A stretch of 64,000 bases of DNA from an uncultured Bacilli bacterium (lineage in GTDB: Bacteria > Bacillota_I > Bacilli_A > RF39 > UBA660). Made by a program: the position numbers and the translations under genes. Under the pieces are notes generated by a model. It ran no database searches, was not told where the DNA came from, and saw only the letters and a list, made by a program, of their open reading frames with translations. Positions 1 through 64,000 of this stretch are shown here, in pieces. Location of the stretch: the NCBI GenBank assembly GCA_947626055.1, contig CANQQP010000001.1:10672-74671 (forward strand). The letters are read 5' to 3'. The number at the start of each line of letters is the position of its first letter. Position 1 is the stretch's first letter.

Positions 1-1
1 T

Positions 2-553
2 AATCTAAAAGCATATAATAATTACATAACTTATGGAACATATTGTAATGATACGTCCTTTGGAAGTGGAAGTGAAACAGGAACATTATATTACGGAGCA
101 TACGAAAGACTACAAAATGGTAGCCAAGTTGCTCCCCAACTAACGTGCCCGGATCCAACAACAAACTATAGTATATCGACACCAAGTGAAAGCAGTGAGC
201 ATACAGGGACAGGATATAGAACGTATGGAGGAGTATATAAATTAAAGATAGGATTACTAAGTGCCGATGAAATAGTGCTAGCGGGATTTAAGCCAACTAC
301 ACGTAGTCCATATGTAACGAAATCCAATTATCTATATTATACAGGTTCATCTGATGGTTACTTCTGGAGCTCGTCGCCTTTCTTTTCGGATACTAGTCTT
401 GCTTACGGCTTTTACGGCGGCCTGGGTTCTCGTAGTTTGTACAGCGACAGTGTCGATGATTTGAACGGCGCGCGGCCAGTTATCAATCTAAAGACTGAAG
501 GATTAAATGCTACTGGAGAAGGGACTAAAGAAAGTCCGTTTATTATAAAATAA
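2..553 (+). CDS. C-terminal fragment of a larger hypothetical (likely secreted or cell-surface) protein; its start lies upstream of the window
   Basis: Frame 2 has no stop codon from nt 2 to the TAA at 551-553. The product is rich in S/T/Y/G. It contains an unusually GC-rich patch at 350-500. The ORF track shows only its last 92 aa. Confidence 0.5.
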   Translation, partial: NLKAYNNYITYGTYCNDTSFGSGSETGTLYYGAYERLQNGSQVAPQLTCPDPTTNYSISTPSESSEHTGTGYRTYGGVYKLKIGLLSADEIVLAGFKPTTRSPYVTKSNYLYYTGSSDGYFWSSSPFFSDTSLAYGFYGGLGSRSLYSDSVDDLNGARPVINLKTEGLNATGEGTKESPFIIK

Positions 554-621
554 AACAATTAATTAGCTAGTAATTATACTAGTTTTTTTATACCATTTAT
601 TGGTTAAATGAGAAATAATAG

Positions 622-1635
622 ATGGGGTATACTAATTTTGGAAGTGATAGTATGCAAAAAAAGTTATCTAAATTGATATTTTTATGTATTTCTCTTTTAA
701 TCTTTCCTTTAGGAGTTTTAGGATATTCTGATTATATAATTCCTGGGGGAGAAAATGTAGGAATAGAGATAAATAGTAAAGGCATAATGGTTATTGGCTT
801 TTACAAAGTAAATGGTAAATTAAATAAGGGTACGCCTAATATTAAAGTTGGTGATGAAATTGTCAAAGTAGGTAATAAAATTGTTAGTACAACTGAAGAT
901 TTAATTGCCGCTATTGAAACAGAACGCAATGACCAAAAAGTCAAATTAACCGTTTTACGTGATGATAAAGAAAAAGAAATAAACTTAGATTTAATAGAAT
1001 CAGATGGAATTTTTAAAACAGGTTTATATGTTAAAGATAATATTACAGGAATTGGAACTTTAACATATATTGATCCTCAAACAAATATTTATGGAGCTTT
1101 GGGTCATCAAGTGGCTGAAAGTAATTCTAATACAACTATTGAGGTAAAAAGTGGGTTAATATTCCGTAGTTTAGTAACTAGTATCGATAAAAGTGCTAGT
1201 GGTAATCCTGGTGGTAAAAATGCTAAATTAGATTATAGTACGAAATATGGTAATATTTTACAAAATACCCAATATGGGATATTTGGAAATTATACGGCTG
1301 GGTTGCCTAAAAAGACTTTACTTAAAGTAGCCACACCCGAGGAAATTGAAATTGGTAAAGCCTATATTTATACGGTTTTAAATAATGAAGAAATAGAAAA
1401 ATTTGAAATAAAAATTAATAAAATTGATAAAGAAAATGAAATAAAAAATATTTATTTTGAGGTGACAGATGCAAACTTACTAGAAAAAACTGGTGGGGTA
1501 GTCCAAGGAATGAGCGGGTCGCCAATTGTCCAAAATAATAAAATAATCGGGGGAGTAACTCATGTTATAGTTTCTAATCCTACGACGGGAATGGGTATTT
1601 TCATTACGACTATGCTTAAAGAAGGAGAAAAATAA
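622..1635 (+). CDS. spoIVB: Stage IV sporulation protein B (SpoIVB, peptidase S55 with PDZ domain)
   Basis: N-terminal signal/TM segment, PDZ-like region and a C-terminal GMSGSPI catalytic serine motif typical of SpoIVB. An alternative start at 652 (MQKK) is possible. Confidence 0.8.
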   Translation: MGYTNFGSDSMQKKLSKLIFLCISLLIFPLGVLGYSDYIIPGGENVGIEINSKGIMVIGFYKVNGKLNKGTPNIKVGDEIVKVGNKIVSTTEDLIAAIETERNDQKVKLTVLRDDKEKEINLDLIESDGIFKTGLYVKDNITGIGTLTYIDPQTNIYGALGHQVAESNSNTTIEVKSGLIFRSLVTSIDKSASGNPGGKNAKLDYSTKYGNILQNTQYGIFGNYTAGLPKKTLLKVATPEEIEIGKAYIYTVLNNEEIEKFEIKINKIDKENEIKNIYFEVTDANLLEKTGGVVQGMSGSPIVQNNKIIGGVTHVIVSNPTTGMGIFITTMLKEGEK

Positions 1636-1660
1636 AAAAGCCAAGTAATCTGGCTTTTTA
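1634..1660. terminator. Bidirectional intrinsic terminator between the convergent spoIVB and phosphohexomutase genes
   Basis: Stem agcca/tggct with a 7-nt loop, flanked by an A-run upstream and a T-run downstream. Confidence 0.5.
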
Positions 1661-3037
1661 AATTTGCTGATTTTTATTGATTAAATATTTTTGTAAAATA
1701 CTCATAAAGTGATTATTAATTGCATTTTGATCTTCTTTCGTATCCGCTTCGATTCGATAAGTTAGGCAAGGGGTAGTGTTACTAGCCCGAAGTAGGACCC
1801 AACCATGCTCATAGAAAGCTTTGATTCCATCTATTTCTAATAATTTATAATTTAATTTTTCATACTCAATTTTTACTTCATTAACAATTGAAAATTTTTC
1901 TTTTTCATCTACTTTAATTTTAATTTCAGGAGTAATTAAATACTTGGGAACATCTTCAAACATATCGCTTAAATTAAGAGTAGCTTTACTTAATATTTCT
2001 ATGATTCTTAAACCGTTATAGATTCCGGAATCAAATCCGGGCCATCTGTCTTTAAAAAATAAATGCCCAGAATATTCACCCCCAAACGGTAAATTATCAC
2101 TATTTACTTTAGACCTGGTGTAAGAAGCACCGGTTCGGCAAACAACGGGGTTGCCGTTTAATTTAACAATTTCTTCTTCTAATGCTTTTGAACATTTAAC
2201 ATCATATAAAAATGTTTTATTGGTGACATTGTTAATAATATCGCGAATTATTAAAATCATTAGATATTCAGTAGAGACAATTTCCCCTAAATTGTTGACT
2301 ATTCCTAAACGATCCCCATCGCCATCAAAGGCTACACCAAGATCAGCTTTAACTTCTTTGACTTTTTCTTGTAACATAACTAAATTTTCTGCCACGTTAG
2401 GGTCGGGATGATGGTTAGGAAAATTAGGATCACTAACATCATTAATCATGATAATATCTAAATTTGGAAATAAAGAATAAATATCTTTGGCAAATAAAGA
2501 TGTGGTGCCATTACCTGGGTCAATTACTACTTTTAAAGGGCGGTTGCCCATTTTAATATTATCTTTAATTAACGAAATATAATAGGGTAGAATATTAAAA
2601 TCTCTTACTGTTCCTTGACCTTGTAAAAAATTTCCTTTTAAAGTAAAATCGCGAAAGTCATAAATTTGTTTACCGCGAGCCATTCCCAAATTATCAAAAG
2701 TAAATTTGAAGCCATTATATTCTTTAGGATTGTGACTGGCTGTAACCATTAGGCCAAAAATAATATTAGTTTTAAGACATGCATAAGCAAACATTGGTGT
2801 CGTACAAAGGCCTAAATTAACTACGTCAACACCGCTATCAACTAAACCTTTAATTAAATTTTTACTAAGAGAAGGACTAGACAAACGATTATCTCGACCT
2901 ACTACACAGACATTTTGATTAAAATTTTGTTTGATATAACTCCCATAACTTTGACCAATAATATAAGCATCGTTATCCGTTAAATCTTCGTTATAAATTC
3001 CTCTTATGTCATATTCTCTAAATATTTCTTTATTCAT
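1658..3037 (-). CDS. Alpha-D-phosphohexomutase (phosphoglucomutase/phosphomannomutase family)
   Basis: 459 aa. Contains the TASHNP phosphoserine active-site motif and GDGDRL metal-binding loop characteristic of the PGM/PMM family. Confidence 0.8.
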   Translation of the reverse strand: MNKEIFREYDIRGIYNEDLTDNDAYIIGQSYGSYIKQNFNQNVCVVGRDNRLSSPSLSKNLIKGLVDSGVDVVNLGLCTTPMFAYACLKTNIIFGLMVTASHNPKEYNGFKFTFDNLGMARGKQIYDFRDFTLKGNFLQGQGTVRDFNILPYYISLIKDNIKMGNRPLKVVIDPGNGTTSLFAKDIYSLFPNLDIIMINDVSDPNFPNHHPDPNVAENLVMLQEKVKEVKADLGVAFDGDGDRLGIVNNLGEIVSTEYLMILIIRDIINNVTNKTFLYDVKCSKALEEEIVKLNGNPVVCRTGASYTRSKVNSDNLPFGGEYSGHLFFKDRWPGFDSGIYNGLRIIEILSKATLNLSDMFEDVPKYLITPEIKIKVDEKEKFSIVNEVKIEYEKLNYKLLEIDGIKAFYEHGWVLLRASNTTPCLTYRIEADTKEDQNAINNHFMSILQKYLINKNQQI

Positions 3038-3192
3038 GTATTTTCACCATTTTAAATATACCATTTTTTTAGAATCTAATCTATTGTTTTAACTATGTTT
3101 ACGATGATATGGCAAAATTAGACACTTTTCCCAAGCAGGTATTTTTGCAAATTTTAAAAAAAGGTCGTATAATTATCTTGAGCGTGATACTT

Positions 3193-4353
3193 ATGATTAA
3201 AAAAATTCTTATTCCTTATGCCACTTATGGCAATGGACATAAAGTAGTAGCTAACTATATAAAAGAGAGATTTGAAAAGAAAAATCCGGATATTGAAATC
3301 GAGACTTTAGATATCCTAGATTATGCGACGCCTTTTATGAGAAAAGTAAGCAAAGGTTTATTTGAAAAAACCATGTTTGCTAAAAATCCTATTATATGGG
3401 AGTTAATTTATCGTTTTTATAATCATAAATTTCGTTCTTTAGGCATGCGTAAGCTATGTTATCATTTATTTGATAATGCCAAAATGCGAGCTAAAATGGA
3501 AGAATACAATCCGGATATTATTATATCCACGCATTTTTTTGCTAGTATTTTAGCCTCTAAATATCTCAAAAATAATCTTATTCAAAGTAAAATTTATACG
3601 GTCATAACTGATTATGAGGTTCATGCAGTTTGGACTAAGTCTTTTAAATATGAGGAAGCAATTATTGTTAGCAATAAAGAAATGAGTAAAGAACTAATTG
3701 ATAAAGGCGTTCCTAAAAATAAAATTAAAGTTTTTGGTATTCCTTTATCTGATGCTTTTTGTGCGGAATTAGATGTTAAAACTTGTAAAAAGAAATTGAA
3801 ATTAGATAATGGAAGATTAACAATTTTATTTTTTGGGGGTGGCAATAATTCGAGTGTATCTTTTCCTTTCTTAGAGCATTTAATTCGCGAGAAATATGAT
3901 TTCAATATAATTTTTATTGCCGGTAAAAATAATGATCTTAAAAAGCAAGTTAATGACCTTGTAAAAAAAGAAGGTACTAAAAATATTCAGGTATTGGGTT
4001 TTGTTGATGGCGTTAAAGAATATATGACAGCTAGTGACTTAGTAATAACAAAACCTGGTGGTCTTACTGTTACCGAATGTTTATTTTTAAAAAAACCAAT
4101 GCTTTTAATTAATAAAAGTGCGGGACAAGAAAAAGCTAATTATAAGTATTTAGTAAAAAATAAATTTGCTTTAAAAGCTAGTAATCTTAAGGAATTCGGG
4201 ACTTATTTAACCAAAATTGCTAAAAATCCGCAAATTTTAAAAAAGATGAGCGATAATATGGATCAGGATAAAAAGAAGACGGCTATTGATGAGTTATATA
4301 GTTTGGTAATGAAAGAGCATAAATTTAAAGTTATAAATAAGAGGAAAGTTTGA
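3193..4353 (+). CDS. Monogalactosyl/diglucosyl-diacylglycerol synthase (UgtP-like GT28 glycosyltransferase)
   Basis: An N-terminus of the form MIKKILI..ATYGNGH aligns with the UgtP/MGDG synthase start. A C-terminal GT28 region (ITKPGGLT.TE) is present. The ORF is open from 3109 but the likely start is 3193. Confidence 0.75.
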   Translation: MIKKILIPYATYGNGHKVVANYIKERFEKKNPDIEIETLDILDYATPFMRKVSKGLFEKTMFAKNPIIWELIYRFYNHKFRSLGMRKLCYHLFDNAKMRAKMEEYNPDIIISTHFFASILASKYLKNNLIQSKIYTVITDYEVHAVWTKSFKYEEAIIVSNKEMSKELIDKGVPKNKIKVFGIPLSDAFCAELDVKTCKKKLKLDNGRLTILFFGGGNNSSVSFPFLEHLIREKYDFNIIFIAGKNNDLKKQVNDLVKKEGTKNIQVLGFVDGVKEYMTASDLVITKPGGLTVTECLFLKKPMLLINKSAGQEKANYKYLVKNKFALKASNLKEFGTYLTKIAKNPQILKKMSDNMDQDKKKTAIDELYSLVMKEHKFKVINKRKV

Positions 4354-4378
4354 CAATTTGGTCTTAAAATAATATAAT
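4350..4378 (+). promoter_or_regulatory. Consensus sigma-A promoter (TTGACA-17-TATAAT) driving the T-box leader and fic-ileS
   Basis: TTGACA at 4350-4355, a 17-nt spacer, TATAAT at 4373-4378. It overlaps the stop codon of the upstream glycosyltransferase gene. Confidence 0.5.
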
Positions 4379-4384
4379 AAAAAT

Positions 4385-4609
4385 CGTTAAAAGCAATTGA
4401 CAAAGACGTTAATATATTTAGTTTAAAGAGAACTGATGGGTGGTGCAAATCAGTAAACAAAATATATTAAAGATCACTTTGGATGCGTTATATTGAAAAA
4501 AGTAAATATAAACGGGTTACTTACGTTACAAGTATTAAGTGTATGATTAAAATCATAAATTAAGGTGGTACCACGGGTATAACTCGTCCTTTAGTTTATG
4601 ATTTTTTTT
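4385..4609 (+). promoter_or_regulatory. T-box riboswitch leader, putative Ile specifier (AUC at 4473-4475)
   Basis: Stem-I distal-loop-like AGAGA..CTGATGGGTGGTGCAAATCAG. T-box motif aattaAGGTGGTACCacgg at 4558-4577. This forms an antiterminator of helix A1 aagg/cctt, a UGGUACC bulge and helix A2 acggg/ctcgt. An extended lower helix atcataaattaagg/cctttagtttatgat followed by T9 (4548-4612) acts as the terminator. Confidence 0.6.
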
Positions 4610-4623
4610 TAAGGAGGTAGATA

Positions 4624-5256
4624 ATGAATAATTTAGTTGATGAAAATATGTCAATTTCCGAAATTAGGAATATTGTTAGTCATAGAATATATGAATTGAT
4701 TAACAATAATGCAGCCGTTTCTTTTAATATTGATCAGTTAAGAAAAATTCATTACTATCTATTTCATGGTTTATATCAAAACGCTGGTGAATTACGGAAA
4801 GATAACTTATTTAAGAAAGAAAAAATTATTGATGATGAAACAGTTTTATATGTTAACTATCAAGATATCGAAAATTATTTAAAGTATGATTTAGAAACGG
4901 AAAAAAAATATAATTACCAGGGTAAGACTACAGAAGAAATTTTAAAACACTTCGCTAAATTTACTGCTAATATTTGGCAGGCTCATCCTTTTTTGGATGG
5001 CAATACGCGAACAGTTGCTGTATTTATGATGATTTATTTTAAACAACTCGGTTTTCAACCGGATAATGAAGTTTTAAAAAATAATTTTAGCTATTTTCGA
5101 AATGCTTTAGTTTTAAGTAATTGCTTAGGAGAAAATATGCTCCCGCCTTATCAATATTTAATTAAATTTTATGAAAATGTCTTATTTTCCCAAAATAATG
5201 AATTAGATATAAAAGAAATGTTTGAATTTAATGAAAATGAAAGAAGGAAAAGATAA
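4624..5256 (+). CDS. Fic/Doc family protein (variant Fic motif HPFLDGNTRT)
   Basis: 210 aa with the Fic core motif HPFxDGN(T)R. Strong RBS AAGGAGG upstream. The stop overlaps the ileS start (TAATG). Confidence 0.75.
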   Translation: MNNLVDENMSISEIRNIVSHRIYELINNNAAVSFNIDQLRKIHYYLFHGLYQNAGELRKDNLFKKEKIIDDETVLYVNYQDIENYLKYDLETEKKYNYQGKTTEEILKHFAKFTANIWQAHPFLDGNTRTVAVFMMIYFKQLGFQPDNEVLKNNFSYFRNALVLSNCLGENMLPPYQYLIKFYENVLFSQNNELDIKEMFEFNENERRKR

Positions 5257-8200
5257 TGAAAAATTTTAAAGAATTAGATAAAAGACCTGTTAGTGAGGTA
5301 GAAGAAAGTATTTTAGCTTCTTGGCAAAGCGTAAATGCTATGCACGATGAACAAGTGAAAATCCATGAAAATGATAAAACGTTTGTCTTTTATGATGGAC
5401 CAGCTTTTGCTAATGGTTTTCCGGGATTACATCACATGGTATCTAAAAATTTAAAAGATACAATTACGAAATACCATGTTATGAATGGTCATAAAGTAAT
5501 CCGTAAAATAGGTTGGGATACCCATGGTTTGCCTATTGAAAATCATGTCGAGAAAAAATTAGGTATTTCTTCTAAAAAGGAAATTGAAGCTTTGGGAGTC
5601 GATAAATTTAATGAGGAATGTCGTAAATCAGTTCGCGAAAACGAAAGTGCTTTTTCCGATTTAACGAGTAAAATGGGTCAATTTTTTGATATAGAGCATC
5701 CTTACTTAACCTATAAAAATGAATATATTGAAACCGAGTGGTGGATTTTAAAAGAAATGTTTCAAAAAGGAATGTTTTATGAAGGAACACGTGTTGTCCC
5801 TTATTGTCCGCATTGTGGAACGGGTCTGGCCACCCATGAAGTAGCCCAAAATTATCAAACAGATACTGCTATAACAGTTTATGTACCATTTAAGAAAAAA
5901 AATGAAGATGTTTATTTCTTAGTCTGGACTACAACACCATGGACTTTGATTGCTAATGTGGCTTTATGTGTTAATCCTGGTGAAGAATACGCTTTGGTGG
6001 AATCAAAAGATACTAAATTTATTTTAGCTGCCAAGCTTGTTAATAAAGTATTAGGTGATGAAGCTAAAATAATCGAAACTTTTAAAGGAAAAGATTTAGA
6101 ATATCAAGAATATGAGCAATTAATTCCTTCTTTTGAAGTTGATAAAAAAGCCTTTTATGTAACTTGTGATAATTATGTTACGATGGAAGATGGAACCGGT
6201 ATAGTTCATATTGCTCCGGCTTTTGGTGAAGATGATGCTAATGTAGGAACAGCTTATGATTTACCATACTTAAATCCGGTTGGTAAAGATGGTTGTTATG
6301 TAGGTGGTTTATGGGACAAGAAATTTGTTCATGATGTCAATGAAGAAATAGTTACTTATTTGAAAGAAAATGGCAAATTATTTAAACGCCAAAAAGTAGC
6401 TCATGAATATCCTCATTGCTGGCGTTGTGACACTCCATTAATTTATTATTCCATGCCTAGTTACTATATTAAAGTCTCAGAAATGCGTGATGATTTAGTC
6501 AAAGCAAATTCCCAAGTAAATTGGTATCCGGCTTATGTTGGAGAAAAACGCTTTGCTAATTGGCTTGCTAACGCGCGAGATTGGAATGTTTCTCGTAGTC
6601 GTTATTGGGGTAGTCCTATCCCTTATTGGAAGTGTGAATGTGGCCATGCTGAAATGATTGGATCAATGGCCGAATTAAAAGAAAAAGCAATAGAACCAAT
6701 TGGTGATGATTTTGATTTACATAAACCATATATTGATAATGTTCATCTTAAATGTGCCAAATGTGGAAAGGAAATGACTCGTATACCGGATGTATTAGAT
6801 TGTTGGTTTGATTCTGGTTCTATGCCTTTTGCTCAATATCATTATCCTTTTGAAAATAAAGAATTATGGGAAAGCCAATTTCCAGCTGACTTTATCTGTG
6901 AAGGTATTGATCAAACAAGAGGTTGGTTTTACACTTTAATGGTTATTTCCACCTTTTTAAAAGGCTGTTCACCATTTAAAAACGTCTTAGTAAATGATTT
7001 ACTTTTAGATAGTGAAGGCAAGAAAATGAGTAAATCTCGCGGCAATATCGTCGAACCATTTACAACTATCAAAGAATATGGTGCTGATACCGTAAGATTT
7101 TATCTTCCTTATGTTTCACCTGTATGGACGCCTTTAAAATTTGATATTTCCGGCTTAAAAGAAGTTTATTCGAAATTCTTTAACCCTTTAAAAAATTCTT
7201 ATAGTTTCTTTGCAACATATGCTAATATTGATAAAATAGATACCGACAAATGCCAAGTGGCTTATGAAAAAAGAGAAGAAATAGATAAATGGCTTTTATC
7301 AAAATATAATCAACTTGTAAAAGATGTTCGTACTTCTTTTGCTGAATATGATCTAAATAAAATGGTGCACTATTTAGCGGACTTTGTTTCCGAAGATTTA
7401 TCTAACTGGTATATTAGACGTAATCGTAATCGTTTTTGGGGTAATGAACTTAATGAAAATAAAAAGAGTGTATATATTACGACTTATGAAGTATTAGTTG
7501 GTTTAGCCAAATTAATTGCCCCAATAACACCTTTCATATCAGAAGAATTGTATCGTAATTTAACGAATGAAAAATCAGTGCATTTAAGTGATTATCCAAC
7601 CGTTAATGAAAAATTAATCAATAAAGAAATTGAAGAAAAAATGGATTTAGTTCGTAATTTAATTAGTATAGGTCGTATGGCTAGAGAAGAAGCTAAGATA
7701 AAAGTACGTCAACCAATTAGTGAAGTTATTATTGATGGTAAAAATGAAACAATTTTACAAGATTTAGTTAATTTAATCGAAGAAGAGTTAAATGTTAAAA
7801 AGGTTGTTTTTGAAAAAGATCTTTCTAAATATATGAATTTTTCAATCAAACCGAATTTTAAAGTTGCGGGGCCTATATTTGGTGGCAATATTAAAGAGTT
7901 TGCAACTATTTTAAATAATTATAGTGAAGATGATATTAAGGATTTACAAAATGGTAAGACACCTACAATAGAAATTAATGGGGAAAAGTTTACTATTTCT
8001 TTGGATATGGTAGATGTTCGAATTAACTCCAAAGAGGGATTTGATGTTGGTATGGAAAATAATAACTTTATTATTTTAAATACTAATTTAACTAAAGATT
8101 TAATTGAAGAGGGAATTGCGCGTGAATTTATTTCCAAAGTTCAAAATTTACGTAAATTAAATGGCTTAGAAATTGAAAATCGTATCGAGTTAGAATTTAA

Positions 8201-8357
8201 TGCTCAAGATAATATCAAAGAAGCGCTTTTAAACAATGAAGAATATATAAAAGGAGAGACTTTAGCGACGATTTTTAGATATATTCCTAATGATTGCTCA
8301 GAAAAAATTGATATTAATGGCAATGCTGCTAGTATAAATCTAAAAAAGGTTGCTTAA
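5256..8357 (+). CDS. ileS: Isoleucyl-tRNA synthetase
   Basis: 1033 aa. Contains a HMG-type HIGH motif region, KMSKS, an editing domain and a C-terminal zinc-binding CxxC pair. It is the type with a short C-terminus. Confidence 0.95.
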   Translation: MKNFKELDKRPVSEVEESILASWQSVNAMHDEQVKIHENDKTFVFYDGPAFANGFPGLHHMVSKNLKDTITKYHVMNGHKVIRKIGWDTHGLPIENHVEKKLGISSKKEIEALGVDKFNEECRKSVRENESAFSDLTSKMGQFFDIEHPYLTYKNEYIETEWWILKEMFQKGMFYEGTRVVPYCPHCGTGLATHEVAQNYQTDTAITVYVPFKKKNEDVYFLVWTTTPWTLIANVALCVNPGEEYALVESKDTKFILAAKLVNKVLGDEAKIIETFKGKDLEYQEYEQLIPSFEVDKKAFYVTCDNYVTMEDGTGIVHIAPAFGEDDANVGTAYDLPYLNPVGKDGCYVGGLWDKKFVHDVNEEIVTYLKENGKLFKRQKVAHEYPHCWRCDTPLIYYSMPSYYIKVSEMRDDLVKANSQVNWYPAYVGEKRFANWLANARDWNVSRSRYWGSPIPYWKCECGHAEMIGSMAELKEKAIEPIGDDFDLHKPYIDNVHLKCAKCGKEMTRIPDVLDCWFDSGSMPFAQYHYPFENKELWESQFPADFICEGIDQTRGWFYTLMVISTFLKGCSPFKNVLVNDLLLDSEGKKMSKSRGNIVEPFTTIKEYGADTVRFYLPYVSPVWTPLKFDISGLKEVYSKFFNPLKNSYSFFATYANIDKIDTDKCQVAYEKREEIDKWLLSKYNQLVKDVRTSFAEYDLNKMVHYLADFVSEDLSNWYIRRNRNRFWGNELNENKKSVYITTYEVLVGLAKLIAPITPFISEELYRNLTNEKSVHLSDYPTVNEKLINKEIEEKMDLVRNLISIGRMAREEAKIKVRQPISEVIIDGKNETILQDLVNLIEEELNVKKVVFEKDLSKYMNFSIKPNFKVAGPIFGGNIKEFATILNNYSEDDIKDLQNGKTPTIEINGEKFTISLDMVDVRINSKEGFDVGMENNNFIILNTNLTKDLIEEGIAREFISKVQNLRKLNGLEIENRIELEFNAQDNIKEALLNNEEYIKGETLATIFRYIPNDCSEKIDINGNAASINLKKVA

Positions 8358-8365
8358 AATAAAAC

Positions 8366-8842
8366 ATGACTAAAGTAATTCACCCTTTAAAACCTATTTA
8401 TGATGAGAACTCAAAAATATTAATTTTGGGTTCTTTTCCTTCTGTTTATTCACGTGAAAAATGCTTTTACTATGCCCATCCGCAAAATCGCTTTTGGCTG
8501 GTTTTAGAAAATATTTTTAATGAAAAAATAACGGATAAAGAAAGTTTTTTACTTAAACATCATTTAGCCTTATGGGATGTTATCGCTTCATGTGAAATTA
8601 AGGGTTCTGCTGATGCTAGTATTAAAAATGTCAAAGTTAACGATATAGGGAGTTTAATAGAAAAGACAAACATTCAAAAAATTTTAATAAATGGGCAAAA
8701 AGCTTATAATTTATACTGTAAATATTTTCAAAATACAATTCCCATTAAAGTTGTAAGTTTACCTTCAACCTCGCCAGCCAATGCCACTTATAAATTAGAT
8801 GATTTAATTAAGATATATAACGATAATATTATTGACAATTAG
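8366..8842 (+). CDS. Uracil-DNA glycosylase superfamily protein (Mug/TDG-like mismatch-specific glycosylase)
   Basis: 158 aa. YAHPQNRFW resembles the Mug FAHPANRFW motif. The N-terminal ILILGSFPS lies in place of the GINPG motif. Confidence 0.65.
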   Translation: MTKVIHPLKPIYDENSKILILGSFPSVYSREKCFYYAHPQNRFWLVLENIFNEKITDKESFLLKHHLALWDVIASCEIKGSADASIKNVKVNDIGSLIEKTNIQKILINGQKAYNLYCKYFQNTIPIKVVSLPSTSPANATYKLDDLIKIYNDNIIDN

Positions 8843-8893
8843 TAAAAATGATGCTAGGATAAAGATGTATTAAATGAAACAACTTTCATATAA
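8832..8893 (+). promoter_or_regulatory. Putative promoter region for the toxI-like repeat RNA
   Basis: TTGACA at 8832-8837, a 17-nt spacer and an extended -10 TGcTAGGAT. A second TATAAT hexamer lies at 8888-8893, immediately before the first repeat. Confidence 0.35.
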
Positions 8894-8897
8894 TACT

Positions 8898-9004
8898 AAA
8901 AAAGTCGGAATACCCTTGCCAAAGTAGGGAATAAAAAAAGTGGAATACCCTTGCCAAAGTAGGGAGCTAAAAAAGTGGAATACCCTTGCCAAAGTAGGGA
9001 AATT
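8898..9004 (+). ncRNA. ToxI/antiQ-like type III antitoxin RNA: about 3.3 tandem 35-nt direct repeats
   Basis: Three contiguous 35-nt repeats (aaaaaagtNggaatacccttgccaaagtagggaNNN). The period is 35, measured from ggaa at 8907, 8942 and 8977. A partial fourth unit follows. The arrangement is promoter, repeats, terminator, toxN, as in AbiQ/antiQ. Confidence 0.75.
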
Positions 9005-9013
9005 AAAAAAGAT

Positions 9014-9047
9014 ACTAGAGTTTAGGCTTTACTCTAGTTTTAATTTC
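9014..9047 (+). terminator. Intrinsic terminator between the repeat RNA and the toxin gene (attenuator typical of type III TA loci)
   Basis: 7-bp stem actagag/ctctagt with an 11-nt loop, followed by TTTTAATTT. Confidence 0.6.
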
Positions 9048-9091
9048 AAAACATTAGCGAACAATATTTCGCAAAGAAAGAAGGCAACAAA

Positions 9092-9589
9092 ATGAAATCT
9101 TTAAAGTTATATTTAATTGATGATGATTATATTAAGTTTTTAAGAAAGTTTGACAAAAAAGTACCATATAATAAAGTCCAAAAAAGGCCATACGTAGGTG
9201 TAGTTTTCTATTATAATAAGATTAAATATTTTGCTCCTTTAACTTCGCCAAAACCCAAACACTTAAAAATAAACAGCAATGCAGTAGATATATTTAAGAT
9301 TAATCAAGGCCAGCTAGGTGTAGTTAATATAAATAATATGATACCTGTTACCTCGGATGTTTTAACCGAATTATTACCCATAATTGAAGATGATAAATAT
9401 AGAGAATTAGTTATTAATCAATTAACTTATTTAAATGATAATAAAAGAAAATTAATTAAAAAAGTTCACGTATTTTACAATTTATATTTAAAAAATCATT
9501 TAAGCCCAAATCAAAAAACTAGATGTTGCGATTTTAAAATATTGGAGAAATACTATAAAAATTTTGAAAAAGAAGAGGTAAAACAATAA
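9092..9589 (+). CDS. ToxN/AbiQ family type III toxin endoribonuclease
   Basis: 165 aa. Conserved ToxN/AbiQ signatures are present: DKKVP, YVGVV, YFAPLTSPKPKH, LGVVNINNMIPV and a C-terminal CDFKILE. An RBS-like AAGAAGG lies 10 nt upstream. Confidence 0.85.
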   Translation: MKSLKLYLIDDDYIKFLRKFDKKVPYNKVQKRPYVGVVFYYNKIKYFAPLTSPKPKHLKINSNAVDIFKINQGQLGVVNINNMIPVTSDVLTELLPIIEDDKYRELVINQLTYLNDNKRKLIKKVHVFYNLYLKNHLSPNQKTRCCDFKILEKYYKNFEKEEVKQ

Positions 9590-9658
9590 AATATTTTTCC
9601 CTTATTTGCAATTTAGTAATTTTTTTAATATAATGTATTACACATAGGTGATTTTTAT

Positions 9659-10249
9659 ATGAAAATAGATACGGTTGAATTAAGCAATACAGCGGTTAGA
9701 GTTAGTCAATATCCTACTGATAACAAGCCGGAATTTTTGCTAGTTGGCCGAAGTAATGTTGGAAAGAGTAGTTTTATAAACGCATTAATAAATCGTAAAA
9801 ACTATGCAAGAACTAGTAGTAAGCCTGGTAAAACGCAAACCTTAAACTTCTATTCAATTAATAATAGTTTTTACTTAGTTGATGTGCCCGGATATGGTTT
9901 TGCCACCGTAAGTAAAGAAAAACAAAAAAAATTTGGTTTAATGATTGAAGAATATTTAAAAACTCGCAAATCTTTAAAACAAGTTTTTATGCTTATTGAT
10001 TATCGACATAAACCTAGCGAAGATGATTATTTGATGTATAATTACTTAAAATATTATAATCTTCCGGTAACAATTGTGGCTACTAAATATGATAAAGTAA
10101 ATAAAACAGCGAGAGTTAAACAAGATAAAATGATTATGGAAGCAATGGATATTAAAGAGGGAGATAATTTGATTTTCTTTTCGTCTATAAGTAAAAAAGG
10201 ACGAGATGAAGTATATAAGATTATAGAAAGTTATTTAGAAATCGTCTAA
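9659..10249 (+). CDS. engB: Ribosome biogenesis GTPase EngB/YsxC (YihA)
   Basis: 196 aa. G1 motif GRSNVGKSS, G3 DVPGYG and NK.D-type G4 (TKYDK). Confidence 0.9.
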   Translation: MKIDTVELSNTAVRVSQYPTDNKPEFLLVGRSNVGKSSFINALINRKNYARTSSKPGKTQTLNFYSINNSFYLVDVPGYGFATVSKEKQKKFGLMIEEYLKTRKSLKQVFMLIDYRHKPSEDDYLMYNYLKYYNLPVTIVATKYDKVNKTARVKQDKMIMEAMDIKEGDNLIFFSSISKKGRDEVYKIIESYLEIV

Positions 10250-10310
10250 ACTTTCTTTTTTTCTTTGTAAAAAGGACAATTCTGTTTTATAATAATACTA
10301 GGTGATAACG

Positions 10311-11186
10311 ATGAAAAATAAAAAGGGTTTTACACTGGTAGAATTACTAGCTGTTATTGTTTTATTAGGAGTTTTAATTGCTATAGCTGTTCCTAGCGTA
10401 TTAGGTATATCAAAAAAAATAAAAGAAAATATGTATGAAGCTAAAGTCAAAACTGTTGAGGTTGCAGCAGAAGCTTGGATAGATGATAATAAAAATAGTT
10501 GCAAAACATTAAAAGATAAGAATATTGAATTTTTAATTTCTGCCGGTTATTTAAAAGCTGATGACAAAGATGGTAAAATTAGAAACCCAGTAGATAATTC
10601 AGAAATGAATAAAAACACATTAACAACTTATATAGATATAGATAAATTGTGTCAAGGAATTACGACAGTTGTAAACGGATATAATGTTGATCGAAATGTA
10701 GTTGAAAGGGTTAACAAAGATATAAAAACTTATTTCCAAAATAAAACATTTAATAAATCTTGCTTAAGCAATAAAGGTAGCAATCCTTATTTACTAACAA
10801 AAGTTAAAGAATGTATTAACAATTTTAATGAAAGTAATTTTAAAAATCTTTTAGATGATGGTAGTACAATAGATGATTATAAAGTATATTTTCAAAGTAC
10901 TCCTGGTGAAAACCCATATACTGTTAATCGTTATAGATATGAATATAAAATAGATTTATATAAAGATGGCAAAAAATATAGTACTAAAAAACAATATATA
11001 AATGATGATGGCGCTTCTGAAAGGGTAGATATTGATATCCCAAGTGGTTATAAATTTGATAGAACAACATGCAATCGTTTATATTATGATAAGGGAGAGT
11101 TTATTGTTACAACTTCTAGTACTCATTATACTAGCGTAGCATGTGATATTTATTTTGTCCCAGGCATAGCAACGAAAAATTATTAG
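10311..11186 (+). CDS. Type IV prepilin-like protein (class III signal, N-terminal KGFTLVELL..)
   Basis: Short basic leader MKNKK, then the prepilin cleavage/methylation motif G-FTLVE and a hydrophobic helix, followed by a roughly 260-aa soluble domain. RBS AGGTGA with 5-nt spacing to the ATG at 10311. The ORF is open from 10302. Confidence 0.6.
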   Translation: MKNKKGFTLVELLAVIVLLGVLIAIAVPSVLGISKKIKENMYEAKVKTVEVAAEAWIDDNKNSCKTLKDKNIEFLISAGYLKADDKDGKIRNPVDNSEMNKNTLTTYIDIDKLCQGITTVVNGYNVDRNVVERVNKDIKTYFQNKTFNKSCLSNKGSNPYLLTKVKECINNFNESNFKNLLDDGSTIDDYKVYFQSTPGENPYTVNRYRYEYKIDLYKDGKKYSTKKQYINDDGASERVDIDIPSGYKFDRTTCNRLYYDKGEFIVTTSSTHYTSVACDIYFVPGIATKNY

Positions 11187-11240
11187 TTTGCTATATCTAT
11201 ATTTTTCTGCTAAAATACAATCTTAGTTTGGAGGTGCCTT

Positions 11241-12551
11241 ATGAAGAAAACTGTATGTTTAATTGGAAGACCTAATGTAGGAAAAAGCACCATTTTTAAT
11301 CGTTTAATAGGTGAAAAAAAATCTATAATTGCTGATAATCCTGGAATTACTAGAGATCGTATTTATGGGAATGCAACGTATAAAGATAAAACTTTTCTTT
11401 TAATTGATACAGGTGGAATTGATATGGGTCGAGATAACTTTAATGAAGATATTAAAGCCCAAGCTATGATTGCGATTGATGAATCAGATGTCATTGTTTT
11501 TATTGTTGATGGTAAAGAAGAATTGACAAGTAATGATTATCTTGTTCGCGATATGTTAATTAAAACAAATAAAAAAGTAATTGTTGTAGTAAATAAATTA
11601 GATAATCCTCAAAAAGAAGAACTAATTTATAATTATTATGAGTTAGGTTTTGAAACTGTTATACCATTAAGTGCTATTCATAATAATGGCTTTGATAAAC
11701 TTTTAGACGAAATAACTAGAGATTTTAATGAAAATGAACAAATAGAAGAAGATATTTTAAAATTTTGTATTATTGGGCGTCCCAATGTTGGTAAAAGTAG
11801 TTTAATAAATGCTTTATTAAATGAAGATCGTTCCATTGTCTCCAATGTAGCAGGGACTACTAGAGATGCCATTGATACACGTTTTCGCTATGATAATGAA
11901 GATTATATAGTAATTGATACCGCTGGTATGCGCAAGAGGGGCAAAATATATGAGAATATTGAAAAATATAGTTTAATTCGCTCTTTAAAAGCCATCGAGC
12001 GCAGTGATGTATGTGTCGTTGTTTTAAGTGCCGAAGAGGGGATAATTGAACATGATAAGCATATTGTCTCTTATGCTATTTCTTCAGGGAAAGCTTTAGT
12101 TTTAGTAGTAAATAAGTGGGATACGATTGTTAATCCTAATGAACAAATTAAAAAATGGAAGCAAAAAATTGCCAATGAATTTCAATTTATTCCTTATGTT
12201 AATGTCGTATTTTTATCCGCTAAGACTAAAAAAAGAATGCATATGCTGATGCCCGAGGTTATCAAAGCTTATGAAAATTCTTGTAAGCAAATAAAAACTT
12301 CAATATTAAACAATGTAATTATAGATGCCATGAATTTACATAATCCGCCATCTTATAAAGGCAAAAGATTAAAAGTTTACTTTGTCTCTCAAACCGAAAC
12401 AAAGCCCCCTAAATTTACTTTTCAGGTTAATAGTAAAAACTTAATTCATTTTAGTTATGAAAGATATCTTGAAAATAAAATACGAGAAAATTTTGATTTA
12501 ACTGGCACCCCTATAATTTTACAATTTAAAAATAAAGGAGAAGCAAAATAA
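11241..12551 (+). CDS. der: GTPase Der (EngA), tandem GTP-binding domains plus KH-like domain
   Basis: 436 aa. Two Walker A motifs GRPNVGKST and GRPNVGKSS, two DTAG/DTGG G3 motifs and two NK.D motifs. Confidence 0.95.
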   Translation: MKKTVCLIGRPNVGKSTIFNRLIGEKKSIIADNPGITRDRIYGNATYKDKTFLLIDTGGIDMGRDNFNEDIKAQAMIAIDESDVIVFIVDGKEELTSNDYLVRDMLIKTNKKVIVVVNKLDNPQKEELIYNYYELGFETVIPLSAIHNNGFDKLLDEITRDFNENEQIEEDILKFCIIGRPNVGKSSLINALLNEDRSIVSNVAGTTRDAIDTRFRYDNEDYIVIDTAGMRKRGKIYENIEKYSLIRSLKAIERSDVCVVVLSAEEGIIEHDKHIVSYAISSGKALVLVVNKWDTIVNPNEQIKKWKQKIANEFQFIPYVNVVFLSAKTKKRMHMLMPEVIKAYENSCKQIKTSILNNVIIDAMNLHNPPSYKGKRLKVYFVSQTETKPPKFTFQVNSKNLIHFSYERYLENKIRENFDLTGTPIILQFKNKGEAK

Positions 12552-12575
12552 TTGGTGCTTCTCTTAATTTTGGAT
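12541..12575. terminator. Possible bidirectional terminator between der and the convergent XRE gene
   Basis: Stem gaagca/tgcttc with a 10-nt loop, followed by a T-rich tract. Confidence 0.35.
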
Positions 12576-12827
12576 TGTTTTTTGATCAACTCGTTTTTTA
12601 TTAATAATTTTTTGCTCATCAAAAGTCAGTAAATCATTGGGGCTTTTATCTATAGCTCGACTAATTTTCTCAACAAAATCTAAGGAAACATTTTCTTTTC
12701 CTCGTTCAATGTTGGCTAAGTGTTTAATACTTAATTTATATTTTGAATAATATTTTTCTTGTGATAAATTTTCGGAAAATCGATAGTAACGTAAATTAAT
12801 CCCTAATATTTTATTTAATGATGGCAC
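12564..12827 (-). CDS. XRE-family helix-turn-helix transcriptional regulator
   Basis: 87 aa with an HTH_3-like segment (LSQEKYYSKYKLSIKHLANIERGKENVSLDFVEKISRAI). Confidence 0.7.
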   Translation of the reverse strand: MPSLNKILGINLRYYRFSENLSQEKYYSKYKLSIKHLANIERGKENVSLDFVEKISRAIDKSPNDLLTFDEQKIINKKRVDQKTIQN

Positions 12828-12900
12828 TGCTAATCACGTCCTTAATGTTATTATTAGCATTTTGCTAAAATAAGTCTACCTAGTTATAGCTTGATAAAAG

Positions 12901-12929
12901 TTGACTTCTAAAGCTTTGTCATTTATTAT
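12901..12929 (+). promoter_or_regulatory. Sigma-A promoter (TTGACT-17-TATTAT) for the plus-strand XRE gene, within the divergent regulatory region
   Basis: TTGACT at 12901-12906, a 17-nt spacer, TATTAT at 12924-12929. tgac/gtca inverted repeats flank the spacer. Confidence 0.5.
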
Positions 12930-12949
12930 AAAACAGTAGGTAATGAAGT

Positions 12950-13153
12950 ATGAAAGAAAATTATTGTTATGAAAAATTAAAAAAATTACGAGAAGCTCAT
13001 AATTTGTCATATGCACAAATGGCTAAAGAATTGGGTCTTAGTACGAGTTATTATTGGCAAATTGAAAATAAAACTAAAAATTTATATTATAGTTTAGCAG
13101 TTAAAATTGCCCGATATTTTAGTTTGAAACCTGATGACATTTTTTATGAATAA
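12950..13153 (+). CDS. XRE-family helix-turn-helix transcriptional regulator (Cro/CI-like)
   Basis: 67 aa. HTH segment LSYAQMAKELGLSTSYYWQIENKTKN. Confidence 0.7.
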   Translation: MKENYCYEKLKKLREAHNLSYAQMAKELGLSTSYYWQIENKTKNLYYSLAVKIARYFSLKPDDIFYE

Positions 13154-13198
13154 CTAATAAAGTCCTTTTGCATATATTAGATGTAGGAGGATTTTTTA

Positions 13199-13441
13199 AT
13201 GAAATTTGGTGATGATTTTTTTAAAAAAGTCGAGAAAAAAACTAAGGTTGATAAAGATACAATTATTAGCTTGGCTCAAAAATTACAAAATGGGAATATG
13301 AAAGATGAAAAAACATTAAGGGAAGTTATTAGAACTCTAAGTACTATGACTAATAAAAATGTTAGTAAAGAAAAAGAAGATAAAATTATTGATACGATAT
13401 TAAAAGATAATGTCCCTAAAGATGTCGATAAATTATTTTAA
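13199..13441 (+). CDS. Small sporulation protein, SpoVIF/YjcC-like
   Basis: 80 aa. The pattern FFKKVEKKT.V....I..LA......N..DE.T.R.VI..LS.M.N..VSKE.ED.II..I matches the SpoVIF family as I recall it. Confidence 0.5.
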   Translation: MKFGDDFFKKVEKKTKVDKDTIISLAQKLQNGNMKDEKTLREVIRTLSTMTNKNVSKEKEDKIIDTILKDNVPKDVDKLF

Positions 13442-13465
13442 AATACTAAATTTAGTATTTTTTTT
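13442..13465 (+). terminator. Intrinsic terminator after the spoVIF-like gene
   Basis: Stem aatactaaa/tttagtatt followed by T8. Confidence 0.6.
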
Positions 13466-13495
13466 CATATCTTTTTAGATTTGGCATAGATATTT
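13466..13495 (+). promoter_or_regulatory. Possible sigma-E-type promoter upstream of spoIVA
   Basis: CATATC (-35-like), a 13-nt gap, then CATAGATA (resembling CATACAnT). B. subtilis spoIVA is sigma-E dependent. The match is weak. Confidence 0.25.
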
Positions 13496-13522
13496 ACTAA
13501 GAAAGAAAAATGAGGTGGAGAT

Positions 13523-15001
13523 ATGAACAAAGACGAAATAATTTCGTCCATAGCTAAAAGAGGAAATGGCGAAATATATATAGGTATTGTTGGCGCAGTT
13601 AGAACTGGTAAATCGACGTTTATTAAAAGATTTATTGAAAATTTAGTAGTTCCTAATATTGAAGATGAATACGAAAAGAAAAGATGTTTAGATGAAATTC
13701 CGCAAAGTGCTCAAGGGAAAACTATTATGACAACTGAGCCCAAGTTTGTTCCTAGTAATGGGGCTAATATTAAAATCAATGAATTTTCCGCTAATATTCG
13801 TTTAATTGATTGTGTTGGTTATGTAATTCCTAATGCCACAGGATATTTAGATGATGATGGTACACCAAGAATGGTTAAAACTCCTTGGTTTTCTGATCCT
13901 GTCCCTTTTATAGAAGCAGCGGAAATTGGCACGCAAAAAGTAATTCAAGATCATTCAACGATTGGCATTGTTGTTACAAGTGATGGTTCTTATGGAGAAC
14001 TTGATCGTAATGATTATTTAGAAGCCGAAGAAAAAGTTATTTCTGAATTAAAAAGCTTAGGCAAACCATTTATTGTTATTTTAAATACAATTCATCCTAC
14101 GAATACGGAAACTGTTAGTTTAGCTAGAGAAATTAGTGAAACTTATGATGTAGAAGTAATGCCAATTAGTGTAGAAACTATGAACGAGCAAGAAATATAT
14201 GAAATCTTGAAAAAGGCTTTATATGAATTCCCAGTGTTAGATATCAAAGTAAATATTCCAGAATGGGTTCATGTTTTAAGTAATACTCATGAATTAAAAA
14301 AACATTATTTAGAAAAAATTACCGAGAGTGTCATAAGTGTTGATAAAATTAAAGATATTGATAATATAATTAAGAACTTTGAAGATAGCACATATATTAA
14401 TAAAGCATATATTAGTGAAGTAGATGCTTCAACCGGAATAGTAACCCTTAATTTAGAAAGCCCTGATAGTTTATATAATGATATCTTAAATGAAATGATG
14501 GGGGAATCAGTCACAACTAAAGCCGGACTTCTTAAAATGTTTGCTGACTATAAAGAAGGTAAAAACGAATACGATCAAATTAAAAGTGCTTTAAAAATGG
14601 CTCGTAGCACAGGTTATGGTATTGTTTATCCAACTTTAAAAGATATGAAATTAGAAACACCCGAAATTATTAAACAAGGTTCTCGTTATGGAGTTAAATT
14701 AAAAGCTGTTGCTTCTTCCATTCATTTAATGCGTGTAGATGTGGAAAGCACCTTTGAACCAATAATTGGTAGTGAACTTCAAAGTAAAGAATTAATTGAC
14801 TATATTATGAAAGATTTTGAAACAGATCCGGCGAGCATTTGGAAAAGTGAAATATTTGGTCGCAGTTTAGATGACATTGTTAAAGAAGGCATTCAAGCTA
14901 AATTATCAATAATGCCGGAAAATACTCGTTATAAATTATCCCAAACTGTTACTAAAATTGTTAATAAAGGCGCCAATAATTTAATAGCTATTGTTATTTA
15001 A
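13523..15001 (+). CDS. spoIVA: Stage IV sporulation protein A (spore coat morphogenetic ATPase)
   Basis: 492 aa. N-terminal Walker A GAVRTGKSTFIKRF. Length and overall pattern are typical of SpoIVA. Confidence 0.9.
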   Translation: MNKDEIISSIAKRGNGEIYIGIVGAVRTGKSTFIKRFIENLVVPNIEDEYEKKRCLDEIPQSAQGKTIMTTEPKFVPSNGANIKINEFSANIRLIDCVGYVIPNATGYLDDDGTPRMVKTPWFSDPVPFIEAAEIGTQKVIQDHSTIGIVVTSDGSYGELDRNDYLEAEEKVISELKSLGKPFIVILNTIHPTNTETVSLAREISETYDVEVMPISVETMNEQEIYEILKKALYEFPVLDIKVNIPEWVHVLSNTHELKKHYLEKITESVISVDKIKDIDNIIKNFEDSTYINKAYISEVDASTGIVTLNLESPDSLYNDILNEMMGESVTTKAGLLKMFADYKEGKNEYDQIKSALKMARSTGYGIVYPTLKDMKLETPEIIKQGSRYGVKLKAVASSIHLMRVDVESTFEPIIGSELQSKELIDYIMKDFETDPASIWKSEIFGRSLDDIVKEGIQAKLSIMPENTRYKLSQTVTKIVNKGANNLIAIVI

Positions 15002-15025
15002 TCTATCAACTGATAGATTTTTTTT
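15001..15025 (+). terminator. Intrinsic terminator after spoIVA
   Basis: Stem atctatca/tgatagat followed by T7. Confidence 0.6.
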
Positions 15026-15071
15026 AATATTTCCATAATTTATAGTATAATGATGGCAATAGGTGGTAGTA

Positions 15072-16217
15072 ATGAATAAGTATTTGCGTAGGTTTTTATA
15101 TGTTATTATTTTAGTTATGGCTTTAGCTTGCTTTGCTTTGGCGGGACTAAAATTATATAATTTGCAAACAACAACTACCAAAGAGCCAAAAAAAACCGAG
15201 AAAGTACCTGAACAAAAAGCAACTACTAAAAAGCTATCTTTGATTATGGTCGGGGATGCTTTAATTCATGAAGCTGTTTATAATGCTGCGAAAACTAGCG
15301 ATGGCAGTTATGACTTTAAACCTAAAATTGCCAAAATAAAACCCATTATTCAAAATTATGATTTAGCATTTTATAATCAAGAAAGTATTATTGGTGGAAA
15401 AAGCTTAGGATTATCTACTTATCCACGTTTTAATTCCCCTGAAGAAGTAGGCGATGCCTTTTTAGATGCGGGCTTTAATTTAGTGAGCTTGGCTAATAAT
15501 CACACGTTAGATAGAGGAGAGCAAGCTATTTTAAACTCGTTAAATTATTGGCAAGATAAACCTATCTATACCGCCGGCAGTTATGAATCATGGGAACAAA
15601 GAGATAATATAAAAATTGAAACTAAAAATGGTATTAAATATGCTTTACTGGCTTATACCACAGTGACGAATGGACTTTCTCGTCCACAAGGAAAAGAATA
15701 TTACTTAAATGTGTACGATGAAGAGCAAGTCAAAAAAGATGTAGAATCTCTCAAAGATAAAGTTGATTTATTAATGGTGAGTATGCATTTTGGGACCGAA
15801 TATTCATTAAAACAAAACGCCGAACAAGAACAAATTGCTAATTATTTAGCTTCTTTAGGAGTTAATATTGTGATTGGCCATCATCCTCATGTTATTGAAC
15901 CGATTACTTTTATTAATGATACTCTCGTTATTTATTCTTTAGGTAATTTTATTTCTGGGCAAAGAACGGTTGATCAATTAACGGGATTAATGGTCGGCAT
16001 TGATGTAATTAAAGAAGAGGATAATCCTATTAAATTAGAAAATTTAAGCGCGGAATTTACTTATACAAAAACACGTAATTTAACAACGGGAGCTTTTGAT
16101 TTTGAAGTAATCCCTTATAATGAACTAGATGAAAATATTCTCCCTAATTTTTCCGAGCATAAATTAAAATACGCGGAAATTGTTAATCAATTAGGAGCAA
16201 ATGCGCAAATAAAGTGA
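15072..16217 (+). CDS. CapA/PgsA-family metallophosphatase-like protein (poly-gamma-glutamate synthesis family)
   Basis: N-terminal TM segment. SLANNHTLDRGE and GHHPHVIEP motifs of the CapA family. RBS AGGTGG precedes the ATG at 15072. The ORF is open from a GTG at 15063. Confidence 0.7.
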   Translation: MNKYLRRFLYVIILVMALACFALAGLKLYNLQTTTTKEPKKTEKVPEQKATTKKLSLIMVGDALIHEAVYNAAKTSDGSYDFKPKIAKIKPIIQNYDLAFYNQESIIGGKSLGLSTYPRFNSPEEVGDAFLDAGFNLVSLANNHTLDRGEQAILNSLNYWQDKPIYTAGSYESWEQRDNIKIETKNGIKYALLAYTTVTNGLSRPQGKEYYLNVYDEEQVKKDVESLKDKVDLLMVSMHFGTEYSLKQNAEQEQIANYLASLGVNIVIGHHPHVIEPITFINDTLVIYSLGNFISGQRTVDQLTGLMVGIDVIKEEDNPIKLENLSAEFTYTKTRNLTTGAFDFEVIPYNELDENILPNFSEHKLKYAEIVNQLGANAQIK

Positions 16218-16337
16218 AAATTATGCGAAATTTCGCAGAAAATGGCACTTTTATCTTGATTTTAAAAAGTTTTTTTGATAGATTTAGTATGTAAGGTATG
16301 GACCTTATAATAAATATTTATGTGGGAGGTAGACAAT

Positions 16338-16610
16338 ATGTCAAAAAATGAATTAGTAATGTATGTTGCTGAAGCTGCTAATATGTCAAAAGCTGAAGCT
16401 GGCCGTGCTGTTGATGCTGTAATGGCTGGAATTACTGAAGGATTAAAAAAAGATGGAAAGGTAACTTTAGTTGGATTCGGAACTTTCAGTTCTAAAAAAA
16501 GAGCTGCTAGAGATGGTATCAATCCACTTACTAAAGAACCACTTCATATTCCTGCTAAAAATGTTGTTTCATTCAAAGCTGGAAGCAAATTAAAAGACTC
16601 AGTTAACTAA
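16338..16610 (+). CDS. hup: DNA-binding protein HU
   Basis: 90 aa. Classic HU sequence MSKNELV...GFGTF....AR.GINP.T.E...IPA. RBS GGGAGG upstream of the ATG at 16338. Confidence 0.9.
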   Translation: MSKNELVMYVAEAANMSKAEAGRAVDAVMAGITEGLKKDGKVTLVGFGTFSSKKRAARDGINPLTKEPLHIPAKNVVSFKAGSKLKDSVN

Positions 16611-16641
16611 TAATAAAATAAATGGTTAAAATGTTTTTTAA

Positions 16642-16665
16642 AAGAATCAATTTGATTCTTTTTTT
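16642..16665 (+). terminator. Intrinsic terminator after hup
   Basis: Stem aagaatcaa/ttgattctt followed by T5. Confidence 0.6.
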
Positions 16666-16750
16666 GTTAACTTACAAGACAAATTAAGGCTTTTTCCTTT
16701 GAAAGATATTTATTGTTTGGTATAATCAATATAGATAGGGAGTTGAAATA

Positions 16751-17875
16751 ATGAGTAAAAATAAGAAATCTTTAATTGTGGTATTAATAGGATTGCTATT
16801 AATAGGCATTGGTTTTTTTATTCATCTTACCAATAGATATCGTTTAATATTTATTGTTATTGGATTTGTAGTGCAGATTACCGGTATGGTCATGTATCGC
16901 AAGAAAAAGATTATCTTAATTCCTATTCTAACGATAATTTTTGCAAGCAGTTTAATTATTATCGATTATTTATTAGTAGCTAACTTTGAGAGATTGCCAT
17001 TACTTGCAATTAGAAACACTATTTCGAGTAATACCAAAATATATAATGCCACCTTTTATCGCGTTTGGAAATGTAATATAAGTGATAAAAAAATGTATAT
17101 AGATAAATATTATAAATCCAACTTTTACTGTGATAGTAAAGAATTAGAAACAATTGATATCAATGACTTCTTACTCCATTTTGAAAAAAAATATCGTAAA
17201 TATCGTAATGATTTTGTCAAAATTGAAGGGAAAATTAGTGAAATCCAAGGAATAAAATCATTAGAGATGAAAGCTTATGAATTTGAAGTAGATAAATTAA
17301 ATGGCTATGTAACATTTGATGATAATGTAAAATTAAGATTTATATTTAATGGAAATTATGAAAAGCTTTCTAACTATAGTGTTTATGATAACGTTAAAGT
17401 TATTGGTCGAGTTGTCAAAATGGAAAAAGATGACAATGACACTTATACAATCAGTTTAGTTGATTCAAAAATAGTTTCCTCTGGCTTATATAATGATTTT
17501 GAAGTTTTAGTTGATAAAGATAAAAAGTGTACGACGGGAACCCAAATTTATTATCAAACTAAAGATCAAAAATATTACTTTAATTGTTTAAATGCAATAG
17601 ATATTAAATATAGTGAAGAAGATATTTATGAGTTAAGCTATTTACTTCAAGATAATAAAATAAAATTAGAAGATTTATATAAAAAGGCCTCAAGTCAAGA
17701 AGTTTATGATGATGGAGGTAGCACATTATATCATTATGATGAATTTAGTATTTTAAAATGTAATACAACCGAAGGAAATAAAGATATCATATTTGGTAAT
17801 ACGAATTTAACGAAGACAGCTGATATGTGTTATACAAATGTAGAGATTCCGGATGCTAAAGAAATAGAAGACTAA
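16751..17875 (+). CDS. Hypothetical membrane protein (3 N-terminal TM helices plus soluble domain)
   Basis: 374-aa ORF. Hydrophobic N-terminus and no recognised motif. Confidence 0.5.
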   Translation: MSKNKKSLIVVLIGLLLIGIGFFIHLTNRYRLIFIVIGFVVQITGMVMYRKKKIILIPILTIIFASSLIIIDYLLVANFERLPLLAIRNTISSNTKIYNATFYRVWKCNISDKKMYIDKYYKSNFYCDSKELETIDINDFLLHFEKKYRKYRNDFVKIEGKISEIQGIKSLEMKAYEFEVDKLNGYVTFDDNVKLRFIFNGNYEKLSNYSVYDNVKVIGRVVKMEKDDNDTYTISLVDSKIVSSGLYNDFEVLVDKDKKCTTGTQIYYQTKDQKYYFNCLNAIDIKYSEEDIYELSYLLQDNKIKLEDLYKKASSQEVYDDGGSTLYHYDEFSILKCNTTEGNKDIIFGNTNLTKTADMCYTNVEIPDAKEIED

Positions 17876-17904
17876 AATTATATTGGGCATAGACAACAAA
17901 ACTC

Positions 17905-17933
17905 TTTACAAATTCTTAAATAATTGTTATAAT
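17905..17933 (+). promoter_or_regulatory. Sigma-A promoter for the rplS leader (TTTACA-17-TGtTATAAT)
   Basis: -35 at 17905-17910 and an extended -10 TATAAT at 17928-17933. Confidence 0.5.
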
Positions 17934-18016
17934 CGTAATTGCTTTTGAGCATATTTAATCCGCTGTAATAATTTATATGATTGAATATTAATATATTATA
18001 GAAAGGACATGAAAAT

Positions 18017-18361
18017 ATGAGTACGTTAATTGAAAAAATTAATAAAAAGCATATTAAACCTGATGTTCCTGAGTTTAGAGTTGGAGATACTGTAAAAGTT
18101 GATGTTTGGGTAAAAGAAGGTAAAAAAGAAAGAATCCAAGCTTTCCAAGGTCTAGTTGTTAATATAACTGGTGGTGGGGTTTCCAAAACCTTTACGGTTC
18201 GTAAGAAAAGTGGAAATGTTGGCGTTGTCAGAATTTTCCCTGTAAATAGTCCGACTATTGATAAGATTACAGTTATTAAAAAAGGCGTTGTAAGACGTGC
18301 TAAACTTAACAATATTCTAAAAGGAATGAAAAAGGAATTTAAAGTTAAAGAAAGAAATTAG
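18017..18361 (+). CDS. rplS: 50S ribosomal protein L19
   Basis: 114 aa. Conserved PEFRVGDTVKV and RIQAFEG-like motifs. Confidence 0.95.
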   Translation: MSTLIEKINKKHIKPDVPEFRVGDTVKVDVWVKEGKKERIQAFQGLVVNITGGGVSKTFTVRKKSGNVGVVRIFPVNSPTIDKITVIKKGVVRRAKLNNILKGMKKEFKVKERN

Positions 18362-18401
18362 AGAATATTGCTCTAATTTTTTTATGAAAAAGGGTGAAGA
18401 A

Positions 18402-18878
18402 ATGAAAATATTAAAAGAAGTATATCCATATATTATCATATTAGTTGTTGTTATTTTAATCAGAACTTTTATTGCGACCCCAGTTAAAGTTGATGGCTCT
18501 TCTATGTTTCCGACTTTAAAAGGCAACGAAATAATGATTTTAAATAAATTAGGAAAACCAAAACGTTTTAGTATTGTTGTTGTGGCTCAAGAACCAGATG
18601 ATTTAATCAAAAGAGTCATTGGTCTTCCTAATGAAACAATTGAAATAAGTAATAATAATATTTATATTAATGGTAAAAAAATCCAAGATAAATATGGAGA
18701 TGGGACAACTAGTAATTACCAAAAAATAAAACTGAAAAAAGATGAATATTTTGTTTTAGGTGACAATCGCGAAAATTCTCGTGATAGTCGTTCGATTGGT
18801 CCGATAAAAAAAGAAAAAATTAAAGGAACAACAAGTATTGTTATTTTTCCCTTTAATAAAATTGGCAAAGTAAATTAA
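18402..18878 (+). CDS. lepB: Signal peptidase I
   Basis: TM helix, catalytic GSSMFPTL (Ser) and RVIGLP box, and GDNRENSRDSR box E. RBS AGGGTGAAG precedes the ATG at 18402. The ORF is open from 18384. Confidence 0.85.
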   Translation: MKILKEVYPYIIILVVVILIRTFIATPVKVDGSSMFPTLKGNEIMILNKLGKPKRFSIVVVAQEPDDLIKRVIGLPNETIEISNNNIYINGKKIQDKYGDGTTSNYQKIKLKKDEYFVLGDNRENSRDSRSIGPIKKEKIKGTTSIVIFPFNKIGKVN

Positions 18879-19035
18879 AATATGTATAAAATCACTTGTT
18901 TATGCATATTTTTTTTGATAGAATAGATTTGGCTTGTTAGTCAAATAGACATGTTTAGGGATTTATATTGCGAGTGCCGAAGAGGTGTGATATAAAGTTG
19001 AACTAAGCAGATGAATTAACGAAGGAGGAATGATT

Positions 19036-20025
19036 ATGGAAGCCGTAGTTTCTATGAGTTATTTATTAGAAGCTGGAGTTCATTTTGGTCATCAAACAAA
19101 AAGATGGAATCCCAAAATGAAAGAGTATATTTTTACAACAAGAGATGACATTTATATTATCGATTTACAAAAAACAGTAGAGTGTATTGAAAAAGCTTAT
19201 GCTGCTATTAAAGAGATTGCTGCAAATGGAGGAACTTTCTTATTTGTAGGTACTAAAAAGCAAGCAAGTGAAGCAAGTAAAGAAGAAGCCTTACGTTCTA
19301 AATCTTTCTATGTTACGGAAAGATGGTTAGGTGGAACTCTTACTAACTTTAGAACAATTAGAAGAAGAGTAAAAAGATTAGAAGAAATCGAAAAAATGGA
19401 AGAAGATGGAACATTTGATGTTCTTCCTAAAAAAGAAGTAGTAGGACTTAAGAAAGAATATGAAAAATTAAATAGAGTTCTTTGTGGTATTAGAGATATG
19501 AATAAATTACCACAAGCTATGATAATAGTTGATCCTAAAAAGGAAATAAATGCTATTAGAGAAGCTAGAAAATTAAATATTCCGGTATTTGGAATTGTTG
19601 ATACAAATTGTGATCCAGATGATGTTGATTACGTTATTCCTGGTAATGATGATGCTGTTCGTTCTGTTAAAGTAGTATTAGGAGTATTAAATAATGCTAT
19701 TTGTGAAGCTAATGGTTTAGAAATGGTTGATTATGTAACCGAAGAAGATAAAAAAGGTAAAAAAGAAACGAAAATGCCAGATATGAACGAAGTAGCTAAA
19801 CCAAAAGAAGAAACTAAAAAAGAAGTTAAAGAAGAAGTAAAAGTTAAAGAAGAAAAGAAAGAACCTGCAAAAAAAGAAACTGCCAAAGAAACTAAAAAAG
19901 AAGAACCAAAAGAAGATTTAGCTAGTAAAACTTTAACTGAGCTTAAAGCTATTGCTAAAGAAAGAGGTATTAAAGGTTATTCAACAATGAAAAAAGATGA
20001 ATTAGTTCAAACTTTAAATAAATAG
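19036..20025 (+). CDS. rpsB: 30S ribosomal protein S2 with a roughly 90-aa Lys/Glu-rich C-terminal extension ending in a Rho_N-like motif
   Basis: N-terminal [17 protein letters not shown] is the S2 signature. GGAGG sits 7 nt upstream of the ATG at 19036. The C-terminal tail ..[37 protein letters not shown] resembles the Rho N-terminal domain motif. Confidence 0.9.
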
Positions 20026-20039
20026 AAAGAAGGGAAAAA

Positions 20040-20915
20040 ATGATTAGTGCAAAAGATGTAAAAGAATTACGTGAAGCTACTGGAGCTGGAATGATGGACT
20101 GTAAAAAAGCCTTAAGCGAATGTAATGGCGATATGGCTGCAGCAACTGATTGGTTAAGAGAAAAAGGTTTTGCTAAAGCTAGTAAAAAAAGTTCACGTAT
20201 TGCTGCAGAAGGTCTTGCTAATATTTTTGTTGATGGCAACAAAGCAGTTATCGTAGAAGTTAATTCCGAAACGGACTTTGTATCCAAAAATGCTGAATTT
20301 GTAGAAATGATTGATATCATTGGTAATGCTATTTTAAAAAGTGAAGCAACTACTGTAGAAGAAGCTTTAGAATTAAAGCTGGAAGAGGGAACTATTAATG
20401 ATTTAATAGTTGCCAAGACTGCTAAAATTGGTGAGAAATTATCTCTAAGAAGAATTGCTGTAATTACTAAAGAAGATACAGATAATTTTGGGGCATATTT
20501 ACATATGGGTGGTAAAATTGCTGCTTTAACAGTGATTAAAGACGGTAGTGAAGAAATTGCTAAAGATGTCGCAATGCAAGCTGCTGCTATGAAACCTCAA
20601 TATGTTTTTAAAGAAGATGTTCCGGAAGAAGTTGTGGAAAAAGAAAGAGAAGTATTAAAAGCCCAAGCAATGGAAGAAGGAAAACCAGCAGATATAGCAG
20701 AAAAAATGGTAGCTGGTAGAATCAATAAATTTTATAAAGAAATTTGTCTTGCTAATCAAGCGTTCATTAAAGATGGCGATATAGATGTTACTACTTATTT
20801 AAAAAATAATAATAGTGAACTTAAAACTATGGTTCGTTATGAAGTAGGCGAAGGAATGGAAAAAAGAGAAGAAAACTTTGCTGAAGAAGTAATGAATCAA
20901 ATTAAAGGTAATTAA
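20040..20915 (+). CDS. tsf: Elongation factor Ts
   Basis: 291 aa. N-terminal UBA-like VKELREATGAGMMDCKKAL and the LHMGGKI region. Confidence 0.95.
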   Translation: MISAKDVKELREATGAGMMDCKKALSECNGDMAAATDWLREKGFAKASKKSSRIAAEGLANIFVDGNKAVIVEVNSETDFVSKNAEFVEMIDIIGNAILKSEATTVEEALELKLEEGTINDLIVAKTAKIGEKLSLRRIAVITKEDTDNFGAYLHMGGKIAALTVIKDGSEEIAKDVAMQAAAMKPQYVFKEDVPEEVVEKEREVLKAQAMEEGKPADIAEKMVAGRINKFYKEICLANQAFIKDGDIDVTTYLKNNNSELKTMVRYEVGEGMEKREENFAEEVMNQIKGN

Positions 20916-20945
20916 AAATATAGCTAAGATTTAGCTATATTTTTT
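20914..20945. terminator. Bidirectional terminator shared by tsf (+) and the gerAB-like gene (-)
   Basis: 10-bp stem atatagctaa/ttagctatat with a 3-nt loop. T-run downstream and A-run upstream. Confidence 0.6.
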
Positions 20946-21979
20946 GTATGTTTTAATATAAATAAACAAGATAATATCACGATTATAAAACCGCCTAAAA
21001 TAAAACATTCGAGATTATATAAATCTAAGGCTAAATAATAATGTTTATTAAAGACATATACGGCAATCAACATAATTAACACTGTCCAACCTAAATACAT
21101 TATTTTAGATATAGATGGTTTATTTATGCTCATTTTAAATATCTTCTTGATATTGTAAGCGCTCATAAAACCTAAGACTATTAAATCAAATAACCAAGTG
21201 AACGTTAATATATTTTCAATATTCTCAATAAAATTGTAAATTCTCAGTTTCTTTAAAGTCATATATTCGGGGAATCTTAGGATATTTGCTAAAGTTGGTC
21301 CTAAAACGCCATTAACAGATATTAAGGTTAAAATAATAGTGCCACTGCCTATTAAATATCCGAAAATAAAGTCTTTATAATTTAGTTTAACTTTATCTAC
21401 ATTAACTAAAAGTAAAGATGGCACCGTACTTAATAAAGCGTAGACAATGCTGGCTTTTATAATGCCTAATTTATGACCATAAAGAAAAGGCAGAAAATTA
21501 TTATAATCCGTAATTATTAAACTAGAGCCGACTTTAAAGGCAAAGATAACAAGACTTATAGGAAGTAATATTTCGGCCACTTTGGCAAAAGAAGCAACAC
21601 CTTTGTAATTACCATATATTATTGTCAGTAAAACCGCAATGGCAATGATAATTGATGGTGTTTGAGGTAATAAAAATGATGATGTCATAGTAGTTAAAGA
21701 TAAAAAAACATCATGGATACAAAAAGAAGCAAGCAGAAGAACTAGTATTTTGGTTATAGAACCCCAAAAACCATGTTTTAAAAATTGGCTAAAATTTAAA
21801 TTACCTTTTTTTAAATAGTAAATTAAACTAATTATTCCTAATCCGATTAAAGTCCCAATAATCCCGCTTATCCAGGCATCATTTTTGCTTAAATGAAATA
21901 TTTTGGTAATACCTAGACCAAAAAATAATGATCTAGTTAAAAAGAAACTTAATATTTTATATTGTCTTTTAGTTATCAA
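20924..21979 (-). CDS. Spore germination protein, GerAB/GerKB-type permease subunit
   Basis: 351 aa with about 10 TM segments, consistent with the APC-like GerxB family. It is part of a three-gene cluster with GerxA and GerxC. Confidence 0.75.
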   Translation of the reverse strand: MITKRQYKILSFFLTRSLFFGLGITKIFHLSKNDAWISGIIGTLIGLGIISLIYYLKKGNLNFSQFLKHGFWGSITKILVLLLASFCIHDVFLSLTTMTSSFLLPQTPSIIIAIAVLLTIIYGNYKGVASFAKVAEILLPISLVIFAFKVGSSLIITDYNNFLPFLYGHKLGIIKASIVYALLSTVPSLLLVNVDKVKLNYKDFIFGYLIGSGTIILTLISVNGVLGPTLANILRFPEYMTLKKLRIYNFIENIENILTFTWLFDLIVLGFMSAYNIKKIFKMSINKPSISKIMYLGWTVLIMLIAVYVFNKHYYLALDLYNLECFILGGFIIVILSCLFILKHTKNIAKS

Positions 21980-23046
21980 TTTATCACCTCAAATGCTTGG
22001 CCATTTCTATTTACTTCTAAATTTACCTCAATTTTGTAATTTAATTTTTTCCAAATGTTTTTTTCATATTTAACGGGATAGGTTCGATAATATAAATTCC
22101 TTATGCCCAGAAAATCACTATTAGTATCGATAGATTTTTCAATTAATTTTTTGATATCTTTTTTAATTAGTTTGCTAAAATCTTGAGAGAGCTTTTTGTT
22201 AATCTTGCCGGTTCTTAAGACGTAATCTTTATTTAAACAACGAATTAATCCTTCAGCATTAACTTTTATATGCACTGTATTATTTTTAAGTTTTATTTTC
22301 GTATTATTTTTATATACTGTTATGGCAATATTTTGTTTACTATATAAGGCATTTTCGACTTTATCGTTTAAAAGATTAACAGTTTGCGATTCATTTTTAG
22401 TTAAATATTCTTTTAACTTATCCTTAATGAAAACTCCGGAACTTGCTAAAGATATTTTGGAATTATTTAATGTAACGGAAGGAATAAGAATATCTTTTTT
22501 ACCTTCTTTTAATTGGGCATATAAATAATCAAATTCACTATGTAAATCAAATATTTCGGCATCATTTTGATTTTTAAATAAACCAATTAAAGCATTGGAT
22601 ACAACTGGTTCATTTTTAATTTTAGTTGCTAAGATTTTTTTGGCACTAGTATCTTTAGCAATAATATAATAAAAGTTGTTAGAAATATGAATATCTCTAA
22701 ATAAATAATTGGATAGATGTTTAATGCCTTCCTTTTGAGCCAATGATTCATCTAATAAAACTACTTGTAAATGATCAAAGATAACTTTTTTATCAACTTT
22801 GCCAATCGTATTATTAAAGGCTTTGGCAGGATTTTCCCCTTGACCTGTGACGAGCATTGTTTTGGATTGGCTTTGACTACCGGAATCATCTTTCTGTAAA
22901 ATAATTATTTCAAAAGTTATTTCGTATTTATTATTTTTATAAGCAGCGGCGATACCGGAAATTATTGCGGTATCATTTAATTCGGTGTAATCATAGCAAC
23001 CTGTAAAAAAAAGCAGAGTAATAATTAAGATAATAATTTTTTTCAT
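21976..23046 (-). CDS. Spore germination protein, GerAC-type lipoprotein subunit
   Basis: Lipoprotein signal ..LLFFTGC. The length and position between the A and B subunits are typical of GerxC. Confidence 0.75.
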   Translation of the reverse strand: MKKIIILIITLLFFTGCYDYTELNDTAIISGIAAAYKNNKYEITFEIIILQKDDSGSQSQSKTMLVTGQGENPAKAFNNTIGKVDKKVIFDHLQVVLLDESLAQKEGIKHLSNYLFRDIHISNNFYYIIAKDTSAKKILATKIKNEPVVSNALIGLFKNQNDAEIFDLHSEFDYLYAQLKEGKKDILIPSVTLNNSKISLASSGVFIKDKLKEYLTKNESQTVNLLNDKVENALYSKQNIAITVYKNNTKIKLKNNTVHIKVNAEGLIRCLNKDYVLRTGKINKKLSQDFSKLIKKDIKKLIEKSIDTNSDFLGIRNLYYRTYPVKYEKNIWKKLNYKIEVNLEVNRNGQAFEVIN

Positions 23047-24452
23047 ATTTTATTTTCTCCCTGAGAAACATAATTTTTATTGGTCAGCATTTTGCTGCGG
23101 AGACGATCTTTAATTTTCGGTTTTTGAAATAATTCTTTTCGAAAATAATTTAGATCAAAAGGTGCCAGTGGGTAAGAAAAAGGTTTATCATAAGAAGAAG
23201 TATTACATAAATGTGTCAGAAAAATAACCCCGGCTATTACTAGGCCAAATAAGCCAAAAAAGGCAGCGGCCAGTAAGAATAAGAAGCGAAAATGTCTTAT
23301 CGAATTAATAAATTCTAATTCGGTAAATATTAAGCTAGTAATGAAAGTTAAAGCAACCACAATAATCATAATAGGGGAAACTATGCCCGCTGTTACGGCT
23401 GATTCTCCTAAAATTAAAGCTCCTAAGATGGAAATAGAACTACCATAAGAAGAGGGAAAACGAATATCGCTTTCTCTTAGAACTTCACAAATTAAAAGCA
23501 TTATAATTGCTTCTACCGCAGCGGGAAAGGGGACCCCATCTCTTTGGGTGGCAAAATTAACTAAGAGATTTAAAGGAATAACTTCAGGATTATAATTTAT
23601 AATTGCAATATAAAGAGCGGGAACTAAAATAGTTAAAATCAGACAAGCTAAACGAATAACTTTTAAAAAATTAATATTTAAACTTTTACTATATTGATCG
23701 ACTTGCGGATTAATATAATCTACAAAAAATACGGGTAAAACTAGTGCAAAAGGCGAAGTATCCACTAAAATAACAATTCGTCCTTCTAACAAATTAGCTG
23801 AAGCATAATCCGGGCGTTCTGTTGATCTAATTGTCGGAAACGGTGATTTATTATTTTTTTCTAAAAGTTGATGAATATTACCAGAATCAATAATACCGTC
23901 AATATCAATACTTTTGAGCTGTTGTTTTACTTTTTTTACTGTTGCTTCCTCGGCAATATCATTTAGATATAATATTGATACTTTAGTTTTGGTCTTACGT
24001 CCTATAATAAAATCCTCATTAATTAAAGTATTAGATTTAATACGTCTTTTAATTAAACCTAAATTATTTTGAATATTTTCATTAAAGGCATCTTTAGGTC
24101 CATAAATAGCCGGTTGGGTTTCAGGTGTGGTAATACTCCGATTAATATCGGCTTTGACTTCGACAGCATAAGCGTCATTTTCATAAATAATTAAAACAAA
24201 GCCATTTCCTAAATAAAATTCTAATTGGTCATATTTTTGAATTTTGGTTGTATTTGGTCCTGCTATTAATGATTCTAAATTATGCCCATTTTTTTTATTG
24301 GTTAAAGAGAGTTCTTTTAAAACATAATCATTAATGCGATCGCTACTAGAAACACTTTCTAAATATATGATATAAATATTATTAACGGTTTTTATTATTA
24401 AATCGGAGCTGTCAAAAAATTCCTTTTGTAAACGTTCCACAATTTTGTTCAT
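23043..24452 (-). CDS. Spore germination protein, GerAA-type subunit
   Basis: About 470 aa. N-terminal soluble domain plus C-terminal 4-5 TM helices, as in GerAA/GerKA. The likely start is MNKIV (24452), which has a GGTGA RBS. The ORF is open to 24479. Confidence 0.8.
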   Translation of the reverse strand: MNKIVERLQKEFFDSSDLIIKTVNNIYIIYLESVSSSDRINDYVLKELSLTNKKNGHNLESLIAGPNTTKIQKYDQLEFYLGNGFVLIIYENDAYAVEVKADINRSITTPETQPAIYGPKDAFNENIQNNLGLIKRRIKSNTLINEDFIIGRKTKTKVSILYLNDIAEEATVKKVKQQLKSIDIDGIIDSGNIHQLLEKNNKSPFPTIRSTERPDYASANLLEGRIVILVDTSPFALVLPVFFVDYINPQVDQYSKSLNINFLKVIRLACLILTILVPALYIAIINYNPEVIPLNLLVNFATQRDGVPFPAAVEAIIMLLICEVLRESDIRFPSSYGSSISILGALILGESAVTAGIVSPIMIIVVALTFITSLIFTELEFINSIRHFRFLFLLAAAFFGLFGLVIAGVIFLTHLCNTSSYDKPFSYPLAPFDLNYFRKELFQKPKIKDRLRSKMLTNKNYVSQGENKI

Positions 24453-24553
24453 ATTCTTCACCATTTTTATTCTTGGCAAAATATGGTAGTTATATGCATT
24501 TTATCTTGGTGATTTTCAGAAAATATATTATAATAATACCTGCAGGTGAGAGT

Positions 24554-25738
24554 ATGGAAAAATTATTTCAAGTAATGAATTTAAATAATCAAAAAAAGGT
24601 AGGGAATTTAACTAGTGAAGCTAAAGGCAAAGTTAAAAGTACCAAACATTTTCCAATTTTTAATATAGATAATGAAGAATATATATTTAAACCGCTTTCT
24701 AAAACGAAACCTTATACAACGCCGTTATTTGCTTATAGTGAAGTATATTGGTCTTATATTGTCAAAACATATTTTGATAATCAGGCGCCGTTATATCGTT
24801 TAGCAATTTATGAAAATATGTCTAAAGAACAAGAAAAATATTATAATAAAGGAACGATAGTTAAAAATCTAGTTAATCACAAACAAAAATTAGTTAATAT
24901 ATATGAATATTTTCTAGATCATCCAGAAAATAATTTAGATATAGAAAATTATATTAATTATTGTGAAAAATTTTATGATTATAAAAATATTTTAGAAACT
25001 AAATTTTTAAAAAACAATCCCCAATTGGGGCGCAAGATTGCAGAGCAAATATTATTATCTATTTTAAGAGGTGATCAAAATTATCATTATGAAAATGTTA
25101 ATTTAATTGCTGAGGAAGAGCAAATCATTGATGTCGCTCCACCAATAGATTACGAATTCTCAACTATGTTTTTTTGCCCTGAATTTCTTGATAAACACAT
25201 TATGGCGGTAGATGCTTTTTATAATTCTTTAATTCCTATTAGTCAAGATTGGTTACAAACTATAATGTCGGAATCAGGAATGTCTAAAGAAGAAGTAATG
25301 GAAAAATTTCAATCAGCCAATTATAGAAATTTAATAACGATTATAAAACTATACCCTGATTTAATAACGGAATTTTTAGCTAAATTAAACAAGCTAATGC
25401 AAGATATTAACACTTTAAAAATTACTGATGAAAACAATTTTATTACACCTTTTAATAGTTATTATTTTCAGGTCGGTCAATTTCGTTACAAACAAAAGGA
25501 TGAAGAAGCAGCCAAAAAAGCCGAAGATTTATTAAAGCTAGTTGCTATCGATAAAGAAAAATGTTTTAATGAAATAATTAAAGAAACCTATTTTAGTGCC
25601 TATTATTTAACTAATATTATTCAAAAGTATCAAGCTTTAATTTCTCTTGATATTCCTAATTTGGAAAATTTAACATTTGAAGAAATCGAAAAATTATTAA
25701 ATGAAAAAACAAACTTTAAAAGAGTATTATTTAAATAA
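24554..25738 (+). CDS. Hypothetical protein (possible atypical kinase-like fold)
   Basis: ORF open from 24473. The ATG at 24554 has RBS AGGTGAGAGT. No confident family assignment. Confidence 0.5.
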   Translation: MEKLFQVMNLNNQKKVGNLTSEAKGKVKSTKHFPIFNIDNEEYIFKPLSKTKPYTTPLFAYSEVYWSYIVKTYFDNQAPLYRLAIYENMSKEQEKYYNKGTIVKNLVNHKQKLVNIYEYFLDHPENNLDIENYINYCEKFYDYKNILETKFLKNNPQLGRKIAEQILLSILRGDQNYHYENVNLIAEEEQIIDVAPPIDYEFSTMFFCPEFLDKHIMAVDAFYNSLIPISQDWLQTIMSESGMSKEEVMEKFQSANYRNLITIIKLYPDLITEFLAKLNKLMQDINTLKITDENNFITPFNSYYFQVGQFRYKQKDEEAAKKAEDLLKLVAIDKEKCFNEIIKETYFSAYYLTNIIQKYQALISLDIPNLENLTFEEIEKLLNEKTNFKRVLFK

Positions 25739-26173
25739 TTATCTAAAGTTTGTTTCTTTTTTTAATTTTAGTAAATTATTTTGTTCTAATGACTTAAAAT
25801 CATAAGAAGGTGTGTTATCGATTTTAGTGTAATTTGCGAATATAGCTAAACGATATTCTTGATTTAAAATAAAAATATTATAGACAATAGTATTTTTTAT
25901 ATTTAAAGAATTTTTATATCCGTTTATTTCATAAATAATTTGATAATTATTAGTTATTTGATCCACTAAACCTGGAATAAAAGATTGATGGCTGCAACTA
26001 GGTTTAATAGCGACTTTCAAATGATTATCTTGAATTAGTTCCATATAAGTAACATCATCTTCCTGCCAAATAGAGCCGAGAAGGTTATCGCTATTATCAG
26101 TTATTAAGTAATCATAACTAATTTTTCCTACAATATTAAAAATTTTTAGTAGATAATTTAGAATATCATTCAT
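25739..26173 (-). CDS. Hypothetical protein
   Basis: ORF with RBS GGGGTG before MNDIL. Function unknown. Confidence 0.45.
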   Translation of the reverse strand: MNDILNYLLKIFNIVGKISYDYLITDNSDNLLGSIWQEDDVTYMELIQDNHLKVAIKPSCSHQSFIPGLVDQITNNYQIIYEINGYKNSLNIKNTIVYNIFILNQEYRLAIFANYTKIDNTPSYDFKSLEQNNLLKLKKETNFR

Positions 26174-26278
26174 CCCAGACACCCCTTTCAAATATAGGTA
26201 TAATACCATATTTTTATATTTTTGCAATAATAAGTTGCATAAAAGAGTTTTCTAAGATAAGATAACTTTGGTGATATT

Positions 26279-27472
26279 ATGGCAATAATTAATAAACTTG
26301 ATCACTTTGGTAGAGGAATAATTTTTGATGAAAAAATTACCTTCGTTAATTATGCTTTACCTTCCGAAGAGATAGATTATCAAATTATTAAAAAAAGCAA
26401 AAAGTATAATCTTGCCCAAATAACTAATTTAAAAACCAAAAGTGCCGATCGCGTAGATGTGCCTTGTCCTTATTTTTTTAAGTGTGGAGGTTGTGCTTTA
26501 GAACATTTAAAATACTCTAGAACTCTCGAGTTTAAAAAAGAAAAAGTGGAAGAAATTCTTAATAAATATGCGAAAATTAAAAGTAATATAAATGTTATTG
26601 AAAATCCTCATCCTTATAATTATCGAAATAAATTATCTTTAAAGATTAAAAATGGTAAACTAGGTTTTTATGAAACAAAAAGTCATAAATTGGTAGAAAT
26701 TACGCAATGTTTATTAGCTCAAGAAAGTATTAATCAAATAATTAAGGACATTTCTTACTTTCATTTAAAAAATGCCGATATAACTTTTAGAACGAATTAC
26801 AATAATGAATTATTAATTATTATTCAAACTGCTGATAAAATAAATATTGATTTACCTTATTTAACTCAAAAACATAAAATAGTAGGAATCATAATAAATG
26901 ATGCTATATTTTATGGTGAAGATAAATTTATAGAAAAAGTTGCTAATAGATTATTTCAGGTTAGTTATAATTCTTTTTTTCAAATTAATCCCTATGTAAC
27001 TTCAAAAATTTTTGAGATAGTAACTGAAAATGTACAAAAGGAAAGTATTGTGGCGGACTTATATTGTGGTGTGGGAACTCTAGGAATTGTTGCTGCTCAA
27101 AAAGCTTGTCAAGTTTATGGTATTGAAATCGTACCGAATGCAATCAAAAATGCCTTGATAAATAAAAAAATGAATAAATGCTCTAATATTGAATTTTGTT
27201 TAGGGGATGCTAAAGAGGTTATTGATAAAATAAAAGCCAAGATTGATACAATTATTATCGATCCGCCTCGTAATGGGCTTAGTCAAGAGGCTTTAAGTAA
27301 TATTTTAAAAATCACTCCTAAGGATTTAATATATATTTCGTGTGATCCTATGACTTTAGCTAGGGATTTAAAAGTTTTAAAAGAGAAATATATAATAAAA
27401 AAAATATATATTGCCGATATGTTTAGTTATACTTATCATGTAGAAACTGTATGTATTTTAAGTCTAATATAA
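26279..27472 (+). CDS. 23S rRNA (uracil-C5)-methyltransferase, RlmCD/RumA family (TRAM domain plus 4Fe-4S cysteines)
   Basis: 397 aa. CPYFFKCGGC iron-sulfur cysteine cluster, SAM-binding motif DLYCGVGT, and a C-terminal ..DPPR.G motif. Confidence 0.8.
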   Translation: MAIINKLDHFGRGIIFDEKITFVNYALPSEEIDYQIIKKSKKYNLAQITNLKTKSADRVDVPCPYFFKCGGCALEHLKYSRTLEFKKEKVEEILNKYAKIKSNINVIENPHPYNYRNKLSLKIKNGKLGFYETKSHKLVEITQCLLAQESINQIIKDISYFHLKNADITFRTNYNNELLIIIQTADKINIDLPYLTQKHKIVGIIINDAIFYGEDKFIEKVANRLFQVSYNSFFQINPYVTSKIFEIVTENVQKESIVADLYCGVGTLGIVAAQKACQVYGIEIVPNAIKNALINKKMNKCSNIEFCLGDAKEVIDKIKAKIDTIIIDPPRNGLSQEALSNILKITPKDLIYISCDPMTLARDLKVLKEKYIIKKIYIADMFSYTYHVETVCILSLI

Positions 27473-27500
27473 ACTTTTATAATGGGATTAAAGTAGAGTA

Positions 27501-27527
27501 GAGAATTTTAAAAATAATTCTTTTTTT
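27501..27527 (+). terminator. Intrinsic terminator after the methyltransferase gene
   Basis: Stem gaatt/aattc with an AT loop, followed by T7. Confidence 0.55.
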
Positions 27528-27594
27528 AATAATAAATGATTTATATTTAGTTAAAAAAATATATGAAAACAAAGTAAAGGAGGAAATTATTTTA

Positions 27595-28613
27595 ATGCAT
27601 AATTTAATTAATAAAGATGTTTATATCGATGATTTTTCTAAAATTGTCGAAATGATTGAAACTAGAAGAGATAATGCTTATAGAAAAGTAAATGAAGAGC
27701 TTATCGCCTTATATTGGGATGTAGGATGTTTTGTCAGTGAAAAAGTTCAAAGTAATAAATGGGGTAGCAAAGTGGTTGATAATTTAGCAATGTTTATAAA
27801 AGATAAATATCCTACTTTAAAAGGATTTAATAGACGTGGGATTTATAGAATGAAACAATTTTACGAAACATATAAAGATGATGAAATTGTGTCACCACTA
27901 GTGACACAATTAAGTGGACTAATAACTTATTAATTTTATCAGGAACCAAAACAAGAGAAGAAAGACAATTTTATATTAAAATGGCTATAAAAAACAATTA
28001 TTCAAAAATTGAATTGGATAGACAACTTTCAAGTGGTTATTATGAAAGGTATATGCTATCTGATAGAACAATAAAACCATCAGTAAATAAAACAATTGAT
28101 GAAGGTGATTATCCAAATACTAAATTGTTAGATGTATATTCATTAGAATTTTTAAATTTACCGAATGAATATTCGGAAGTTGATTTAAGAAAAGCTATTA
28201 TAAATAATTTAAAAAATTTTATTTTAGAAATTGGCAAGTCTTTTACATTTGTTGGGGAAGAATATAGAATCCAAGTTGGTAATGAAGATTTTTTTATTGA
28301 TCTTTTATTTTATAATCGCGAATTAACTTGTTTAGTAGCTTTTGAATTAAAAGTTGGCAAATTTAAACCTGAATATGTTTCCAAAATGGATTTTTATTTA
28401 GAAGCTTTAGATAAACAAGAAAAAAAATATAATGAAAATCCAAGTGTTGGAATAATATTATGCGCGGATAAAGATGAAAAAGTGGTAGAATATGCCATGA
28501 GCAGAACAATGTCTCCCACAATGGTTGCGGAATATAAATTAAAATTAATAGACAAAAAAATATTAGAAAATAAATTAAAAGAAATTTCCGTTTTTATAGA
28601 AAAAGACAAATAA
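27595..28613 (+). pseudogene. DUF1016/YhcG-family PD-(D/E)XK nuclease gene disrupted by a -1 frameshift near 27912-27916
   Basis: The N-terminal part (27595-27913) and the C-terminal part (frame 0, open from 27885) together reconstruct ..QLS[W]TNNLLILSGTKTREERQFYIKMAIKNNYS.. typical of DUF1016. The sequence reads agtggact where agtTggact would keep the frame. The C-terminal part has a PD-(D/E)XK-like region, FIDLLFYNRELTCLVAFELK. Confidence 0.65.
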
Positions 28614-28648
28614 TATTTTAAATTAGAATAATGGAATAGGAGGTAAGT

Positions 28649-29353
28649 ATGACTATAGAAGAGGAAATATTTAAAAGAGCCAAGATTGATTTTGCTAAAT
28701 TATGTAAATATGGTTTTAAAAAGAATAATTTATTATATAAATATTCTCAAAATATCATGCATAATACTTTTCGAATTGATATTGAAATAAATAACGCAGG
28801 AATAGTCAAAGGGAAAATTTTTGATTTATCTTTTGAAGATGAATATACTAATTTTCGAATAGAAGATAATAGAGGATCATTCCAAAATAAAGTTAGGGAC
28901 GAATTTATAAATTTATTGCAAGATATTAAAGATAAATGTTCTACAAGGGAAGTATTTATATATGAGCAGACTAATAGAATTGCTAAAGCAATTACGCAAA
29001 AATATGGTGATGAGCCTGAATTTGAATGGGAAAAGTTTCCAGGATATGCAACTTTTAAAAATAATAATAAATGGTATAGTATTATAATGAATCTTAATTT
29101 TAATAAACTAGGGGAGAATTCTTCTAAAAAAGTAGAAATAATTAATTTAAAGCTAGATCCAACTACTATAGAAAATTTCTTAAAGCAAAAAGGATTTTAC
29201 CCTGCTTATCATATGAATAAAAAACATTGGCTTACGATTATCTTAAATGATACCATCTCGGATGCAAAAATAATGCAGTTAATTGCCCAAAGCTATAGCT
29301 ATACTATATCTAAAAAAATAAAGCAAAATAGTAAAAAATGTGATAGACTATAG
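28649..29353 (+). CDS. MmcQ/YjbR-family protein with an N-terminal extension
   Basis: The C-terminal half contains PGYATFKNNNKWYSII...GFYPAYHMNKKHWLTIIL, matching the YjbR/MmcQ signature (HMNKKHW). Confidence 0.6.
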   Translation: MTIEEEIFKRAKIDFAKLCKYGFKKNNLLYKYSQNIMHNTFRIDIEINNAGIVKGKIFDLSFEDEYTNFRIEDNRGSFQNKVRDEFINLLQDIKDKCSTREVFIYEQTNRIAKAITQKYGDEPEFEWEKFPGYATFKNNNKWYSIIMNLNFNKLGENSSKKVEIINLKLDPTTIENFLKQKGFYPAYHMNKKHWLTIILNDTISDAKIMQLIAQSYSYTISKKIKQNSKKCDRL

Positions 29354-29371
29354 GGAAAAGGAGAGATTTAC

Positions 29372-30187
29372 ATGAAAAAAGTTATTAGTATATTTTTAAC
29401 AATTATAATGTTTTTTACAGCCTTAGACATTATCGCAACTTATTCTATTCGAAATATTTTATCAAGTGATGCGATGCAAGAGTTAATTAAAGAAACGAAT
29501 GTTACGGAAATAATTGAAGAAGTTAAAGAAGATGGAAAGTTAGATTTTGTTTATCAAGAAGCCGAAAAATACGGAGTTAGTGAAGATAAAGTTGATGAAG
29601 TTGTAGCGTCCGAAGAGGCCAAAGAATATTATGGTACTATCTTACAAAAATATTTGGATGGAACTGACATTACCTTAGATGAAGACACGCAAAAATTACT
29701 AGATATTGCTACTGAAAAATATAATATAGATTTAACAGAAGATCAAAAAGAAGAATTAAAAGAAAATATTAATGAGGTAGTTATTGTTAATAAAAAAGAA
29801 AATGTTAATAATGAGTTAGCTAATAATATAAACAAATATACAAATTTTGTAAAAAACAATGCTTTATATATTATTGCTATTGTTAGTTTAATTGTGCAAA
29901 TATTATTAATTGGTATTCTAAATATTAAAAAAAGAAATTTTATGAGTTATTTTGCAGTTTGCCTATTATTACTTGCTATATTCATGGGTTTAGGTACATT
30001 TGGTTTGCAAATAGTTTTAGCCATTTTAAATCAAAGTGTAAATATTAATTTAGTCAAATTATTTGGCAGCATTCTTCAAAAAGGATATATATTTAGTCTA
30101 GTACTATTTGTGTTAATGATTATTTTCTTCGTCATAAATAAAAAAATTAAAATAAATGGGTCAATGGAGAAGGAAAATGAACATTAA
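29372..30187 (+). CDS. Hypothetical membrane protein (1 N-terminal plus 3 C-terminal TM helices, acidic central region)
   Basis: ORF with RBS AAAGGAGAG. No known motif. Confidence 0.5.
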   Translation: MKKVISIFLTIIMFFTALDIIATYSIRNILSSDAMQELIKETNVTEIIEEVKEDGKLDFVYQEAEKYGVSEDKVDEVVASEEAKEYYGTILQKYLDGTDITLDEDTQKLLDIATEKYNIDLTEDQKEELKENINEVVIVNKKENVNNELANNINKYTNFVKNNALYIIAIVSLIVQILLIGILNIKKRNFMSYFAVCLLLLAIFMGLGTFGLQIVLAILNQSVNINLVKLFGSILQKGYIFSLVLFVLMIIFFVINKKIKINGSMEKENEH

Positions 30188-30527
30188 AAATTACTATGTA
30201 AGTGATATAGAGGCTTTTAAAGATAAATTGCTAAAAGAGTTAATTGCCCATAATATTTCTTTTGTTGTAGTAGATAATGAAATTCATTATGCAAACAATA
30301 TAATAAGATTTAATAACAAGACTATTAAAGTAAATAATCAAAAAGAGCAAAGAAAACAATATCGGAATGCTCTAATTAAATTATTTTTAAAAGAAGAAAC
30401 TGCTGATAAAAAAGATTATGATATTCTTAAAAATAATACAAAATTTTCAAAGGCAGATAATTATCATAAATTTAAAAATTATTATAAAATCCAACCGCAA
30501 ATGCGTAGTTTAAAAAAATATCATTAA
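30177..30527 (+). CDS. Hypothetical small basic protein
   Basis: ORF overlapping the upstream gene by 11 nt (start MNIKNYY). Lys-rich. Confidence 0.4.
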   Translation: MNIKNYYVSDIEAFKDKLLKELIAHNISFVVVDNEIHYANNIIRFNNKTIKVNNQKEQRKQYRNALIKLFLKEETADKKDYDILKNNTKFSKADNYHKFKNYYKIQPQMRSLKKYH

Positions 30528-30574
30528 GGTAATTAGGCCATAATGGTTATATAAAAATATGAAATGCATATATA

Positions 30575-30603
30575 TTGACATTATATATTAATTTATCTAT
30601 AAT
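30575..30603 (+). promoter_or_regulatory. Perfect consensus sigma-A promoter (TTGACA-17-TATAAT) for the paralog array
   Basis: TTGACA at 30575-30580, a 17-nt spacer, TATAAT at 30598-30603. Confidence 0.55.
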
Positions 30604-30629
30604 AAAAGCCTTTAGAAAGAGGGATAAAT

Positions 30630-31250
30630 ATGCTAAGTGATGGTGATAGAAAATTATTAATTTCTAAAATAACAAAATATATAGACTTAGGCGGGTATAG
30701 AGAAAAATTGTCAGAACTTGAAGATAAGATTATAAGTTTTCAAGATGCTGATTTATCATTATATTGGATAAGAAATATTTCTCCTGATAGGGCGAAGGAT
30801 CATGTAGATATCATATCCAATACTCAAAACCCTGAAAAGATGTGGTTATTATTATTTAATGGTAAAATGGGAAAGAATCATATGTATATTCTGGCTAAAA
30901 ATATAATGAAAGCCAATAATGAAACTTATATTGCTAAATTATTGGATAAGAGGATAGCGAGAAAATTAAAAATGAATGGGTCAGTAATTGAGTGGTTATC
31001 TACTTATGGTAGCAAAGAGGTAATTTATCAAACTCTTATGGAACCTATAGAACTTGAATATATTTACCAAAAAAAATTAATATTGGCAATATATTCAAAA
31101 TTAACGAAAGAAGAAATATTTAGGTTAAAAGCAAAAATAGGTGAAACATCTTCCGTTTTAGATGATATAGAGCATGAGCTACAAAAGCAACAAGCTTATG
31201 AGGAAGTAATAACTTTTGTTAACACTCTCGTCCCAATAAAAGTTAATTAG
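30630..31250 (+). CDS. Hypothetical protein, paralog A of a three-member tandem family
   Basis: 206 aa. Shares the N-terminal MLS..RK.L motif and the core DA.LSLYW..N..P....DH..V with the two downstream paralogs. Confidence 0.6.
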   Translation: MLSDGDRKLLISKITKYIDLGGYREKLSELEDKIISFQDADLSLYWIRNISPDRAKDHVDIISNTQNPEKMWLLLFNGKMGKNHMYILAKNIMKANNETYIAKLLDKRIARKLKMNGSVIEWLSTYGSKEVIYQTLMEPIELEYIYQKKLILAIYSKLTKEEIFRLKAKIGETSSVLDDIEHELQKQQAYEEVITFVNTLVPIKVN

Positions 31251-31455
31251 CGTTTTAAAACAGGGGTTATTCCCTTTTTTTCGTTGTTTAATAATTCAAG
31301 ATATTGATTGGCTTTATTTCCCCAAATAATTTGCACTTTACCGCAATTTTGACATATTCTTTTATAATAAGTTTGCGGACCAATGATTTTTTCACCCCAT
31401 AAAATAATTTCATCATAGTAGCCATCACTAGGAAGAGTATTAGCATAAACATATA
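31247..31455 (-). pseudogene. Start-less gene remnant (69 codons, CxxC-containing C-terminal fragment)
   Basis: The minus-strand frame is open from a TAG to a TAA (LYVYANTLPSDGYYDEIILWGEKIIGPQTYYKRICQNCGKVQIIWGNK..). There is no ATG and only an internal GTG. It overlaps the stop of paralog A. Confidence 0.3.
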
Positions 31456-31551
31456 ACTAGAAAAAATATATAATTGAAAACAAATTTTTAGTTTTTGTTG
31501 CTTTTACTAATTATTTCTTTTATAATAAAGACTCATAGAAATGAGGAAAAT

Positions 31552-32175
31552 ATGTTAAGCTCTGAAAATAGAAAAGTTTTAGTTGAATCTTTAGATAAGT
31601 TTTTAAATAATAAAAATAATCATGGGGAAAAGTTATTAAGCATTGAAAAAAATATAGTAGCTCTTAATGATGCTGGATTATCTATCTATTTTGCTGAAAA
31701 TGTTCCTAATGCTAATATTAAATCTCATTTGGAAGTAGTTATAAAAAGCAATGACTCCCAAAGTATGTCGTATTTTCGTAGTATGCTTACTATAATGGGA
31801 TATGACGAATTGAAATCTGATTTAGAAAGAGCTATTTTGACTACCGGCAATGAAGATGCTATTAGAGAATTGTGCTATTCGTTTAATTGTGATATAAACG
31901 ATTCATTAAGACAGGAAGCACGTGAGTGGTTATTTTAAAATGGCAGTAAGGAGTGCTTAATATATTATGTACTGATCGAAATTAATAAGGAGGGAAATAT
32001 CATTTTTATAAAGAGAATTTTAGAAAAATTATATCCTCAATTAACTGATGCAGAGCGCAATATATTAAGACAAAAATATCCTAATTATATAAAAAGCATA
32101 GAACGTAATTATCAGGAGACTGTTGAGTTAGAAAAATTAACTCAATTGGTAAGAGAGTTAAATTCTCATAATTAA
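31552..32175 (+). pseudogene. Paralog B of the tandem family, interrupted by an in-frame TAA at 31936-31938
   Basis: The upstream ORF (128 aa, MLSSENRKVL..) ends ..AREWLF*. The same frame then continues stop-free for 78 codons, NGSKECLIYYVL... This aligns with paralog A ..EWLSTYGSKEVIYQTL... The combined length of 207 aa is close to paralog A's 206 aa. Confidence 0.55.
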
Positions 32176-32200
32176 TAATAAAAAAAGGAGATAAATTGTA

Positions 32201-32758
32201 ATGAAAAAAGAAACTGAAAAAAACCCTACAATTACCAATATTATTGAACGTATTGAAGAATATTTAAAACAAGAATTTTCTAGAAACCTTTTATTAAAAT
32301 TAGAACCCCAAATTTTGAAAATACAAAATGCAGAATTATCTTTATGGTTTGTTGAAAATGTTCCGAACTCTAAAATTTCAGATCATCAAGCCATCGTTAT
32401 GCAATATGGAAGCTTTGCTGATCAAAAAGATTTTGCTTCTTATGTTCCTGGCGCTGATATATCGCTAATTGGTAAGAACATTGCAGAAAAATATAAAGAT
32501 AGCGATACAGATTATATTTATGATTTTTTAAATGATGTTGATGTTGACGTAAAGGAAGCAATTCACTATATGGTAGAAGTATGGAATAAATTAAACGAAG
32601 AACAACGCCAAACACTTTATATAAAGTATGTTGGTGGTGTGTATGATACAATTTTTAAACAGAACTTAGCTGTCATAAAAGAAAACAAGGCTTTACAACA
32701 AGTAGATGAAATATCAGCACTTATTAGAACTTATCAAAATCAAAGTAAAAAAGCTTAA
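32201..32758 (+). CDS. Hypothetical protein, paralog C of the tandem family
   Basis: 185 aa. Core motif NAELSLWFVENVPNSKISDH shared with paralogs A and B. RBS AAAGGAG. Confidence 0.6.
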   Translation: MKKETEKNPTITNIIERIEEYLKQEFSRNLLLKLEPQILKIQNAELSLWFVENVPNSKISDHQAIVMQYGSFADQKDFASYVPGADISLIGKNIAEKYKDSDTDYIYDFLNDVDVDVKEAIHYMVEVWNKLNEEQRQTLYIKYVGGVYDTIFKQNLAVIKENKALQQVDEISALIRTYQNQSKKA

Positions 32759-32812
32759 ATACTAGTTAAATCTAGTATTTTTTGTTATAATTTTATAGAA
32801 GGATATGATAAG

Positions 32813-33745
32813 ATGAAAGATTTAAAAGTCGTATTTATGGGAACTCCTGATTTTTCTGTCCCAGTTTTAAATACTCTAATTGAAAATACTAATGTATCTT
32901 TAGTAGTTTGTCAGCCTGATAAATTAGTTGGAAGAAAACAAACTCTAATGGCACCGCCTATTAAAAAGGTTGCTTTAGAACATAATATTAAAGTATTTCA
33001 ACCTGTTAAAATCAAAGAAGATTATGAAGAGATAATTAATGAGCAACCTGATATAATAATTACTTGTGCTTACGGACAAATAATTCCTAAAAAACTTTTA
33101 GATCTACCAGGATACGGTTGTATTAATGTTCACGCTTCTTTACTGCCAAAATTAAGAGGGGGAGCACCAATTCATCATGCTTTAATAGATGGATATGAAA
33201 AAACAGGTATTACGATTATGTATATGGCTGAAGGTATGGACGATGGTGATATCATTGCCCAAGAAGAATATGTTATAAAAAAAGAGGACAATGTCGGTAT
33301 TTTACATGATACTTTAGCAAAAATGGGAGCTAAACTTTTAATAGAAACTTTGCCAATGATTATCCAAGGGACTAATAAAAGAGTAAAACAAAATCCGAAA
33401 GAGGTAACTTTTGCTTATAACATTAAAAGAGATGAGGAACATTTAGATTTTCATGATTCCTGTCAAAATATATATAATAAAGTACGCGGATTAAATCCTT
33501 GGCCGTTAGCTAATATAATTTTAGATGGAAAAGAAGTTAAAGTTTTGGAATGTGAATATAAACTCCAACAAACGCATAATATTGCGCAGGTTTGCGAACT
33601 GACAAAAGATGCTATCGGAATATCTGCTCAAGATGGTATTATTTATTTAAAAACTATAAAACCTTTTTCCAAAAAAATAATGACTGTTAAAGATTATTTA
33701 AATGGAATAAAAAAGGATGAATTATTAAATAAAGAAGTAAAGTAG
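32813..33745 (+). CDS. fmt: Methionyl-tRNA formyltransferase
   Basis: 310 aa. N-terminal VVFMGTPDFSVP, then HASLLP..RG.API and the C-terminal domain. Confidence 0.9.
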   Translation: MKDLKVVFMGTPDFSVPVLNTLIENTNVSLVVCQPDKLVGRKQTLMAPPIKKVALEHNIKVFQPVKIKEDYEEIINEQPDIIITCAYGQIIPKKLLDLPGYGCINVHASLLPKLRGGAPIHHALIDGYEKTGITIMYMAEGMDDGDIIAQEEYVIKKEDNVGILHDTLAKMGAKLLIETLPMIIQGTNKRVKQNPKEVTFAYNIKRDEEHLDFHDSCQNIYNKVRGLNPWPLANIILDGKEVKVLECEYKLQQTHNIAQVCELTKDAIGISAQDGIIYLKTIKPFSKKIMTVKDYLNGIKKDELLNKEVK

Positions 33746-33754
33746 GTGAGATAA

Positions 33755-34411
33755 ATGTTTCGTAAAAAGGAGCCTAAATATAAACAAACTAATCCTGATG
33801 ATCCTTGGATTATTAAAACTTGGCAAACACCGAGAGGACGAGCTGCTTTAAAATTAGGTATATATGGAGTTTTTATACTATTAGTTTTACTACTTATTTT
33901 CTTTAGATCTGATTTATCTCCCAAAGTATATAAAACTGTATATACTCCTTATAAGAAAGATAATAGTACGAAAATAGAAGATTTAAAAAAGAACAATTTT
34001 GCTTATAAATACACGATAACTATTAATGAAACCAAAATTTTATATTATGGTAATAAGCTTTTAAATATCGAAAGTGGCTATAAAGAAGATATTAATGGGA
34101 TAATAAAATATATTAAAGAAAATGATAAAGTTTATAAAGTTGGTCTTACGGAAAAAGAAGAAATGACTAATTTATATGAAAATCTAAATCCTAATTATTT
34201 TAGTGTAAATTATATTATGGAATTAATAGAACCTCAATTTTTAGAAAATAAAGATAATGAGCAAAATTATATTTTGGATAATGGAGTAGAGATTAGTATT
34301 AAGTCGGATAATTCTGATATTAAAAATATTATCATAAAAGATGGTGCGGCTTTATATGAATTAGAATATTCAAATATTGGTAAAGTTACCCAGAATGATA
34401 TTGAAAAGTAG
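33755..34411 (+). CDS. Hypothetical membrane-anchored protein
   Basis: 218 aa with a single N-terminal TM helix. It occupies the slot between fmt and rlmN. Confidence 0.5.
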   Translation: MFRKKEPKYKQTNPDDPWIIKTWQTPRGRAALKLGIYGVFILLVLLLIFFRSDLSPKVYKTVYTPYKKDNSTKIEDLKKNNFAYKYTITINETKILYYGNKLLNIESGYKEDINGIIKYIKENDKVYKVGLTEKEEMTNLYENLNPNYFSVNYIMELIEPQFLENKDNEQNYILDNGVEISIKSDNSDIKNIIIKDGAALYELEYSNIGKVTQNDIEK

Positions 34412-34418
34412 GAGTTTT

Positions 34419-35441
34419 ATGGAAAATATATTTGATTATCGTTTAGATCAATTAGAAGATTACTTTTTAAGCATTAATGAAAAAAAATTTAAAGCTACGC
34501 AAATCTATGATTGGTTATATAAAAAGCAAGTTTTTGATTTTACGCAGATGACTAATTTAAAAAAAGATTTAATTATTAAATTACAAGAAACATTTACCAT
34601 TAATTCCTTAGAAATTATCAAAAAACAAACGGACAAAGACACGAAGAAATATCTTTTTAAATTAGCTGATGAAAATTTTGTGGAAAGTGTCTTAATGTAT
34701 CATGATTATGGAGTTAGTATATGTGTGTCTAGTCAAGTTGGCTGTAATATGGGCTGTGCTTTTTGTGAAAGCGGACGCTTAAAGAAAGTCCGAAATTTAA
34801 AAACGCATGAAATGGTTGAACAAATCTTATTAGTAACCCAAGATATAAAAGAGCGCATATCATCCGTTGTCATAATGGGGATTGGAGAACCCTTTGACAA
34901 TTATGATAATGTAATGAATTTTATTAAAATAATTAATAATGATAAAGGTTTAGCTATTGGTGCTCGTCATATTACTGTATCTACTTGTGGTATTATTCCC
35001 AAAATTAAAATGCTTATGGCCGAACCGCTTCAAATAAATTTAGCAATTTCCTTACATGCTCCAAATAATGCCTTGCGTAGTAAATTAATGAAAATAAATA
35101 AAATTTATGATATTGATAATTTAATTGCTACTTTAAAAGAATATATTAAAAAAACTAATAGACGAGTTACCATAGAATATGTTACACTTAATGGTGTTAA
35201 TGATAGTAGAGAGTGTGCACTAGAATTAGCTCATTTATTAAAAGGAATGAATGCCTATGTTAATTTAATTCCTTATAATGAAACAAATAACTTAGGATTT
35301 AAAAAATCGTCAAAACAAACAATTTTAGAATTTTATGACACTTTAAAGAAGCAGAAAATTAATGTCACTATTAGGCGTGAATTTGGTTCTAAAATAGATG
35401 CAGCGTGTGGACAATTAAGAAGCAAAGAGGTGGATGCATGA
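34419..35441 (+). CDS. rlmN: 23S rRNA/tRNA (adenine-C2)-methyltransferase RlmN (radical SAM)
   Basis: Radical-SAM CxxxCxxC (GCNMGCAFCESG). Conserved C-terminal ..DAACGQL. RBS AGGAG before the ATG at 34419. Confidence 0.9.
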   Translation: MENIFDYRLDQLEDYFLSINEKKFKATQIYDWLYKKQVFDFTQMTNLKKDLIIKLQETFTINSLEIIKKQTDKDTKKYLFKLADENFVESVLMYHDYGVSICVSSQVGCNMGCAFCESGRLKKVRNLKTHEMVEQILLVTQDIKERISSVVIMGIGEPFDNYDNVMNFIKIINNDKGLAIGARHITVSTCGIIPKIKMLMAEPLQINLAISLHAPNNALRSKLMKINKIYDIDNLIATLKEYIKKTNRRVTIEYVTLNGVNDSRECALELAHLLKGMNAYVNLIPYNETNNLGFKKSSKQTILEFYDTLKKQKINVTIRREFGSKIDAACGQLRSKEVDA

Positions 35442-36187
35442 AAACATTTTATTTAACAGATGCGGGAAGAGTTCGAGATCATAATGAGGATAGCGTAACA
35501 ATTTTAAAAAATATTAATAATGAATATTTAATGATTGTGGCTGATGGAATGGGCGGTCATAGAGCGGGAGAAGTTGCTTCTTCTTTAGCTGTTACCCATT
35601 TAGGAAAAAGATTTACAGAAATTGCTTCTTTAGGAAGTAAATTAGATGCCGTAAATTGGTTAAATGATAATATTAATGAAATTAATAAAGGTATAATTGA
35701 TTACACTAAGCAATATCCAGATACAACTGGAATGGGTACGACGTTAGTTGTAGCTTTATTAACTCAAGATTATTTAATATTTGGTAATATTGGAGATTCT
35801 CGTGGGTATGTTTTAAAAAATAATAAACTTCATAAAGTCACGAAAGAACATACTTTAGTTAATCTTTTAGTCAGTACGGGTGAGTTAAGTGAGGAAGAAG
35901 CTATCAATCATCCTAAAAAGAATGTCTTAATGAAGGCTTTAGGAGCTGCCGAATCATGCGAACTAGATATTTTTGATGTTGATAAAGATATTGATGGTAT
36001 TATGTTGTGCAGTGACGGATTAACTAATATGCTAACTAAAGAACAAATTGAAAAAGTCTTAAATGATGAAGAATTAACTATGGAAGATAAAGTAAGAAAG
36101 CTAATTAGAAAGAGTAATGCTAGGGGTGGCACCGATAATATAACAGTAGCGTTTTTATTGAAGGAAAGTGAGGATGCTGGTCTATGA
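35438..36187 (+). CDS. PP2C-family Ser/Thr protein phosphatase (Stp/PrpC)
   Basis: DAGRVRDHNEDS, ADGMGGH and the C-terminal GG.DNIT motifs. RBS GAGGTGG upstream. Confidence 0.85.
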   Translation: MKTFYLTDAGRVRDHNEDSVTILKNINNEYLMIVADGMGGHRAGEVASSLAVTHLGKRFTEIASLGSKLDAVNWLNDNINEINKGIIDYTKQYPDTTGMGTTLVVALLTQDYLIFGNIGDSRGYVLKNNKLHKVTKEHTLVNLLVSTGELSEEEAINHPKKNVLMKALGAAESCELDIFDVDKDIDGIMLCSDGLTNMLTKEQIEKVLNDEELTMEDKVRKLIRKSNARGGTDNITVAFLLKESEDAGL

Positions 36188-37941
36188 TAATGAAAGGTCA
36201 GAAGATTAATGATCGTTATCAAATTATAAAAACTATTGGCGAAGGGGGCATGGCCAATGTTTATCTAGCATATGATACTATTTTAGATCGCAACGTAGCT
36301 GTTAAAGTATTACGCGGGGATTTAGCTAATGATGAGAAATTTGTTCGTCGTTTTCAAAGAGAAGCCCTTTCAGCAAGTAGTTTATCTCATCCTAATATAG
36401 TGGAAGTTTATGATGTTGGTGAAGATAATGGCCAATATTATATAGTTATGGAATATATTGAAGGTAAACATTTAAAACAACTTTTAAAAAAACGTGGAAA
36501 CTTAACAATTACCGAAGTAATTGATATTATGTTACAAATTACCGATGGTATAGCAGTAGCTCATGATTCGTATATTATTCATCGAGATATCAAGCCGCAA
36601 AATATTATGATTTTAGAAAATGGGTTAGTCAAAATCACTGATTTTGGGATTGCTATGGCAATGAATGCCGCACAACTTACTCAAACTAACTCGGTAATGG
36701 GATCAGTCCATTACTTGCCTCCTGAGCAGGCGAGTGGTTCGGGTTCTACTTTACAAAGTGATATCTACTCAATGGGAATTTTAATGTATGAGCTTTTGTG
36801 TGGTCATTTACCTTATAGAGGCGATAATGCGGTTGAAATTGCTTTAAAACATTTAAAAGAGCCATTACCATCAATTAGAGAATATTTGCCAAATCTTCCG
36901 CAAAGTGTGGAAAATGTCATTTTAAAAGCTACTGCTAAGAATCCTAAAAATCGTTATGCTGATGCTAGAGAAATGCATGAAGATTTAAAAACAGTTATGG
37001 ACGATTCCCGCGTAGATGAGCCAAGATATGTTTATCCTTATCCCGAGGATGGCTTAGAAGACGCGGAAGTTACAAAAGATTTACAAGTCAAAGAAGAGCC
37101 AGAAGAAGAGGAAGAAGTTGTGGCTAAACAAATTACTAAAGATGATTTGAAAAAACAAAATAAACTTTTAATTATTTTAGGTTCTATTTTTGCCGGATTA
37201 GTTATTATTACTACAACTATTGTTTTAATATTGCCAATATTAACGGGTGGTAAAGAAGTAACCGTTCCAGATGTGGCGGGAATGAGTGTCAAAAAAGCTA
37301 TTAAAACTTTACAAGATAAAGGTTTTAAAATAGCTGATGATCAAAAAGAAACTGCTTCGGATGATATAGAAGAAGGCAAAGTTGTTAAAACTAATCCAGC
37401 TAGTGGATCAAAAAAAATTAAAGGTAAAGAAGTAACTTTATATGTTTCCACTGGTAGCAATCAAATTACAGTTGAAGATTATACCGGCCAAAATTATATT
37501 GAAGTTAAAGCAAAATTGGAAGTTCAAAATATTTATGTTGTCGTTGAAAAGAAAGATGTGGAAAGTTCTAATGAAATAACCGATACGCAAATTATTGGTC
37601 AATCTGTTGAAGCTGGTAAGAAATTGAAACCAAAAGAGACAATTACTTTATATATTCCTAATATAACAACTAAATATCCCGATTTTTCTCGAGGATATAG
37701 TGTAGAAGCTGTCCAAAATTGGTGTAATACTTATGGCATAACTTTAAATATTGAATATATTGAAACATCTGATTATGCACCAGGGACAATTTATTACCAA
37801 AGTAAAACAGTAGGTTATACTGTATCAGCAGGCTCTACGCTAAATATTAAAGTGGCAACAGCTAAAGAAAATGAAACGGCCGGTAATGATGTTAGTGTTC
37901 CAGATGAAGAAGATGTTTGTGAAACTACAGGATTATGCTAA
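36184..37941 (+). CDS. prkC: PASTA-domain Ser/Thr protein kinase (PrkC/StkP type)
   Basis: Kinase subdomains GEGGMA..VYLA, HRDIKPQNI, DFGIA. A TM helix followed by PASTA-like repeats. The start overlaps the phosphatase stop. Confidence 0.9.
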   Translation: MIMKGQKINDRYQIIKTIGEGGMANVYLAYDTILDRNVAVKVLRGDLANDEKFVRRFQREALSASSLSHPNIVEVYDVGEDNGQYYIVMEYIEGKHLKQLLKKRGNLTITEVIDIMLQITDGIAVAHDSYIIHRDIKPQNIMILENGLVKITDFGIAMAMNAAQLTQTNSVMGSVHYLPPEQASGSGSTLQSDIYSMGILMYELLCGHLPYRGDNAVEIALKHLKEPLPSIREYLPNLPQSVENVILKATAKNPKNRYADAREMHEDLKTVMDDSRVDEPRYVYPYPEDGLEDAEVTKDLQVKEEPEEEEEVVAKQITKDDLKKQNKLLIILGSIFAGLVIITTTIVLILPILTGGKEVTVPDVAGMSVKKAIKTLQDKGFKIADDQKETASDDIEEGKVVKTNPASGSKKIKGKEVTLYVSTGSNQITVEDYTGQNYIEVKAKLEVQNIYVVVEKKDVESSNEITDTQIIGQSVEAGKKLKPKETITLYIPNITTKYPDFSRGYSVEAVQNWCNTYGITLNIEYIETSDYAPGTIYYQSKTVGYTVSAGSTLNIKVATAKENETAGNDVSVPDEEDVCETTGLC

Positions 37942-38768
37942 TGAAGGGAAAAATTATTAAAATAATTAGTAATCTTTATACAGTTCAAGCTAATGGTAAA
38001 GAATATGAATGTCGAGCCAGGGGAAAATTTCGCAATGACAAAATTACCCCTTTAGTTGGGGATAATTGTCATATTGATCCAGAAAATAATTATATTTTAG
38101 AAATTGAAAAAAGAACGAATAGCTTAGAACGTCCGGCGGTAGCTAATGTAGATTATGCAGTAATTTTAACAAGTGTTGTAAAACCAAATTTATCATTAAA
38201 TTTATTAGATAAAATGTTAAGTATTATTATACTTAATAAAATTAAACCAATTATATGTTTTTCCAAGTTAGACTTAGCAACTAGCCAGGAAAAAAAGACA
38301 ATAAAAAAATTAAGTAAATATTATCGTAAGTTGGGTATTTTGGTGATTAGTAATAGACAAGTTGGCAAATTAAAAAAAATATTAAAGGGAAGTGTCGCGG
38401 TTTTTACTGGCCAAACAGGAGCTGGTAAATCGACATTACTCAATAAAATTGATAAATCATTAGAACTTAAAACTGGGGAAATATCTGAAGCTCTAGGGAG
38501 AGGTAAACATACAACGCGTCATGTAGAATTATTTACTGTAGCTGGTTGCTATTTAGTAGATACTCCTGGTTTTTCGGCTCTTGATCTTAATAACTTTTCT
38601 AAAGAAGAAATAAAATCTTCTTTCCCAGAGTTTTCTTTATATCAATGCCAATTTCCTAATTGTATGCACGTTAATGAAAAAAAGTGCGCTGTAAAAGAGG
38701 CAGTTGCCCAAGATAAAATTTTAAAATCACGTTACGATAATTATAAAAGTTTTATTAGTGAGAAGTGA
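37941..38768 (+). CDS. rsgA: Ribosome small-subunit-dependent GTPase A (RsgA/CpgA)
   Basis: OB-fold N-terminus, GQTGAGKST Walker A, and the C-terminal zinc-finger cysteines C..C..H..C. Confidence 0.85.
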   Translation: MKGKIIKIISNLYTVQANGKEYECRARGKFRNDKITPLVGDNCHIDPENNYILEIEKRTNSLERPAVANVDYAVILTSVVKPNLSLNLLDKMLSIIILNKIKPIICFSKLDLATSQEKKTIKKLSKYYRKLGILVISNRQVGKLKKILKGSVAVFTGQTGAGKSTLLNKIDKSLELKTGEISEALGRGKHTTRHVELFTVAGCYLVDTPGFSALDLNNFSKEEIKSSFPEFSLYQCQFPNCMHVNEKKCAVKEAVAQDKILKSRYDNYKSFISEK

Positions 38769-38772
38769 GAAT

Positions 38773-39399
38773 ATGCAAGTATCAGTATCATTTTTAAAAA
38801 GAAAAGATAATTTAAAGGAAACTTTAAAAAAAATAGAGCAAACAAATTGTGATTATATTCATGTAGATGTCATGGATGGTCTTTTCGTTATGGAAAAAAC
38901 TGAAAATCTTTGTCCTTATTTGCAAAACATATCAAAAAAATTGGATGTGCATCTTATGTGTGCCCATCCTTTAGATTATATTAATGAGTATAAAAATTTA
39001 CCTACCGAATACATCACAATTCAAGCCGAAATAACCGATAATCTTAATAATTTAATTAATATTATTAAAAAAGAAAATATAAAAGTTGGCCTTGCTATTA
39101 ATCCAGATACGCCAGTATCTAAAATAGAACCATATTTAGCAAATATTGATCAAGTTTTAGTTATGAGTGTTATTCCTGGTAAAGGCGGGCAGGAGTTTAA
39201 AGAAACAGCAATATTAAAAGTCAAAGAGCTTGATAAATTAAGAAAAGAGAATAATTATCATTTTATCATTAATGTTGATGGAGGGATAAATGATCATACT
39301 ATCACTCTTTTAAAAGATACAGGTTTAGATATGTGCGTTTCGGGTTCTTTTATTTGTTTAAGTGAAAATTTTCAAGAACAGATTAACAAATTACGTTAA
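38773..39399 (+). CDS. rpe: Ribulose-phosphate 3-epimerase
   Basis: HVDVMDG..V, VH.M and DGGIN motifs of RPE. RBS GAGAAGTGAGA before the ATG at 38773. Confidence 0.85.
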   Translation: MQVSVSFLKRKDNLKETLKKIEQTNCDYIHVDVMDGLFVMEKTENLCPYLQNISKKLDVHLMCAHPLDYINEYKNLPTEYITIQAEITDNLNNLINIIKKENIKVGLAINPDTPVSKIEPYLANIDQVLVMSVIPGKGGQEFKETAILKVKELDKLRKENNYHFIINVDGGINDHTITLLKDTGLDMCVSGSFICLSENFQEQINKLR

Positions 39400-39402
39400 A
39401 AT

Positions 39403-39431
39403 AAAAACTGCTTCATTAGGCAGCTTTTTTT
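39403..39431. terminator. Bidirectional terminator between rpe (+) and rpmB (-)
   Basis: Stem ctgct/ggcag with loop tcatta, between an A-run and a T7 run. It overlaps the rpmB stop. Confidence 0.45.
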
Positions 39432-39574
39432 GTTTCTCTTGCAGTGATTCTAACACTTTTACCATTAATTTTTTTCTTTTGAAGATTAGGTTTTTGTTGT
39501 GTTTTAGTAGCATTTAAAGCATGAGAACGTTTGTTTCCAGTTAAAGGTTTTTTAGTTGTTACTTTTTTTGCCAT
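39416..39574 (-). CDS. rpmB: 50S ribosomal protein L28 (52 aa; below the ORF-track size cut-off)
   Basis: Reverse-strand translation is MAKKVTTKKPLTGNKRSHALNATKTQQKPNLQKKKINGKSVRITARETKKAA. RBS AGGAGGAAAGAG upstream. Confidence 0.85.
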   Translation of the reverse strand: MAKKVTTKKPLTGNKRSHALNATKTQQKPNLQKKKINGKSVRITARETKKAA

Positions 39575-39668
39575 AACTCTTTCCTCCTTTTTAACTAATT
39601 CTTTTAAGACTTTATCATAAATAAATCAAGAAGTCAATTTTTATGTTACAATATTTTATGTGATAAAT

Positions 39669-40412
39669 ATGAATTTAATTAAGGAAAATTGGTCAAAGAA
39701 AGCCTATACTGAATTTCTGCAATATCTAAAAACTTTCAAAGACCCGCAATATTTAGAATTTAATCAAAAAATAGTATCTAGCCAATATAAATTTATTGGA
39801 ATAAGAATTCCAATCTTAAGAAATATTGCTAAAAAAATATTACAGGGTAACTATGAAAGTTTTTTAAAAGTAATGACCCTAAATTATTATGAAGAAATAT
39901 TATTAAGAGGCTTTATTATTGCAGGGATTAAGGATACTCTCAAATTAAAAGAATATATCACTTCTTACGTGTTATTAATTGATAATTGGGCGATATGTGA
40001 TTCATTTTGTAGTAGTCTTAAAATTATTAAAAATAATAAAAAAGAATTTTGGCCATTTTTTAACGATTATTTGAATAGTAAGCATGAATTTTCCGTGCGT
40101 GTGGCAATTGTAGTTTTTCTAAATTATTATGTTGAAAAAGAATATTTAAACAGTATATATGAAATATGCCAAAGAAATTTAATCGATAAATATTATGTTG
40201 ATATGGCAATATCATGGCTTATTTGTGAATGTTTTATTAAATATCCTTCTGCTACCTTTAAATTTTTACAAGAAAGTCACCTTAAACCCTTTATTTTTAA
40301 TAAAGCTTTAAGTAAGATTAAGGATTCTTATAAAGTAAGTAAAGAAGCTAAAGCTAATTTGGAGAAGTTAAAAAAAGCAAAAATATGTTGTAAAACGCCA
40401 AAAATTGTCTGA
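39669..40412 (+). CDS. DNA alkylation repair protein (AlkD/AlkC-like HEAT-repeat glycosylase family)
   Basis: About 247 aa, all-helical. The pattern W...AY.EF..YL......Y..FN..I..S....IG.R.P.LR.IAK matches the AlkD-like family. Confidence 0.65.
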   Translation: MNLIKENWSKKAYTEFLQYLKTFKDPQYLEFNQKIVSSQYKFIGIRIPILRNIAKKILQGNYESFLKVMTLNYYEEILLRGFIIAGIKDTLKLKEYITSYVLLIDNWAICDSFCSSLKIIKNNKKEFWPFFNDYLNSKHEFSVRVAIVVFLNYYVEKEYLNSIYEICQRNLIDKYYVDMAISWLICECFIKYPSATFKFLQESHLKPFIFNKALSKIKDSYKVSKEAKANLEKLKKAKICCKTPKIV

Positions 40413-40472
40413 GTTTATTTGCTTATTTGGTTGGACTTTGGTAAAATTAAATTGTACTAGAGGTGATTTTTA

Positions 40473-40682
40473 ATGGAAGAAAAAACCACTAAAGCAATCT
40501 TACAAGAAGTTTTTGAATTATTGGTCGCTGGCAATTATGATGCGACAAGTCAGATTGTAGGATATTTAAACAGTGGAGATCCGGGATATGTTTCTAGTTA
40601 CAAAGGCGCTCGGGAAAAGATAATTGCACTTGATAGATATGCACTTATTGAAATCATGTTAAAGGAATTTCTTAGTAAATAA
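40473..40682 (+). CDS. UPF0297 family protein (IreB-like)
   Basis: 69 aa with QIVGYLNSGDPGYVSSYKGAR..I..DRY.L.E..L, the UPF0297 signature. Its stop overlaps the ruvX start. Confidence 0.7.
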   Translation: MEEKTTKAILQEVFELLVAGNYDATSQIVGYLNSGDPGYVSSYKGAREKIIALDRYALIEIMLKEFLSK

Positions 40683-41101
40683 TGCGTTATTTAGGGCTTG
40701 ATTTAGGTACTAAAACAGTAGGTGTGGCTATTAGTGATAAAACTAATACCATTGCGAGTAACTTAAAAGTAATCAAATATACTAGTCAAACCAAAGAAGC
40801 AATGTTGCAAGAAATTTGTGATTTGATTAATACTTATCATATTACTCATGTAGTTTTAGGATTACCTAAAAATATGGATAATTCTTTGGGCTTTGCCAGT
40901 CAAAGAAGCCTAGACTTTCAAAAAGAATTAGCCCAAAAGTGTGATGTGCAAATTGAACTTTTAGATGAGCGTTTGACGACAGTGCAAGCAGAAAATATTT
41001 TATTGGATGCTGATTTAAGTCGAAAAAAAAGAAAAAAAGTCATTGATGGGGTGGCGGCGACGATTATACTTGATACTTATTTAAGAATGAAGGGAAAGTA
41101 A
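40682..41101 (+). CDS. ruvX: Holliday junction resolvase-like protein RuvX/YqgF
   Basis: 139 aa. N-terminal LGLDLGTKTVGVA and the DER.TT acidic motif. Confidence 0.85.
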   Translation: MRYLGLDLGTKTVGVAISDKTNTIASNLKVIKYTSQTKEAMLQEICDLINTYHITHVVLGLPKNMDNSLGFASQRSLDFQKELAQKCDVQIELLDERLTTVQAENILLDADLSRKKRKKVIDGVAATIILDTYLRMKGK

Positions 41102-41103
41102 AA

Positions 41104-41403
41104 ATGAAAGAAGAAAATGATAATCAAAATGTTTTAACACTAGTAAATGACAAAGGAGAACAAATAACTTGTGAAGTTTTATTTACATTTGATAATGATA
41201 AAAATAAACAAAGTTATATTGTTTATACCGATAACACTACTGATGAAACTGGCAGTACGAAAGTGTATGCTAGTATTTATGATCCAAGTGGCAAAGATAA
41301 GACTTTAAAACCTATTGAAACCGAGGAAGAATGGGCTTTAATTGAAAATATCTTATCTTCTATCCAAGAAAAAGTGGACGCAGAAAGCGAAAAAGATCAA
41401 TGA
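41104..41403 (+). CDS. DUF1292 (UPF0473) family protein
   Basis: 99-aa acidic protein with the pattern ..DE.G.E...EVLFTFD......YIV typical of DUF1292. Conserved position after ruvX. Confidence 0.65.
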   Translation: MKEENDNQNVLTLVNDKGEQITCEVLFTFDNDKNKQSYIVYTDNTTDETGSTKVYASIYDPSGKDKTLKPIETEEEWALIENILSSIQEKVDAESEKDQ

Positions 41404-42464
41404 AAAAATTAGTAGTGGGATTAATTATTGCTTTAGTTGCCATTATTATTTTAATAATTAGTTTGTATTTTTATTTCTTAGCGCCCGTGGCGAAAAATGA
41501 TTCCAAAAACATCTCTTTTGTAGTAAAACAAGGCGAAGGAGAAAAACAAATCATTGATAATTTAAAAACGGCCGATTTAATTCGTTGTAAGGAAGCCGCT
41601 TATATTTATAACCTTTTTCACAGGGATTATACTTTTAAAGTGGGGACTTTTACTTTAAAGAGAAATATGAGTGTCAAACAAATATTTAAGATCTTAGATA
41701 GTGGCAAAACGAAAGAACAAAAAGGAATTAATATTACTTTTAAAGAAGGAAAAAGATATCCTGATTATCTGGAAGAGATATCTAGTTCTTTAAAGATTTC
41801 TGAAGATGATTTTAAAAATCTGATGCAAGATAATAACTATTTGAAAAGTTTAATTGCCGATTACTGGTTTTTAACTGATGATATTTTAAATCCGGATATT
41901 TATTATCCTCTAGAAGGTTATTTATTTCCAGATACCTATAATTTTTTTGAAAACACCTCTGCTCAAGATGTTCTAAAAACGATATTGGATAATACAGAAA
42001 GTAAATTAGCTCCTTATAAAAAGGACATGCAGAAAAATGCTTATAGTATTCACGAAATTATGACCCTAGCTTCTATTGTTGAATTAGAAGGCAAAGACGG
42101 TAGCGATAGAGCTGGTATTGTTGGCGTATTTACAAACAGAATTAATATCGGAATGTCTTTAGGCAGTGATGTAACTACTTATTATGCTGCGCAAAAAGAA
42201 TTTAAAGATAATTTGACAGCTGATGAATTAAATGAATGTAATGCTTATAATACGCGCGGAACATGTTTTAAGGGTCTACCAGTAGGACCAATATCCAATC
42301 CTGGTATCGAAGCGATTAAGGCAGCAATATATCCGGAAGATAACGATTATCTATTCTTTGTTTCTGATAAAAGTGGTAAAATATACTTTAGTAAGACCAA
42401 TGCTGAACATGAACAGCAAGTAGCAAAATTAAAAGATAACGATAATTGGTATGTTTATGAATAA
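41400..42464 (+). CDS. mltG: Endolytic murein transglycosylase MltG (YceG-like)
   Basis: N-terminal TM helix and YceG-domain motifs (..LASIVE.E, ...YNTY...GLPPGPI.NPG). Confidence 0.85.
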   Translation: MKKLVVGLIIALVAIIILIISLYFYFLAPVAKNDSKNISFVVKQGEGEKQIIDNLKTADLIRCKEAAYIYNLFHRDYTFKVGTFTLKRNMSVKQIFKILDSGKTKEQKGINITFKEGKRYPDYLEEISSSLKISEDDFKNLMQDNNYLKSLIADYWFLTDDILNPDIYYPLEGYLFPDTYNFFENTSAQDVLKTILDNTESKLAPYKKDMQKNAYSIHEIMTLASIVELEGKDGSDRAGIVGVFTNRINIGMSLGSDVTTYYAAQKEFKDNLTADELNECNAYNTRGTCFKGLPVGPISNPGIEAIKAAIYPEDNDYLFFVSDKSGKIYFSKTNAEHEQQVAKLKDNDNWYVYE

Positions 42465-42497
42465 AGAATATAATATATAGTAGAAAGAGTGAAAATA

Positions 42498-43094
42498 ATG
42501 AAACAATTCATAGAAGAGATGGAAGAATATGCCAAAAATAAAAATGTGCCTATCATTGAAAAAGAATCCATAACTTTTATAATGAAATATATTAAATTAA
42601 ATAATGTTAAAAATATATTGGAAATTGGTTCGGCCATTGGTTATTCGGCTATTTTGATGGCAAGTGTCGCTGAAGATGTCAAAGTTACTACTATTGAACG
42701 TGATGAAACTCGTTATATGGAATGTTTAAAAAATGTCAAAAAGTGTGGCATGGATAAAAAAATTACAGTAGTTTATCAGGATGCTTTAGAAGTTAATTTA
42801 ACAGATAAAATTGAGTATGATTTAATATTTATCGATGCTGCTAAAGGACAATATACTAAGTTTTTTGAAAAGTTTAAATATTTCTTGGCTCCTGGCGGTA
42901 TAATTATTACTGATAATTTAAAATTTCATGGTTATGTCGGCAGTAAAAAGAAAATTGAAAGCAAAAACTTAGAAGGAATAGTTAAAAAAATTGAAAAATA
43001 CATCTTATTTTTAAAAGAAAACGAAGAATTTGAAACAAAATTTTATGATGTTGGAGATGGACTTTCGGTCAGTGTCAAAAAAGATTCTCGCTAA
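42498..43094 (+). CDS. Class I SAM-dependent O-methyltransferase (YrrM-like)
   Basis: Methyltransferase motif I (LEIGSAIGYSAI) and the D.LFIDA region. It follows mltG, as yrrM does in Bacillus. Confidence 0.7.
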   Translation: MKQFIEEMEEYAKNKNVPIIEKESITFIMKYIKLNNVKNILEIGSAIGYSAILMASVAEDVKVTTIERDETRYMECLKNVKKCGMDKKITVVYQDALEVNLTDKIEYDLIFIDAAKGQYTKFFEKFKYFLAPGGIIITDNLKFHGYVGSKKKIESKNLEGIVKKIEKYILFLKENEEFETKFYDVGDGLSVSVKKDSR

Positions 43095-43106
43095 GGCGAG
43101 TTTTTT
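43087..43106 (+). terminator. Intrinsic terminator overlapping the methyltransferase stop codon
   Basis: Stem ctcgc/gcgag with loop taag (the stop codon is in the loop), followed by T6. Confidence 0.5.
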
Positions 43107-43174
43107 ATATACTTCTAGACGCGATTTACTTTACATATATTTTTATGTTAAGATACATTTGTTGGGAGGCTAAG

Positions 43175-44569
43175 ATGAAAAAAGGTTTAACAGTAGCTCA
43201 AATTGTGGAGATTTGTAAAGGAAAATTATATTGTGGCTCAAATAAAGTGATTTGCGAAAACTTTGTTAAGGATACAAGACAAATCGCTAAAAATGATACA
43301 TATATTGGAATTAAAGGGGCTAAATTTGATGGTAATGCTTTTTACCAAGACGCTTTTGCCAAAGGAGCAAATTGTTGTATTTTAGAAAGCGAGTTTGCTC
43401 AAAATAATGCGATAGAGGCAACTACTCAGCCCATTATTATTGTCGAAAATACAATTGCAGCTCTAAGATTACTAGCTTTATATAAAAGAGACCATTCTGG
43501 TGCCAAAGTAATTGGCGTTACGGGTAGTGTTGGAAAAACTTCTACTAGAGATATGATATATAGTGTAGTGAAAACTCATTTTAAATCTTTAAAAACCGAA
43601 GGAAATTACAATAATAATATTGGTCTTCCTCTTACTTTATTACGTCTTTCTGATGAAGAGGCAGCCGTTATTGAAATGGGAATGAATCATTTAGGCGAAA
43701 TTGATTATTTAACTAAAATTGCTAAACCTCATATTAGTGTAATTACCAATGTTGGCACTGCTCATATTGGGGAACTAGGGGGAAGAGAAAACATTTTAAA
43801 AGCTAAGTTGGAAATCATAAATGGTATGGATAAAGATGGTATATTAATAGTTAATAATGATAATGATTTATTGCACACTTATGTCCAAAATGCTCAAAAT
43901 ATCAATATTGTTACGATTGGCATTGATGAAAAAAGTGACTTTATGGCCACTGATATTGACTTAAAAGAAACATCATCAACTTTTAAAATTAAATATCAAT
44001 CTATGATTTATGATGTTTATGTTCCCGTTCCTGGGCGAGTTTTTATCTATAATAGTCTAGTAGCCTTTGCCGTAGGAATGCTTTTAAATATCAATCCCAA
44101 GCAAATAATTGCGGGGATTAAAAATTTTGAACTTACAAAAAATAGGCTAGAATATTTGAATTTATCAAATAATATCACAATAATTAATGATGCTTATAAT
44201 GCTTCTGTGGATTCAATGAAATCGTCACTCGAAATTTTAGGAAAATATACTTCTCGAAAGATTGCCGTTTTAGGCGATATGTTAGAACTAGGAGAGTATG
44301 CCAAACAACTTCATGAAGAAGTAGGAGAGTATGTTCAAGAAAATAATATTGATATTTTAATTACCGTTGGTCAAGAAGCGCAAAATATTGCAGCAATGGC
44401 GGTAGAAAAAGGAATGCTTAAAGATAATGTCTATACCTTTTTAACAAATGACGAAGCTCTTTTAAAAATAAAAGAACTTATAAAAGCTCATGACGTTATT
44501 TTATTTAAAGCATCTAATGGTATGCACTTTAATGAAATAATTACCAAGTTAAAAGAAACTATGATGTAA
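43175..44569 (+). CDS. murF: UDP-N-acetylmuramoyl-tripeptide--D-alanyl-D-alanine ligase
   Basis: Mur ligase motifs GVTGSVGKTST and the DAYNAS region, with the domain order of MurF. Confidence 0.85.
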   Translation: MKKGLTVAQIVEICKGKLYCGSNKVICENFVKDTRQIAKNDTYIGIKGAKFDGNAFYQDAFAKGANCCILESEFAQNNAIEATTQPIIIVENTIAALRLLALYKRDHSGAKVIGVTGSVGKTSTRDMIYSVVKTHFKSLKTEGNYNNNIGLPLTLLRLSDEEAAVIEMGMNHLGEIDYLTKIAKPHISVITNVGTAHIGELGGRENILKAKLEIINGMDKDGILIVNNDNDLLHTYVQNAQNINIVTIGIDEKSDFMATDIDLKETSSTFKIKYQSMIYDVYVPVPGRVFIYNSLVAFAVGMLLNINPKQIIAGIKNFELTKNRLEYLNLSNNITIINDAYNASVDSMKSSLEILGKYTSRKIAVLGDMLELGEYAKQLHEEVGEYVQENNIDILITVGQEAQNIAAMAVEKGMLKDNVYTFLTNDEALLKIKELIKAHDVILFKASNGMHFNEIITKLKETMM

Positions 44570-44579
44570 CGAGGAAGAA

Positions 44580-45383
44580 ATGAAAGAAAAAATTATTGTA
44601 AATATCAAAAATTTATCCGAAATAACAGAATATGAAAAGCAGGGAATAACGAATTTTTTAGTACCTTTAGCTAATTTTTGCGTTGGATATGATGAATTAG
44701 ATTTAGAAGATATAAATAGGGTAACAAATGATTTTTATCTTTTGATTAATCGCTTGCTTCCTTATGAAGATTTGGTTAAATTAAAAGAAATCTTTAAACA
44801 AATAGATAACCGCTTTTTAAAAGGCATCTTTTTTGAAGATTTAGGGGTCTTATCTATAATAAATGAGCTTAATCTTAACTTGGAAAAAATTTATTTTGCT
44901 AATCATTTTGGGACTAATTATGCCTCAATTAATGCTTTTTTAGAAAGAAATATTGACAGTATGGTAATTTCCAACGAAATAACTAAAGAGGAAATTAAAG
45001 AAATTTTAAATAAAACTCATAAAGATTTGGTTATTCCCGTGTATGGGTATAATCAAATTATGTATTCTCGTCGAAATTTAATCAGTAATTTTAATCAGGA
45101 ATTTGCCTTAAATTTACCATTAGAAAACAAAATAACCGAAAAAGTTACCAAAAAAACTTTAAGGATTAAAGAAAATAAGTATGGGACCGTTATTTATGAT
45201 GAAAAAATTTATAATAATTTAGAATTATTAGAATTTAAGAATAATATTAAATTTTACTATATCAATACAAGTTTTTTAACGACTCAAGATATTTTTGAAG
45301 CTCTAAATAAAACAGAAAAATCTGATTTTAATGGATTTTTAGATAAAAAGACTATTTATAAAATTGGTGATATTAATGAATAA
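44580..45383 (+). CDS. Divergent peptidase-U32-family-like protein (YrrN-like); assignment tentative
   Basis: 267 aa immediately upstream of, and overlapping, a clear U32 peptidase gene, as yrrN-yrrO do in Bacillus. Sequence similarity is weak. Confidence 0.45.
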   Translation: MKEKIIVNIKNLSEITEYEKQGITNFLVPLANFCVGYDELDLEDINRVTNDFYLLINRLLPYEDLVKLKEIFKQIDNRFLKGIFFEDLGVLSIINELNLNLEKIYFANHFGTNYASINAFLERNIDSMVISNEITKEEIKEILNKTHKDLVIPVYGYNQIMYSRRNLISNFNQEFALNLPLENKITEKVTKKTLRIKENKYGTVIYDEKIYNNLELLEFKNNIKFYYINTSFLTTQDIFEALNKTEKSDFNGFLDKKTIYKIGDINE

Positions 45384-46575
45384 AGTAGAATTACTAGCCC
45401 CAGCCGGAGATTTAGAAAGATTAAAATTTGCTTTTCTTTATGGCGCGGATGCTGTTTATATTGGTGGTAAAGATTTTAGCTTACGAGCAAATGCTAAAAA
45501 TTTTACGATAGAAGAAATAAAAGAAGCGGTAAAGTACGCCCATAATTTGCATAAAAAAGTTTATGTTACGGTTAATATTGTTTTTCATAATGAAGAATTA
45601 AAAAATTTAAAAAATTATTTAAAATCTTTAGCTCAAGCTCATGTTGATGCTATTATTGCTAGTGATATTATCGTTTTAGACATTATCAAAAAGGAAAACC
45701 TAAATTTGGAAGTTCATCTTTCTACCCAAGCAAGTATTTTAAATGCCGAAAGTGCCAAATTTTATTTAAAAGAAAATGTAAGTCGTCTTGTTTTGGCAAG
45801 AGAAGCTTCAAGAAAAGATATAATTGATATTAAAACTAAGACCAAGGCGGATTTAGAAGTTTTTATTCACGGGGCAATGTGTACTAGTTTTTCGGGAAAA
45901 TGTGTCTTATCAAATTGCTTTACCAATCGCGATTCCAACCGGGGTGGATGTGCGCAGATATGTCGTTGGGTATTTGATATCGAAAATAGTGGGGAACCAT
46001 TTTCCATTACGCCGAAAGATCTAAATATGGTAAGTTATATCAAAGATATGATTGATATGGGTATTAATTCTTTTAAAATTGAGGGAAGAATGCGCTCTAT
46101 TTACTATGTTTCTACAGTTTTAAATGTCTATCGTAATATTATCGATAAAACGATGAATAAGACTATTAATGATGCATATATTAAATATTATCAAGATATT
46201 TTAAATAGATGTGCCAATCGCGAATCGACTCCCCAGTTTTATGATAAATTACCAACTAATAAAGAACAATATTTTTTAGGACGCCAAGAAGAGTCTAATC
46301 AAGATTTTATTGGGTTAGTTTTAGAATATGATGATGATGCAAAAATGGTAACTATTGAAGAACGTAATTATTTTAAAATTGGTGATGTTTTAGAAGCATT
46401 TGGTCCAAATACGGAACCTTATGAACTAAAAATAAATAAAATATATAATGAAAATATGGAGGAAATAGATGTTGCACGTCATCCCAAAATGATCGTAAAA
46501 ATCCCTTGTGATAAGGCTTTAAATAAATATGATATGCTGCGTTTAAAAATATTTGACATTTCTTCATATTTGTAG
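45376..46575 (+). CDS. Peptidase U32 family protein (YrrO/RlhA-like)
   Basis: N-terminal ELLAPAG.......A...GADAVYIGG, an E..H...QA motif, and the C-terminal CxxxC cysteine pairs typical of U32. Confidence 0.75.
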   Translation: MNKVELLAPAGDLERLKFAFLYGADAVYIGGKDFSLRANAKNFTIEEIKEAVKYAHNLHKKVYVTVNIVFHNEELKNLKNYLKSLAQAHVDAIIASDIIVLDIIKKENLNLEVHLSTQASILNAESAKFYLKENVSRLVLAREASRKDIIDIKTKTKADLEVFIHGAMCTSFSGKCVLSNCFTNRDSNRGGCAQICRWVFDIENSGEPFSITPKDLNMVSYIKDMIDMGINSFKIEGRMRSIYYVSTVLNVYRNIIDKTMNKTINDAYIKYYQDILNRCANRESTPQFYDKLPTNKEQYFLGRQEESNQDFIGLVLEYDDDAKMVTIEERNYFKIGDVLEAFGPNTEPYELKINKIYNENMEEIDVARHPKMIVKIPCDKALNKYDMLRLKIFDISSYL

Positions 46576-46612
46576 TAGACTTATCCATGAAAATTTAAGA
46601 GGTGAAGACAAA

Positions 46613-47083
46613 ATGTCACAAAAACAAGAAATATTAGTAACGGCAGAAGGTTACTTGGAATTAGAAAATGAATTAAATGATTTAAAGATAAATAAAAGAC
46701 CGGAAGTTATTAAAGCTTTAAAAGAAGCACGAGCTTTAGGAGATTTATCCGAAAATGCTGATTATGATGCGGCGCGTGATGAACAGGCGAAATTAGAAGG
46801 ACGCATAAAAGAATTGGAATATAAGTTAGAAAATGCCCAAATTATTTCGAATAATAATAAAGATGTCATCAGTGTTGGTTCTACTGTAACTATTAGTTAT
46901 GTTGATGATAATGAAAAAGAGGAATACAAAATAGTTGGGTCTCTAGAAGCTGATCCTTTCAACAATAAAATTTCGAATGAATCGCCAATTGGTGCTGCCG
47001 TAATTGGCAAAAAAGTAAATGATATTGTTACGGTTGAAACACCAAATGGCTCATTTGATGTCAAAATAGAATCTATCGCTTAA
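46613..47083 (+). CDS. greA: Transcription elongation factor GreA
   Basis: N-terminal coiled coil with RPEVIKALKEARALGDLSENADYDAA (acidic tip DxxE). C-terminal FKBP-like domain. RBS AAGAGGTGAAG upstream. Confidence 0.9.
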   Translation: MSQKQEILVTAEGYLELENELNDLKINKRPEVIKALKEARALGDLSENADYDAARDEQAKLEGRIKELEYKLENAQIISNNNKDVISVGSTVTISYVDDNEKEEYKIVGSLEADPFNNKISNESPIGAAVIGKKVNDIVTVETPNGSFDVKIESIA

Positions 47084-47096
47084 ATCGCGATTTTTT
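47075..47096 (+). terminator. Weak intrinsic terminator after greA
   Basis: 5-bp stem atcgc/gcgat followed by T6. Confidence 0.35.
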
Positions 47097-47160
47097 ACTT
47101 TTTAAGCCTTGTATAAAAAAGGGCTTTAAGTTATAATACATAAGTAATTGGAGGAAAAAT

Positions 47161-48405
47161 ATGGAAAAGAATGTACATGAAATTGAAGTTACCCTTGAAG
47201 GAAAAAAATGGTCAGATTGTTTAGATGCAGCTTTTAATAAAAAACGTAAAAATATTAAATTAGATGGATTTCGAAAAGGAGCTGTACCTAAAGATATCTA
47301 TTTAAAAAAGGTAGGTATAGAATCTTTATATATGGATGCTGTCGATGCAGCTGTTGGTATAGCCTATAAGGAAGCTTTAGATAAAGAAAAAGTCATACCA
47401 GTTATCGAACCAAAAATGGATGTTACTAATATATCTAAAGATGCTGTTACTTTTAAATTTGTTATTGTATCTAAACCCGAAATAAAATTAGGCGAATATA
47501 AAAATTTAGGAGTAAAAAAAGAAGAAAATAAAGTAAGCAAAAAAGAATTAGATGAAGAAATTAAAGCGTTACAAACTCGTTGTGCCGAAATAGTTCCTAA
47601 AGAAGACGGTGCGGCAGAAAGTGGAGATACTGCAGTAATTGATTTTACGGGTTATGTTGATGGTAAAGAATTAGAAGGCGGTAGAGGGGAAAATTATCCT
47701 TTAGAATTAGGTTCCAATACATTTATTCCTGGCTTTGAAGATGCTGTTATTGGAATGAAAATAGGTGAAGAAAAATCAATTGATCTTCGTTTCCCTGAAA
47801 ATTATACAGAAGATTTAAAAAACAAAGATGTCAATTTCAAAGTTAAACTACAAGGTTTAAAACATCGCATATTACCAGAAATTAATGAAGAATTATTTAA
47901 AGATTTAGGTTATGATGATATTAAAACCAAAGAAGAATTTACTAAAAAGATTGAAGAAGAAATTAAACAACGTAAAGCCAAAAATATTGAAGATAAATAT
48001 ATGAATGATTGTTTAGAAAAAGCTGCTAATAATATGACAGTCAAAATTAATGAAGAGATAATTGATGATGAAGTTCATCATATGATTCATCAATTTGAAG
48101 ATCAACTTCGTATGCAAGGTTTAAACATGGAACAATATATGCAATTTACGGGAGCAACTCATGAAGATTTACACAAACAAATGGAAGGGGAAGCAACTAA
48201 AAGAGTTAAATATCGTTATTTATTAGAAGAAGTAATTGAAAAAGAAAAAATTGAAGTTACCGATAAAGAAGCTAAAGAAGAACTCCAAAAAATGGCTAAA
48301 GAATACGATATGAAACCCGAAGAATTTGAACGTCAAATTGGTGGCATAGAAATGGTTAAATACGATTTAAAAATGCGTAGAGCAATGGATATTATTAAGG
48401 GATAA
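47161..48405 (+). CDS. tig: Trigger factor
   Basis: 414 aa. N-terminal ribosome-binding GFRKGAVP motif and a central FKBP PPIase region. Confidence 0.9.
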   Translation: MEKNVHEIEVTLEGKKWSDCLDAAFNKKRKNIKLDGFRKGAVPKDIYLKKVGIESLYMDAVDAAVGIAYKEALDKEKVIPVIEPKMDVTNISKDAVTFKFVIVSKPEIKLGEYKNLGVKKEENKVSKKELDEEIKALQTRCAEIVPKEDGAAESGDTAVIDFTGYVDGKELEGGRGENYPLELGSNTFIPGFEDAVIGMKIGEEKSIDLRFPENYTEDLKNKDVNFKVKLQGLKHRILPEINEELFKDLGYDDIKTKEEFTKKIEEEIKQRKAKNIEDKYMNDCLEKAANNMTVKINEEIIDDEVHHMIHQFEDQLRMQGLNMEQYMQFTGATHEDLHKQMEGEATKRVKYRYLLEEVIEKEKIEVTDKEAKEELQKMAKEYDMKPEEFERQIGGIEMVKYDLKMRRAMDIIKG

Positions 48406-48422
48406 AGTTTTATCCTTTTTTT
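48400..48422 (+). terminator. Intrinsic terminator after tig
   Basis: Stem ggataa/ttatcc with a 4-nt loop, then T7. It overlaps the stop codon. Confidence 0.55.
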
Positions 48423-48483
48423 ATGATAATTTCTTGTCTATTTTAAAAACCCATGGTAATATATATAACATAAGGAGGATGTC

Positions 48484-49047
48484 ATGAGTACAGGAATAAT
48501 AATTTTAATTGTCGTTATAGCCATTGTTGTAATCTTAGCTTTATATGTAGTATCAGTTCATAATAAACTAGTGGAATTAAGAAATAGAGTTAAAGACCAA
48601 TGGGCGCAAATTGATGTACAATTAAAAAGAAGATTTGATTTAATCCCTAATTTAGTGGAAACGGTCAAAGGATATGCTAAGCATGAAAGTGAAACTTTAG
48701 AAAATGTTATTAAAGCTCGTAATACCTATTTATCAGCAACAACTAGTGAAGATCAAATAAAAGCTAATAATGCACTTACAGGAGCAATTAGTAAATTATT
48801 TGCTTTATCTGAAAGTTATCCAGATTTAAAAGCGAATACTAATTTTGTGCAAATGCAAGCTGATTTAAAAGAAGTTGAAGATAAGATTGCCTCAGCTAGA
48901 CAATTTTATAATGATACAGTATTACAATATAATAATAAGATTCAAATGTTTCCATCTAACATCATTGCAGGAATGTTTGGATTTAAAAGTGAAGCATTCT
49001 TTGAAGCTGCTGAAGCTGAAAGAGAAAACGTTCAAGTTAAATTCTAA
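48484..49047 (+). CDS. lemA: LemA family protein
   Basis: N-terminal TM helix and the conserved LemA pattern ([22 protein letters not shown]). Confidence 0.8.
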
Positions 49048-49074
49048 GAAAACAAAAATTTGTTTTCTTTTTTC
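49047..49074 (+). terminator. Intrinsic terminator after lemA
   Basis: Stem of about 9 bp, agaaaacaa/ttgttttct, then T6. Confidence 0.55.
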
Positions 49075-49128
49075 TATCTTTAAAGAAAATCTCATGATAT
49101 AATATTTACAATGAAGCGGGGTGATGAT

Positions 49129-52038
49129 ATGTATATACCTCTTGGTGTAAAAACTGACCATAGTTTACTAAAAAGTATGATTAAAATTGATAACTTAATC
49201 ACGTTTTTAAAACAAAATAATTTGCCTGCTTGTGGAATTTGTGATGACAATATGTTTGGGGTTATTGAATTTTATCATAAATGTAAACTTAATAATATCA
49301 AGCCTCTTATTGGTTTAAATATTACAATTGAAAATCATCCCGTTTATCTTTATGCTCAAAATTATTTAGGATATCAAAATTTATTAAAATTAAATACATT
49401 AAAGCAACAGCAAGATTTAGCAATCATAGATTTAGAAAAGTATAGTCGTAATATCATCTGTATTATTTCCTACCTAGATAAACAAATTTATTCTAATTTA
49501 GCTAAGGTGTATAAGAAAGTGTATTTGGGTTATGCAAGTGAATATGAAAAAAATAATGCTTTAATTATCACTAAAGATATTGTTTTTTTAAATATTATTA
49601 AGGCTTTAAAAAATACGGATACTAATTACTTAAAATATTTAGATATGATTAGTAAAAATACTACTATTCATACCGAAGAGGTAACAGATTATTCCAAAAA
49701 TTATTACTTAAGTGCGTATAACGAAGAAGATGAACAAAGCATTTTAGATATAGTGGATTTAATTAATGTCGAAATTCCTTATAATGGTAAATATATTCCC
49801 AAATATAAAAACTTAAATGATTCATATAAATATTTAGATACGTTAACTCATAAAGGTTTATTAAAAAGGCTTAACGGCGAGTTTAAAGAGCATTATTTTA
49901 AACGTTTAGAATATGAACTTTCAGTTATTAAACAGATGGGTTTTGTCGATTATTTTTTAATTGTTTACGATTACATATTATTTGCTAAAAAAAATGATAT
50001 ATTAGTAGGTCCTGGTCGAGGTAGCGCTGCTGGTTCAATTGTGGCATATTCTTTAGGTATTACTGATATTGATCCTTTAAAATACGATTTATTATTCGAA
50101 CGATTTTTAAATAAAGATCGTATAACGATGCCAGATATTGATATTGATTTTGAAGATATTAAAAGAGGGCAAATAATTAGTTATTTAAAAGATAAATATG
50201 GTTCTAATAATGTAGCTAATATTATGACATATTCGTCTTTAACTTCCAAACAAGTTTTAAGAGATGTAGGGAAAATTTTAGAAATAGATGAAGTTAAATT
50301 AAATAATATTTTAAAACTCATTGAGGCCAAAAATACACTAATGGAAAATTATAAATCTAATCCATTATTACAAAACACTTTAAAAAAAGATAAGATATAC
50401 CAAAATTTATATAAAATTGCCTTAAAATTAGAAGGTTTAAAAAGACAGATAAGTACGCACGCGGCGGGGGTTGTAATATCAAGTGTTACTCTGGATCATT
50501 TAATTCCCATTGTTATCAGTAATGAAAATATTTTAACAGGCTGTACTATGGAGTATTTAGAAGATTTAGGCCTAATTAAAATGGATATTTTATCTATTCG
50601 TAATTTGCGAACTATTCATGATGTTTTAGACCTAATTGCGCAAAATACTGGTCAGAAAATTAAATTAAATGATATTCCTTTAGATGATGAAAAAACTTTA
50701 GAAATGTTTAAAACAGGAAATACAATAGGGGTATTTCAATTTGAAAGTGAAGGAATGAAAAGTTTTTTACAAAAATTAAAACCTTCATCTTTTGAGGAAA
50801 TCATTGCTGCTATTGCGTTATTTCGCCCCGGACCAATGGATAATATAGATGAATTTATAAAACGTAAAGAAGGCAAAAAAGCCATTGATTATATTCACGA
50901 AGATTTAAAAGAAATATTAAAGAGTACTTATGGAATAATTATTTATCAAGAGCAGATTATGCAAATATTAGTAAAAATGGGTGGTTATACATTTTCGGAA
51001 GCCGATAATATTCGCCGCGCTATGAGCAAGAAAAAAGTGGAAATAATGCAAAAAGAAAAAGAACACTTTATCAAAGAAGCCTCTAAAAGAGGTTATCAAA
51101 ATTGTGCTTCACAAGTTTATGATTTAATCTTAAAATTTGCTAACTATGGTTTTAATAAATCCCATTCTGTAGCTTATGCTTTAGTAGGGTATCAAATGGC
51201 TTACTTAAAAGCGCATTATAGTTCCATCTTTTATGCTAATTTACTTAATATGAGTATCGCTAGTGAAATGAAAACTAACGAATATTTACAAGTAATAAAA
51301 AGGGCGGGGATGAAAATCTATGGGCCAAATATTAATGAAAGTGAAGAAATTTATAAAGTTAAAGGTAATAATCTCCTTTTACCCTTAGGAGTGATAAAAA
51401 ATGTTGGCACTGCGGCTGTTAGTGAAATCTTGGTTGAAAGAACAAAAGGAATTTATACCGACTTTTTTGATTTTGTAAAGCGTTGTTATGGCCAAAGTGT
51501 AACGACAAAAGTGTTGGAATCTCTAGTATATGCCGGCGCATTTAAAGATTTTAATATCAATAAAAAAACGCTTATTAATAATATCGAAAGTGCTATTACT
51601 TATGCCGAGTTAACAGCCGAAATAGACTCTCCTTTAGTTTTAAAACCTTCAATGGAGGAATATCCGGAGTTTTCGGAAAAAGAGTTAATTGATAAAGAAA
51701 AAGAAATATTAGGTTTTTATATAACTAATCATCCTGCCAGTCGCTATCATGATAAGAATATTATTAAGTTAGAAAATATTTCTACTTATTTTGATAAATT
51801 TATTAAGTGCGTTGTTTTAGTGACGCGTATTTATAATGTTACAACTAAGAAGGGAGAACGGATGTATTTTGTAACTGGTGAAGATGAAACAGCCAGTGCC
51901 GATTTTATAATTTTTCCCAAGCAAAATAGTTTAATGACTAAGTTTAAAAAAGATAACTTAATTTTAGTAACTGGTAAAGTTGAAAAAAGACTGGATAAAT
52001 ATCAAATTGTTGTGTCTAATATTGAAAAAATAAATTAA
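49129..52038 (+). CDS. dnaE: DNA polymerase III alpha subunit, DnaE type
   Basis: PHP domain at the N-terminus, polymerase core (PDIDIDF, GLIKMDILS.RNL) and a C-terminal OB fold. RBS GGGGTGATGAT before the ATG at 49129. Confidence 0.85.
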   Translation: MYIPLGVKTDHSLLKSMIKIDNLITFLKQNNLPACGICDDNMFGVIEFYHKCKLNNIKPLIGLNITIENHPVYLYAQNYLGYQNLLKLNTLKQQQDLAIIDLEKYSRNIICIISYLDKQIYSNLAKVYKKVYLGYASEYEKNNALIITKDIVFLNIIKALKNTDTNYLKYLDMISKNTTIHTEEVTDYSKNYYLSAYNEEDEQSILDIVDLINVEIPYNGKYIPKYKNLNDSYKYLDTLTHKGLLKRLNGEFKEHYFKRLEYELSVIKQMGFVDYFLIVYDYILFAKKNDILVGPGRGSAAGSIVAYSLGITDIDPLKYDLLFERFLNKDRITMPDIDIDFEDIKRGQIISYLKDKYGSNNVANIMTYSSLTSKQVLRDVGKILEIDEVKLNNILKLIEAKNTLMENYKSNPLLQNTLKKDKIYQNLYKIALKLEGLKRQISTHAAGVVISSVTLDHLIPIVISNENILTGCTMEYLEDLGLIKMDILSIRNLRTIHDVLDLIAQNTGQKIKLNDIPLDDEKTLEMFKTGNTIGVFQFESEGMKSFLQKLKPSSFEEIIAAIALFRPGPMDNIDEFIKRKEGKKAIDYIHEDLKEILKSTYGIIIYQEQIMQILVKMGGYTFSEADNIRRAMSKKKVEIMQKEKEHFIKEASKRGYQNCASQVYDLILKFANYGFNKSHSVAYALVGYQMAYLKAHYSSIFYANLLNMSIASEMKTNEYLQVIKRAGMKIYGPNINESEEIYKVKGNNLLLPLGVIKNVGTAAVSEILVERTKGIYTDFFDFVKRCYGQSVTTKVLESLVYAGAFKDFNINKKTLINNIESAITYAELTAEIDSPLVLKPSMEEYPEFSEKELIDKEKEILGFYITNHPASRYHDKNIIKLENISTYFDKFIKCVVLVTRIYNVTTKKGERMYFVTGEDETASADFIIFPKQNSLMTKFKKDNLILVTGKVEKRLDKYQIVVSNIEKIN

Positions 52039-52080
52039 GAATTGTAAAATAAGAAATGGAAAAAATAGTGAGGTAGTAGT

Positions 52081-55000
52081 ATGACTGAATTAAAAAGATT
52101 TTTTGACAGTATTAAATTTGTTCCTCAAAATGATGTATTTAATGCTGCTACTATTAATAAAGTAGTAATAAATAAAAAAACAGAAACTTTTTTAGTTTAT
52201 ATTGAAAGTAAAAATGTTTTACCCAAAGAAGACGTTGATGCTTTAATCAAAGCTACAGATAATAAAATAAATGGTTTAAAAGAAGTAAACGTAAATTTTA
52301 TTTATCATAATATTACAGATGATGATATTTTTACTTATTTTAATGATTATCTTAGTAATTTAATTAAAAAACGTCCTTCTTTAATTTCTTTGGCGGATGC
52401 GCAAATTAAAGTGGAAAATCAAGTAATTACGGTGGAAGTGGCCAATAAAATTGAAGAATTAGAAGTAATAAAAGAAACAGAAAATATTATTAGCTCTCTA
52501 TCTAAATATGGTTTTTCCAACTTGACTATAAAAACTTTTTTAAATAAAAAATTAGAAGAAGATATAAAAAAAAGTATGGAAAATAGCGCTCCTGCCCCAA
52601 TTGCCATTCCCGAAGAGAAAACTAATATTATAATCGGCAAACACATTGATGGAGAAGTAGAAAATATTGATAACATTTTAGGTGATACTAAAAATATTAT
52701 TGTAGAAGCTTATGTTTTTGGCATCGATTCAATGGAAAGAGAGAATATTAATATTGCTACTTTAAAAATTAGTGATAAAACTAATAGTATTATCGCAAAA
52801 ATCTTTAAAAGAGATATTGACGAATATCACGACATTTTAAAAAAGATTAAAGTTGGTTCTTGGTATCGTTTTCATGGCAATGCGGAATTTGATAATTTTT
52901 CTAAAGATATAGTTATTGCTATTCGGAATATGGAAGCTATTAATTCTAAAGACCAAAAGGCAGTAGATGATGCCTCAGAAAAAAGAGTTGAACTTCATGC
53001 TCATACTTTTATGAGTATGATGGATAGTGTTGTTCCTCAAAAAGGTTTAATTAATTATGCACTATCTTTAGGACATAAAGCGGTCGCAGTCACTGACCAT
53101 AATTGCTTGCAAGCCTATCCCGATTTGTATCACGCTGTTTGTGATTATAATAAAGGCAAAGATGAAAAAGATCATTTTAAAGTATTATATGGCGCCGAAT
53201 TAAGTGTTGTTAATGATGATGTTGATGTAATCTTCAATCAAAAAGAATATGATTTAATGAATCAAACTTATGTGGTATTTGATACCGAAACTACCGGATT
53301 TCACCCTGGTAGTGATCAAATGATTGAAATTGGTGCCGTAAAAATTAAAGATGGCGAAATTATCGATCGCTTTGATGAGCTCATTGATCCGGAATATCAT
53401 ATTCCTGATAAGATAACAGCTTTAACTAATATTACTGATGAAATGGTAAAATGCAAGCCAAAAGAAGAAGAAGTCACTAAGCGCTTTTTAGAGTGGACAG
53501 GAGATTTACCAATGGTAGCTCATAATGCCAAATTTGATATATCATTTCTGCAAATGGCCATGCAAAAATATAATTTAGGTGAATTTACAAATACTGTTTT
53601 AGATACTATGAGTTTAGCACGCATTTTAAATCCCGAATGGCCAAATCATAAATTACAAACTTTGGTCAGAAGATATAAAATTGAGTGGAATGAAGATGAA
53701 CATCACCGTGCCGATTACGATAGTGAAGGAACGGCGAAAGCTTTTTATAAAATGGCAAAAATTTTATATGATCGCAATATTGAAACAACGATGGATATTT
53801 ATAATTCTATCGATCAAGATGAACTTATTAAGTTCTCAGTTCCATTTCATATCACGGTTTTGGCGCAAAATAAAGTAGGTTTAAAAAATTTATTTAAGAT
53901 TATATCTATGGCTAATACCAAATATTTATTTAAAAATGGCCAACCAAAAATTCCTCGTAAAGAAATTAGCAAATATAAAGAAGGTCTATTAATAGGTAGT
54001 GGTTGCATAAATGGTGAGATTTTTGAATCGGCTCTTACTAAAGAAGACGATGAACTATCGCACATGATGCAATTTTATGATTATATAGAAGTGCAACCTA
54101 TCTCGCATATGAGCCATTTACTGCAAATGGAATCTAGTGGGTTTAAAACTAAAACAGATTTGGAAAATCATTTGAAAAAAATTATCCGTGTTGCTCAAGA
54201 AGCGGGTAAGCCAGTTTGTGTGACTGGGGACGTCCATAATCTGACTAGTGAAGATAAAATATATCGTGATATTATAGTCGCTCAAAAAACAAATGGTAAA
54301 TTGCATCCTCTTAATCGTGCGGGCATAGATGTTCCGGATATGTCTTTTAAAACAACAAATGAATTAAAAGCAGAGTTTGCTTTTTTAGAAGACGAAGAAA
54401 AAATTCACGAAATAGTTGTAACTAATACCAATAAAATTGCTGATCAAATTGAAGAAATAGAAGTTATAATTGAAACGGGTGGGGTTCCTTTTTCTCCCAA
54501 AATTGAAAATTCTAAAGAAACAGTGGAAAATATGGTTTATGATAAAGCCCGTTCCATCTATGGTAAAGATTTACCTCCTATAATTAGTGACCGAATTGAG
54601 CAAGAATTAAAAGGTATCATTGGGGGCGGATTTGATGTTATCTATTTAATTGCTCAAAAATTAGTAAAGAAAAGTAATGATGATGGATATTTGGTTGGTT
54701 CCCGTGGATCTGTCGGTTCATCATTTGTTGCGACGATGATGGGAATCACTGAAGTAAATCCGCTTCCGGCCCATTATGTATGTCCTAATTGTCAACACAG
54801 CATTTTTGAAATAGACGGTGAGTCTTTAGGGGCGACATATTCAAGTGGTTATGATTTACCGGATCTAAATTGTCCAAAATGTGGTCAGAAAATGAACAAA
54901 GAAGGTCAAGACATGCCTTTTGCTACCTTTTTGGGCTTTAATGCCGATAAGGTTCCTGATATTGATTTGAATTTTTCCGGTGAATATCAGTGGAAAGCGC

Positions 55001-56397
55001 ATGAATACACTAAAGAGTTATTTGGTATAGACAATGTTTATCGAGCTGGAACTATTGGTACAGTCGCTGAAAAAACAGCATTTGGTTTTGTTAAAGGATA
55101 TTGCGAAGCCAAAAATATTGTGATGCGGAATATCGAAGTGGAAAGATTAGCTAAAGGCTGCACGGGAGCCAAAAGAACAACGGGTCAGCATCCAGGTGGA
55201 ATTGTTGTTATACCAGGATATATGGATGTTTATGACTTTACTCCTTTTCAATATCCGGCTGAAGATAATACTTCATTATGGCGTACTACTCATTTTGATT
55301 ATCATGCTATTGATCAAGACGTTTTAAAATTAGACATTCTTGGTCACGATGATCCTACCATGTTAAGAATGCTCCAAGATTTCTCAGGGTTAGATGTAAC
55401 TAAAATTGATTTGGGCGATAAAGATACTATGAAAATTTTTACTTCTCCTCAAGTTTTAGGTGTAACTAAAGATCAGATCAATTGTGATACGGGAACTTTA
55501 GGGGTACCAGAATTTGGAACAAAATTTGTCATTGGGATGTTAGTTGATACTAAACCCAAAACATTTGCCGAATTAATTAAGATTTCTGGTTTATCCCATG
55601 GTACAGATGTTTGGTTAGGTAACGCCCAAGAACTTATTCGAAATAAAATTTGTGAATTTAAAGATGTTATTGGTTGTCGTGATGATATCATGGTTTATCT
55701 TATGTATAATGGGGTAGAGCCAATTAAAGCCTTTAAAATCATGGAATTTGTCCGAAAAGGAAAAGCTTCTAAAGATCCGGAAGGTTGGAAAGAATATGTA
55801 AGTATTATGCAAGAGGCTAATATACCCGAATGGTATATTGAATCTTGTCATAAAATAAAGTATATGTTCCCTAAAGCCCATGCTGCTGCTTACGTTATGA
55901 GTGCCTTTCGTATCGCTTGGTTTAAAGTTCATATGCCAATTTATTACTATGCTGCTTTTCTAAGTATTCGTTGTAATGATTTTGATGTAGATTCGATGCT
56001 TAAAGGTTATGATGCCGTCAAAACTAAAATCATGGAAATTCAAACTAAAGGTTACGAAGCTACAAATAAAGATAAGGCTGTATTAGAAACATTGCAGATT
56101 GCCTTAGAAATGCTTTCAAGGGGATATAGTTTTAAAAATATTGATATTACGAAAAGTGAAGCTAATAATTTCTTAATAGATGAAGATGGTAAATCCTTAA
56201 TATTACCTTTTAAAACAATAGATGGCTTAGGTGAACAAGTTTCTAAAAGTATAATCGAAGAGCGTAATAAAAAAGCTTATTATAGTATTGAAGATTTTCA
56301 AAATAGAGGTAAGGTCAACACTACAACTATGTCAAAATTAAGATTATTAGGTGTTTTAGATAATTTACCAGAAACTTCGCAATTAAGCTTATTTTAA
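52081..56397 (+). CDS. polC: DNA polymerase III PolC-type (PHP, 3'-5' exonuclease and polymerase domains)
   Basis: 1438 aa. DEDDh exonuclease motifs (FDTETTG, HNAKFD, H..ADYD), a zinc finger (CPNC..C), and the polymerase palm. Confidence 0.95.
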   Translation: MTELKRFFDSIKFVPQNDVFNAATINKVVINKKTETFLVYIESKNVLPKEDVDALIKATDNKINGLKEVNVNFIYHNITDDDIFTYFNDYLSNLIKKRPSLISLADAQIKVENQVITVEVANKIEELEVIKETENIISSLSKYGFSNLTIKTFLNKKLEEDIKKSMENSAPAPIAIPEEKTNIIIGKHIDGEVENIDNILGDTKNIIVEAYVFGIDSMERENINIATLKISDKTNSIIAKIFKRDIDEYHDILKKIKVGSWYRFHGNAEFDNFSKDIVIAIRNMEAINSKDQKAVDDASEKRVELHAHTFMSMMDSVVPQKGLINYALSLGHKAVAVTDHNCLQAYPDLYHAVCDYNKGKDEKDHFKVLYGAELSVVNDDVDVIFNQKEYDLMNQTYVVFDTETTGFHPGSDQMIEIGAVKIKDGEIIDRFDELIDPEYHIPDKITALTNITDEMVKCKPKEEEVTKRFLEWTGDLPMVAHNAKFDISFLQMAMQKYNLGEFTNTVLDTMSLARILNPEWPNHKLQTLVRRYKIEWNEDEHHRADYDSEGTAKAFYKMAKILYDRNIETTMDIYNSIDQDELIKFSVPFHITVLAQNKVGLKNLFKIISMANTKYLFKNGQPKIPRKEISKYKEGLLIGSGCINGEIFESALTKEDDELSHMMQFYDYIEVQPISHMSHLLQMESSGFKTKTDLENHLKKIIRVAQEAGKPVCVTGDVHNLTSEDKIYRDIIVAQKTNGKLHPLNRAGIDVPDMSFKTTNELKAEFAFLEDEEKIHEIVVTNTNKIADQIEEIEVIIETGGVPFSPKIENSKETVENMVYDKARSIYGKDLPPIISDRIEQELKGIIGGGFDVIYLIAQKLVKKSNDDGYLVGSRGSVGSSFVATMMGITEVNPLPAHYVCPNCQHSIFEIDGESLGATYSSGYDLPDLNCPKCGQKMNKEGQDMPFATFLGFNADKVPDIDLNFSGEYQWKAHEYTKELFGIDNVYRAGTIGTVAEKTAFGFVKGYCEAKNIVMRNIEVERLAKGCTGAKRTTGQHPGGIVVIPGYMDVYDFTPFQYPAEDNTSLWRTTHFDYHAIDQDVLKLDILGHDDPTMLRMLQDFSGLDVTKIDLGDKDTMKIFTSPQVLGVTKDQINCDTGTLGVPEFGTKFVIGMLVDTKPKTFAELIKISGLSHGTDVWLGNAQELIRNKICEFKDVIGCRDDIMVYLMYNGVEPIKAFKIMEFVRKGKASKDPEGWKEYVSIMQEANIPEWYIESCHKIKYMFPKAHAAAYVMSAFRIAWFKVHMPIYYYAAFLSIRCNDFDVDSMLKGYDAVKTKIMEIQTKGYEATNKDKAVLETLQIALEMLSRGYSFKNIDITKSEANNFLIDEDGKSLILPFKTIDGLGEQVSKSIIEERNKKAYYSIEDFQNRGKVNTTTMSKLRLLGVLDNLPETSQLSLF

Positions 56398-56411
56398 TGA
56401 GGGGGATGTCT

Positions 56412-57236
56412 ATGAGAATTAAAGTTAATTATATAAATCTTACTCAAAACAAGAAAAAGGATAATTTATGTATAATTACTGATATTCATCATATTAAAAG
56501 TTGCAAAGATAATTATTATAAACAAATAATCAATGAAGTTAAAAGTCTTCATCCACAATTTATTTTAATTCCCGGGGATATTGTCGATTCTCCTAAAATT
56601 GCCTATCAAGAACAAATTAGTTATTTATTAAAATTTTTTTCTGAGCTATCTTGTATAGCTCCCGTAATAATATCTAAAGGAAATCATGAACTTAAAACAC
56701 CGCAATTTCCGATTACAAAATTATATTTGTCCTTAAAAAAGATTCCTAATATATCCGTTTTAGATAATCAAAGTATAGTATTAGGAAAATATCAATTTAT
56801 TGGTTTCTGTCCCACTGTTCAAAATTATTTACCAAAATATAAAAAAATGTGGAATCAGAATTTTATTAAAGAATTTAATGCTTGTAATTTTACCATTGCC
56901 CCAAATAAAATAATAATTTTGTTGTGCCACAGTCCAGAAATAATTATCGAAAATGATGTACAAAAGCAAATTCCGATATTTAATAAAATAAATTACATAA
57001 TCTGTGGCCACATGCATAATGGTTTAACACCAACTTTTTTAGAAACAAGATTGGCTTCCCGGGGCATATTTGGTCCAAGGTATACCTTATTTCCCAAGTA
57101 TTGTCGGGGAGTACATGACGTCGGCTCTGGCCAATTAGTAATTTGTAAATCATTAAGAGTTCTTACTAAAGACAATATTATTTTCAGGTCTTTAGATAAA
57201 TTCTATGAGCGCAATATCACTATAATTCAGATATAA
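56412..57236 (+). CDS. Calcineurin-like metallophosphoesterase
   Basis: Motifs DIHH, GDIVD, GNHE and GHMH of the metallophosphoesterase fold. RBS GAGGGGG before the ATG at 56412. Confidence 0.7.
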   Translation: MRIKVNYINLTQNKKKDNLCIITDIHHIKSCKDNYYKQIINEVKSLHPQFILIPGDIVDSPKIAYQEQISYLLKFFSELSCIAPVIISKGNHELKTPQFPITKLYLSLKKIPNISVLDNQSIVLGKYQFIGFCPTVQNYLPKYKKMWNQNFIKEFNACNFTIAPNKIIILLCHSPEIIIENDVQKQIPIFNKINYIICGHMHNGLTPTFLETRLASRGIFGPRYTLFPKYCRGVHDVGSGQLVICKSLRVLTKDNIIFRSLDKFYERNITIIQI

Positions 57237-57248
57237 CGCTCTTTTTAT

Positions 57249-57277
57249 TTGACGACCGGTGAAACTTGCGTTATAAT
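57249..57277 (+). promoter_or_regulatory. Sigma-A promoter (TTGACG-17-TATAAT) for the downstream unknown gene pair
   Basis: TTGACG at 57249-57254 and TATAAT at 57272-57277. Confidence 0.5.
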
Positions 57278-57306
57278 AATCTACTATTTTGTAAGGAGGA
57301 GTATTT

Positions 57307-57909
57307 ATGCAATATATGTTAGTAATGGAGCGCAGACCAAAAGACTATATGCCTTTTGATTACGATAAATTATCTCAATACGAAAATGAGAATTTAAACT
57401 CATTAGAAGGAATAGATCATTTTACTAGTAAATTTAATGATGAAGAAGATTTAAAAGAAAAATTATTACAAGCTAATTTTATAGAAGAAAATGAGTTTAA
57501 TAGTAAAATGAAAATTGTTTTTAAAGAAAATAACGGAATAAGAGAAAATAAATATGGAATTTGTTATAAAAATGAACAAGAATTTTTAAATTACCAATTT
57601 GTTATAGCCTTTTTAGAGTATTGTTCAACTAATCCGCAAGCAGCCAATCGAATTTATAATGAGTTTAACCATCAAAAAGACTTATCACCATATTTTAGAT
57701 CAGTATTAGAAGTGATGAAAAATGTCAGAAGTGCCGCAAATCCGAAAAACATCTATTATGCTAAATACTTACCTTATCATGAATTAAGAGCCCTTACCTT
57801 ATTTATTATTAATAATTTTAGTGATATAATAAATTATGAGGATAATATAAAAGCGGGTGAAGAGCATGAAAGAAAACGTATCCCTATTCAGTACAACTTT
57901 AAAAAATAA
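57307..57909 (+). CDS. Hypothetical protein
   Basis: 200-aa ORF with RBS AAGGAGG. No recognised motif. Confidence 0.45.
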   Translation: MQYMLVMERRPKDYMPFDYDKLSQYENENLNSLEGIDHFTSKFNDEEDLKEKLLQANFIEENEFNSKMKIVFKENNGIRENKYGICYKNEQEFLNYQFVIAFLEYCSTNPQAANRIYNEFNHQKDLSPYFRSVLEVMKNVRSAANPKNIYYAKYLPYHELRALTLFIINNFSDIINYEDNIKAGEEHERKRIPIQYNFKK

Positions 57910-58285
57910 ATATATTAGCATAATTCAAATTTGTTATGAGCAAAGAGGAAAAAATATTGACTATAATTGGCTAGTTAACCAAAGTGACGCGACTATCTAT
58001 GCAATGTATAAAAGAGAAACTGCGCCAAAAAAAGTCGTTCCTTTAAATCAAATGTCATTTGAAGATATTCAAGACGAAATGGAATTATGGGAAATAATGC
58101 AAGAGTATTTTAACAAAGAACTTGATCTAACGATGTATGATTATTACAATTCTCATAATTTATATAATGAATACCACCAAGTAGATTATAATGGCGCCTA
58201 TGATATTAATGGACATTATTTATCAGATAGGCAAAGAATGGAAAATCAAGAGACCATGCGCTTGCTATATAGGGATAAAAGATGA
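57866..58285 (+). CDS. Hypothetical protein (translationally overlapping the upstream ORF)
   Basis: The ATG at 57866 is preceded by GGGTGAAG. It overlaps the upstream gene by 44 nt and the xerD-like gene by 4 nt. Confidence 0.45.
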   Translation: MKENVSLFSTTLKNKYISIIQICYEQRGKNIDYNWLVNQSDATIYAMYKRETAPKKVVPLNQMSFEDIQDEMELWEIMQEYFNKELDLTMYDYYNSHNLYNEYHQVDYNGAYDINGHYLSDRQRMENQETMRLLYRDKR

Positions 58286-59181
58286 ATAAAAATATTAATG
58301 ATTTTTTAAATTATCTTGCTCTAGAGCGTAACTATCAAGAAAATACTACTATCAAAAATTATGAACTCGATTTATTACAGTTTGCAGAGTTTATTCAAAA
58401 TAATAATCTTAATTATTTAAAATTACAAAAAGATGATATTCGTAGCTATTTAAAATATTTAGATACTTTACACTATAAAAATGCTTCCGTGTCTCGCCAT
58501 CTAAGTGCTTTAAGATCTTTTTATGCTTATTTAGTAAATCAAAATATTATTCCTGATAATATATTCAAAACAATCTCTTCACCTAAAAAAGAAAAAAAAT
58601 TACCTAATTTTTTACAATATAGTGAAATTGAAAAAATGTTAGATGTCTGCCAAAAAGATGATGCATTAAGCATTAGAAATCTCCTAATTATTGAAACTTT
58701 ATATGATACGGGTTTGCGTGTGAGTGAACTAGTTAATATAAAACTAGCAGATATAGATAAAAAACGTAAAGAGATCCGAGTTGTTGGTAAAGGAAATAAA
58801 CAAAGAGTAGTTTATTTTGGCGATTATGAAATTGAAAGTTTAGAAAAATATTTGACGTTAAGTAGACCGATTTTATTAAAGGATAAACATAATGATTATT
58901 TATTTTTAAATCATTTAGGAAATAAACTAACTGATCGTGGCGTAAGATTAATAATAGATAATATCATAACAGCCGCGGCCATCAAACATAAAATTTCGCC
59001 TCATACTTTAAGGCATACGTTTGCCACCCATCTTTTAAATGAAGGGGCAGATTTAAAAAGTGTTCAAGAACTTTTAGGACATGCCAGTTTAAGTACAACA
59101 CAGATTTATACTCATGTTTCTAATGAACGTTTAAGAAGTGTCTATTTAAATGCCCATCCGCGTAGTAAAGAAGAAAAATAA
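58282..59181 (+). CDS. Tyrosine site-specific recombinase XerC/XerD family
   Basis: 299 aa. Catalytic residues in the R..HTLRH...T.LL..G.DL..VQ.LLGH.S..TTQIYTH context (R, H-x-x-R, Y). Confidence 0.8.
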   Translation: MNKNINDFLNYLALERNYQENTTIKNYELDLLQFAEFIQNNNLNYLKLQKDDIRSYLKYLDTLHYKNASVSRHLSALRSFYAYLVNQNIIPDNIFKTISSPKKEKKLPNFLQYSEIEKMLDVCQKDDALSIRNLLIIETLYDTGLRVSELVNIKLADIDKKRKEIRVVGKGNKQRVVYFGDYEIESLEKYLTLSRPILLKDKHNDYLFLNHLGNKLTDRGVRLIIDNIITAAAIKHKISPHTLRHTFATHLLNEGADLKSVQELLGHASLSTTQIYTHVSNERLRSVYLNAHPRSKEEK

Positions 59182-59236
59182 TTGACCTCTAAGATGATAA
59201 TTGTTATGATTATATAAAATAAAAGGGAGATATAAA

Positions 59237-60922
59237 ATGGAAAAAATCAAAAAAAATTGGATATTAATTTTAGCTGTTTTAGTTTTAATTATTTCGGGTG
59301 TAGTTTATATTTATTTAGCCAATAGAGAACAAGTCGAAATTGAAACAGGTTTCGTACAAGGTAAAGTATCCTATACGTCTATAGATAAATATATTGATGG
59401 TATAATGTTAGCCAAAAAAGATGATCAATATTTAATAATTGATATTAATGATAAAATTATTGAAAAAATTGATAAAGAAGCGACCAATATTGAAATATTA
59501 TATGGCGGTTATTATACTTACACTTTAGGAGAACAAGTCTACTTAAATCGTAATGGCAAAAATATTAAGACATTTGCCACTTTATTTCAAGAAGAATATA
59601 ATTTATATAAAGATGAAAATGATGAAAATGCCTTATACATTACTTTAAATGCGAAAAAATTATTAAAAGATATGTATTATGTTACTATTTCCAATGATAA
59701 TAATATCAAAACCGTAATTTATAATGCGAAAACTGGTAAAAAATTGTATGAAACAGATAGCTATATTTCCTTACTTGAAACTCCCGAAATGAAAAATTAT
59801 GAATATTTTGTAGTTGGTGGTAAAGAATTAGTTCGAATTAGTGATTTTAAAACTATTTTTAAAGAGACCGATGTTAGTATCATTGGCGATAATAACCGTA
59901 CAGATGCCGAAGAAAATATTATAACATCTAGTAATAAGTTCATTGTTATAAGTAGTGTAAATAGTGCTGATGACACAATACGTTATGGTCTAATTGATTA
60001 TGAAGGTAATGTTGTTATTCCTATTTCTTATGAAGATCTTTTCTTTAAAGTAGATAATAATCGTTATATTGCAGCGAAAAAAGATGGTAAATATGGTTTA
60101 ATTAATAGTTTAAATGAGGAAGTATTAGATTTTTCTTATGATGCTATAGAAGTTTATGATAACAATATTGTTCTTGTTAAAAATCGTGAGTTAGGAGTAA
60201 TGAATAACGATTTAGGAATAATTTATAATTATAAGACTTCCGTATCGGATATTGAATACAATTCTCGTGTTTGTTGCGGAAATAATAATGCTTTTGAAGT
60301 TTTTAAACCTGATGATGGTTTAATAATCAGCACTTATCCTAAAAATAATGATGAAAATGATGGGCAAACTTTTAAAAATACCATTGTTGTTAATAAGAAA
60401 AATGAAGTAAAAGAATTAAAAGGAAAATTCTTAAAATATTTAGTGGATGAAGATGCGGTTATTAAAAATCGCTACTTATTAGAAGAAAAAATTGATGATA
60501 AAGCATTATCTTTAAGTATATATGATGATAAAGGCAATACTCTAGCTACATATGAAACAATCGTTTCGGATACTATTAATTCTATTTCTTATGAGCTTAC
60601 TAATGAAAATAATATTTTAATTGAAATATTTAATTCAGAATATAATTCTTTATATAAATCTTTAATAGAAGCTGATACGGGTAAAGTCATTGCGGAAAAC
60701 AATGAAATTTCCAATTACGTTAAGAAACAAGCTTTAGTTGATGGGTATTATTTTTATGGAAAAGATAATAATCTTACTATTAAAGATTCTAATGATAATA
60801 CGGTAATGTCGATTGAGGGTCAAGATATAATTTATTTAAATGGTAATTATTTTGCAGTGAAAAATAAAAATGGAAAATATTATATTTGTAAAGTGTTACT
60901 AAAAGAAGAGCAAGTTAAATAA
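59237..60922 (+). CDS. WG/KWG-repeat-containing membrane-anchored protein
   Basis: N-terminal TM helix, then repeated ..DGKYGLI(D/N)..G..V(I/L)..Y(D/E)..-type units (e.g. KDGKYGLINSLNEEVLDFSYDAIE). Confidence 0.55.
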   Translation: MEKIKKNWILILAVLVLIISGVVYIYLANREQVEIETGFVQGKVSYTSIDKYIDGIMLAKKDDQYLIIDINDKIIEKIDKEATNIEILYGGYYTYTLGEQVYLNRNGKNIKTFATLFQEEYNLYKDENDENALYITLNAKKLLKDMYYVTISNDNNIKTVIYNAKTGKKLYETDSYISLLETPEMKNYEYFVVGGKELVRISDFKTIFKETDVSIIGDNNRTDAEENIITSSNKFIVISSVNSADDTIRYGLIDYEGNVVIPISYEDLFFKVDNNRYIAAKKDGKYGLINSLNEEVLDFSYDAIEVYDNNIVLVKNRELGVMNNDLGIIYNYKTSVSDIEYNSRVCCGNNNAFEVFKPDDGLIISTYPKNNDENDGQTFKNTIVVNKKNEVKELKGKFLKYLVDEDAVIKNRYLLEEKIDDKALSLSIYDDKGNTLATYETIVSDTINSISYELTNENNILIEIFNSEYNSLYKSLIEADTGKVIAENNEISNYVKKQALVDGYYFYGKDNNLTIKDSNDNTVMSIEGQDIIYLNGNYFAVKNKNGKYYICKVLLKEEQVK

Positions 60923-60936
60923 TAACTTGTTTTTTT
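60911..60936 (+). terminator. Intrinsic terminator after the WG-repeat gene
   Basis: Stem caagtta/taacttg with loop aataa, then T7. Confidence 0.55.
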
Positions 60937-61018
60937 CTGGAAATTTTATGTAAAAAAGGCACAAAAAGGTAGTTTAAATAAAGTTAGTTTGTTATAATAG
61001 AACAGTTAGGAGGAAAAT

Positions 61019-63658
61019 ATGAAAAAATATGTTTATTTATTTAGTGAAGGAAACGCGCAAATGCGTGATTTACTTGGTGGTAAGGGAGCTAATCTTGCCG
61101 AAATGACAAATTTAGGTTTACCTATTCCCCAAGGCTTTACTGTTAGTACAGAAGCTTGTACAGAATATTATAATGATGGAAAGCAAATTTCCAAAGATAT
61201 TGAAGGGCAAATTTTTGATGCTTTAAAACAATTAGAAAAAATTCAAGGTAAAAAGTTTGGTGATAATGAAGATCCTCTATTAGTATCAGTTCGTTCAGGA
61301 GCTCGTGCTTCTATGCCTGGTATGATGGACACTATTTTAAATTTAGGTTTAAATGATGAAGCCGTAGAAGGATTTGCTAAAAAAACTAATAATCCTCGTT
61401 TTGCTTACGATTCTTATCGTCGTTTTATTCAAATGTATTCTGATGTAGTTATGGAAGTGCCAAAATCATACTTCGAAAAAATTATTGATGAGGTAAAAGA
61501 AGAAAAAGGAATTAAATATGATACAGAACTTACAGTTGATGATTTAAAAGAGTTAGTTGTAAGATTTAAAAAAGTTTATAAAGAAGCCATGAATGGGGAA
61601 GATTTCCCACAAGATGCTACTGAGCAATTAATGGGTGCTGTTAAAGCAGTATTTAGATCATGGGATAATCCAAGAGCTATTGTTTATCGTCGTATGAACG
61701 ATATTCCTGGCGACTGGGGAACTGCTGTTAATGTTCAAGCAATGGTATTTGGAAACATGGGTGATACATCTGGTACAGGTGTTGCCTTTACTCGTAATCC
61801 ATCTACTGGTGAAAAAGGTATTTATGGTGAATACTTAATTAACGCTCAAGGGGAAGATGTTGTTGCTGGTGTTCGTACACCATCACCAATAACTAAACTT
61901 GAACAAGATCTTCCAGAATGTTATCAAGAATTTATGAGTTTAGCGCAAAAACTTGAAGACCATTATCGTGATATGCAAGATATGGAATTTACTATTCAAG
62001 AAGGAAAATTATATTTTTTACAAACTAGAAATGGTAAAAGAACTGCCCAAGCTGCTATTCAAATTGCTTGTGATCTAGTAGATGAAGGAAAAATTACTGA
62101 AGAAGAAGCAGTAATGCGTATTGATGCTAAATCTTTAGATCAATTATTACACCCAACATTTAATAAAGAGGCTTTAGCTAAAGGGGAAGTAATAGGTGCT
62201 GGTCTTCCTGCCTCACCAGGAGCTGCGGCTGGTAAAATCGTTTTTACTGCTGAGGAAGCCAAAAAAGAAGGTATTGGTGGCAAAGGGGATAAAGTTGTTT
62301 TAGTTCGTCTAGAAACTACTCCTGAAGATATTGAAGGAATGGTTGCTTCTCAAGGTATTTTAACTGTTCGTGGCGGAATGACTTCTCATGCTGCTGTTGT
62401 CGCTCGTGGTATGGGTACTTGTTGTGTATCTGGTTGTGGTGACATTAAAATTGACGAAGAAAAAGAAGAATTTAGCTTAGGAGGCCAAACATTTAAGAAA
62501 GGCGATTATATTTCTTTAGATGGTACAACTGGTAATATTTATAAAGGGGAAATTGCCACTGAAGAAGCATCTGTATCTGGTAACTTCGGTCGTATTATGG
62601 AATGGGCTGATAAAGCACGTAAGCTAATTGTTCGTACAAATGCTGATAATCCACGAGATACCAAAAATGCCATTAATTTAGGTGCTGAAGGTATTGGTTT
62701 ATGCCGTACTGAGCATATGTTCTTTGATGAAGAGCGTATCCCGAAAATTCGTAAAATGATTTTATCTGAAACTGTTGAAGATAGAGAAAAAGCTTTAAGT
62801 GAGTTAATTCCTTTCCAAAAAGGTGATTTTAAAGCAATGTATAAAGAGTTAAAAGGATTACCTATGACAGTTCGTTATTTAGATCCACCTCTACATGAAT
62901 TTTTACCAACTGAAGAAGAGGATATCAAAGCTTTAGCCAAAGATATGGGTGTAAGTGTAGAGCATTTAAAACAAAAATGTGATGAATTACATGAATTTAA
63001 CCCAATGATGGGCCATCGTGGATGTCGTCTTGCGGTAACATATCCTGAAATTGCTAAAATGCAAACTCGTGCTTTAATGGAAGCTGCTATTGAAGTAAAA
63101 GAAGAAGATGGTTATGATATTGTTCCTGAAATCATGATACCTTTAGTAGGTGAGAAAAAAGAATTAAAATTTGTTAAGGACGTTGTTATTGAAACTGCTG
63201 AAGCTGTTAAGAAAGAAAAGAATTCGAATATTGAATATCATATTGGTACAATGATTGAAATTCCACGTGCGGCCTTACTTGCCGATGAGATAGCCGAAGA
63301 AGCGGAATTCTTCTCATTTGGTACAAATGATTTAACTCAAATGACATTTGGCTTCTCTAGAGATGATGCTGGTAAATTCTTAGATGCTTATTATGCTAAT
63401 AAGATTTACGAATCAGATCCATTTGCTAAATTAGATCAAAATGGCGTTGGTAAATTAGTTAAAATGGCAGTTGAAGGTGGACGTCAAACAAGACCTGATA
63501 TTAAATTAGGTATTTGTGGCGAACACGGAGGAGACCCTGCTTCTGTAGAATTCTGTCATAATATTGGTTTAACATATGTATCATGTTCACCATTTAGAGT
63601 GCCAATTGCTCGTTTAGCTGCTGCTCAAGCCGCTATTAAAGAAAAGAGTAGTAAATAA
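61019..63658 (+). CDS. ppdK: Pyruvate, phosphate dikinase
   Basis: 879 aa. N-terminal ATP-grasp, central phosphohistidine region (GGMTSHAAVVARG) and a C-terminal PEP-utilising TIM barrel (..NDLTQ...R). Confidence 0.95.
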   Translation: MKKYVYLFSEGNAQMRDLLGGKGANLAEMTNLGLPIPQGFTVSTEACTEYYNDGKQISKDIEGQIFDALKQLEKIQGKKFGDNEDPLLVSVRSGARASMPGMMDTILNLGLNDEAVEGFAKKTNNPRFAYDSYRRFIQMYSDVVMEVPKSYFEKIIDEVKEEKGIKYDTELTVDDLKELVVRFKKVYKEAMNGEDFPQDATEQLMGAVKAVFRSWDNPRAIVYRRMNDIPGDWGTAVNVQAMVFGNMGDTSGTGVAFTRNPSTGEKGIYGEYLINAQGEDVVAGVRTPSPITKLEQDLPECYQEFMSLAQKLEDHYRDMQDMEFTIQEGKLYFLQTRNGKRTAQAAIQIACDLVDEGKITEEEAVMRIDAKSLDQLLHPTFNKEALAKGEVIGAGLPASPGAAAGKIVFTAEEAKKEGIGGKGDKVVLVRLETTPEDIEGMVASQGILTVRGGMTSHAAVVARGMGTCCVSGCGDIKIDEEKEEFSLGGQTFKKGDYISLDGTTGNIYKGEIATEEASVSGNFGRIMEWADKARKLIVRTNADNPRDTKNAINLGAEGIGLCRTEHMFFDEERIPKIRKMILSETVEDREKALSELIPFQKGDFKAMYKELKGLPMTVRYLDPPLHEFLPTEEEDIKALAKDMGVSVEHLKQKCDELHEFNPMMGHRGCRLAVTYPEIAKMQTRALMEAAIEVKEEDGYDIVPEIMIPLVGEKKELKFVKDVVIETAEAVKKEKNSNIEYHIGTMIEIPRAALLADEIAEEAEFFSFGTNDLTQMTFGFSRDDAGKFLDAYYANKIYESDPFAKLDQNGVGKLVKMAVEGGRQTRPDIKLGICGEHGGDPASVEFCHNIGLTYVSCSPFRVPIARLAAAQAAIKEKSSK

Positions 63659-63748
63659 TAGTTAAAAAAGGGAAGATAATATTAACGTATACTATTTGAC
63701 ATTTTCATAAAAATATAGTATATTTATATTGCACTTGGGAAAGTGTGA

Positions 63749-63841
63749 AAATGTTTCTCGCTTCCGGGTGGCTAGCGAGTAATAAATAATCCTAGTCGAC
63801 AATGTTTCTCGCTTCCGGGTGGCTAGGCGAGTAATAAATAA
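63749..63841 (+). repeat. Tandem pair of 41/42-nt direct repeats, each containing a GC-rich hairpin followed by UAAUAAAUAAU
   Basis: Unit aatgtttctcgcttccgggtggctag(g)cgagtaataaataat occurs at 63749-63789 and 63800-63841, 51 nt apart. Each forms a stem ctcgct/agcgag with an 11-nt loop uccggguggcu. A third ttccgg motif follows at 63841-63846. Confidence 0.6.
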
Positions 63842-64000
63842 TTCCGGTTGAAAATGTAGAATAACTTCATCATTTAGATGGAGTTTTCTTTTGACAATAG
63901 GGAAGTTATGCTACACAAAATTTGTATAAAAACGTATTGACTTTATATAAAAATATATGCTATATTTTATATCAATTAGTATTTAAGAAACTTACGAAGC

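Follow-up and report, generated by a model that had tools for sequence, protein, structure and literature searches.

The window, by which the whole 64-kb stretch of analysed DNA is meant, contains on its plus strand a promoter, a T-box leader, a fic gene, ileS and a gene for a DNA-deoxyinosine glycosylase, in this order (Table 1). The original prediction had placed a 210-aa Fic gene between an isoleucine-specific T-box leader and ileS, and the open reading frames agree with it: the ileS ATG shares 1 nt with the TAA stop codon of fic (TAATG).

Table 1. Features of the T-box-fic-ileS locus (positions in the window).
Feature	Position	Strand	Evidence and remarks
Promoter TTGACA-17-TATAAT	4350-4378	+	sigma-70-type, 12/12 match
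T-box leader: Stem I with specifier loop, Stem II region, Stem III, antiterminator	4388-4594	+	RF00230
Specifier codon AUC (Ile)	4473-4475	+	covariance-model alignment position; conserved purine A next, 4476
Stem III UAUGAUU / AAUCAUA	4542-4557	+	covariance-model structure; flanks AAGUG and AA
Intrinsic terminator: extended helix 4549-4605 around A1 and A2, then U9 run 4602-4610	4549-4610	+	predicted fold
Antiterminator A1, AAGG 4562-4565 / CCUU 4588-4591	4562-4591	+	covariance-model alignment
Antiterminator A2, ACGGG 4573-4577 / CUCGU 4583-4587	4562-4591	+	covariance-model alignment
Antiterminator bulge UGGUACC, pairing partner the tRNA NCCA end	4566-4572	+	covariance-model alignment
Shine-Dalgarno AAGGAGG for fic	4611-4617	+	6 nt before ATG, read from sequence
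fic, 210 aa, Fic2 / PDC-S72-type Fic domain	4624-5256	+	Pfam PF02661, E 2e-13
Fic active-site motif, His121 to Ala132	4984-5019	+	HPFLDGNTRTVA
Shine-Dalgarno GAAGGA for ileS, within last fic codons	5243-5248	+	sequence, junction comparison
ileS, type-2 isoleucyl-tRNA synthetase, 1033 aa	5256-8357	+	TIGR00392, 934 bits
DNA-deoxyinosine glycosylase (UDG superfamily)	8366-8842	+	TIGR04274, 136 bits vs cutoff 80

Promoter and T-box leader

The promoter, predicted as a consensus element, was the only 12/12 match in a promoter scan of positions 3000-9700. Such a promoter also precedes the leader in the related loci L004, L007, L020, L021 and L023, and its conservation extends over the fic clade to the nearest relatives of that clade. 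The TGA stop codon (4351-4353) of the upstream MGDG-synthase-like gene lies within the -35 hexamer.

A scan with the Rfam models gave a single match within 64 kb, the T-box model RF00230, which was aligned over its full length (model positions 1-219 of 219) with 125.4 bits versus a gathering score of 93 (E 2e-27). The AUC triplet proposed earlier as isoleucine specifier occupies the specifier position of the covariance model; ATC and the following A are unchanged in 83 of 83 homologous leaders, and the adjacent positions vary. The proposed canonical antiterminator (A1, UGGUACC, A2) likewise coincides with that of the model, and its nesting in an extended terminator helix followed by a run of nine T was recovered in the predicted minimum-energy fold (4549-4605; -19.4 kcal/mol, z = -3.9).

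The 3' arm of Stem III doubles as the 5' arm of the terminator extension, and both alternative helices covary. In Stem III, 90% of the cells were paired, compensatory changes were found in four of six pairs, and the observed score was reached by 0 of 500 shuffles. The terminator extension helix was paired to 86%, with 6 of 11 pairs compensated and again 0 of 500 shuffles as high, and slid registers gave 32-50% pairing. [quoted passage not shown] In a terminator of the window type, A1, A2 and the bulge form part of either state; relatives with homologous leaders have a terminator of the textbook design or of a third design.

Organization of the operon

Between fic and ileS, neither a plus-strand terminator nor a second leader was found, and the best promoter matches there reached 9/12, a score that occurs at chance frequency (44 found versus 40.6 expected); none of these matches has an extended -10 element. 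The purine-rich tail of fic, which encodes a clade-specific ERRKR, doubles as the ileS Shine-Dalgarno sequence, and by family comparison the ERRxR tail is confined to Fic proteins linked to ileS. From these features we infer that fic and ileS are co-transcribed and translationally coupled. The deoxyinosine glycosylase gene begins 8 nt past the ileS stop codon, also lies 3' of ileS in L001 and L004, and is probably the third gene of the operon; no terminator was found between it and ileS. Judged from the sequence, the fic-ileS operon is controlled by an Ile-specific T-box leader that acts by transcription attenuation and is preceded by a consensus promoter of its own. The predicted reading of leader, fic and ileS as one unit is therefore supported at the level of sequence architecture.

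IleRS, an essential enzyme, comprises the Pfam domains tRNA-synt_1, Anticodon_1 and DUF5915. Genes for IleRS are commonly under T-box control; to our knowledge, none of the ileS2 genes described so far has a fic partner.

The Fic protein

Compared with the consensus HxFx(D/E)GNGRxxR, the motif of the window Fic has Thr in place of the second Gly, as had been noticed previously, and additionally Ala in place of the final Arg. Among 65 family members, including the ileS-linked clade, H121, P122, F123, G126, N127, T128 and R129 are invariant, and so are the motif His, Asp/Glu, Asn and Arg together with some 30 more core positions. By this conservation the unusual motif is an invariant hallmark (HPFxxGNTRTxA) of a large mobile family, to which C. 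fetus Fic2 belongs, and not a local degeneration. The enzyme is rather likely to be catalytically active.

The PADLOC profile PDC-S72 matched the protein with E 4e-49, covering profile positions 80-268 of 377 only. An N-terminal module of about 75 aa, present in nearly all family members including Fic2, is missing. The AlphaFold2 model (pLDDT 92.6) had its best Foldseek matches in Bep8, VbhT, EcFicT and Fic-1 (probability 1.0, TM 0.60-0.67); the best sequence match among solved structures was VbhT (E 1e-7). The closest studied relative is Fic2 of Campylobacter fetus subsp. venerealis, with 38% identity over the Fic core (E 9e-35) and His184 aligned to His121. Toxicity of Fic2 depends on its His, and its effect is a defect in ribosome subunit joining, with lower 70S and higher free 30S and 50S (PMC5651007). 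Activity or target of the window Fic may differ from those of Fic2 because of the missing N-terminal module.

Otherwise the family is located on 92 plasmids and in defence islands next to BREX, R-M, Thoeris and GmrSD genes, and stand-alone short forms with their own promoter occur in the same gut communities. Fic relatives adjoined ileS in 0 of 89 loci. No gene for a partner or antitoxin of Fic was detected in the 64-kb window; together with constitutive expression at the level of a housekeeping operon, this argues for a Fic that is weakly toxic or non-toxic in this host.

Distribution and evolution

In all related loci ileS is preceded by a homologous T-box leader, and in about two-thirds of 78 related species ileS follows it directly, as the original prediction had assumed to be normal. 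That fic is a lineage-specific insertion is borne out by relatives in which the same leader stands immediately before ileS without fic. The remaining species carry cargo in this slot, comprising in sister species at least eight unrelated types, among them CYTH, LOG-like and Na/Ca exchanger genes and several unknown ORFs. Every cargo ORF in the related loci has a Shine-Dalgarno sequence at the same place after the U-run, and its stop codon abuts the ileS ATG in nearly all cases. CYTH is scattered across at least four clades. No matches to defence families were obtained among the other cargos.

The order T-box-fic-ileS is also found in L001, L004/L005, L007/L008, L019, L020, L022 and L102. Both the IleRS tree and the Fic tree recover these loci as monophyletic, the two topologies match, and the 1-nt overlap is kept in all fic loci. 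Synonymous divergence of fic and ileS is close (0.73 versus 0.92 in one pair, 0.99 versus 0.84 in another), and a dN/dS of 0.11-0.35 indicates purifying selection on fic, at a value about four times that of ileS. The gene was retained intact where a type-1 ileS replaced ileS2, and it was lost once, in the nested species L021; it is therefore dispensable. As read from the phylogenies, a single entry of fic into the slot, in an ancestor of what is now a small group of uncultured gut Bacilli, was followed by vertical inheritance together with ileS. Confidence in the architecture and origin of the locus as described here is high.

Interpretation of the fic-ileS association

Because the slot is promiscuous, position alone implies no link of its occupant to isoleucine or translation and no Fic-IleRS partnership, and the arrangement is, on this comparison of loci, not a special Fic-IleRS pairing. 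The favoured reading, with a probability of roughly 0.4, is that a captured toxin-type Fic acts on translation and that its dose would be set by the charging of tRNA-Ile. Uncharged tRNA-Ile would bind the specifier and the UGGU bulge and thereby stabilise Stem III and the antiterminator. In this way, we infer, tRNA binding stops terminator extension: the 3' arm of the stabilised Stem III would be kept from extending A1 into the terminator, and with this extension blocked RNA polymerase is proposed to read through, so that Fic and IleRS are made together. By analogy to C. fetus Fic2, Fic would act through His121 and modify some component of the translation apparatus, and the pool of joined ribosomes would fall. 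If this is true, the throttling of translation capacity would scale with the shortage of Ile-tRNA during the time in which IleRS is replenished, and the riboswitch, rather than an antitoxin, would set the Fic dose. Such a translation brake is itself doubtful as physiology. The identity to Fic2 of only 38% was counted against the favoured reading, as were the promiscuous slot, the loss of fic in L021, the missing N-terminal module and constitutive expression of a toxin with no partner or antitoxin gene in the window.

It is also possible, if somewhat doubtful, that fic is opportunistic cargo. The slot would then be a permissive site giving a promoterless ORF dependable expression, the tie to tRNA-Ile would be without adaptive meaning, and Fic would keep the role it has on mobile elements, such as defence by abortive infection or interference with rival elements. 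The diversity of the cargo and the abutting stop codons, the scattered CYTH genes, the plasmids and defence islands that house the family, the PDC-S72 assignment, the short stand-alone forms and the loss in L021 all fit this explanation. However, fic held its position through near-saturated synonymous divergence and through the swap from ileS2 to ileS1, the slot is no defence hot spot because the other cargos match no defence families, and PDC-S72 is a candidate defence family only; tolerance of a Fic2-type toxin at housekeeping expression is also left unexplained. A direct partnership, in which Fic modifies IleRS, tRNA-Ile or an IleRS-bound intermediate and so tunes aminoacylation or editing, with coupling that matches stoichiometry, would accord with the overlap and shared regulation in all fic loci and with the diverse protein targets of Fic enzymes in the literature. 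It is improbable nonetheless: the same Fic stays when a type-1 IleRS of very different sequence replaces type-2, unrelated cargo ORFs overlap ileS likewise, so that coupling is a property of the slot, relatives of this Fic adjoin ileS in none of 89 loci, and Fic2 affects ribosome subunits, not an aminoacyl-tRNA synthetase.

Little probability is likewise assigned to an inactive Fic whose ORF persists mainly for the ileS Shine-Dalgarno sequence at its 3' end and as an aid to ileS initiation. The motif, which departs from the AMPylation consensus at the second Gly and at the last Arg, the lost N-terminal module, the tail constrained by the Shine-Dalgarno sequence and the elevated dN/dS relative to ileS would suit such a remnant, but purifying selection extends over the entire ORF and not the tail alone, the catalytic and core positions are invariant in the family, Fic2 with the same motif shows His-dependent toxicity, and the fic-less L021 shows, by expressing ileS from a simple leader junction, that ileS translation does not need fic. 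Separate transcription is very improbable. According to it, ileS would have a promoter inside fic and the T-box would control fic only, or the leader would control neither gene effectively; the 9/12 matches inside fic (5038-5067 and 5171-5199) and the ease with which AT-rich DNA forms cryptic promoters could be cited for it. These matches occur at the chance rate and without an extended -10, though, the genes overlap with no terminator between them, ileS of cargo-free relatives depends on the same leader, and the sole 12/12 promoter of L007 likewise precedes the leader.

Comparison with known systems

Like known T-box leaders (RF00230; for example Bacillus subtilis tyrS, glyQS and ileS), the window leader matches the model over its full length and has the UGGN bulge and a specifier that fits the synthetase under its control; its Stem III is flanked by RRRNG and AA, and its intrinsic terminator carries a U-run. 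It differs in that the first regulated gene encodes a Fic enzyme instead of an aminoacyl-tRNA synthetase, a biosynthesis or a transport protein. In the textbook terminator, downstream re-pairing involves the 3' strand of the antiterminator, whereas here A1 is extended by the 3' arm of Stem III together with downstream sequence. The window IleRS resembles the type-2 IleRS enzymes of Bacilli, which include the mupirocin-resistance enzymes MupA and MupB; it has the DUF5915 C-terminus and strong similarity to both Mup enzymes. The scores of 854 and 835, however, are far below the cutoffs of 1900, so that this ileS is taken as a chromosomal housekeeping ileS2 and not as a known resistance determinant.

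C. fetus Fic2 has the same non-canonical motif core (HPFREGNTRTIA versus HPFLDGNTRTVA) and a downstream FRNALV motif in common with the window Fic, and an inhibitory (S/T)xxxE(G/N) motif is absent from both. Fic2 is longer (306 aa versus 210 aa), with the N-terminal module and a C-terminal extension; on its pathogenicity island or plasmid, the fic2 gene immediately follows fic1, which encodes its neutralising partner. The window gene, in contrast, has no partner and is part of a chromosomal housekeeping operon preceded by a riboswitch. For PDC-S72, a PADLOC single-gene phage-defence candidate, the longer relatives (40-50% identity) stand beside BREX, R-M, Thoeris and GmrSD genes, whereas the ileS-linked clade lies outside defence islands. 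Class I Fic toxins and Bartonella effectors (VbhT, EcFicT, Fic-1, Bep8) also have no built-in inhibitory helix, but they carry the canonical GNGRxxR instead of GNTRTxA, their AMPylation targets are GyrB/ParE or host GTPases, and a small antitoxin (VbhA, FicA, AntF) serves as their partner; in the window no antitoxin gene is adjacent. Doc phosphorylates EF-Tu, and in this enzyme a non-canonical motif accompanies a different chemistry. SoFic AMPylates EF-Tu at switch I (bioRxiv 10.64898/2026.07.09.737422). Both have the Fic fold with a catalytic His and set a precedent for Fic enzymes that act on translation, although their sequence similarity to the window Fic is weak (SoFic profile E 3e-4; Doc model below cutoff). 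Doc and SoFic are regulated by antitoxin, dimerisation or DNA binding, whereas the window Fic would be regulated by a tRNA-sensing riboswitch.

T-box leader and specifier

The locus consists of a T-box leader, a fic gene and ileS in that order, an architecture held with high confidence. Its anatomy is solid; function was graded separately from it, and the physiology is what we infer. The sole Rfam match in the whole 64-kb window was the T-box leader RF00230 (125.4 bits against a gathering score of 93; E 2e-27; model positions 1-219 of 219). This full-length match bears out the original prediction of a T-box, and the covariance-model alignment upheld its details. AUC at 4473-4475 was placed at the specifier position as proposed, followed by the conserved purine A at 4476, and the antiterminator was recovered exactly as predicted, with helices A1 (AAGG/CCUU) and A2 (ACGGG/CUCGU) flanking the bulge UGGUACC. 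The specifier amino acid, Ile, agrees with the downstream regulated gene ileS. The UGGN bulge is complementary to the NCCA end of tRNA; tRNA genes for comparison of the discriminator base with the UGGU bulge were sought in the 64-kb window, and there were none.

A homologous leader was found with an nhmmer leader profile upstream of ileS at every related locus examined. ATC followed by A was invariant in 83 of 83 homologous leaders while the flanking positions varied, so that specificity for Ile is conserved. The predicted consensus promoter also stood, being the only 12/12 match within 3000-9700 (TTGACA-17-TATAAT). Its -35 hexamer (4350-4355) includes the TGA stop (4351-4353) of an upstream MGDG-synthase-like (glycosyltransferase) gene; the ileS-operon promoter thus follows that gene without any spacer.

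Expression platform

The predicted minimum-energy structure agrees with the proposed nesting of the antiterminator in an extended terminator helix followed by T9: A1, A2 and the UGGUACC bulge are all enclosed by the predicted helix. In the textbook T-box terminator, the antiterminator 3' strand re-pairs with downstream sequence, whereas the lower part of the window terminator is built with the 3' arm of Stem III (leader helix 4542-4557). The window terminator would thus exclude Stem III and not A1/A2, a putative variant of the textbook switch.

For 38 related leaders, aligned with one another, covariation of the helices was scored with 500 shuffles. The terminator extension was 86% paired with compensatory changes in 6 of 11 pairs, and pairing fell to 32-50% when the register was slid; Stem III was 90% paired with compensatory changes in 4 of 6 pairs. 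For each helix, the observed score was reached by none of the 500 shuffles. Because one strand is common to both, Stem III and the terminator extension are alternatives, and uncharged tRNA would stabilise Stem III plus the antiterminator and so block the extension. Three expression platforms occur among the homologous Ile T-box leaders of the lineage (see table).

fic-ileS junction and operon neighbours

The fic ORF encodes a 210-aa Fic-domain protein (Pfam PF02661, E 2e-13), and ileS a 1033-aa isoleucyl-tRNA synthetase (TIGR00392, 934 bits) that belongs to the long type 2 and has DUF5915 as its C-terminus. As predicted, fic lies between leader and ileS, and its stop overlaps the ileS ATG by one base (TAATG, 5254-5258). 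The ileS Shine-Dalgarno sequence GAAGGA (5243-5248) lies within the last fic codons. Both features are conserved in all fic loci and are, at the sequence level, marks of translational coupling. A separate promoter or terminator between the two genes would have spoken against the predicted bicistron; the interval holds only weak promoter-like matches at chance rate (44 found against 40.6 expected), and a search for a plus-strand terminator there found none.

Neighbours of fic are the housekeeping genes for PGM, MGDG synthase, IleRS, a DNA-deoxyinosine glycosylase, EngB and Der. Known defence systems are not among them, and the window fic is not in a defence island. The glycosylase gene starts 8 nt past the ileS stop and is probably in the same transcript. 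It also follows ileS in relatives, and a 12-pair terminator-like hairpin (8405-8435) lies inside its coding region.

A complete type III toxin-antitoxin (ToxIN) module, separate and strain-variable, was found 3.6 kb downstream of fic. It comprises 3.2 tandem copies of the 35-nt repeat TAAAAAAGTGGAATACCCTTGCCAAAGTAGGGAAT (8897-9011), a hairpin and a ToxN gene (9092-9589; PF13958, E 5e-43), with a promoter-like site at 8832-8860. The module is absent from L001, a locus of a 95%-identical relative in which engB follows the glycosylase gene after about 300 nt, and is thus regarded as a strain-variable insertion. Elsewhere in the window, a SpoIVB-type peptidase gene (PF05580; 622-1635, + strand) indicates a spore-forming host, which is notable as several MAGs of the lineage are labelled 'Tenericutes' or 'Mycoplasma'.

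The Fic protein and its family

The window Fic scored 51.2 bits against PF02661 (cutoff 24). Its AlphaFold2 model (pLDDT 92.6, pTM 0.91) matched Bep8, VbhT, EcFicT, NmFic and EfFic at a Foldseek probability of 1.0, and the closest folds were the class I toxins and Bartonella effectors Bep8, VbhT, EcFicT and Fic-1 (TM 0.60-0.67). Among solved structures, VbhT also gave the best match by sequence (E 1e-7). Two residues of the motif HPFLDGNTRTVA deviate from HxFx(D/E)GNGRxxR: the second Gly is Thr, as originally predicted, and in addition the last Arg is Ala. Both departures are invariant in 65 relatives, as is a downstream FRNALV motif; they are the mark of a family and not of decay.

Fic2, a toxin-type Fic of Campylobacter fetus, was 38% identical to the window Fic in a BLASTP alignment (E 9e-35) that puts Fic2 His184 opposite His121. 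The Fic2 motif is HPFREGNTRTIA, as given by Sprenger et al. 2017 (PMC5651007). The window Fic carries the Fic2-type signature HPFxxGNTRTxA together with similarity across the Fic core; at a threshold of E 1e-30, enzymes of this type comprise about 690 cluster representatives. On the C. fetus plasmid, the matching gene comes second in a tandem pair of Fic genes with a 1-bp overlap. Fic2 is toxic in E. coli unless mutated (H184A), lowers the number of 70S ribosomes with an increase of free 30S and 50S subunits, and is neutralised by its partner Fic1 (PMC5651007). Within the family, such His-dependent toxicity with a defect in ribosome-subunit joining is known for this protein alone, from its expression in E. 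coli. Neither a Fic1-like partner gene nor a small antitoxin ORF or second Fic was found beside fic or elsewhere in the 64-kb window.

An N-terminal three-helix module of about 75-90 aa is present in nearly all of the best 150 family representatives and absent throughout the ileS-linked clade; three confident helices were seen in the predicted fold of one long form. A PDB sequence search with the module returned nothing relevant, and when the long-form model was searched by fold, only its Fic core gave matches. The module was compared with VbhA-type inhibitory domains, and Pfam VbhA stayed below threshold (one N-terminus gave E 0.24; E <=1 was reached by 5 of 65 family members, the best at 0.078). 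No conserved copy of the inhibitory motif (S/T)xxxE(G/N) was found in the ileS-linked clade, and a class III C-terminal inhibitory helix was rejected, as no motif is conserved and a non-conserved SNYYEG occurs in the L004 group only.

Against PDC-S72, a PADLOC candidate defence family, the window Fic gave E 4e-49, covering only profile positions 80-268 of 377. Relatives of 260-380 aa, 40-50% identical to it, have BREX, R-M, Thoeris and GmrSD genes as neighbours, and long relatives were found on 92 plasmids; none of 89 loci of long relatives adjoins ileS. The 276-aa forms are directly upstream of brxA-brxB-brxC (BREX), beside a DpnII-type R-M system and a Thoeris TIR gene, or adjacent to GmrSD and IS605/TnpB genes. 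Many metagenomic relatives measure 340-380 aa, some with an N-terminal MarR-type winged helix.

Outside the operon, the closest relatives are short Fic genes that stand alone and are rare, and which form the sister group of the ileS-linked clade. The N-terminal truncation therefore probably predates capture by the ileS operon. Two such proteins (P0008 and P0044) lack the N-terminal module and end in ...LF; one is from the same rabbit metagenome series. Their genes have promoter-like sequence of their own and lie downstream of a D-Ala-D-Ala carboxypeptidase-like gene.

Distribution and history of fic-ileS

Exact-protein look-ups and an IleRS scan of species-representative genomes yielded 80 ileS loci, all from uncultured gut Bacilli (rabbit, goat, mouse and human MAGs; IleRS identity 64-98%). 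For 78 of them both the leader and the ileS start were on the contig, and in about two thirds of these the leader-to-ATG distance was 11-78 nt, the canonical layout. A fic gene occupies this interval in L001, L019 and L022 (93-95% Fic identity), L020 (69%), L102 (54%), and L004/L005 and L007/L008 (53%). A T-box match was present at every fic locus reaching far enough upstream. A metagenome scan with an alignment of the short clade added no ileS-linked loci; its 80 matches were all <=47% identical, and none adjoined ileS.

Comparison of the ileS upstream regions answered whether the fic insertion is lineage-specific, as the original prediction had asked: fic is confined to one clade, and most relatives are without it. 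The fic-bearing loci formed one clade in the IleRS neighbour-joining tree, with L021, nested, lacking fic and the next outgroup, L023, fic-free. The ileS-linked proteins were monophyletic in the Fic-family tree, with internal branching as in the IleRS tree. Synonymous divergence for the same genome pairs was 0.73 (fic) against 0.92 (ileS), and 0.99 against 0.84. Both trees and the matching divergence indicate one insertion, vertical co-inheritance with ileS and one loss. The dN/dS values of close pairs (0.11-0.35 for fic, about 0.05 for ileS) describe fic as a functional gene under looser constraint.

Composition gave no signal of a recent transfer of fic, its GC3 (0.19) being equal to that of the neighbours, and for a phage origin just one unannotated phage-like record matched.

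In the L007 lineage (L007 6621-9710; GCA_947585915.1) only about the first 73 codons of the type-2 ileS are left. A gene for a complete type-1 IleRS of 902 aa (TIGR00392, 982 bits) begins about 150 nt further on, with Transposase_mut and DDE transposase genes behind it. Upstream, the lineage has kept the T-box leader and an intact fic. A new strong promoter was looked for in this lineage and none appeared. The layout is common to three assemblies (also L008 and L009).

Other cargo in the slot

The position between leader terminator and ileS ATG, here called the slot, also holds other ORFs. A CYTH-domain protein (PF01928) of about 180 aa occupies it at at least 12 loci over at least 4 IleRS clades. 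It resembles class IV adenylate cyclases below cutoff, and its stop overlaps the ileS ATG; L097 (3786-4004) keeps a remnant, the C-terminal half only. Scores of the CYTH and LOG-like proteins were below NCBIfam cutoffs, and cargo ORFs of 114-496 aa matched nothing in Pfam, NCBIfam or PADLOC. Insertions of about 1.8 kb with more than one gene were seen at L043 and L062. The slot was rejected as a defence hot spot, the other cargos being without PADLOC matches.

Nearly all cargos end -15 to +25 nt from the ileS ATG. Every cargo has its own Shine-Dalgarno sequence directly past the terminator U-run, and the ileS Shine-Dalgarno lies in its last codons. For example, aatGGAGGagaagaaata encodes the CYTH tail ...EMEEKK; ahead of ileS, a cargo-free relative reads aatGGAGGagaagaa. 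An ERRxR tail specific to the ileS-linked Fic clade is explained in the same way, its last codons carrying the ileS Shine-Dalgarno. The cargo junctions also contain direct repeats, which resemble duplicated Shine-Dalgarno sequences and were not treated as recombination sites. As many cargos have the same junction, the putative translational coupling and T-box control are properties of the slot, and position alone is no argument for a Fic-IleRS partnership.

Features of the fic-ileS locus and of related loci (window positions, or positions in the numbered loci of related genomes)
Feature	Position	Strand	Remarks
Promoter	4350-4378	+	TTGACA-17-TATAAT
T-box leader RF00230	4388-4594	+	
Antiterminator	4562-4591	+	
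Intrinsic terminator	4549-4605	+	long helix with U9 run 4602-4610; predicted minimum-energy structure
Window-type platform	4542-4610		helix A1 extended, consumes Stem III 3' arm; covariation for both helices
Textbook platform	L046 3561-3634; L078 3369-3441; L029 3906-3979		antiterminator 3' strand
Third platform	L024 251-324; L059 3907-3980		3' arm pairs with T-box bulge sequence GGUGGUACC
fic	4624-5256	+	
ileS	5256-8357	+	
DNA-deoxyinosine glycosylase gene	8366-8842	+	TIGR04274
Type III toxin-antitoxin module	8897-9589	+	repeats, hairpin, ToxN
Long-form Fic loci	L016-L018 5001-5831; L013-L015 5001-5831; L010-L012		
Stand-alone short Fic genes	L099 885-1499; L101 615-1208		P0008, P0044; 197-204 aa
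CYTH cargo	L028, L032, L033, L035, L037, L073, L081, L085, L086, L088, L089, L098		mostly ~3450-4000
LOG/SLOG-like cargo	L078 3462-4004		
Na/Ca exchanger cargo	L058 3025-3990		
Cargo ORFs	L043 2252-3952; L046 3643-3999; L047 3654-3998; L062 2218-3986; L075 3456-3986; L080 348-1148		no family match

Proposed function and alternatives

Low charging of tRNA-Ile would increase read-through past the leader terminator, and Fic and IleRS would then be made together. Fic, acting via His121 as in Fic2, may modify something in the translation apparatus, and translation would be damped in step with the shortage of Ile-tRNA. This chain is drawn by analogy and was assigned a probability of about 0.3 as a whole. 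Translation as a Fic target has a precedent in Doc, which acts on EF-Tu. SoFic, acting on the same factor, is another (bioRxiv 10.64898/2026.07.09.737422).

The main alternative explanation takes fic for opportunistic cargo with a retained mobile-element function, for instance in defence, and its T-box control for incidental. The promiscuity of the slot across sister species and the presence of Fic relatives in defence islands speak for this explanation, which is possible and held tentatively. That Fic acts directly on IleRS or tRNA-Ile is less likely, given that fic outlasted the replacement of ileS2 by ileS1 and that the fic-ileS coupling is generic to the slot. Purifying selection on fic and the invariant catalytic residues make it unlikely that Fic is a dead enzyme, and expression of ileS from a separate promoter finds no support in the weak, chance-rate promoter-like matches within fic.

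The proposed damping of translation can be joined with the capture of genes by the slot in a wider reading, which we consider doubtful. The riboswitch would substitute for an antitoxin: a Fic2-family toxin without N-terminal module or protein partner would serve as a domesticated, isoleucine-specific brake on translation, its dose set directly by tRNA-Ile charging through the ileS T-box. The slot, as a gene-capture site, may repeatedly have made promoterless mobile ORFs (Fic, CYTH, LOG-like and others) starvation-responsive in this gut lineage.

Relation to known systems

Known T-box targets are genes for aminoacyl-tRNA synthetases, for amino-acid biosynthesis and for transport. Of the components, neither the T-box nor the Fic fold nor ileS2 is new in kind. 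Searches for literature on Fic with T-box and ileS, and on PDC-S72, found nothing relevant. As far as the literature was searched, three points are new: a toxin-type Fic as first gene of a T-box operon, in at least five species-level lineages; the recurrent capture of unrelated ORFs in one leader-proximal slot; and a platform that trades Stem III, not the antiterminator, against the terminator. That literature holds no description of a T-box operon whose first gene encodes a post-translational-modification enzyme of toxin ancestry.

If Fic is active, the charging state of a single tRNA would be linked to covalent modification of the translation machinery, a regulatory logic apart from the stringent response and toxin-antitoxin control. 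The locus offers a tractable handle on Fic2-type enzymes, the ileS-linked clade giving a minimal Fic core of 200-210 aa that is evidently tolerated by cells. With homologous leaders ahead of eight or more kinds of cargo, all directly adjoining ileS, nature has in effect run an experiment in how operons grow by capturing ORFs, and the comparison of slots cautions that function is not readable from position alone.

The window Fic differs from canonical AMPylating Fic proteins in not matching HxFx(D/E)GNGRxxR, and from C. fetus Fic2, which carries an N-terminal module, in having none. In type II toxin-antitoxin systems the antitoxin gene is adjacent to the toxin gene, whereas the window fic is flanked by a T-box leader and ileS.

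Follow-up and report, generated by a model that had tools for sequence, protein, structure and literature searches.

A probable type III toxin–antitoxin operon of the ToxIN family in the chromosome of an uncultured Bacilli bacterium

Introduction

Three short tandem repeats and a small open reading frame lie between a DNA glycosylase gene and engB in the chromosome of an uncultured Bacilli bacterium, and the question they raise is whether together they form an intact toxin–antitoxin operon. The ToxIN/AbiQ principle is that a small repeated RNA restrains an RNA-cutting toxin. An earlier note, made from the letters of this DNA, had proposed a complete ToxIN/AbiQ-like module here, and the promoter, repeat array, terminator and full-length ToxN reading frame that such a module needs were all found.

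The locus is an ordinary member of the ToxIN/AbiQ family, a kind already known: catalogues of chromosomal toxIN loci in Firmicutes go back to 2012 (PMC3401426), and annotation pipelines already name ToxN/AbiQ toxins automatically, so the finding as such is ordinary. Its subfamily abounds in uncultured gut Firmicutes: GTDB species representatives contain 517 loci, and a genome often has two. The subfamily RNA is missed by the Rfam ToxI model, and a broader antitoxin model would improve annotation. The 87 distinct repeat units assembled here offer clean covariation evidence for the pseudoknot without a crystal structure, and they join antiQ and ToxI_Bt into one RNA family. Finally, the occurrence of intact, single-repeat/broken-toxin and toxin-less versions at one junction suggests a route by which modules are lost and the number of repeats that they require.

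Results and Discussion

Layout of the Locus

Within the window, by which we mean the whole 64,000-nt stretch analysed, positions 8832–9589 hold a promoter, three full 35–36-nt repeats with a partial fourth, a terminator hairpin and a 165-aa reading frame. The order promoter, array, terminator and ribosome-binding site is canonical, and the layout is kept in relatives. We regard the segment as very probably an intact type III toxin–antitoxin operon of the ToxIN family, with the phage-triggered steps assigned by analogy. The toxicity, RNA processing and phage defence that we infer for it follow from that kinship, and roles in phage defence and plasmid addiction would likewise come with family membership. 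The features are as follows.

8832–8860, plus strand: candidate toxI–toxN promoter, with −35 TTGACA at 8832–8837, a 17-nt spacer, TG at 8852–8853 and −10 TAGGAT at 8855–8860
8867–8896, plus strand: predicted 5′ leader stem-loop, from about the predicted transcription start to 1 nt before the first A-tract
8898–8932, plus strand: ToxI-like unit 1, 35 nt, A6 tract at 8898–8903; family covariance model 50.5 bits, Rfam ToxI 20.5 bits
8933–8968, plus strand: ToxI-like unit 2, 36 nt, A7 tract at 8933–8939; family model 47.1 bits, Rfam ToxI 20.0 bits
8969–9004, plus strand: ToxI-like unit 3, 36 nt, A6 tract at 8969–8974; family model 44.0 bits, Rfam ToxI 16.9 bits
9005–9011, plus strand: partial fourth unit AAAAAAG, by direct reading; most related loci also have this partial unit ahead of the terminator
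9014–9046, plus strand: intrinsic-terminator-like hairpin between array and toxN, with an 8-bp stem, 9-nt loop and T-tract tail
9080–9084, plus strand: Shine–Dalgarno-like GAAGG, 7 nt before the toxN ATG, by direct reading
9092–9589, plus strand: toxN, predicted 165-aa ToxN/AbiQ-family endoribonuclease toxin; putative active site R32, T51, S52, K54

The ToxN Protein

The toxN frame runs uninterrupted for 498 nt, and its product carries the motifs first read from the translation, DKKVP, YVGVV, YFAPLTSPKPKH and LGVVNINNMIPV. The Pfam search that the earlier note had named as a check returned a full-length match to ToxN_toxin (PF13958, E = 5.1e-43, 147.4 bits against a cut-off of 25, profile positions 1–159 of 159). 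As this is the sole Pfam family matched at E ≤ 0.01, the frame is not CptN or TenpN. The PADLOC AbiQ profile also matches (5.5e-42); NCBIfam has no model matching ToxN, and an exact-protein look-up of the window ToxN returned nothing recorded.

A phmmer search against solved structures recovered four ToxN/AbiQ entries (7d8o, 2xd0, 4ato and 4glk) at 3e-20 to 1e-11. The AlphaFold2 model (pLDDT 92.3, pTM 0.87) superimposes in Foldseek on the same four, with TM scores of 0.81 for 7d8o, 0.80 for 2xd0, 0.77 for 4ato and 0.81 for 4glk, and in this model the predicted chain has the ToxN fold of a twisted antiparallel beta core with surrounding helices and the long helix H3. MazF structures appear in Foldseek only at E 0.03–0.2 with TM scores of 0.26–0.29, and a MazF/Kid type II toxin was rejected. 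A type II pair with an adjacent protein antitoxin was also set aside; there is no conserved small upstream reading frame, and the RNA array fills the space.

The active site of ToxN_Pa comprises Tyr29, Lys33, Thr52, Ser53 and Lys55 (PMC5086642). In the sequence alignment, T51, S52 and K54 fall on its T52, S53 and K55, and R32 on K33. Four of the five residues thus have conserved counterparts; Tyr29 lies in a ToxN_Pa insertion and has no aligned residue here. The Thr-Ser-x-Lys motif is retained. In 31 relatives R32, K56 and H57 never vary, and conservation of S52 and K54 is 90% or higher; the window protein has all family-invariant residues of alignment A1, G76 among them.

The Antitoxin Array and Its RNA Fold

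The earlier note had counted about 3.3 repeats of 35 nt, each headed by A6. Tandem Repeats Finder reports a single array at 8897–9011 (period 35, 3.2 copies, 90% matches), and a second repeat search gave three copies at spacings of 35 and 35 nt, which bears out that count with the small refinement that units measure 35–36 nt and open, on direct reading, with A6 or A7. The array lies on the toxN strand, and 80 nt separate its end from the toxN ATG.

We built a family covariance model from the homologous arrays of other genomes. Such an array is found in 74 of 80 related gut Firmicute loci, at 33–37 nt and about 3.2 copies, 43–153 nt upstream of toxN; single units among relatives range from 33 to 38 nt, and every model match (157 of 157) is on the toxN strand. 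Scanned over the 64-kb window, the model matches at the three units only, the next best score being 15 bits, so the array is not a product of chance. The core of unit 2, trimmed to three leading A's, is identical to the unit 2 core of another locus (L003).

In each unit the hairpin loop can pair with an upstream GG to give an H-type pseudoknot. For unit 1 the predicted hairpin pairs are C8913–G8929, C8914–G8928, C8915–G8927 and U8916–A8926, and the predicted pseudoknot pairs G8907–C8920 and G8908–C8919, all backed by covariation. In the uncorrected model alignment 81.0% of cells are paired against 77.3% in shuffles, a value that 0 of 500 shuffles reach; five of the seven pairs vary on both sides, and slid controls pair at 27–58%. 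Both the MAFFT and the covariance-model alignments put a one-base loop deletion of the AGTGGG subgroup in the wrong place, leaving 22 cells of the outer hairpin pair falsely unpaired, so the uncorrected figures are conservative. With the register fixed by script, the counts over 87 distinct units are CG 73 and UA 14 for hairpin pair H1; CG 82, UA 4 and UG 1 for H3; UA 65, AU 13, GU 3 and UU 6 for H4; and GC 78, AU 8 and CG 1, with 0 unpaired, for pseudoknot pair 1. The three window units keep every pair. These compensatory changes support a predicted fold in which each unit forms a 4-bp hairpin and a 2–3-bp helix between loop and 5′ segment, as in ToxI. By analogy, the partial fourth unit would supply the A-tract that permits 3′ release of unit 3.

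A second suggested check, a search with the Rfam ToxI model (RF02519), gave a divided result: each of the three repeats is matched in register, at 16.9–20.5 bits, and all fall below the gathering score of 50. Calibration puts these scores in perspective. A genuine B. thuringiensis array scores 59.4, 47.1 and 38.6 bits, with one of its three units above the cut-off; a Fusobacterium array scores 22.5, and the Lactococcus and C. botulinum arrays give no match. This shows that RF02519 is specific to the Bacillus lineage and that a sub-threshold score says little about the wider class.

Could the repeats instead be a coding repeat, a protein-binding operator array or some other repeat that stands beside toxN by coincidence? 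Two predicted reading frames do cross the array, one of 40 aa on the minus strand (8870–8992) and one of 51 aa on the plus strand (8940–9095), and in 61 of 66 loci a minus-strand frame runs through the whole array with no stop, where shuffles predict 39–47. The open frame is, however, explained by a purine-rich plus strand, a conserved core that lacks TTA, CTA and TCA, and two internal junctions for three frames. Its translations are not conserved (101 are distinct, and the frame rotates in 35-nt arrays), the unit length itself varies over 33–38 nt, and substitutions compensate RNA pairs and not codons. Moreover, the array is invariably on the toxN strand with the promoter on one side and the terminator on the other, and its homologues include antiQ and ToxI_Bt, RNA antitoxins established by experiment (PMC5086642). 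We therefore rejected a coding array: the open frame arises from composition and repeat geometry, and no peptide is conserved. All three of these alternatives to an RNA antitoxin we hold to be extremely improbable. The array thus lies outside a conserved coding frame, as the reading of it as an antitoxin RNA had demanded.

Signals for Expression

The promoter-like region reported upstream of the array is present as a sequence match: in a consensus scan the candidate agrees with 10 of 12 consensus positions and has an extended −10. Its −35 overlaps the last glycosylase codons (stop at 8840–8842). TTGACA stands in the same place in three related loci (L081, L083 and L085), and the Lactococcus and C. 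botulinum plasmid arrays are also preceded by a TTGACA −35. Promoter-like sites in the region show no excess over shuffled sequence, so the candidate is to be read as a match to consensus only; a second TATAAT at 8889–8894 is a possible alternative −10.

The predicted leader stem-loop appears in both the minimum-energy and the centroid folds of 8866–9095, and the 36-nt leader folds at −8.1 kcal/mol (z = −5.7). Among related loci, 31 of 57 distinct leaders, unrelated in sequence, have z < −1.5, and the stem-loop may have a role of its own.

Between array and toxN, ACTAGAGT at 9014–9021 pairs with ACTCTAGT at 9031–9038 and is followed by the tail TTTAATTT at 9039–9046. This is the terminator-like hairpin that had been described with a 7-bp stem; the stem has 8 bp. 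The consensus scan missed it because its loop exceeds 8 nt. At −9.2 kcal/mol (z = −1.7), with 17 of 200 shuffles folding equally well, the hairpin is modest and not clearly above shuffled sequence. Related loci have a hairpin and T-tract at the equivalent position, with unrelated stem sequences. In the consensus scan no promoter-like site lies between the terminator and toxN, so toxN expression would need read-through, as in ToxIN_Pa, for which a read-through of about 10% is reported (PMC7781912).

Comparison with Known Systems

The operon layout is that of AbiQ/antiQ from L. lactis pSRQ900, where a promoter is followed by about three A-tract-headed 35-nt units (35 nt × 2.9), a terminator and the toxin gene. 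Among characterised RNAs the antiQ units are closest to those of the window, at 36 bits (E = 6e-7) with the family model against 25 bits for ToxI_Bt, and their main difference from the AGTGGG subgroup of the family is a compensatory C–G to U–A change in the outer hairpin pair. AbiQ (4glk) shares its fold with the predicted window model (TM 0.81), but at 48.8 bits and 32% local identity it stands furthest from the window protein among the four solved relatives, whereas ToxN_Bt, ToxN_Pa and ToxN_Ec score 73.6–76.5 bits. AbiQ also has Ser where the window protein and ToxN have Thr (PMC5086642), and it is plasmid-borne while the window locus is chromosomal. By sequence comparison, then, the RNA is nearest antiQ and the protein nearer the ToxN of Bacillus, Pectobacterium and E. 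coli than AbiQ. The earlier note's assignment to an AbiQ/antiQ subclass consequently holds for the RNA and fails for the protein, and the repeat count and length on which it leaned do not discriminate, since ToxI_Bt is 34 nt × 2.9 (PMC5086642).

ToxIN_Bt of B. thuringiensis pAW63, the basis of RF02519, has the same order of A-tract, GG(U), 4-bp hairpin and (A/G)CC loop segment, with a GCCU/AGGC hairpin in place of the CCCU/AGGG of the window units. Its toxin scores 73.6 bits against the window protein, with a TM of 0.77. ToxN_Bt cuts A^AAAA and AbiQ A^AAA, and the A-rich specificity of the former suits the A6–A7 tracts of the window (PMC7781912). The ToxN_Bt Lys equivalent to K55 of ToxN_Pa is shifted by two residues but is in place in the window protein, and ToxIN_Bt is plasmid-borne. 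Local identity of the window ToxN is about 38% to a ToxN_Bt-like protein and 41–47% to the C. botulinum and Lactococcus pUCCL632E proteins.

The best solved-structure protein matches are those to the toxins of ToxIN_Pa of P. atrosepticum (2xd0) and of E. coli ToxIN (7d8o), the two E values being 3e-20 and 1e-19; their LTSPK active-site motif is identical to that of the window protein. The window locus would follow the same scheme as these systems, in which a pseudoknot antitoxin is self-processed and a terminator limits toxin expression (PMC5086642, PMC7781912). ToxI_Pa, however, is made up of 5.5 repeats of 36 nt, with cleavage at AA^AU (PMC5086642, PMC7781912), against 3.2 repeats of 35–36 nt here; ToxN_Pa carries its Tyr29 in an insertion that the window protein lacks, and identity is only about 30%.

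Closest of all are chromosomal toxIN loci of gut Firmicutes (uncultured Bacilli, Tenericutes and Clostridia, and Candidatus Onthousia), with 55–67% protein identity and the same terminator position. Three full units are found in 56 of 68 of these loci, and at least one such protein (P0051) is labelled by NCBI 'type III toxin-antitoxin system ToxN/AbiQ family toxin'. Their genomic positions differ from that of the window, and several genomes have two tandem modules.

Chromosomal Setting

The flanking genes are as the earlier note had named them. Upstream is a DNA-deoxyinosine glycosylase of the UDG superfamily (TIGR04274, E = 8e-40); downstream is YsxC/EngB (TIGR03598, E = 1e-66), after which come a pilin-like gene and then der. 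The locus lies between the stop codon of the glycosylase gene and the promoter that belongs to engB, as an accessory cassette that members of this gut Firmicute clade gain, move and lose. Relatives whose EngB is 82–98% identical carry intact, decayed or toxin-less versions at this junction, and others a DHH-family gene; the variants include one repeat with a broken toxN (twice, with different lesions) and a three-repeat array without toxN. Thus the proposed insertion into core synteny stands as a variable accessory site, and not as a recent strain-specific event.

At the insertion boundaries (L007 against L093, and the window against L087 and L085) we found no target-site duplication, inverted repeats or recombinase. 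In L007 the cassette is inserted within the last engB codons. L003 and L093 were rejected as a clean occupied/empty pair because the valS–engB interval of L003 holds further genes, among them a probable topA by its N-terminal sequence. In L020 and L029, toxIN lies just upstream of spoIVA, which was the reason for suspecting a second toxIN remnant in the gene-poor stretch 12551–13523 of the window; that stretch holds small HTH genes and spoVIF only, and the candidate was dropped.

An exact scan of viral contigs for the antitoxin core GGAATACCCTTGCCNNAGTAGGG gave 0 matches, a protein-profile scan of viral contigs found 14 distant relatives only (29–33% identity), and GenBank phages yielded 3 distant matches only. 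These scans gave no sign of a phage-borne subfamily or of phage decoys of the antitoxin RNA.

Repeat Number and Decay of toxN

Single-unit loci have a broken toxN in four of five cases, no two of the four lesions being alike (a frameshift, a deletion of about 300 nt, and stops at codons 39 and 137). With at least two units, toxN is intact in 61 of 65 loci and broken in 4 (of 65–66). The association of repeat number with toxN integrity has a Fisher p of 3e-4, or 0.018 when two likely related pairs are counted once each, and it draws on few, partly related lineages. AbiQ is reported to need at least 1.8 antiQ repeats (PMC5086642), and the pairing of a single unit with a broken toxN fits that requirement and lends indirect support to a functional coupling of toxin and RNA. 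In L074 an intact toxN accompanies one unit, so one unit may suffice in some contexts.

In the sister strains the locus is dispensable and decaying. In L083 toxN is a pseudogene with P55L, G76D and a frameshift. L085 has lost toxN and retains the promoter, a three-unit array (4738–4842) and the terminator. Compared so as to order array collapse against toxN inactivation, the window, L081 and L083 proved about equidistant (96–97% DNA identity), with conflicting sites, and gave no order. Tentatively, and as a possibility that we would not rate highly, the decay series may show antitoxin dosage to be where type III systems are weakest: recombination between identical repeats would collapse an array from three units to one, ToxN would be under-neutralised, and selection would then favour rapid, independent inactivation of toxN, while elsewhere toxN is lost and the array kept, as in L085. 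The orphan L085 antitoxin could protect against related incoming toxIN cassettes, as an anti-addiction element; alternatively, it could be a slowly decaying relic. In the literature searched, we found neither array collapse driving toxin loss nor chromosomal orphan ToxI arrays.

Proposed Mechanism and Alternative Roles

In the mechanism we propose, one promoter would yield a transcript of three-plus 35–36-nt units, with a modest terminator allowing low-frequency read-through into toxN. As in ToxIN_Pa, ToxIN_Bt and AbiQ/antiQ, ToxN would cut its own precursor RNA within the A-tracts that head the units, leaving single units with 2′–3′ cyclic phosphate ends, so that three full units and a partial fourth would give exactly three antitoxin RNAs per transcript. 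The released pseudoknots would bind head-to-tail between two ToxN molecules and block their active sites, in a cyclic and probably 3:3 complex. Were transcription to stop, for example on phage infection, the short-lived RNA would not be replaced and ToxN would become free to cleave cellular and phage RNAs at A-rich sites, leading to growth stop and aborted infection.

A silent or inactive relic, its reading frame and repeats intact by chance and its toxin catalytically dead or unexpressed, would be in keeping with the dead versions already present in sister strains at 96–97% DNA identity, with the broken toxN in 4 of 65 multi-repeat loci of other genomes, and with a terminator that could fully block read-through into a toxN that has no separate promoter. 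Yet the 498-nt frame is unbroken and retains the invariant residues and the near-invariant S52 and K54, in contrast to the substitutions and frameshift of the L083 pseudogene; the three units score 44–50 bits with every pair kept; and promoter, ribosome-binding site and terminator are all in place. We judge a relic very unlikely.

Less easily dismissed, though still unlikely in our view, is an active pair whose role is selfish persistence or local genome stabilisation, with loss of the locus poisoning the cell through the longer-lived toxin. ToxIN_Bt is reported to aid plasmid retention during sporulation (PMC4615649), and the sporulation genes SpoIVA and SpoVIF are nearby in the window organism. 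The cassette also stands directly upstream of essential ribosome-biogenesis GTPase genes, its immediate neighbours include no other recognisable defence genes, and phage and viral contigs carry distant relatives only. Addiction should, however, hinder loss, and among close relatives toxN has been inactivated independently at least four times and cleanly deleted once; ToxIN_Pa and AbiQ, for their part, are described as abortive-infection systems (PMC5086642, PMC7781912). An intact ToxIN operon with a putative role in phage defence is the reading we prefer. The stabilisation and phage-defence roles are compatible with each other.

Layout of the toxIN Locus

The locus at 8832-9589 lies between genes for a DNA-deoxyinosine glycosylase (UDG superfamily) and YsxC/EngB, with ileS upstream and a pilin-like gene and der beyond engB. 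It carries the features listed below.

Features of the window locus
8832-8860, +, promoter match TTGACA-17-TAGGAT with TG upstream (consensus match); -35 overlaps the final codons of the glycosylase gene
8867-8896, +, predicted 30-nt leader stem-loop (folding)
8898-8932, +, repeat unit 1
8933-8968, +, repeat unit 2
8969-9004, +, repeat unit 3 (units 1 to 3: tandem, 35-36 nt, A6 or A7 at the start)
9005-9011, +, partial fourth unit, AAAAAAG
9014-9046, +, terminator: 8-bp hairpin and T-rich tail, -9.2 kcal/mol
9080-9084, +, GAAGG ribosome-binding site of toxN
9092-9589, +, toxN ORF, 165 aa

An earlier note had identified the region as a ToxIN/AbiQ-family module, and this identification is correct: judged at the sequence level, the locus has the canonical operon layout, a ToxN-fold product with the active-site motif, and repeats predicted to form a pseudoknotted RNA. 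By the same measure, every computable defining feature of ToxIN is present with two exceptions: Tyr29 is unassignable, and the repeats score below the lineage-specific Rfam cut-off. The four protein motifs quoted in that note are all found in the 165-aa ORF. The terminator is also present, with a stem of 8 bp rather than the 7 claimed and a modest hairpin (z = -1.7 versus shuffles).

The leader at 8867-8896 is a stable stem-loop that begins approximately at the predicted transcription start and abuts the first repeat. Stem-loops with z < -1.5 occur in 31 of 57 distinct related leaders of unrelated sequence (L004, L018, L039, L052, L061, and others; L numbers denote loci from other genomes). 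Such a stem-loop may stabilize the 5' end of the antitoxin precursor; alternatively, the TATAAT at 8889-8894, inside the 3' arm of the window-type leader, could serve as a second -10. After the terminator, and before the ribosome-binding site of toxN, comes a small hairpin, GCGAA-CAATAT-TTCGC (9057-9072). It is kept in L083, carries a one-base change in the 3' arm in L081, and might modulate read-through or translation.

The Toxin

The toxN product matches Pfam ToxN_toxin across the full length of the profile (E = 5.1e-43; 147 bits, cut-off 25), which is its sole Pfam match and bears out the proposed ToxN family membership. The PADLOC AbiQ model matches at 5.5e-42, and NCBI naming already covers such ToxN/AbiQ-family proteins. 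Among solved structures, the matches are to ToxN of E. coli (3e-20), Pectobacterium (1e-19), and B. thuringiensis (2e-19), and more distantly to AbiQ (1e-11). A confident AlphaFold2 model (pLDDT 92.3; 31 relatives in the alignment) superposes on the same four structures with TM 0.77-0.81; MazF toxins come next, with E > 0.02.

The active site of Pectobacterium ToxN (ToxN_Pa) consists of Tyr29, Lys33, Thr52, Ser53, and Lys55 (PMC5086642). In the alignment, the last four correspond to R32, T51, S52, and K54 of the window protein, and the Tyr29 position is unalignable. R32 is invariant among relatives, and S52 and K54 are nearly so. Position 51 is Thr in the window protein and Ser in the family consensus, an exchange that AbiQ tolerates experimentally (PMC5086642).

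The Antitoxin RNA

Relatives were sought in one genome per prokaryotic species, giving 517 loci, of which the best 80 were kept; nearly all of these 80 come from gut metagenome-assembled genomes labeled uncultured Bacilli, Tenericutes, or Clostridia. In 74 of the best 80, toxN is preceded, at a distance of 43-153 nt, by an array of 33-37-nt units (about 3.2 copies). The six loci without a called array have either too little upstream sequence (L024, L057, L065) or a single unit (L053, L066, L074). Typically, three full units lead into a partial fourth that starts AAAAAAG, and a hairpin with T-tract then separates the array from toxN; the number of full units is three in 56 of 68 loci.

A family covariance model trained on 110 distinct units finds the three units alone across the 64-kb window (44-50 bits, against 15 bits for the runner-up), and its 157 matches in 50 sources all lie on the toxN strand. 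The structure under test is a CCCU/AGGG hairpin whose loop CC pairs with an upstream GG to form a pseudoknot. Before register correction, the model alignment has 81.0% of its cells paired versus 77.3% in shuffles, with none of 500 shuffles as high, and five of the seven pairs show both-sided changes. When the 3' partners were slid as a control, pairing dropped to 27-58%. Compensatory variants also occur within one array, that of L025, with UAG/CUA and UCUU/AAGA units.

Pair counts in 87 distinct units, with the register of one subgroup, off by one base, corrected (H, hairpin; PK, pseudoknot)
H1: CG 73, UA 14
H2: CG 86, UG 1
H3: CG 82, UA 4, UG 1
H4: UA 65, AU 13, GU 3, UU 6
PK1: GC 78, AU 8, CG 1
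PK2: GC 87
PK3: mostly A·G; CG 7, UA 1

A protein-coding array was considered and rejected. Unit lengths vary among relatives and in most cases cannot be divided by three, and the stop-free minus-strand frame over the array is a by-product of composition and geometry in which a conserved peptide is absent.

Comparison with Characterized Antitoxins

Every window unit aligns in register with the Rfam ToxI model, but at 17-20 bits, below the cut-off of 50. We calibrated this model (RF02519) on L089-L092 and the window. The genuine B. thuringiensis array scored 59, 47, and 39 bits, with one of its three units above the gathering score, a Fusobacterium plasmid array scored 22.5 bits, and the Lactococcus and C. 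botulinum arrays gave no match. This shows that the model is effectively Bacillus-specific; antiQ-like arrays of gut Firmicutes, Lactococcus, and Clostridium are missed by it.

The antiQ repeat of the Lactococcus abiQ locus (pSRQ900) is AAAATTGGAGTATCCAAGCCATAGTTGGAATTGAT, 35 nt × 2.9. The family model gives it 36 bits, compared with 25 bits for ToxI_Bt of B. thuringiensis, and it is nearly the AGTGGG variant of the window's RNA family, with a compensatory outer pair. The assignment to an AbiQ/antiQ subclass is therefore half right: antiQ is the nearest characterized antitoxin to the window RNA, whereas AbiQ is less close to the window protein than are ToxN_Bt, ToxN_Pa, and ToxN_Ec.

A Variable Junction Upstream of engB

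The same neighborhood was located in other genomes via EngB relatives. All relatives fetched share the block of engB, pilin-like gene, and der, followed in closer relatives by HTH genes, spoVIF, and spoIVA, and engB has its own promoter (TTGCA-17/18-TATAAT). The variable part is the region upstream of engB.

Junction content in related neighborhoods (with EngB identity to the window)
L081, 98%: one ToxI unit; toxN with ~300-nt internal deletion
L083, 97%: one ToxI unit; toxN frameshifted by 1 nt and carrying P55L and G76D
L085, 85%: three well-formed units with promoter and terminator; toxN absent (orphan antitoxin)
L003, 82%: intact toxIN before engB
L007, 82%: toxIN after engB, in its last codons; ~80% DNA identity to the L003 cassette
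L093, 82%: valS almost directly before engB
L087 and L094, 81% and 79%: ileS, glycosylase, DHH-family gene, then engB
L020 and L029: toxIN just upstream of spoIVA

The claim of an insertion into core synteny is supported if taken to mean an accessory locus that varies, because junction content differs among EngB relatives, but within the clade the cassette is of long standing, and some lineages are losing it. A ToxI scan of the L087 junction gave no match. No recombinase, target-site duplication, or terminal repeats were found at the cassette boundaries examined, including that of L007 (cassette region 5745-6505), where toxN ends on the apparent ancestral TAA stop of engB, by comparison with L093 (2395-2410). 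Two modules or arrays stand in tandem in several genomes (L001, 5837-7196; L012, 5102-5206 and 5838-5942; L023, 5835-6685), and in L003 another, more divergent toxN (43% identity) stands 2.8 kb upstream of the first.

The orphan of L085 (4700-4870; GCA_947594925.1, contig CANQEJ010000006.1) occupies the same glycosylase-engB junction as in the window, with a TTGACA promoter and units bearing a compensatory UUCC/GGAA hairpin variant. It could be a relic, or it could have been kept as an antitoxin that protects against related incoming toxins. Chromosomal toxIN loci of Firmicutes were catalogued in 2012, with no mention of orphan arrays or pseudogenes in that catalogue (PMC3401426); a non-exhaustive full-text literature search turned up no account of toxin-less ToxI arrays on chromosomes.

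Repeat Number and Toxin Integrity

The DNA of the sister strains L081 and L083 is 96-97% identical to the window, and the three are about equidistant from one another. Compared with window 8843-9658, L081 (4559-5000) and L083 (4255-5000) both show a 70-nt gap that corresponds to precisely two repeats of the three. Where enough upstream sequence is available, 61 of 65 loci with at least two full units have an intact toxN, and four of the five single-unit loci, a small sample that includes both sister strains, have a broken one (Fisher p = 3e-4; p = 0.018 with two probably related pairs each counted once). The other single-unit loci have a stop at codon 137 (L053), a stop at codon 39 (L066), and an intact toxN (L074). 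The four lesions are all different, and the inactivations are therefore independent. The pattern fits the experimental need of AbiQ for at least 1.8 antiQ repeats (PMC5086642), and it points indirectly to functional coupling of toxin and RNA in the window's toxIN subfamily.

Toxicity, RNA processing, and phage defense can be proposed for the window locus from its family. As in ToxIN_Pa, ToxIN_Bt, and AbiQ, ToxN would cut the precursor RNA within its A-tracts (PMC5086642, PMC7781912); the cleavage specificity is A^AAAA for ToxN_Bt and A^AAA for AbiQ (PMC5086642, PMC7781912). Three full units and a partial fourth would yield exactly three antitoxin RNAs per transcript. On the model of the same three systems, each unit would bridge two ToxN molecules and block the active sites of both, giving a cyclic complex, probably 3:3, and the terminator would keep the RNA in excess. 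Phage infection would then arrest host transcription, the labile RNA would run out, and ToxN would be freed.

Neighboring Genes

The pilin-like gene between engB and der (10302-11186) encodes an N-terminal methylation motif. It is highly variable in L081, L083, L085, L087, and L093-L096 (125 to 396 aa, one or two copies), and its identity among close relatives is much below that of neighboring genes. Directly upstream of ileS, and overlapping its start, is a 210-aa Fic-domain gene (4624-5256) that is conserved in L081, L083, and L087 and weakly matches NCBIfam Fic/VbhT adenylyltransferases. The interval from der to spoIVA (spoIVA itself at 13523-15001) contains two small Xre-type HTH genes in divergent orientation and a SpoVIF homologue (12564-13443), an arrangement that is conserved in closer relatives and indicates a spore-forming Firmicute.

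Follow-up and report, generated by a model that had tools for sequence, protein, structure and literature searches.

Between an RNA methyltransferase gene and fmt, the analyzed stretch of 64,000 nt (hereafter the window) carries an interval of 5 kb in which several genes are broken. The original prediction saw in it one horizontally acquired, eroding defence or accessory module or, alternatively, a hotspot of sequencing errors. Is the decay real, and did the genes arrive together? We favor, with a probability of about 0.7, a resident chromosomal plasticity zone made of three juxtaposed parts and subject to recurrent real decay, rather than one imported island.

The window was compared with five conspecific metagenome assemblies (flanks 96–98% identical at the nucleotide level) and four more distant relatives, whose sequences are MAGs and metagenome NODE contigs; one of the conspecifics, L012, is an automated Logan assembly. 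The host is one rabbit-gut "uncultured Bacilli" species.

Gene Content of the Interval

Pfam, BLASTP and alignments to relatives confirm that all genes and lesions listed in the original prediction exist at the positions given there. The features are as follows.

26279–27472, plus strand: RlmCD/TrmA-like RNA (uracil-5) methyltransferase gene, left flank (Pfam tRNA_U5-meth_tr, E = 2.7e-25)
27460–28634, unstranded: YhcG indel segment, 1.17 kb (blastn breakpoints, junction sequences)
27497–27527, plus strand: weak AT-rich hairpin with a U-run (6–8-bp stem, –6.3 kcal/mol, z = –0.65 against shuffles)
27595–28613, plus strand: YhcG/DUF1016 PD-(D/E)XK nuclease pseudogene, split into 27595–27933 and 27915/27981–28613
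27913–27917, plus strand: YhcG lesion, AGT-TGG minus one T at 27915; frameshift at Trp108 in the conserved QLSW motif
28649–29353, plus strand: MmcQ/YjbR-family gene, 234 aa (Pfam YjbR, E = 1e-17)
29372–30187, plus strand: membrane protein gene, 271 aa (highest 19-residue hydropathy 2.88)
30177–30527, plus strand: gene of a 116-aa protein (open frame from 30156; gene calls in relatives begin at the Met equivalent to 30177)
30529–31243, unstranded: segment with the promoter and coding sequence of paralog A; L001, L002 and L012 have it deleted
30575–30603, plus strand: sigma-70 consensus promoter upstream of A, TTGACA-17-TATAAT, 12/12 positions, a consensus match only
30630–31250, plus strand: paralog A, 206 aa, intact (dN = 0 against L006, no amino-acid differences)
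31247–31456, minus strand: 5'-truncated remnant of a small gene containing Cys and His, without its start codon and ~15 N-terminal codons (C5 and H7 among them)
31452–31494, unstranded: replaced segment, 43 nt of unrelated sequence in place of ~132 nt
31552–32175, plus strand: paralog B pseudogene, TAA at 31936–31938 for GAA (Glu129)
32201–32758, plus strand: paralog C, 185 aa, intact, with hypervariable mosaic alleles
32813–33745, plus strand: fmt (methionyl-tRNA formyltransferase), right flank (orthologues hit by Pfam Formyl_trans_N and Formyl_trans_C)

The interval is composed of three parts with separate histories, namely the YhcG cassette, the set of YjbR, membrane and 116-aa genes, and the array of A, the small gene, B and C. 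Comparison with relatives, proposed earlier as a way to define boundaries, yields defined breakpoints for the YhcG and A segments, while the YjbR set is common to all conspecifics. Combinations of lesions differ among the six conspecific haplotypes; in the window strain only A and C are working copies, and YhcG, B and the small gene are pseudogenes.

Origin of the Lesions

Comparison of independent conspecific assemblies supports the claim that erosion is real and recurrent, as the same genes (YhcG, A, B and the small gene) are broken or deleted by unlike lesions in different strains. It is unlikely that sequencing or assembly errors, or a chimeric mixed-strain consensus, produced the lesions, with all genes intact in the living organism. 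The window contig indeed appears metagenome-assembled, like those of its relatives, YhcG is altered by 1 nt in the length of a TT dinucleotide, a second lesion in L001 lies in an A-run, and the frameshift of C in L012 may be an error, since it is located inside a poly-A run of an automated assembly. Still, the window combines three kinds of lesions (one nucleotide deleted, one G>T substitution, ~130 nt replaced), which occur in the variable genes only; ~12 kb of aligned flanking sequence is free of indels (none at 32800–37000 and 28600–30400 in the alignments to L006 and L001). Moreover, independent assemblies break the same genes in other ways or lack them, and the losses of A, B and YhcG are structural deletions, common to several assemblies with identical breakpoints. 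Several inactivating lesions do cluster here, as initially noted, and we infer that they are mutations.

Taken one by one, each lesion of the window might in principle still stem from assembly or from a mixture of strains.

The YhcG Cassette

The cassette is carried by two of the six strains (the window and L001) and is cleanly missing, with identical breakpoints, from L002, L006, L007 and L012; in these four the YjbR ribosome-binding site comes right after the methyltransferase stop. YhcG lies between two genes that abut without it. Both domains of the family (PF17761 and PF06250) are strongly matched, DUF1016_N at 27595–27933 (E = 4e-26) and the YhcG_C PD-(D/E)XK domain at 27981–28613 (E = 2e-53), and the D...E-x-K signature (FFIDLLFY...AFELK) is readable in the C-terminal part. 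No full-length protein is encoded because one T is lost at Trp108, and the frameshifted gene is therefore a pseudogene. With this T restored, the protein has 339 aa and aligns over 100% of its length, with at most 87% identity, to intact homologues of 341–343 aa. In L001 the same Trp108 codon is changed from TGG to TAG, and an extra A is present at 27977. The gene is therefore a presence/absence polymorphism within the species, dead in both carriers, each having its own lesion.

Both lesions fall on one codon, a coincidence that sits uneasily with full independence of the two events.

PADLOC matches YhcG to the candidate defence system PDC-S02, the defence function being putative even for intact members of the family. 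The family is enriched beside RM, BREX and invertible loci (PMC9881135); the window gene, apart from being frameshifted, differs from these contexts in having no RM or BREX neighbor, and agrees with the family in being solitary and patchily distributed. The "strong terminator" at 27501–27527, previously taken as the island border, turned out to be a weak hairpin that was not called by the terminator scan and lies within the YhcG-specific segment, not on any shared island border.

A selfish cassette of the homing type, inserting downstream of this methyltransferase gene and then decaying, as homing endonuclease genes do, seems quite improbable. The closest intact homologues (85–87% amino-acid identity) immediately follow the orthologous methyltransferase gene in two distant lineages, whose methyltransferases are just 44–50% identical to that of the window; pS is 0.31–0.48 for YhcG versus 0.54–0.57 for the methyltransferase; the nearer relatives L003 and L010 lack YhcG; and the last four methyltransferase codons are already unlike in haplotypes with and without YhcG, resembling a co-conversion tract. 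However, homologues at 79–81% identity occur in unrelated contexts, the methyltransferase is found near none of 80 loci with homologues at 55–74%, and nucleotide similarity between the lineages ends at the ends of the YhcG ORF, leaving no target or flank that they visibly share. The same data are explained by vertical descent under strong constraint with repeated loss, and, given the homologues at the orthologous methyltransferase in two distant lineages, YhcG could be ancestral at this locus instead of inserted.

The YjbR, Membrane and 116-aa Genes

The YjbR domain (PF04237) is matched by the last 100 residues of the 234-aa protein, which differs from the family by a ~115-residue N-terminal extension outside any named family; its NCBIfam match is under the curated equivalog cutoff (42 vs. 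183 bits). The membrane and 116-aa proteins have no significant family among the models searched, in agreement with their initial description. All three genes are intact in six of six conspecific strains with 95–99% nucleotide identity, and their tight spacing suggests an operon. Among conspecifics dN/dS is 0.02–0.16 for the YjbR and membrane genes and 0.29–0.62 for the 116-aa gene; judging by substitution rates, the former two are under purifying selection, and the set is resident, not decaying.

These distributions bear on the idea that a single defence island, now decaying, brought in YhcG, YjbR, the unknown genes and the paralogs at once, which we consider very unlikely and largely refuted. 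The match of YhcG to PDC-S02, the frequent occurrence of its family on plasmids (529 plasmid records), several orphan genes, and other cargo in the same slot in other species (GH25 lysozyme in L003 and L010, also AAA ATPase and deaminase in L003) would fit it. However, YhcG is present in two strains and the YjbR set in all six, the membrane gene also occurs in the distant L003, and the paralogs occur in L010 without YjbR. No tRNA, Rfam element, integrase, transposase, other mobility gene, flanking repeat or GC shift was found at or near the interval. A defence role is weakly supported, by YhcG only; no other protein significantly matches PADLOC models or Pfam immunity families. L006 and L007 keep all of the gene set but YhcG intact in the same place, which by the reasoning of the original prediction itself speaks in part against an accessory island.

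Expression of the split YhcG and the stopped B by programmed recoding is hardly credible: slipping by –1 at AGU-GGA, with U-GG re-read as Trp, would recover the ancestral Ser-Trp-Thr exactly, and the downstream frames of both genes are open to their normal ends, but the latter is expected anyway for recent lesions, the YhcG site lacks a slippery heptamer, thousands of YhcG homologues are single ORFs, no single recoding event rescues the TAG and extra A of L001, and read-through of the UAA in B is countered by a plain Glu at this position in B orthologues.

The Paralog Array

BLASTP links A and B (29% identity over 170 aa, E = 1e-13), C and B (42% over 38 aa, E = 1e-8), and A and C (32% over 53 aa, E = 3e-7), in agreement with the three tandem paralogs initially proposed. 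All four genes of the array are intact in L006, L007 and L008. Deletion of the A segment leaves in L001, L002 and L012 a short remnant like the last codons of an A-type gene. B is intact (207 aa, with Glu encoded by GAA) in L001 and L006, frameshifted in L012 and deleted in L002; in the window its frame is open for 78 codons past the TAA. The small gene, whose remnant is convergent with A with a 4-nt overlap, is complete (81 aa, Zn-ribbon-like) in L001, L002, L006 and L010, and has a changed 5' end in L012; the segment replaced in the window corresponds to the divergent promoter region of the small gene and B in L001, L002 and L006. Copy number varies by deletion, and members gain strain-specific nonsense and frameshift mutations.

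In the identity profile, B and C are 70–86% identical at the nucleotide level, compared to 95–100% in the flanks (96–100% for fmt). For C, dN is 0.19–0.31, dS against conspecifics is 0.24–0.41 (0.03–0.15 in most flank comparisons), and dN/dS is 0.54–0.96, compared to 0.01–0.25 in most flanking genes and 0.33 for fmt against L006; maxima in 30-codon windows are 1.05–1.14, near 1 and never clearly above it, so these rates fit either relaxed constraint or diversifying selection, which six alleles cannot separate. The alleles of C are mosaics of shared blocks; B and especially C diverge much faster than the flanks, and their mosaic alleles point to recombination. C is open in five of six alleles, the chance of an open 185-codon frame at the local composition being ~1e-8.

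Among 5.8 billion proteins, the paralog family counts only 10 members, and only three were found for the small gene; the array is restricted to this lineage. No Pfam, NCBIfam or PHROG model matches the paralogs. A profile search yields 447 remote relatives, many of which align in more than one stretch, at a period of 28 aa, and C contains three 28-residue units at residues 42–125. The paralogs are remotely related to a family of 28-residue repeats that is absent from the catalogues. In the AF2 prediction (pLDDT 90.6), A is all helical with 13 helices, and A, B and C are predicted to be soluble all-helical solenoids with this repeat. Foldseek hits to the model, the best being Sel1, designed helical-repeat and armadillo proteins, are all non-significant (E > 0.02). 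As in Sel1/TPR/ARM-like alpha-solenoids, the model consists of stacked helical hairpins, but the period of 28 residues and the consensus Y-x-FA-x-x-V-x-GADI-x-x-H-x-x-V-I are its own.

Tandem arrays of orphan immunity-gene paralogs are known from the esaG/DUF600 arrays of Staphylococcus aureus and from acquired interbacterial defence clusters. The window paralogs resemble them in being small, soluble, cytoplasmic and tandem, in strain-variable copy number arising via deletion, and in fast-evolving mosaic alleles, and such arrays do not require a cognate toxin nearby. They differ in matching neither DUF600 nor any Pfam Imm family by sequence or profile, in the 28-residue helical repeat fold, and in that the window encodes neither toxins nor secretion components. 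The array has no neighbor of toxin, secretion-system or phage type, and none of its homologues has an assigned function; an immunity role would be a pure analogy. By the same analogy, A, B and C may be binding or specificity proteins tracking a variable partner, e.g., a toxin or phage protein, in which case no single copy would be essential and losses would recur, with selection usually holding at least C open.

Gene content of the interval

Between the methyltransferase gene and fmt lies a 5-kb resident plasticity zone of composite make-up, rather than the single horizontally acquired island that the original prediction suggested. Its gene inventory agrees with that prediction, which had listed a YhcG gene with a 1-nt deletion, an MmcQ/YjbR-like gene, two genes of no known family, three tandem paralogs (one with an in-frame stop), here called A, B and C, and a start-less remnant on the minus strand.

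Features of the interval and its flanks
26279-27472, RlmCD/TrmA-like methyltransferase gene, left flank
27595-27933, N-terminal part of the YhcG/DUF1016 nuclease gene
27981-28613, C-terminal part of the same gene
28649-29353, YjbR-domain gene (65 bits, Pfam gathering cutoff 30.1)
29372-30187, membrane protein gene
30156/30177-30527, gene of a small soluble protein (116 aa)
30630-31250, paralog A, intact
31247-31456, minus strand, 3' four-fifths of a small Cys/His gene, without a start
31552-32175, paralog B, with TAA at 31936-31938 in frame, the frame then open for 78 codons
32201-32758, paralog C, intact
32813-33745, fmt, right flank

Scanning of species-representative genomes with the window methyltransferase yielded rabbit-gut MAGs labelled “uncultured Bacilli”, with methyltransferase protein identity to the window of 97% (L001), 95% (L002), 63% (L003) and 40% (L004); an exact-protein look-up of the same protein returned no record. 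Further loci (L006, L007, L008, L010 and L012) were obtained from the contigs of the ten proteins returned by the paralog family search. The flanks of L006, L007 and L008 are 97.7% identical to the window at the nucleotide level, and L012 is 97.6% identical, while L010 comes from another species, its methyltransferase being 69% identical to that of the window in amino acids.

Gene states in the window and in conspecific genomes
Window: YhcG, frameshift; A, intact; small gene, 5'-truncated; B, nonsense; C, intact
L001: YhcG, TGG>TAG in the Trp codon that is hit in the window, with an additional A 60 nt further downstream; A, deleted; small gene, B and C, intact
L002: YhcG, absent; A, deleted; small gene, intact; B, deleted; C, intact
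L006, L007: YhcG, absent; A, small gene, B and C, all intact
L008 (short contig): YhcG, not covered; A, small gene, B and C, all intact
L012: YhcG, absent; A, deleted; small gene, altered 5' end; B, frameshift; C, frameshift in a poly-A run

The presence of YhcG, A and B varies among six genomes with 96-98% identical flanks at the same chromosomal position, and the presence of the YjbR, membrane-protein and 116-aa genes is invariant among them. The interval is an accessory (strain-variable) region, in that its gene content differs at a fixed position. An intact set in the same place in close relatives, named in the original prediction as speaking for a core region, is observed in L006 and L007 for A, the small gene, B and C, but not for YhcG, which both lack.

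As had been proposed, the locus really is eroding, and it varies between strains: in assemblies made independently, the same genes are broken or deleted, but differently. The same observation stands against the other proposal, that the lesions are sequencing errors, which is unlikely. In L012 (7200-8100), B is frameshifted, C loses its frame at a poly-A run six codons into the gene, and the small gene encodes 74 aa with a different 5' end. As this contig is an automated Logan assembly, its lesions may be errors or, possibly, mark sites prone to slippage. The deletion of A has breakpoints common to the deleted strains; a short stretch that looks like the C-terminal codons of an A-type gene stays behind. 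A perfect (12/12) sigma-70 consensus promoter is located upstream of A at 30575-30603, in the stretch that L001, L002 and L012 have lost.

In the more distant relatives, the slot is filled differently. In L010, genes for a 111-aa protein and for a GH25 lysozyme precede A, the small gene and C. L003 has the membrane protein together with a GH25 lysozyme, an AAA_14/DUF4143 ATPase and a gene recognised as deaminase-like by its sequence only. The lysozyme bears an Ig-like domain in both species (L003, slot 3652-6678; L010, slot 5466-6952). As different cargo occupies the same slot, the site accepts varied cargo across species.

Absence of island hallmarks

The interval is not a classical genomic island or integrative element. 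No tRNA was found in the window, the only Rfam element there is a T-box at 4.4 kb, there are no meaningful flanking repeats around the interval, and Pfam detects no recombinase domain among the ORFs. GC content is 0.22-0.29 within the interval vs. 0.21-0.33 outside (about 0.21-0.35 across 22-38 kb of the window), that is, it does not shift.

The single-island reading also disagrees with the middle part (YjbR, membrane-protein and 116-aa genes), which is conserved and constrained: in a 200-nt profile, nucleotide identity at 28.6-30.2 kb is 95-100%, the same as in the flanks, and the YjbR and membrane-protein genes have dN/dS of 0.02-0.16 (Nei-Gojobori). The term “island” should not cover these three genes. 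The membrane protein and the 116-aa protein have no family in Pfam, PADLOC, NCBIfam or PHROGs.

The terminator at 27501-27527, said to be strong and to bound the island, proves to be a weak hairpin (27497-27527) with an AT-rich stem and a U-run, of -6.3 kcal/mol (z -0.65), which fails the terminator scan criteria. An alternative genetic code (TGA or TAG as sense), suspected from the Tenericutes/Bacilli labels, was rejected: the housekeeping genes are all open under table 11, the stops of 44 long ORFs being TAA in 28, TGA in eight and TAG in eight.

Of the genes in the interval, YhcG alone has a link to the suggested defence role, through its match to the PADLOC models of the candidate system PDC-S02.

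The YhcG/DUF1016 nuclease gene

The product of 27595-27933 matches DUF1016_N (PF17761) at residues 16-107 (E 4.2e-26), and 27981-28613 encodes the YhcG_C PD-(D/E)XK domain (PF06250, E 2.4e-53), with IDLLFY...AFELK as the D...(D/E)xK motif. The PDC-S02 HMMs match both parts, with best E-values of 5.7e-38 (N-terminal) and 1.3e-75 (C-terminal). The two domains do not share a single uninterrupted ORF of ~340 aa, the gene being split by a frameshift at 27915, where one T is missing from AGT-TGG (lesion 27913-27917). Restoring this T yields a 339-aa protein aligning end to end with intact homologues of 341-343 aa, at up to 87% identity. Hence, YhcG is a pseudogene in the window strain.

The lesions of two strains fall at the same Trp codon, a lost T in the window (27913-27917) and TGG>TAG in L001 (~11634-11640); the extra A of L001 is at the site equivalent to 27977. 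The most parsimonious reading is that the two arose independently, against which stands the coincidence at one codon (~1 in 340). The strains lacking YhcG (L002, L006, L007 and L012) have identical breakpoints, 27459/28635, and in them the YjbR ribosome-binding site directly follows the methyltransferase stop codon. The last four methyltransferase codons already differ between the haplotypes with and without YhcG. A search for target-site duplications or inverted repeats around the YhcG segment gave only chance-level AT-rich matches. Within the species, this widespread candidate defence nuclease has been lost by three different routes.

YhcG belongs to a mobile and very large family, with 8000 candidates at E below 1e-30, which occurs on 529 plasmid and 14 phage records. 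Its members are over-represented next to RM, BREX and invertible loci (PMC9881135). The closest intact homologues of the repaired window copy, P0011 (87% amino acid identity) and P0012 (85%), are both encoded directly downstream of an orthologous methyltransferase gene, 44-50% identical to that of the window, in distant lineages (L015, 4632-7026; L016, 423-2703). Between the window and these copies pS is 0.31-0.48 for YhcG vs. 0.54-0.57 (saturated) for the methyltransferase, and nucleotide similarity between YhcG lineages ends at the ORF ends. Homologues at 79-81% identity have unrelated gene contexts, and a methyltransferase gene is near YhcG in none of 80 metagenome loci with 55-74% homologues; a general methyltransferase-YhcG linkage was rejected on these loci.

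Vertical inheritance under strong constraint with repeated loss and site-directed re-acquisition are both compatible with these data. We assign a low probability to a homing-like YhcG that re-enters specifically downstream of the methyltransferase gene.

Divergence of the tandem paralogs

A, B and C match each other with pairwise E-values of 1e-13 to 3e-7 and are old paralogs. In the identity profile B and C show only 70-86% nucleotide identity vs. 95-100% in the flanks. Most flanking genes have dN/dS of 0.01-0.25 at dS of 0.03-0.15 (Nei-Gojobori; fmt vs. L006, dN/dS 0.33). For B, dN/dS is 0.31-0.33 against L006 and L001, with dS of ~0.43, and pairwise values for C are dN 0.19-0.31, dS 0.24-0.41 and dN/dS 0.54-0.96. 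The divergence of C within the species equals that from L010 (C dS 0.41), though the L010 flanks have dS of 0.6-1.3. The C alleles are mosaics, the window sharing its N-terminal block with L002 and its central block with L001 and L012. In 30-codon windows along C, pN/pS maxima reach 1.05-1.14, with six alleles, too few for site models. At this composition, a frame of 185 codons would be open by chance with a probability of ~1e-8; selection therefore maintains the five open C alleles.

Immunity-family profiles (Pfam Imm*, DUF600 and similar) do not match A, B or C; the sole immunity-profile match is Imm26 on a 123-aa ORF, below threshold (E 0.03). By analogy with orphan immunity arrays, a function in partner binding or specificity, with rapid recombination-assisted divergence, seems likely, at low confidence. 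The orphan family diversifies and loses members at the same time.

The small gene between A and B is lineage-restricted (three proteins in the database), is 74% identical in amino acids to its L010 copy and evolves at an ordinary rate. In its protein, a single Cys lies close to the N-terminus and a C-x-x-C is conserved; the AF2 model is unusable (pLDDT 53).

A 28-residue helical-repeat family

The paralog family comprises only ten proteins among 5.8 billion. The AlphaFold2 model of A, built on the ten-sequence alignment, is all-alpha, with 13 helices and pLDDT of 90.6; Foldseek finds for it only non-significant likeness to Sel1, designed-repeat and ARM solenoids. As A and C have no hydrophobic segment, they are soluble cytoplasmic proteins.

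In an exhaustive profile search, 447 remote relatives came up; E-values are up to 1e-10 for 82 of these, and many of the relatives match profile positions ~20-105 in 2-10 stretches. Their sequences contain tandem 28-residue units with the consensus Y-x-F-A-x-x-V-x-G-A-D-I-x-x-H-x-x-V-I; the spacing of the G[AS][DN] motif is 28 residues in 16 of 25 measured intervals, and C contains three units in register. The remote homologues (including P0132, P0133, P0138, P0151 and P0157) range from 57 to 1676 aa, one being fused to an AAA_5 ATPase domain. P0151 is encoded after dnaE, among housekeeping genes, and P0131 and P0157 are on ~1-kb contigs with uninformative context. A look-up of clusters for the remote homologues yielded no names.

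Pfam, NCBIfam and PHROG models do not match the repeat family, and PDB sequence searches gave no matches. None of A, B, C, the small gene, the membrane protein or the 116-aa protein has a significant match in PADLOC, PHROGs, NCBIfam or Pfam. The family is absent from the viral contigs scanned with the family alignment and with P0157, and from the plasmid and phage records searched by tblastn with P0157. This uncatalogued family is flagged for classification.

A, B and C could be founding, fast-evolving members of this undescribed family (~450 remote metagenomic relatives), acting as interchangeable specificity or immunity determinants; balancing or diversifying selection would maintain the diversity of their alleles, and recombination would shuffle these even between species, the last point drawing on the C dS of 0.41 against L010 at a flank dS of ~1. 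We consider this combined reading rather improbable, at roughly one chance in five.

The locus belongs to a known kind, contains an undescribed helical-repeat family, and provides a clean population-level example of turnover at a small chromosomal hotspot. The biological stakes are modest, as function is established for no variable gene. For annotation, the split ORFs at the locus should be called pseudogenes.

Other features of the window

The low-GC window encodes SpoIVA and a GerA/GerB/GerC operon beside housekeeping genes, and its source is a spore-forming Firmicute. After the GerA operon and before the methyltransferase gene, a gene pair (24551-25738, plus strand; 25739-26173, minus strand) with no Pfam or NCBIfam family is 94-98% identical in amino acids among conspecifics; its 395-aa protein is 62% identical in L010. 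The T-box leader (4388-4594, 125 bits) lies 30 nt upstream of a 210-aa ORF (4624-5256), and a class-I aminoacyl-tRNA synthetase gene (5256-8357) comes directly after this ORF. In the 331-aa ribosomal protein S2 (gene at 19030-20025), residues 296-326 match a Rho_N domain (E 8e-11), a C-terminal extension that is unusual for S2. Many Firmicutes carry rsmB between fmt and rlmN; in the window, this place is occupied by a gene (33755-34411) whose 218-aa product matches nothing in Pfam or NCBIfam and is conserved in L003 and L010.
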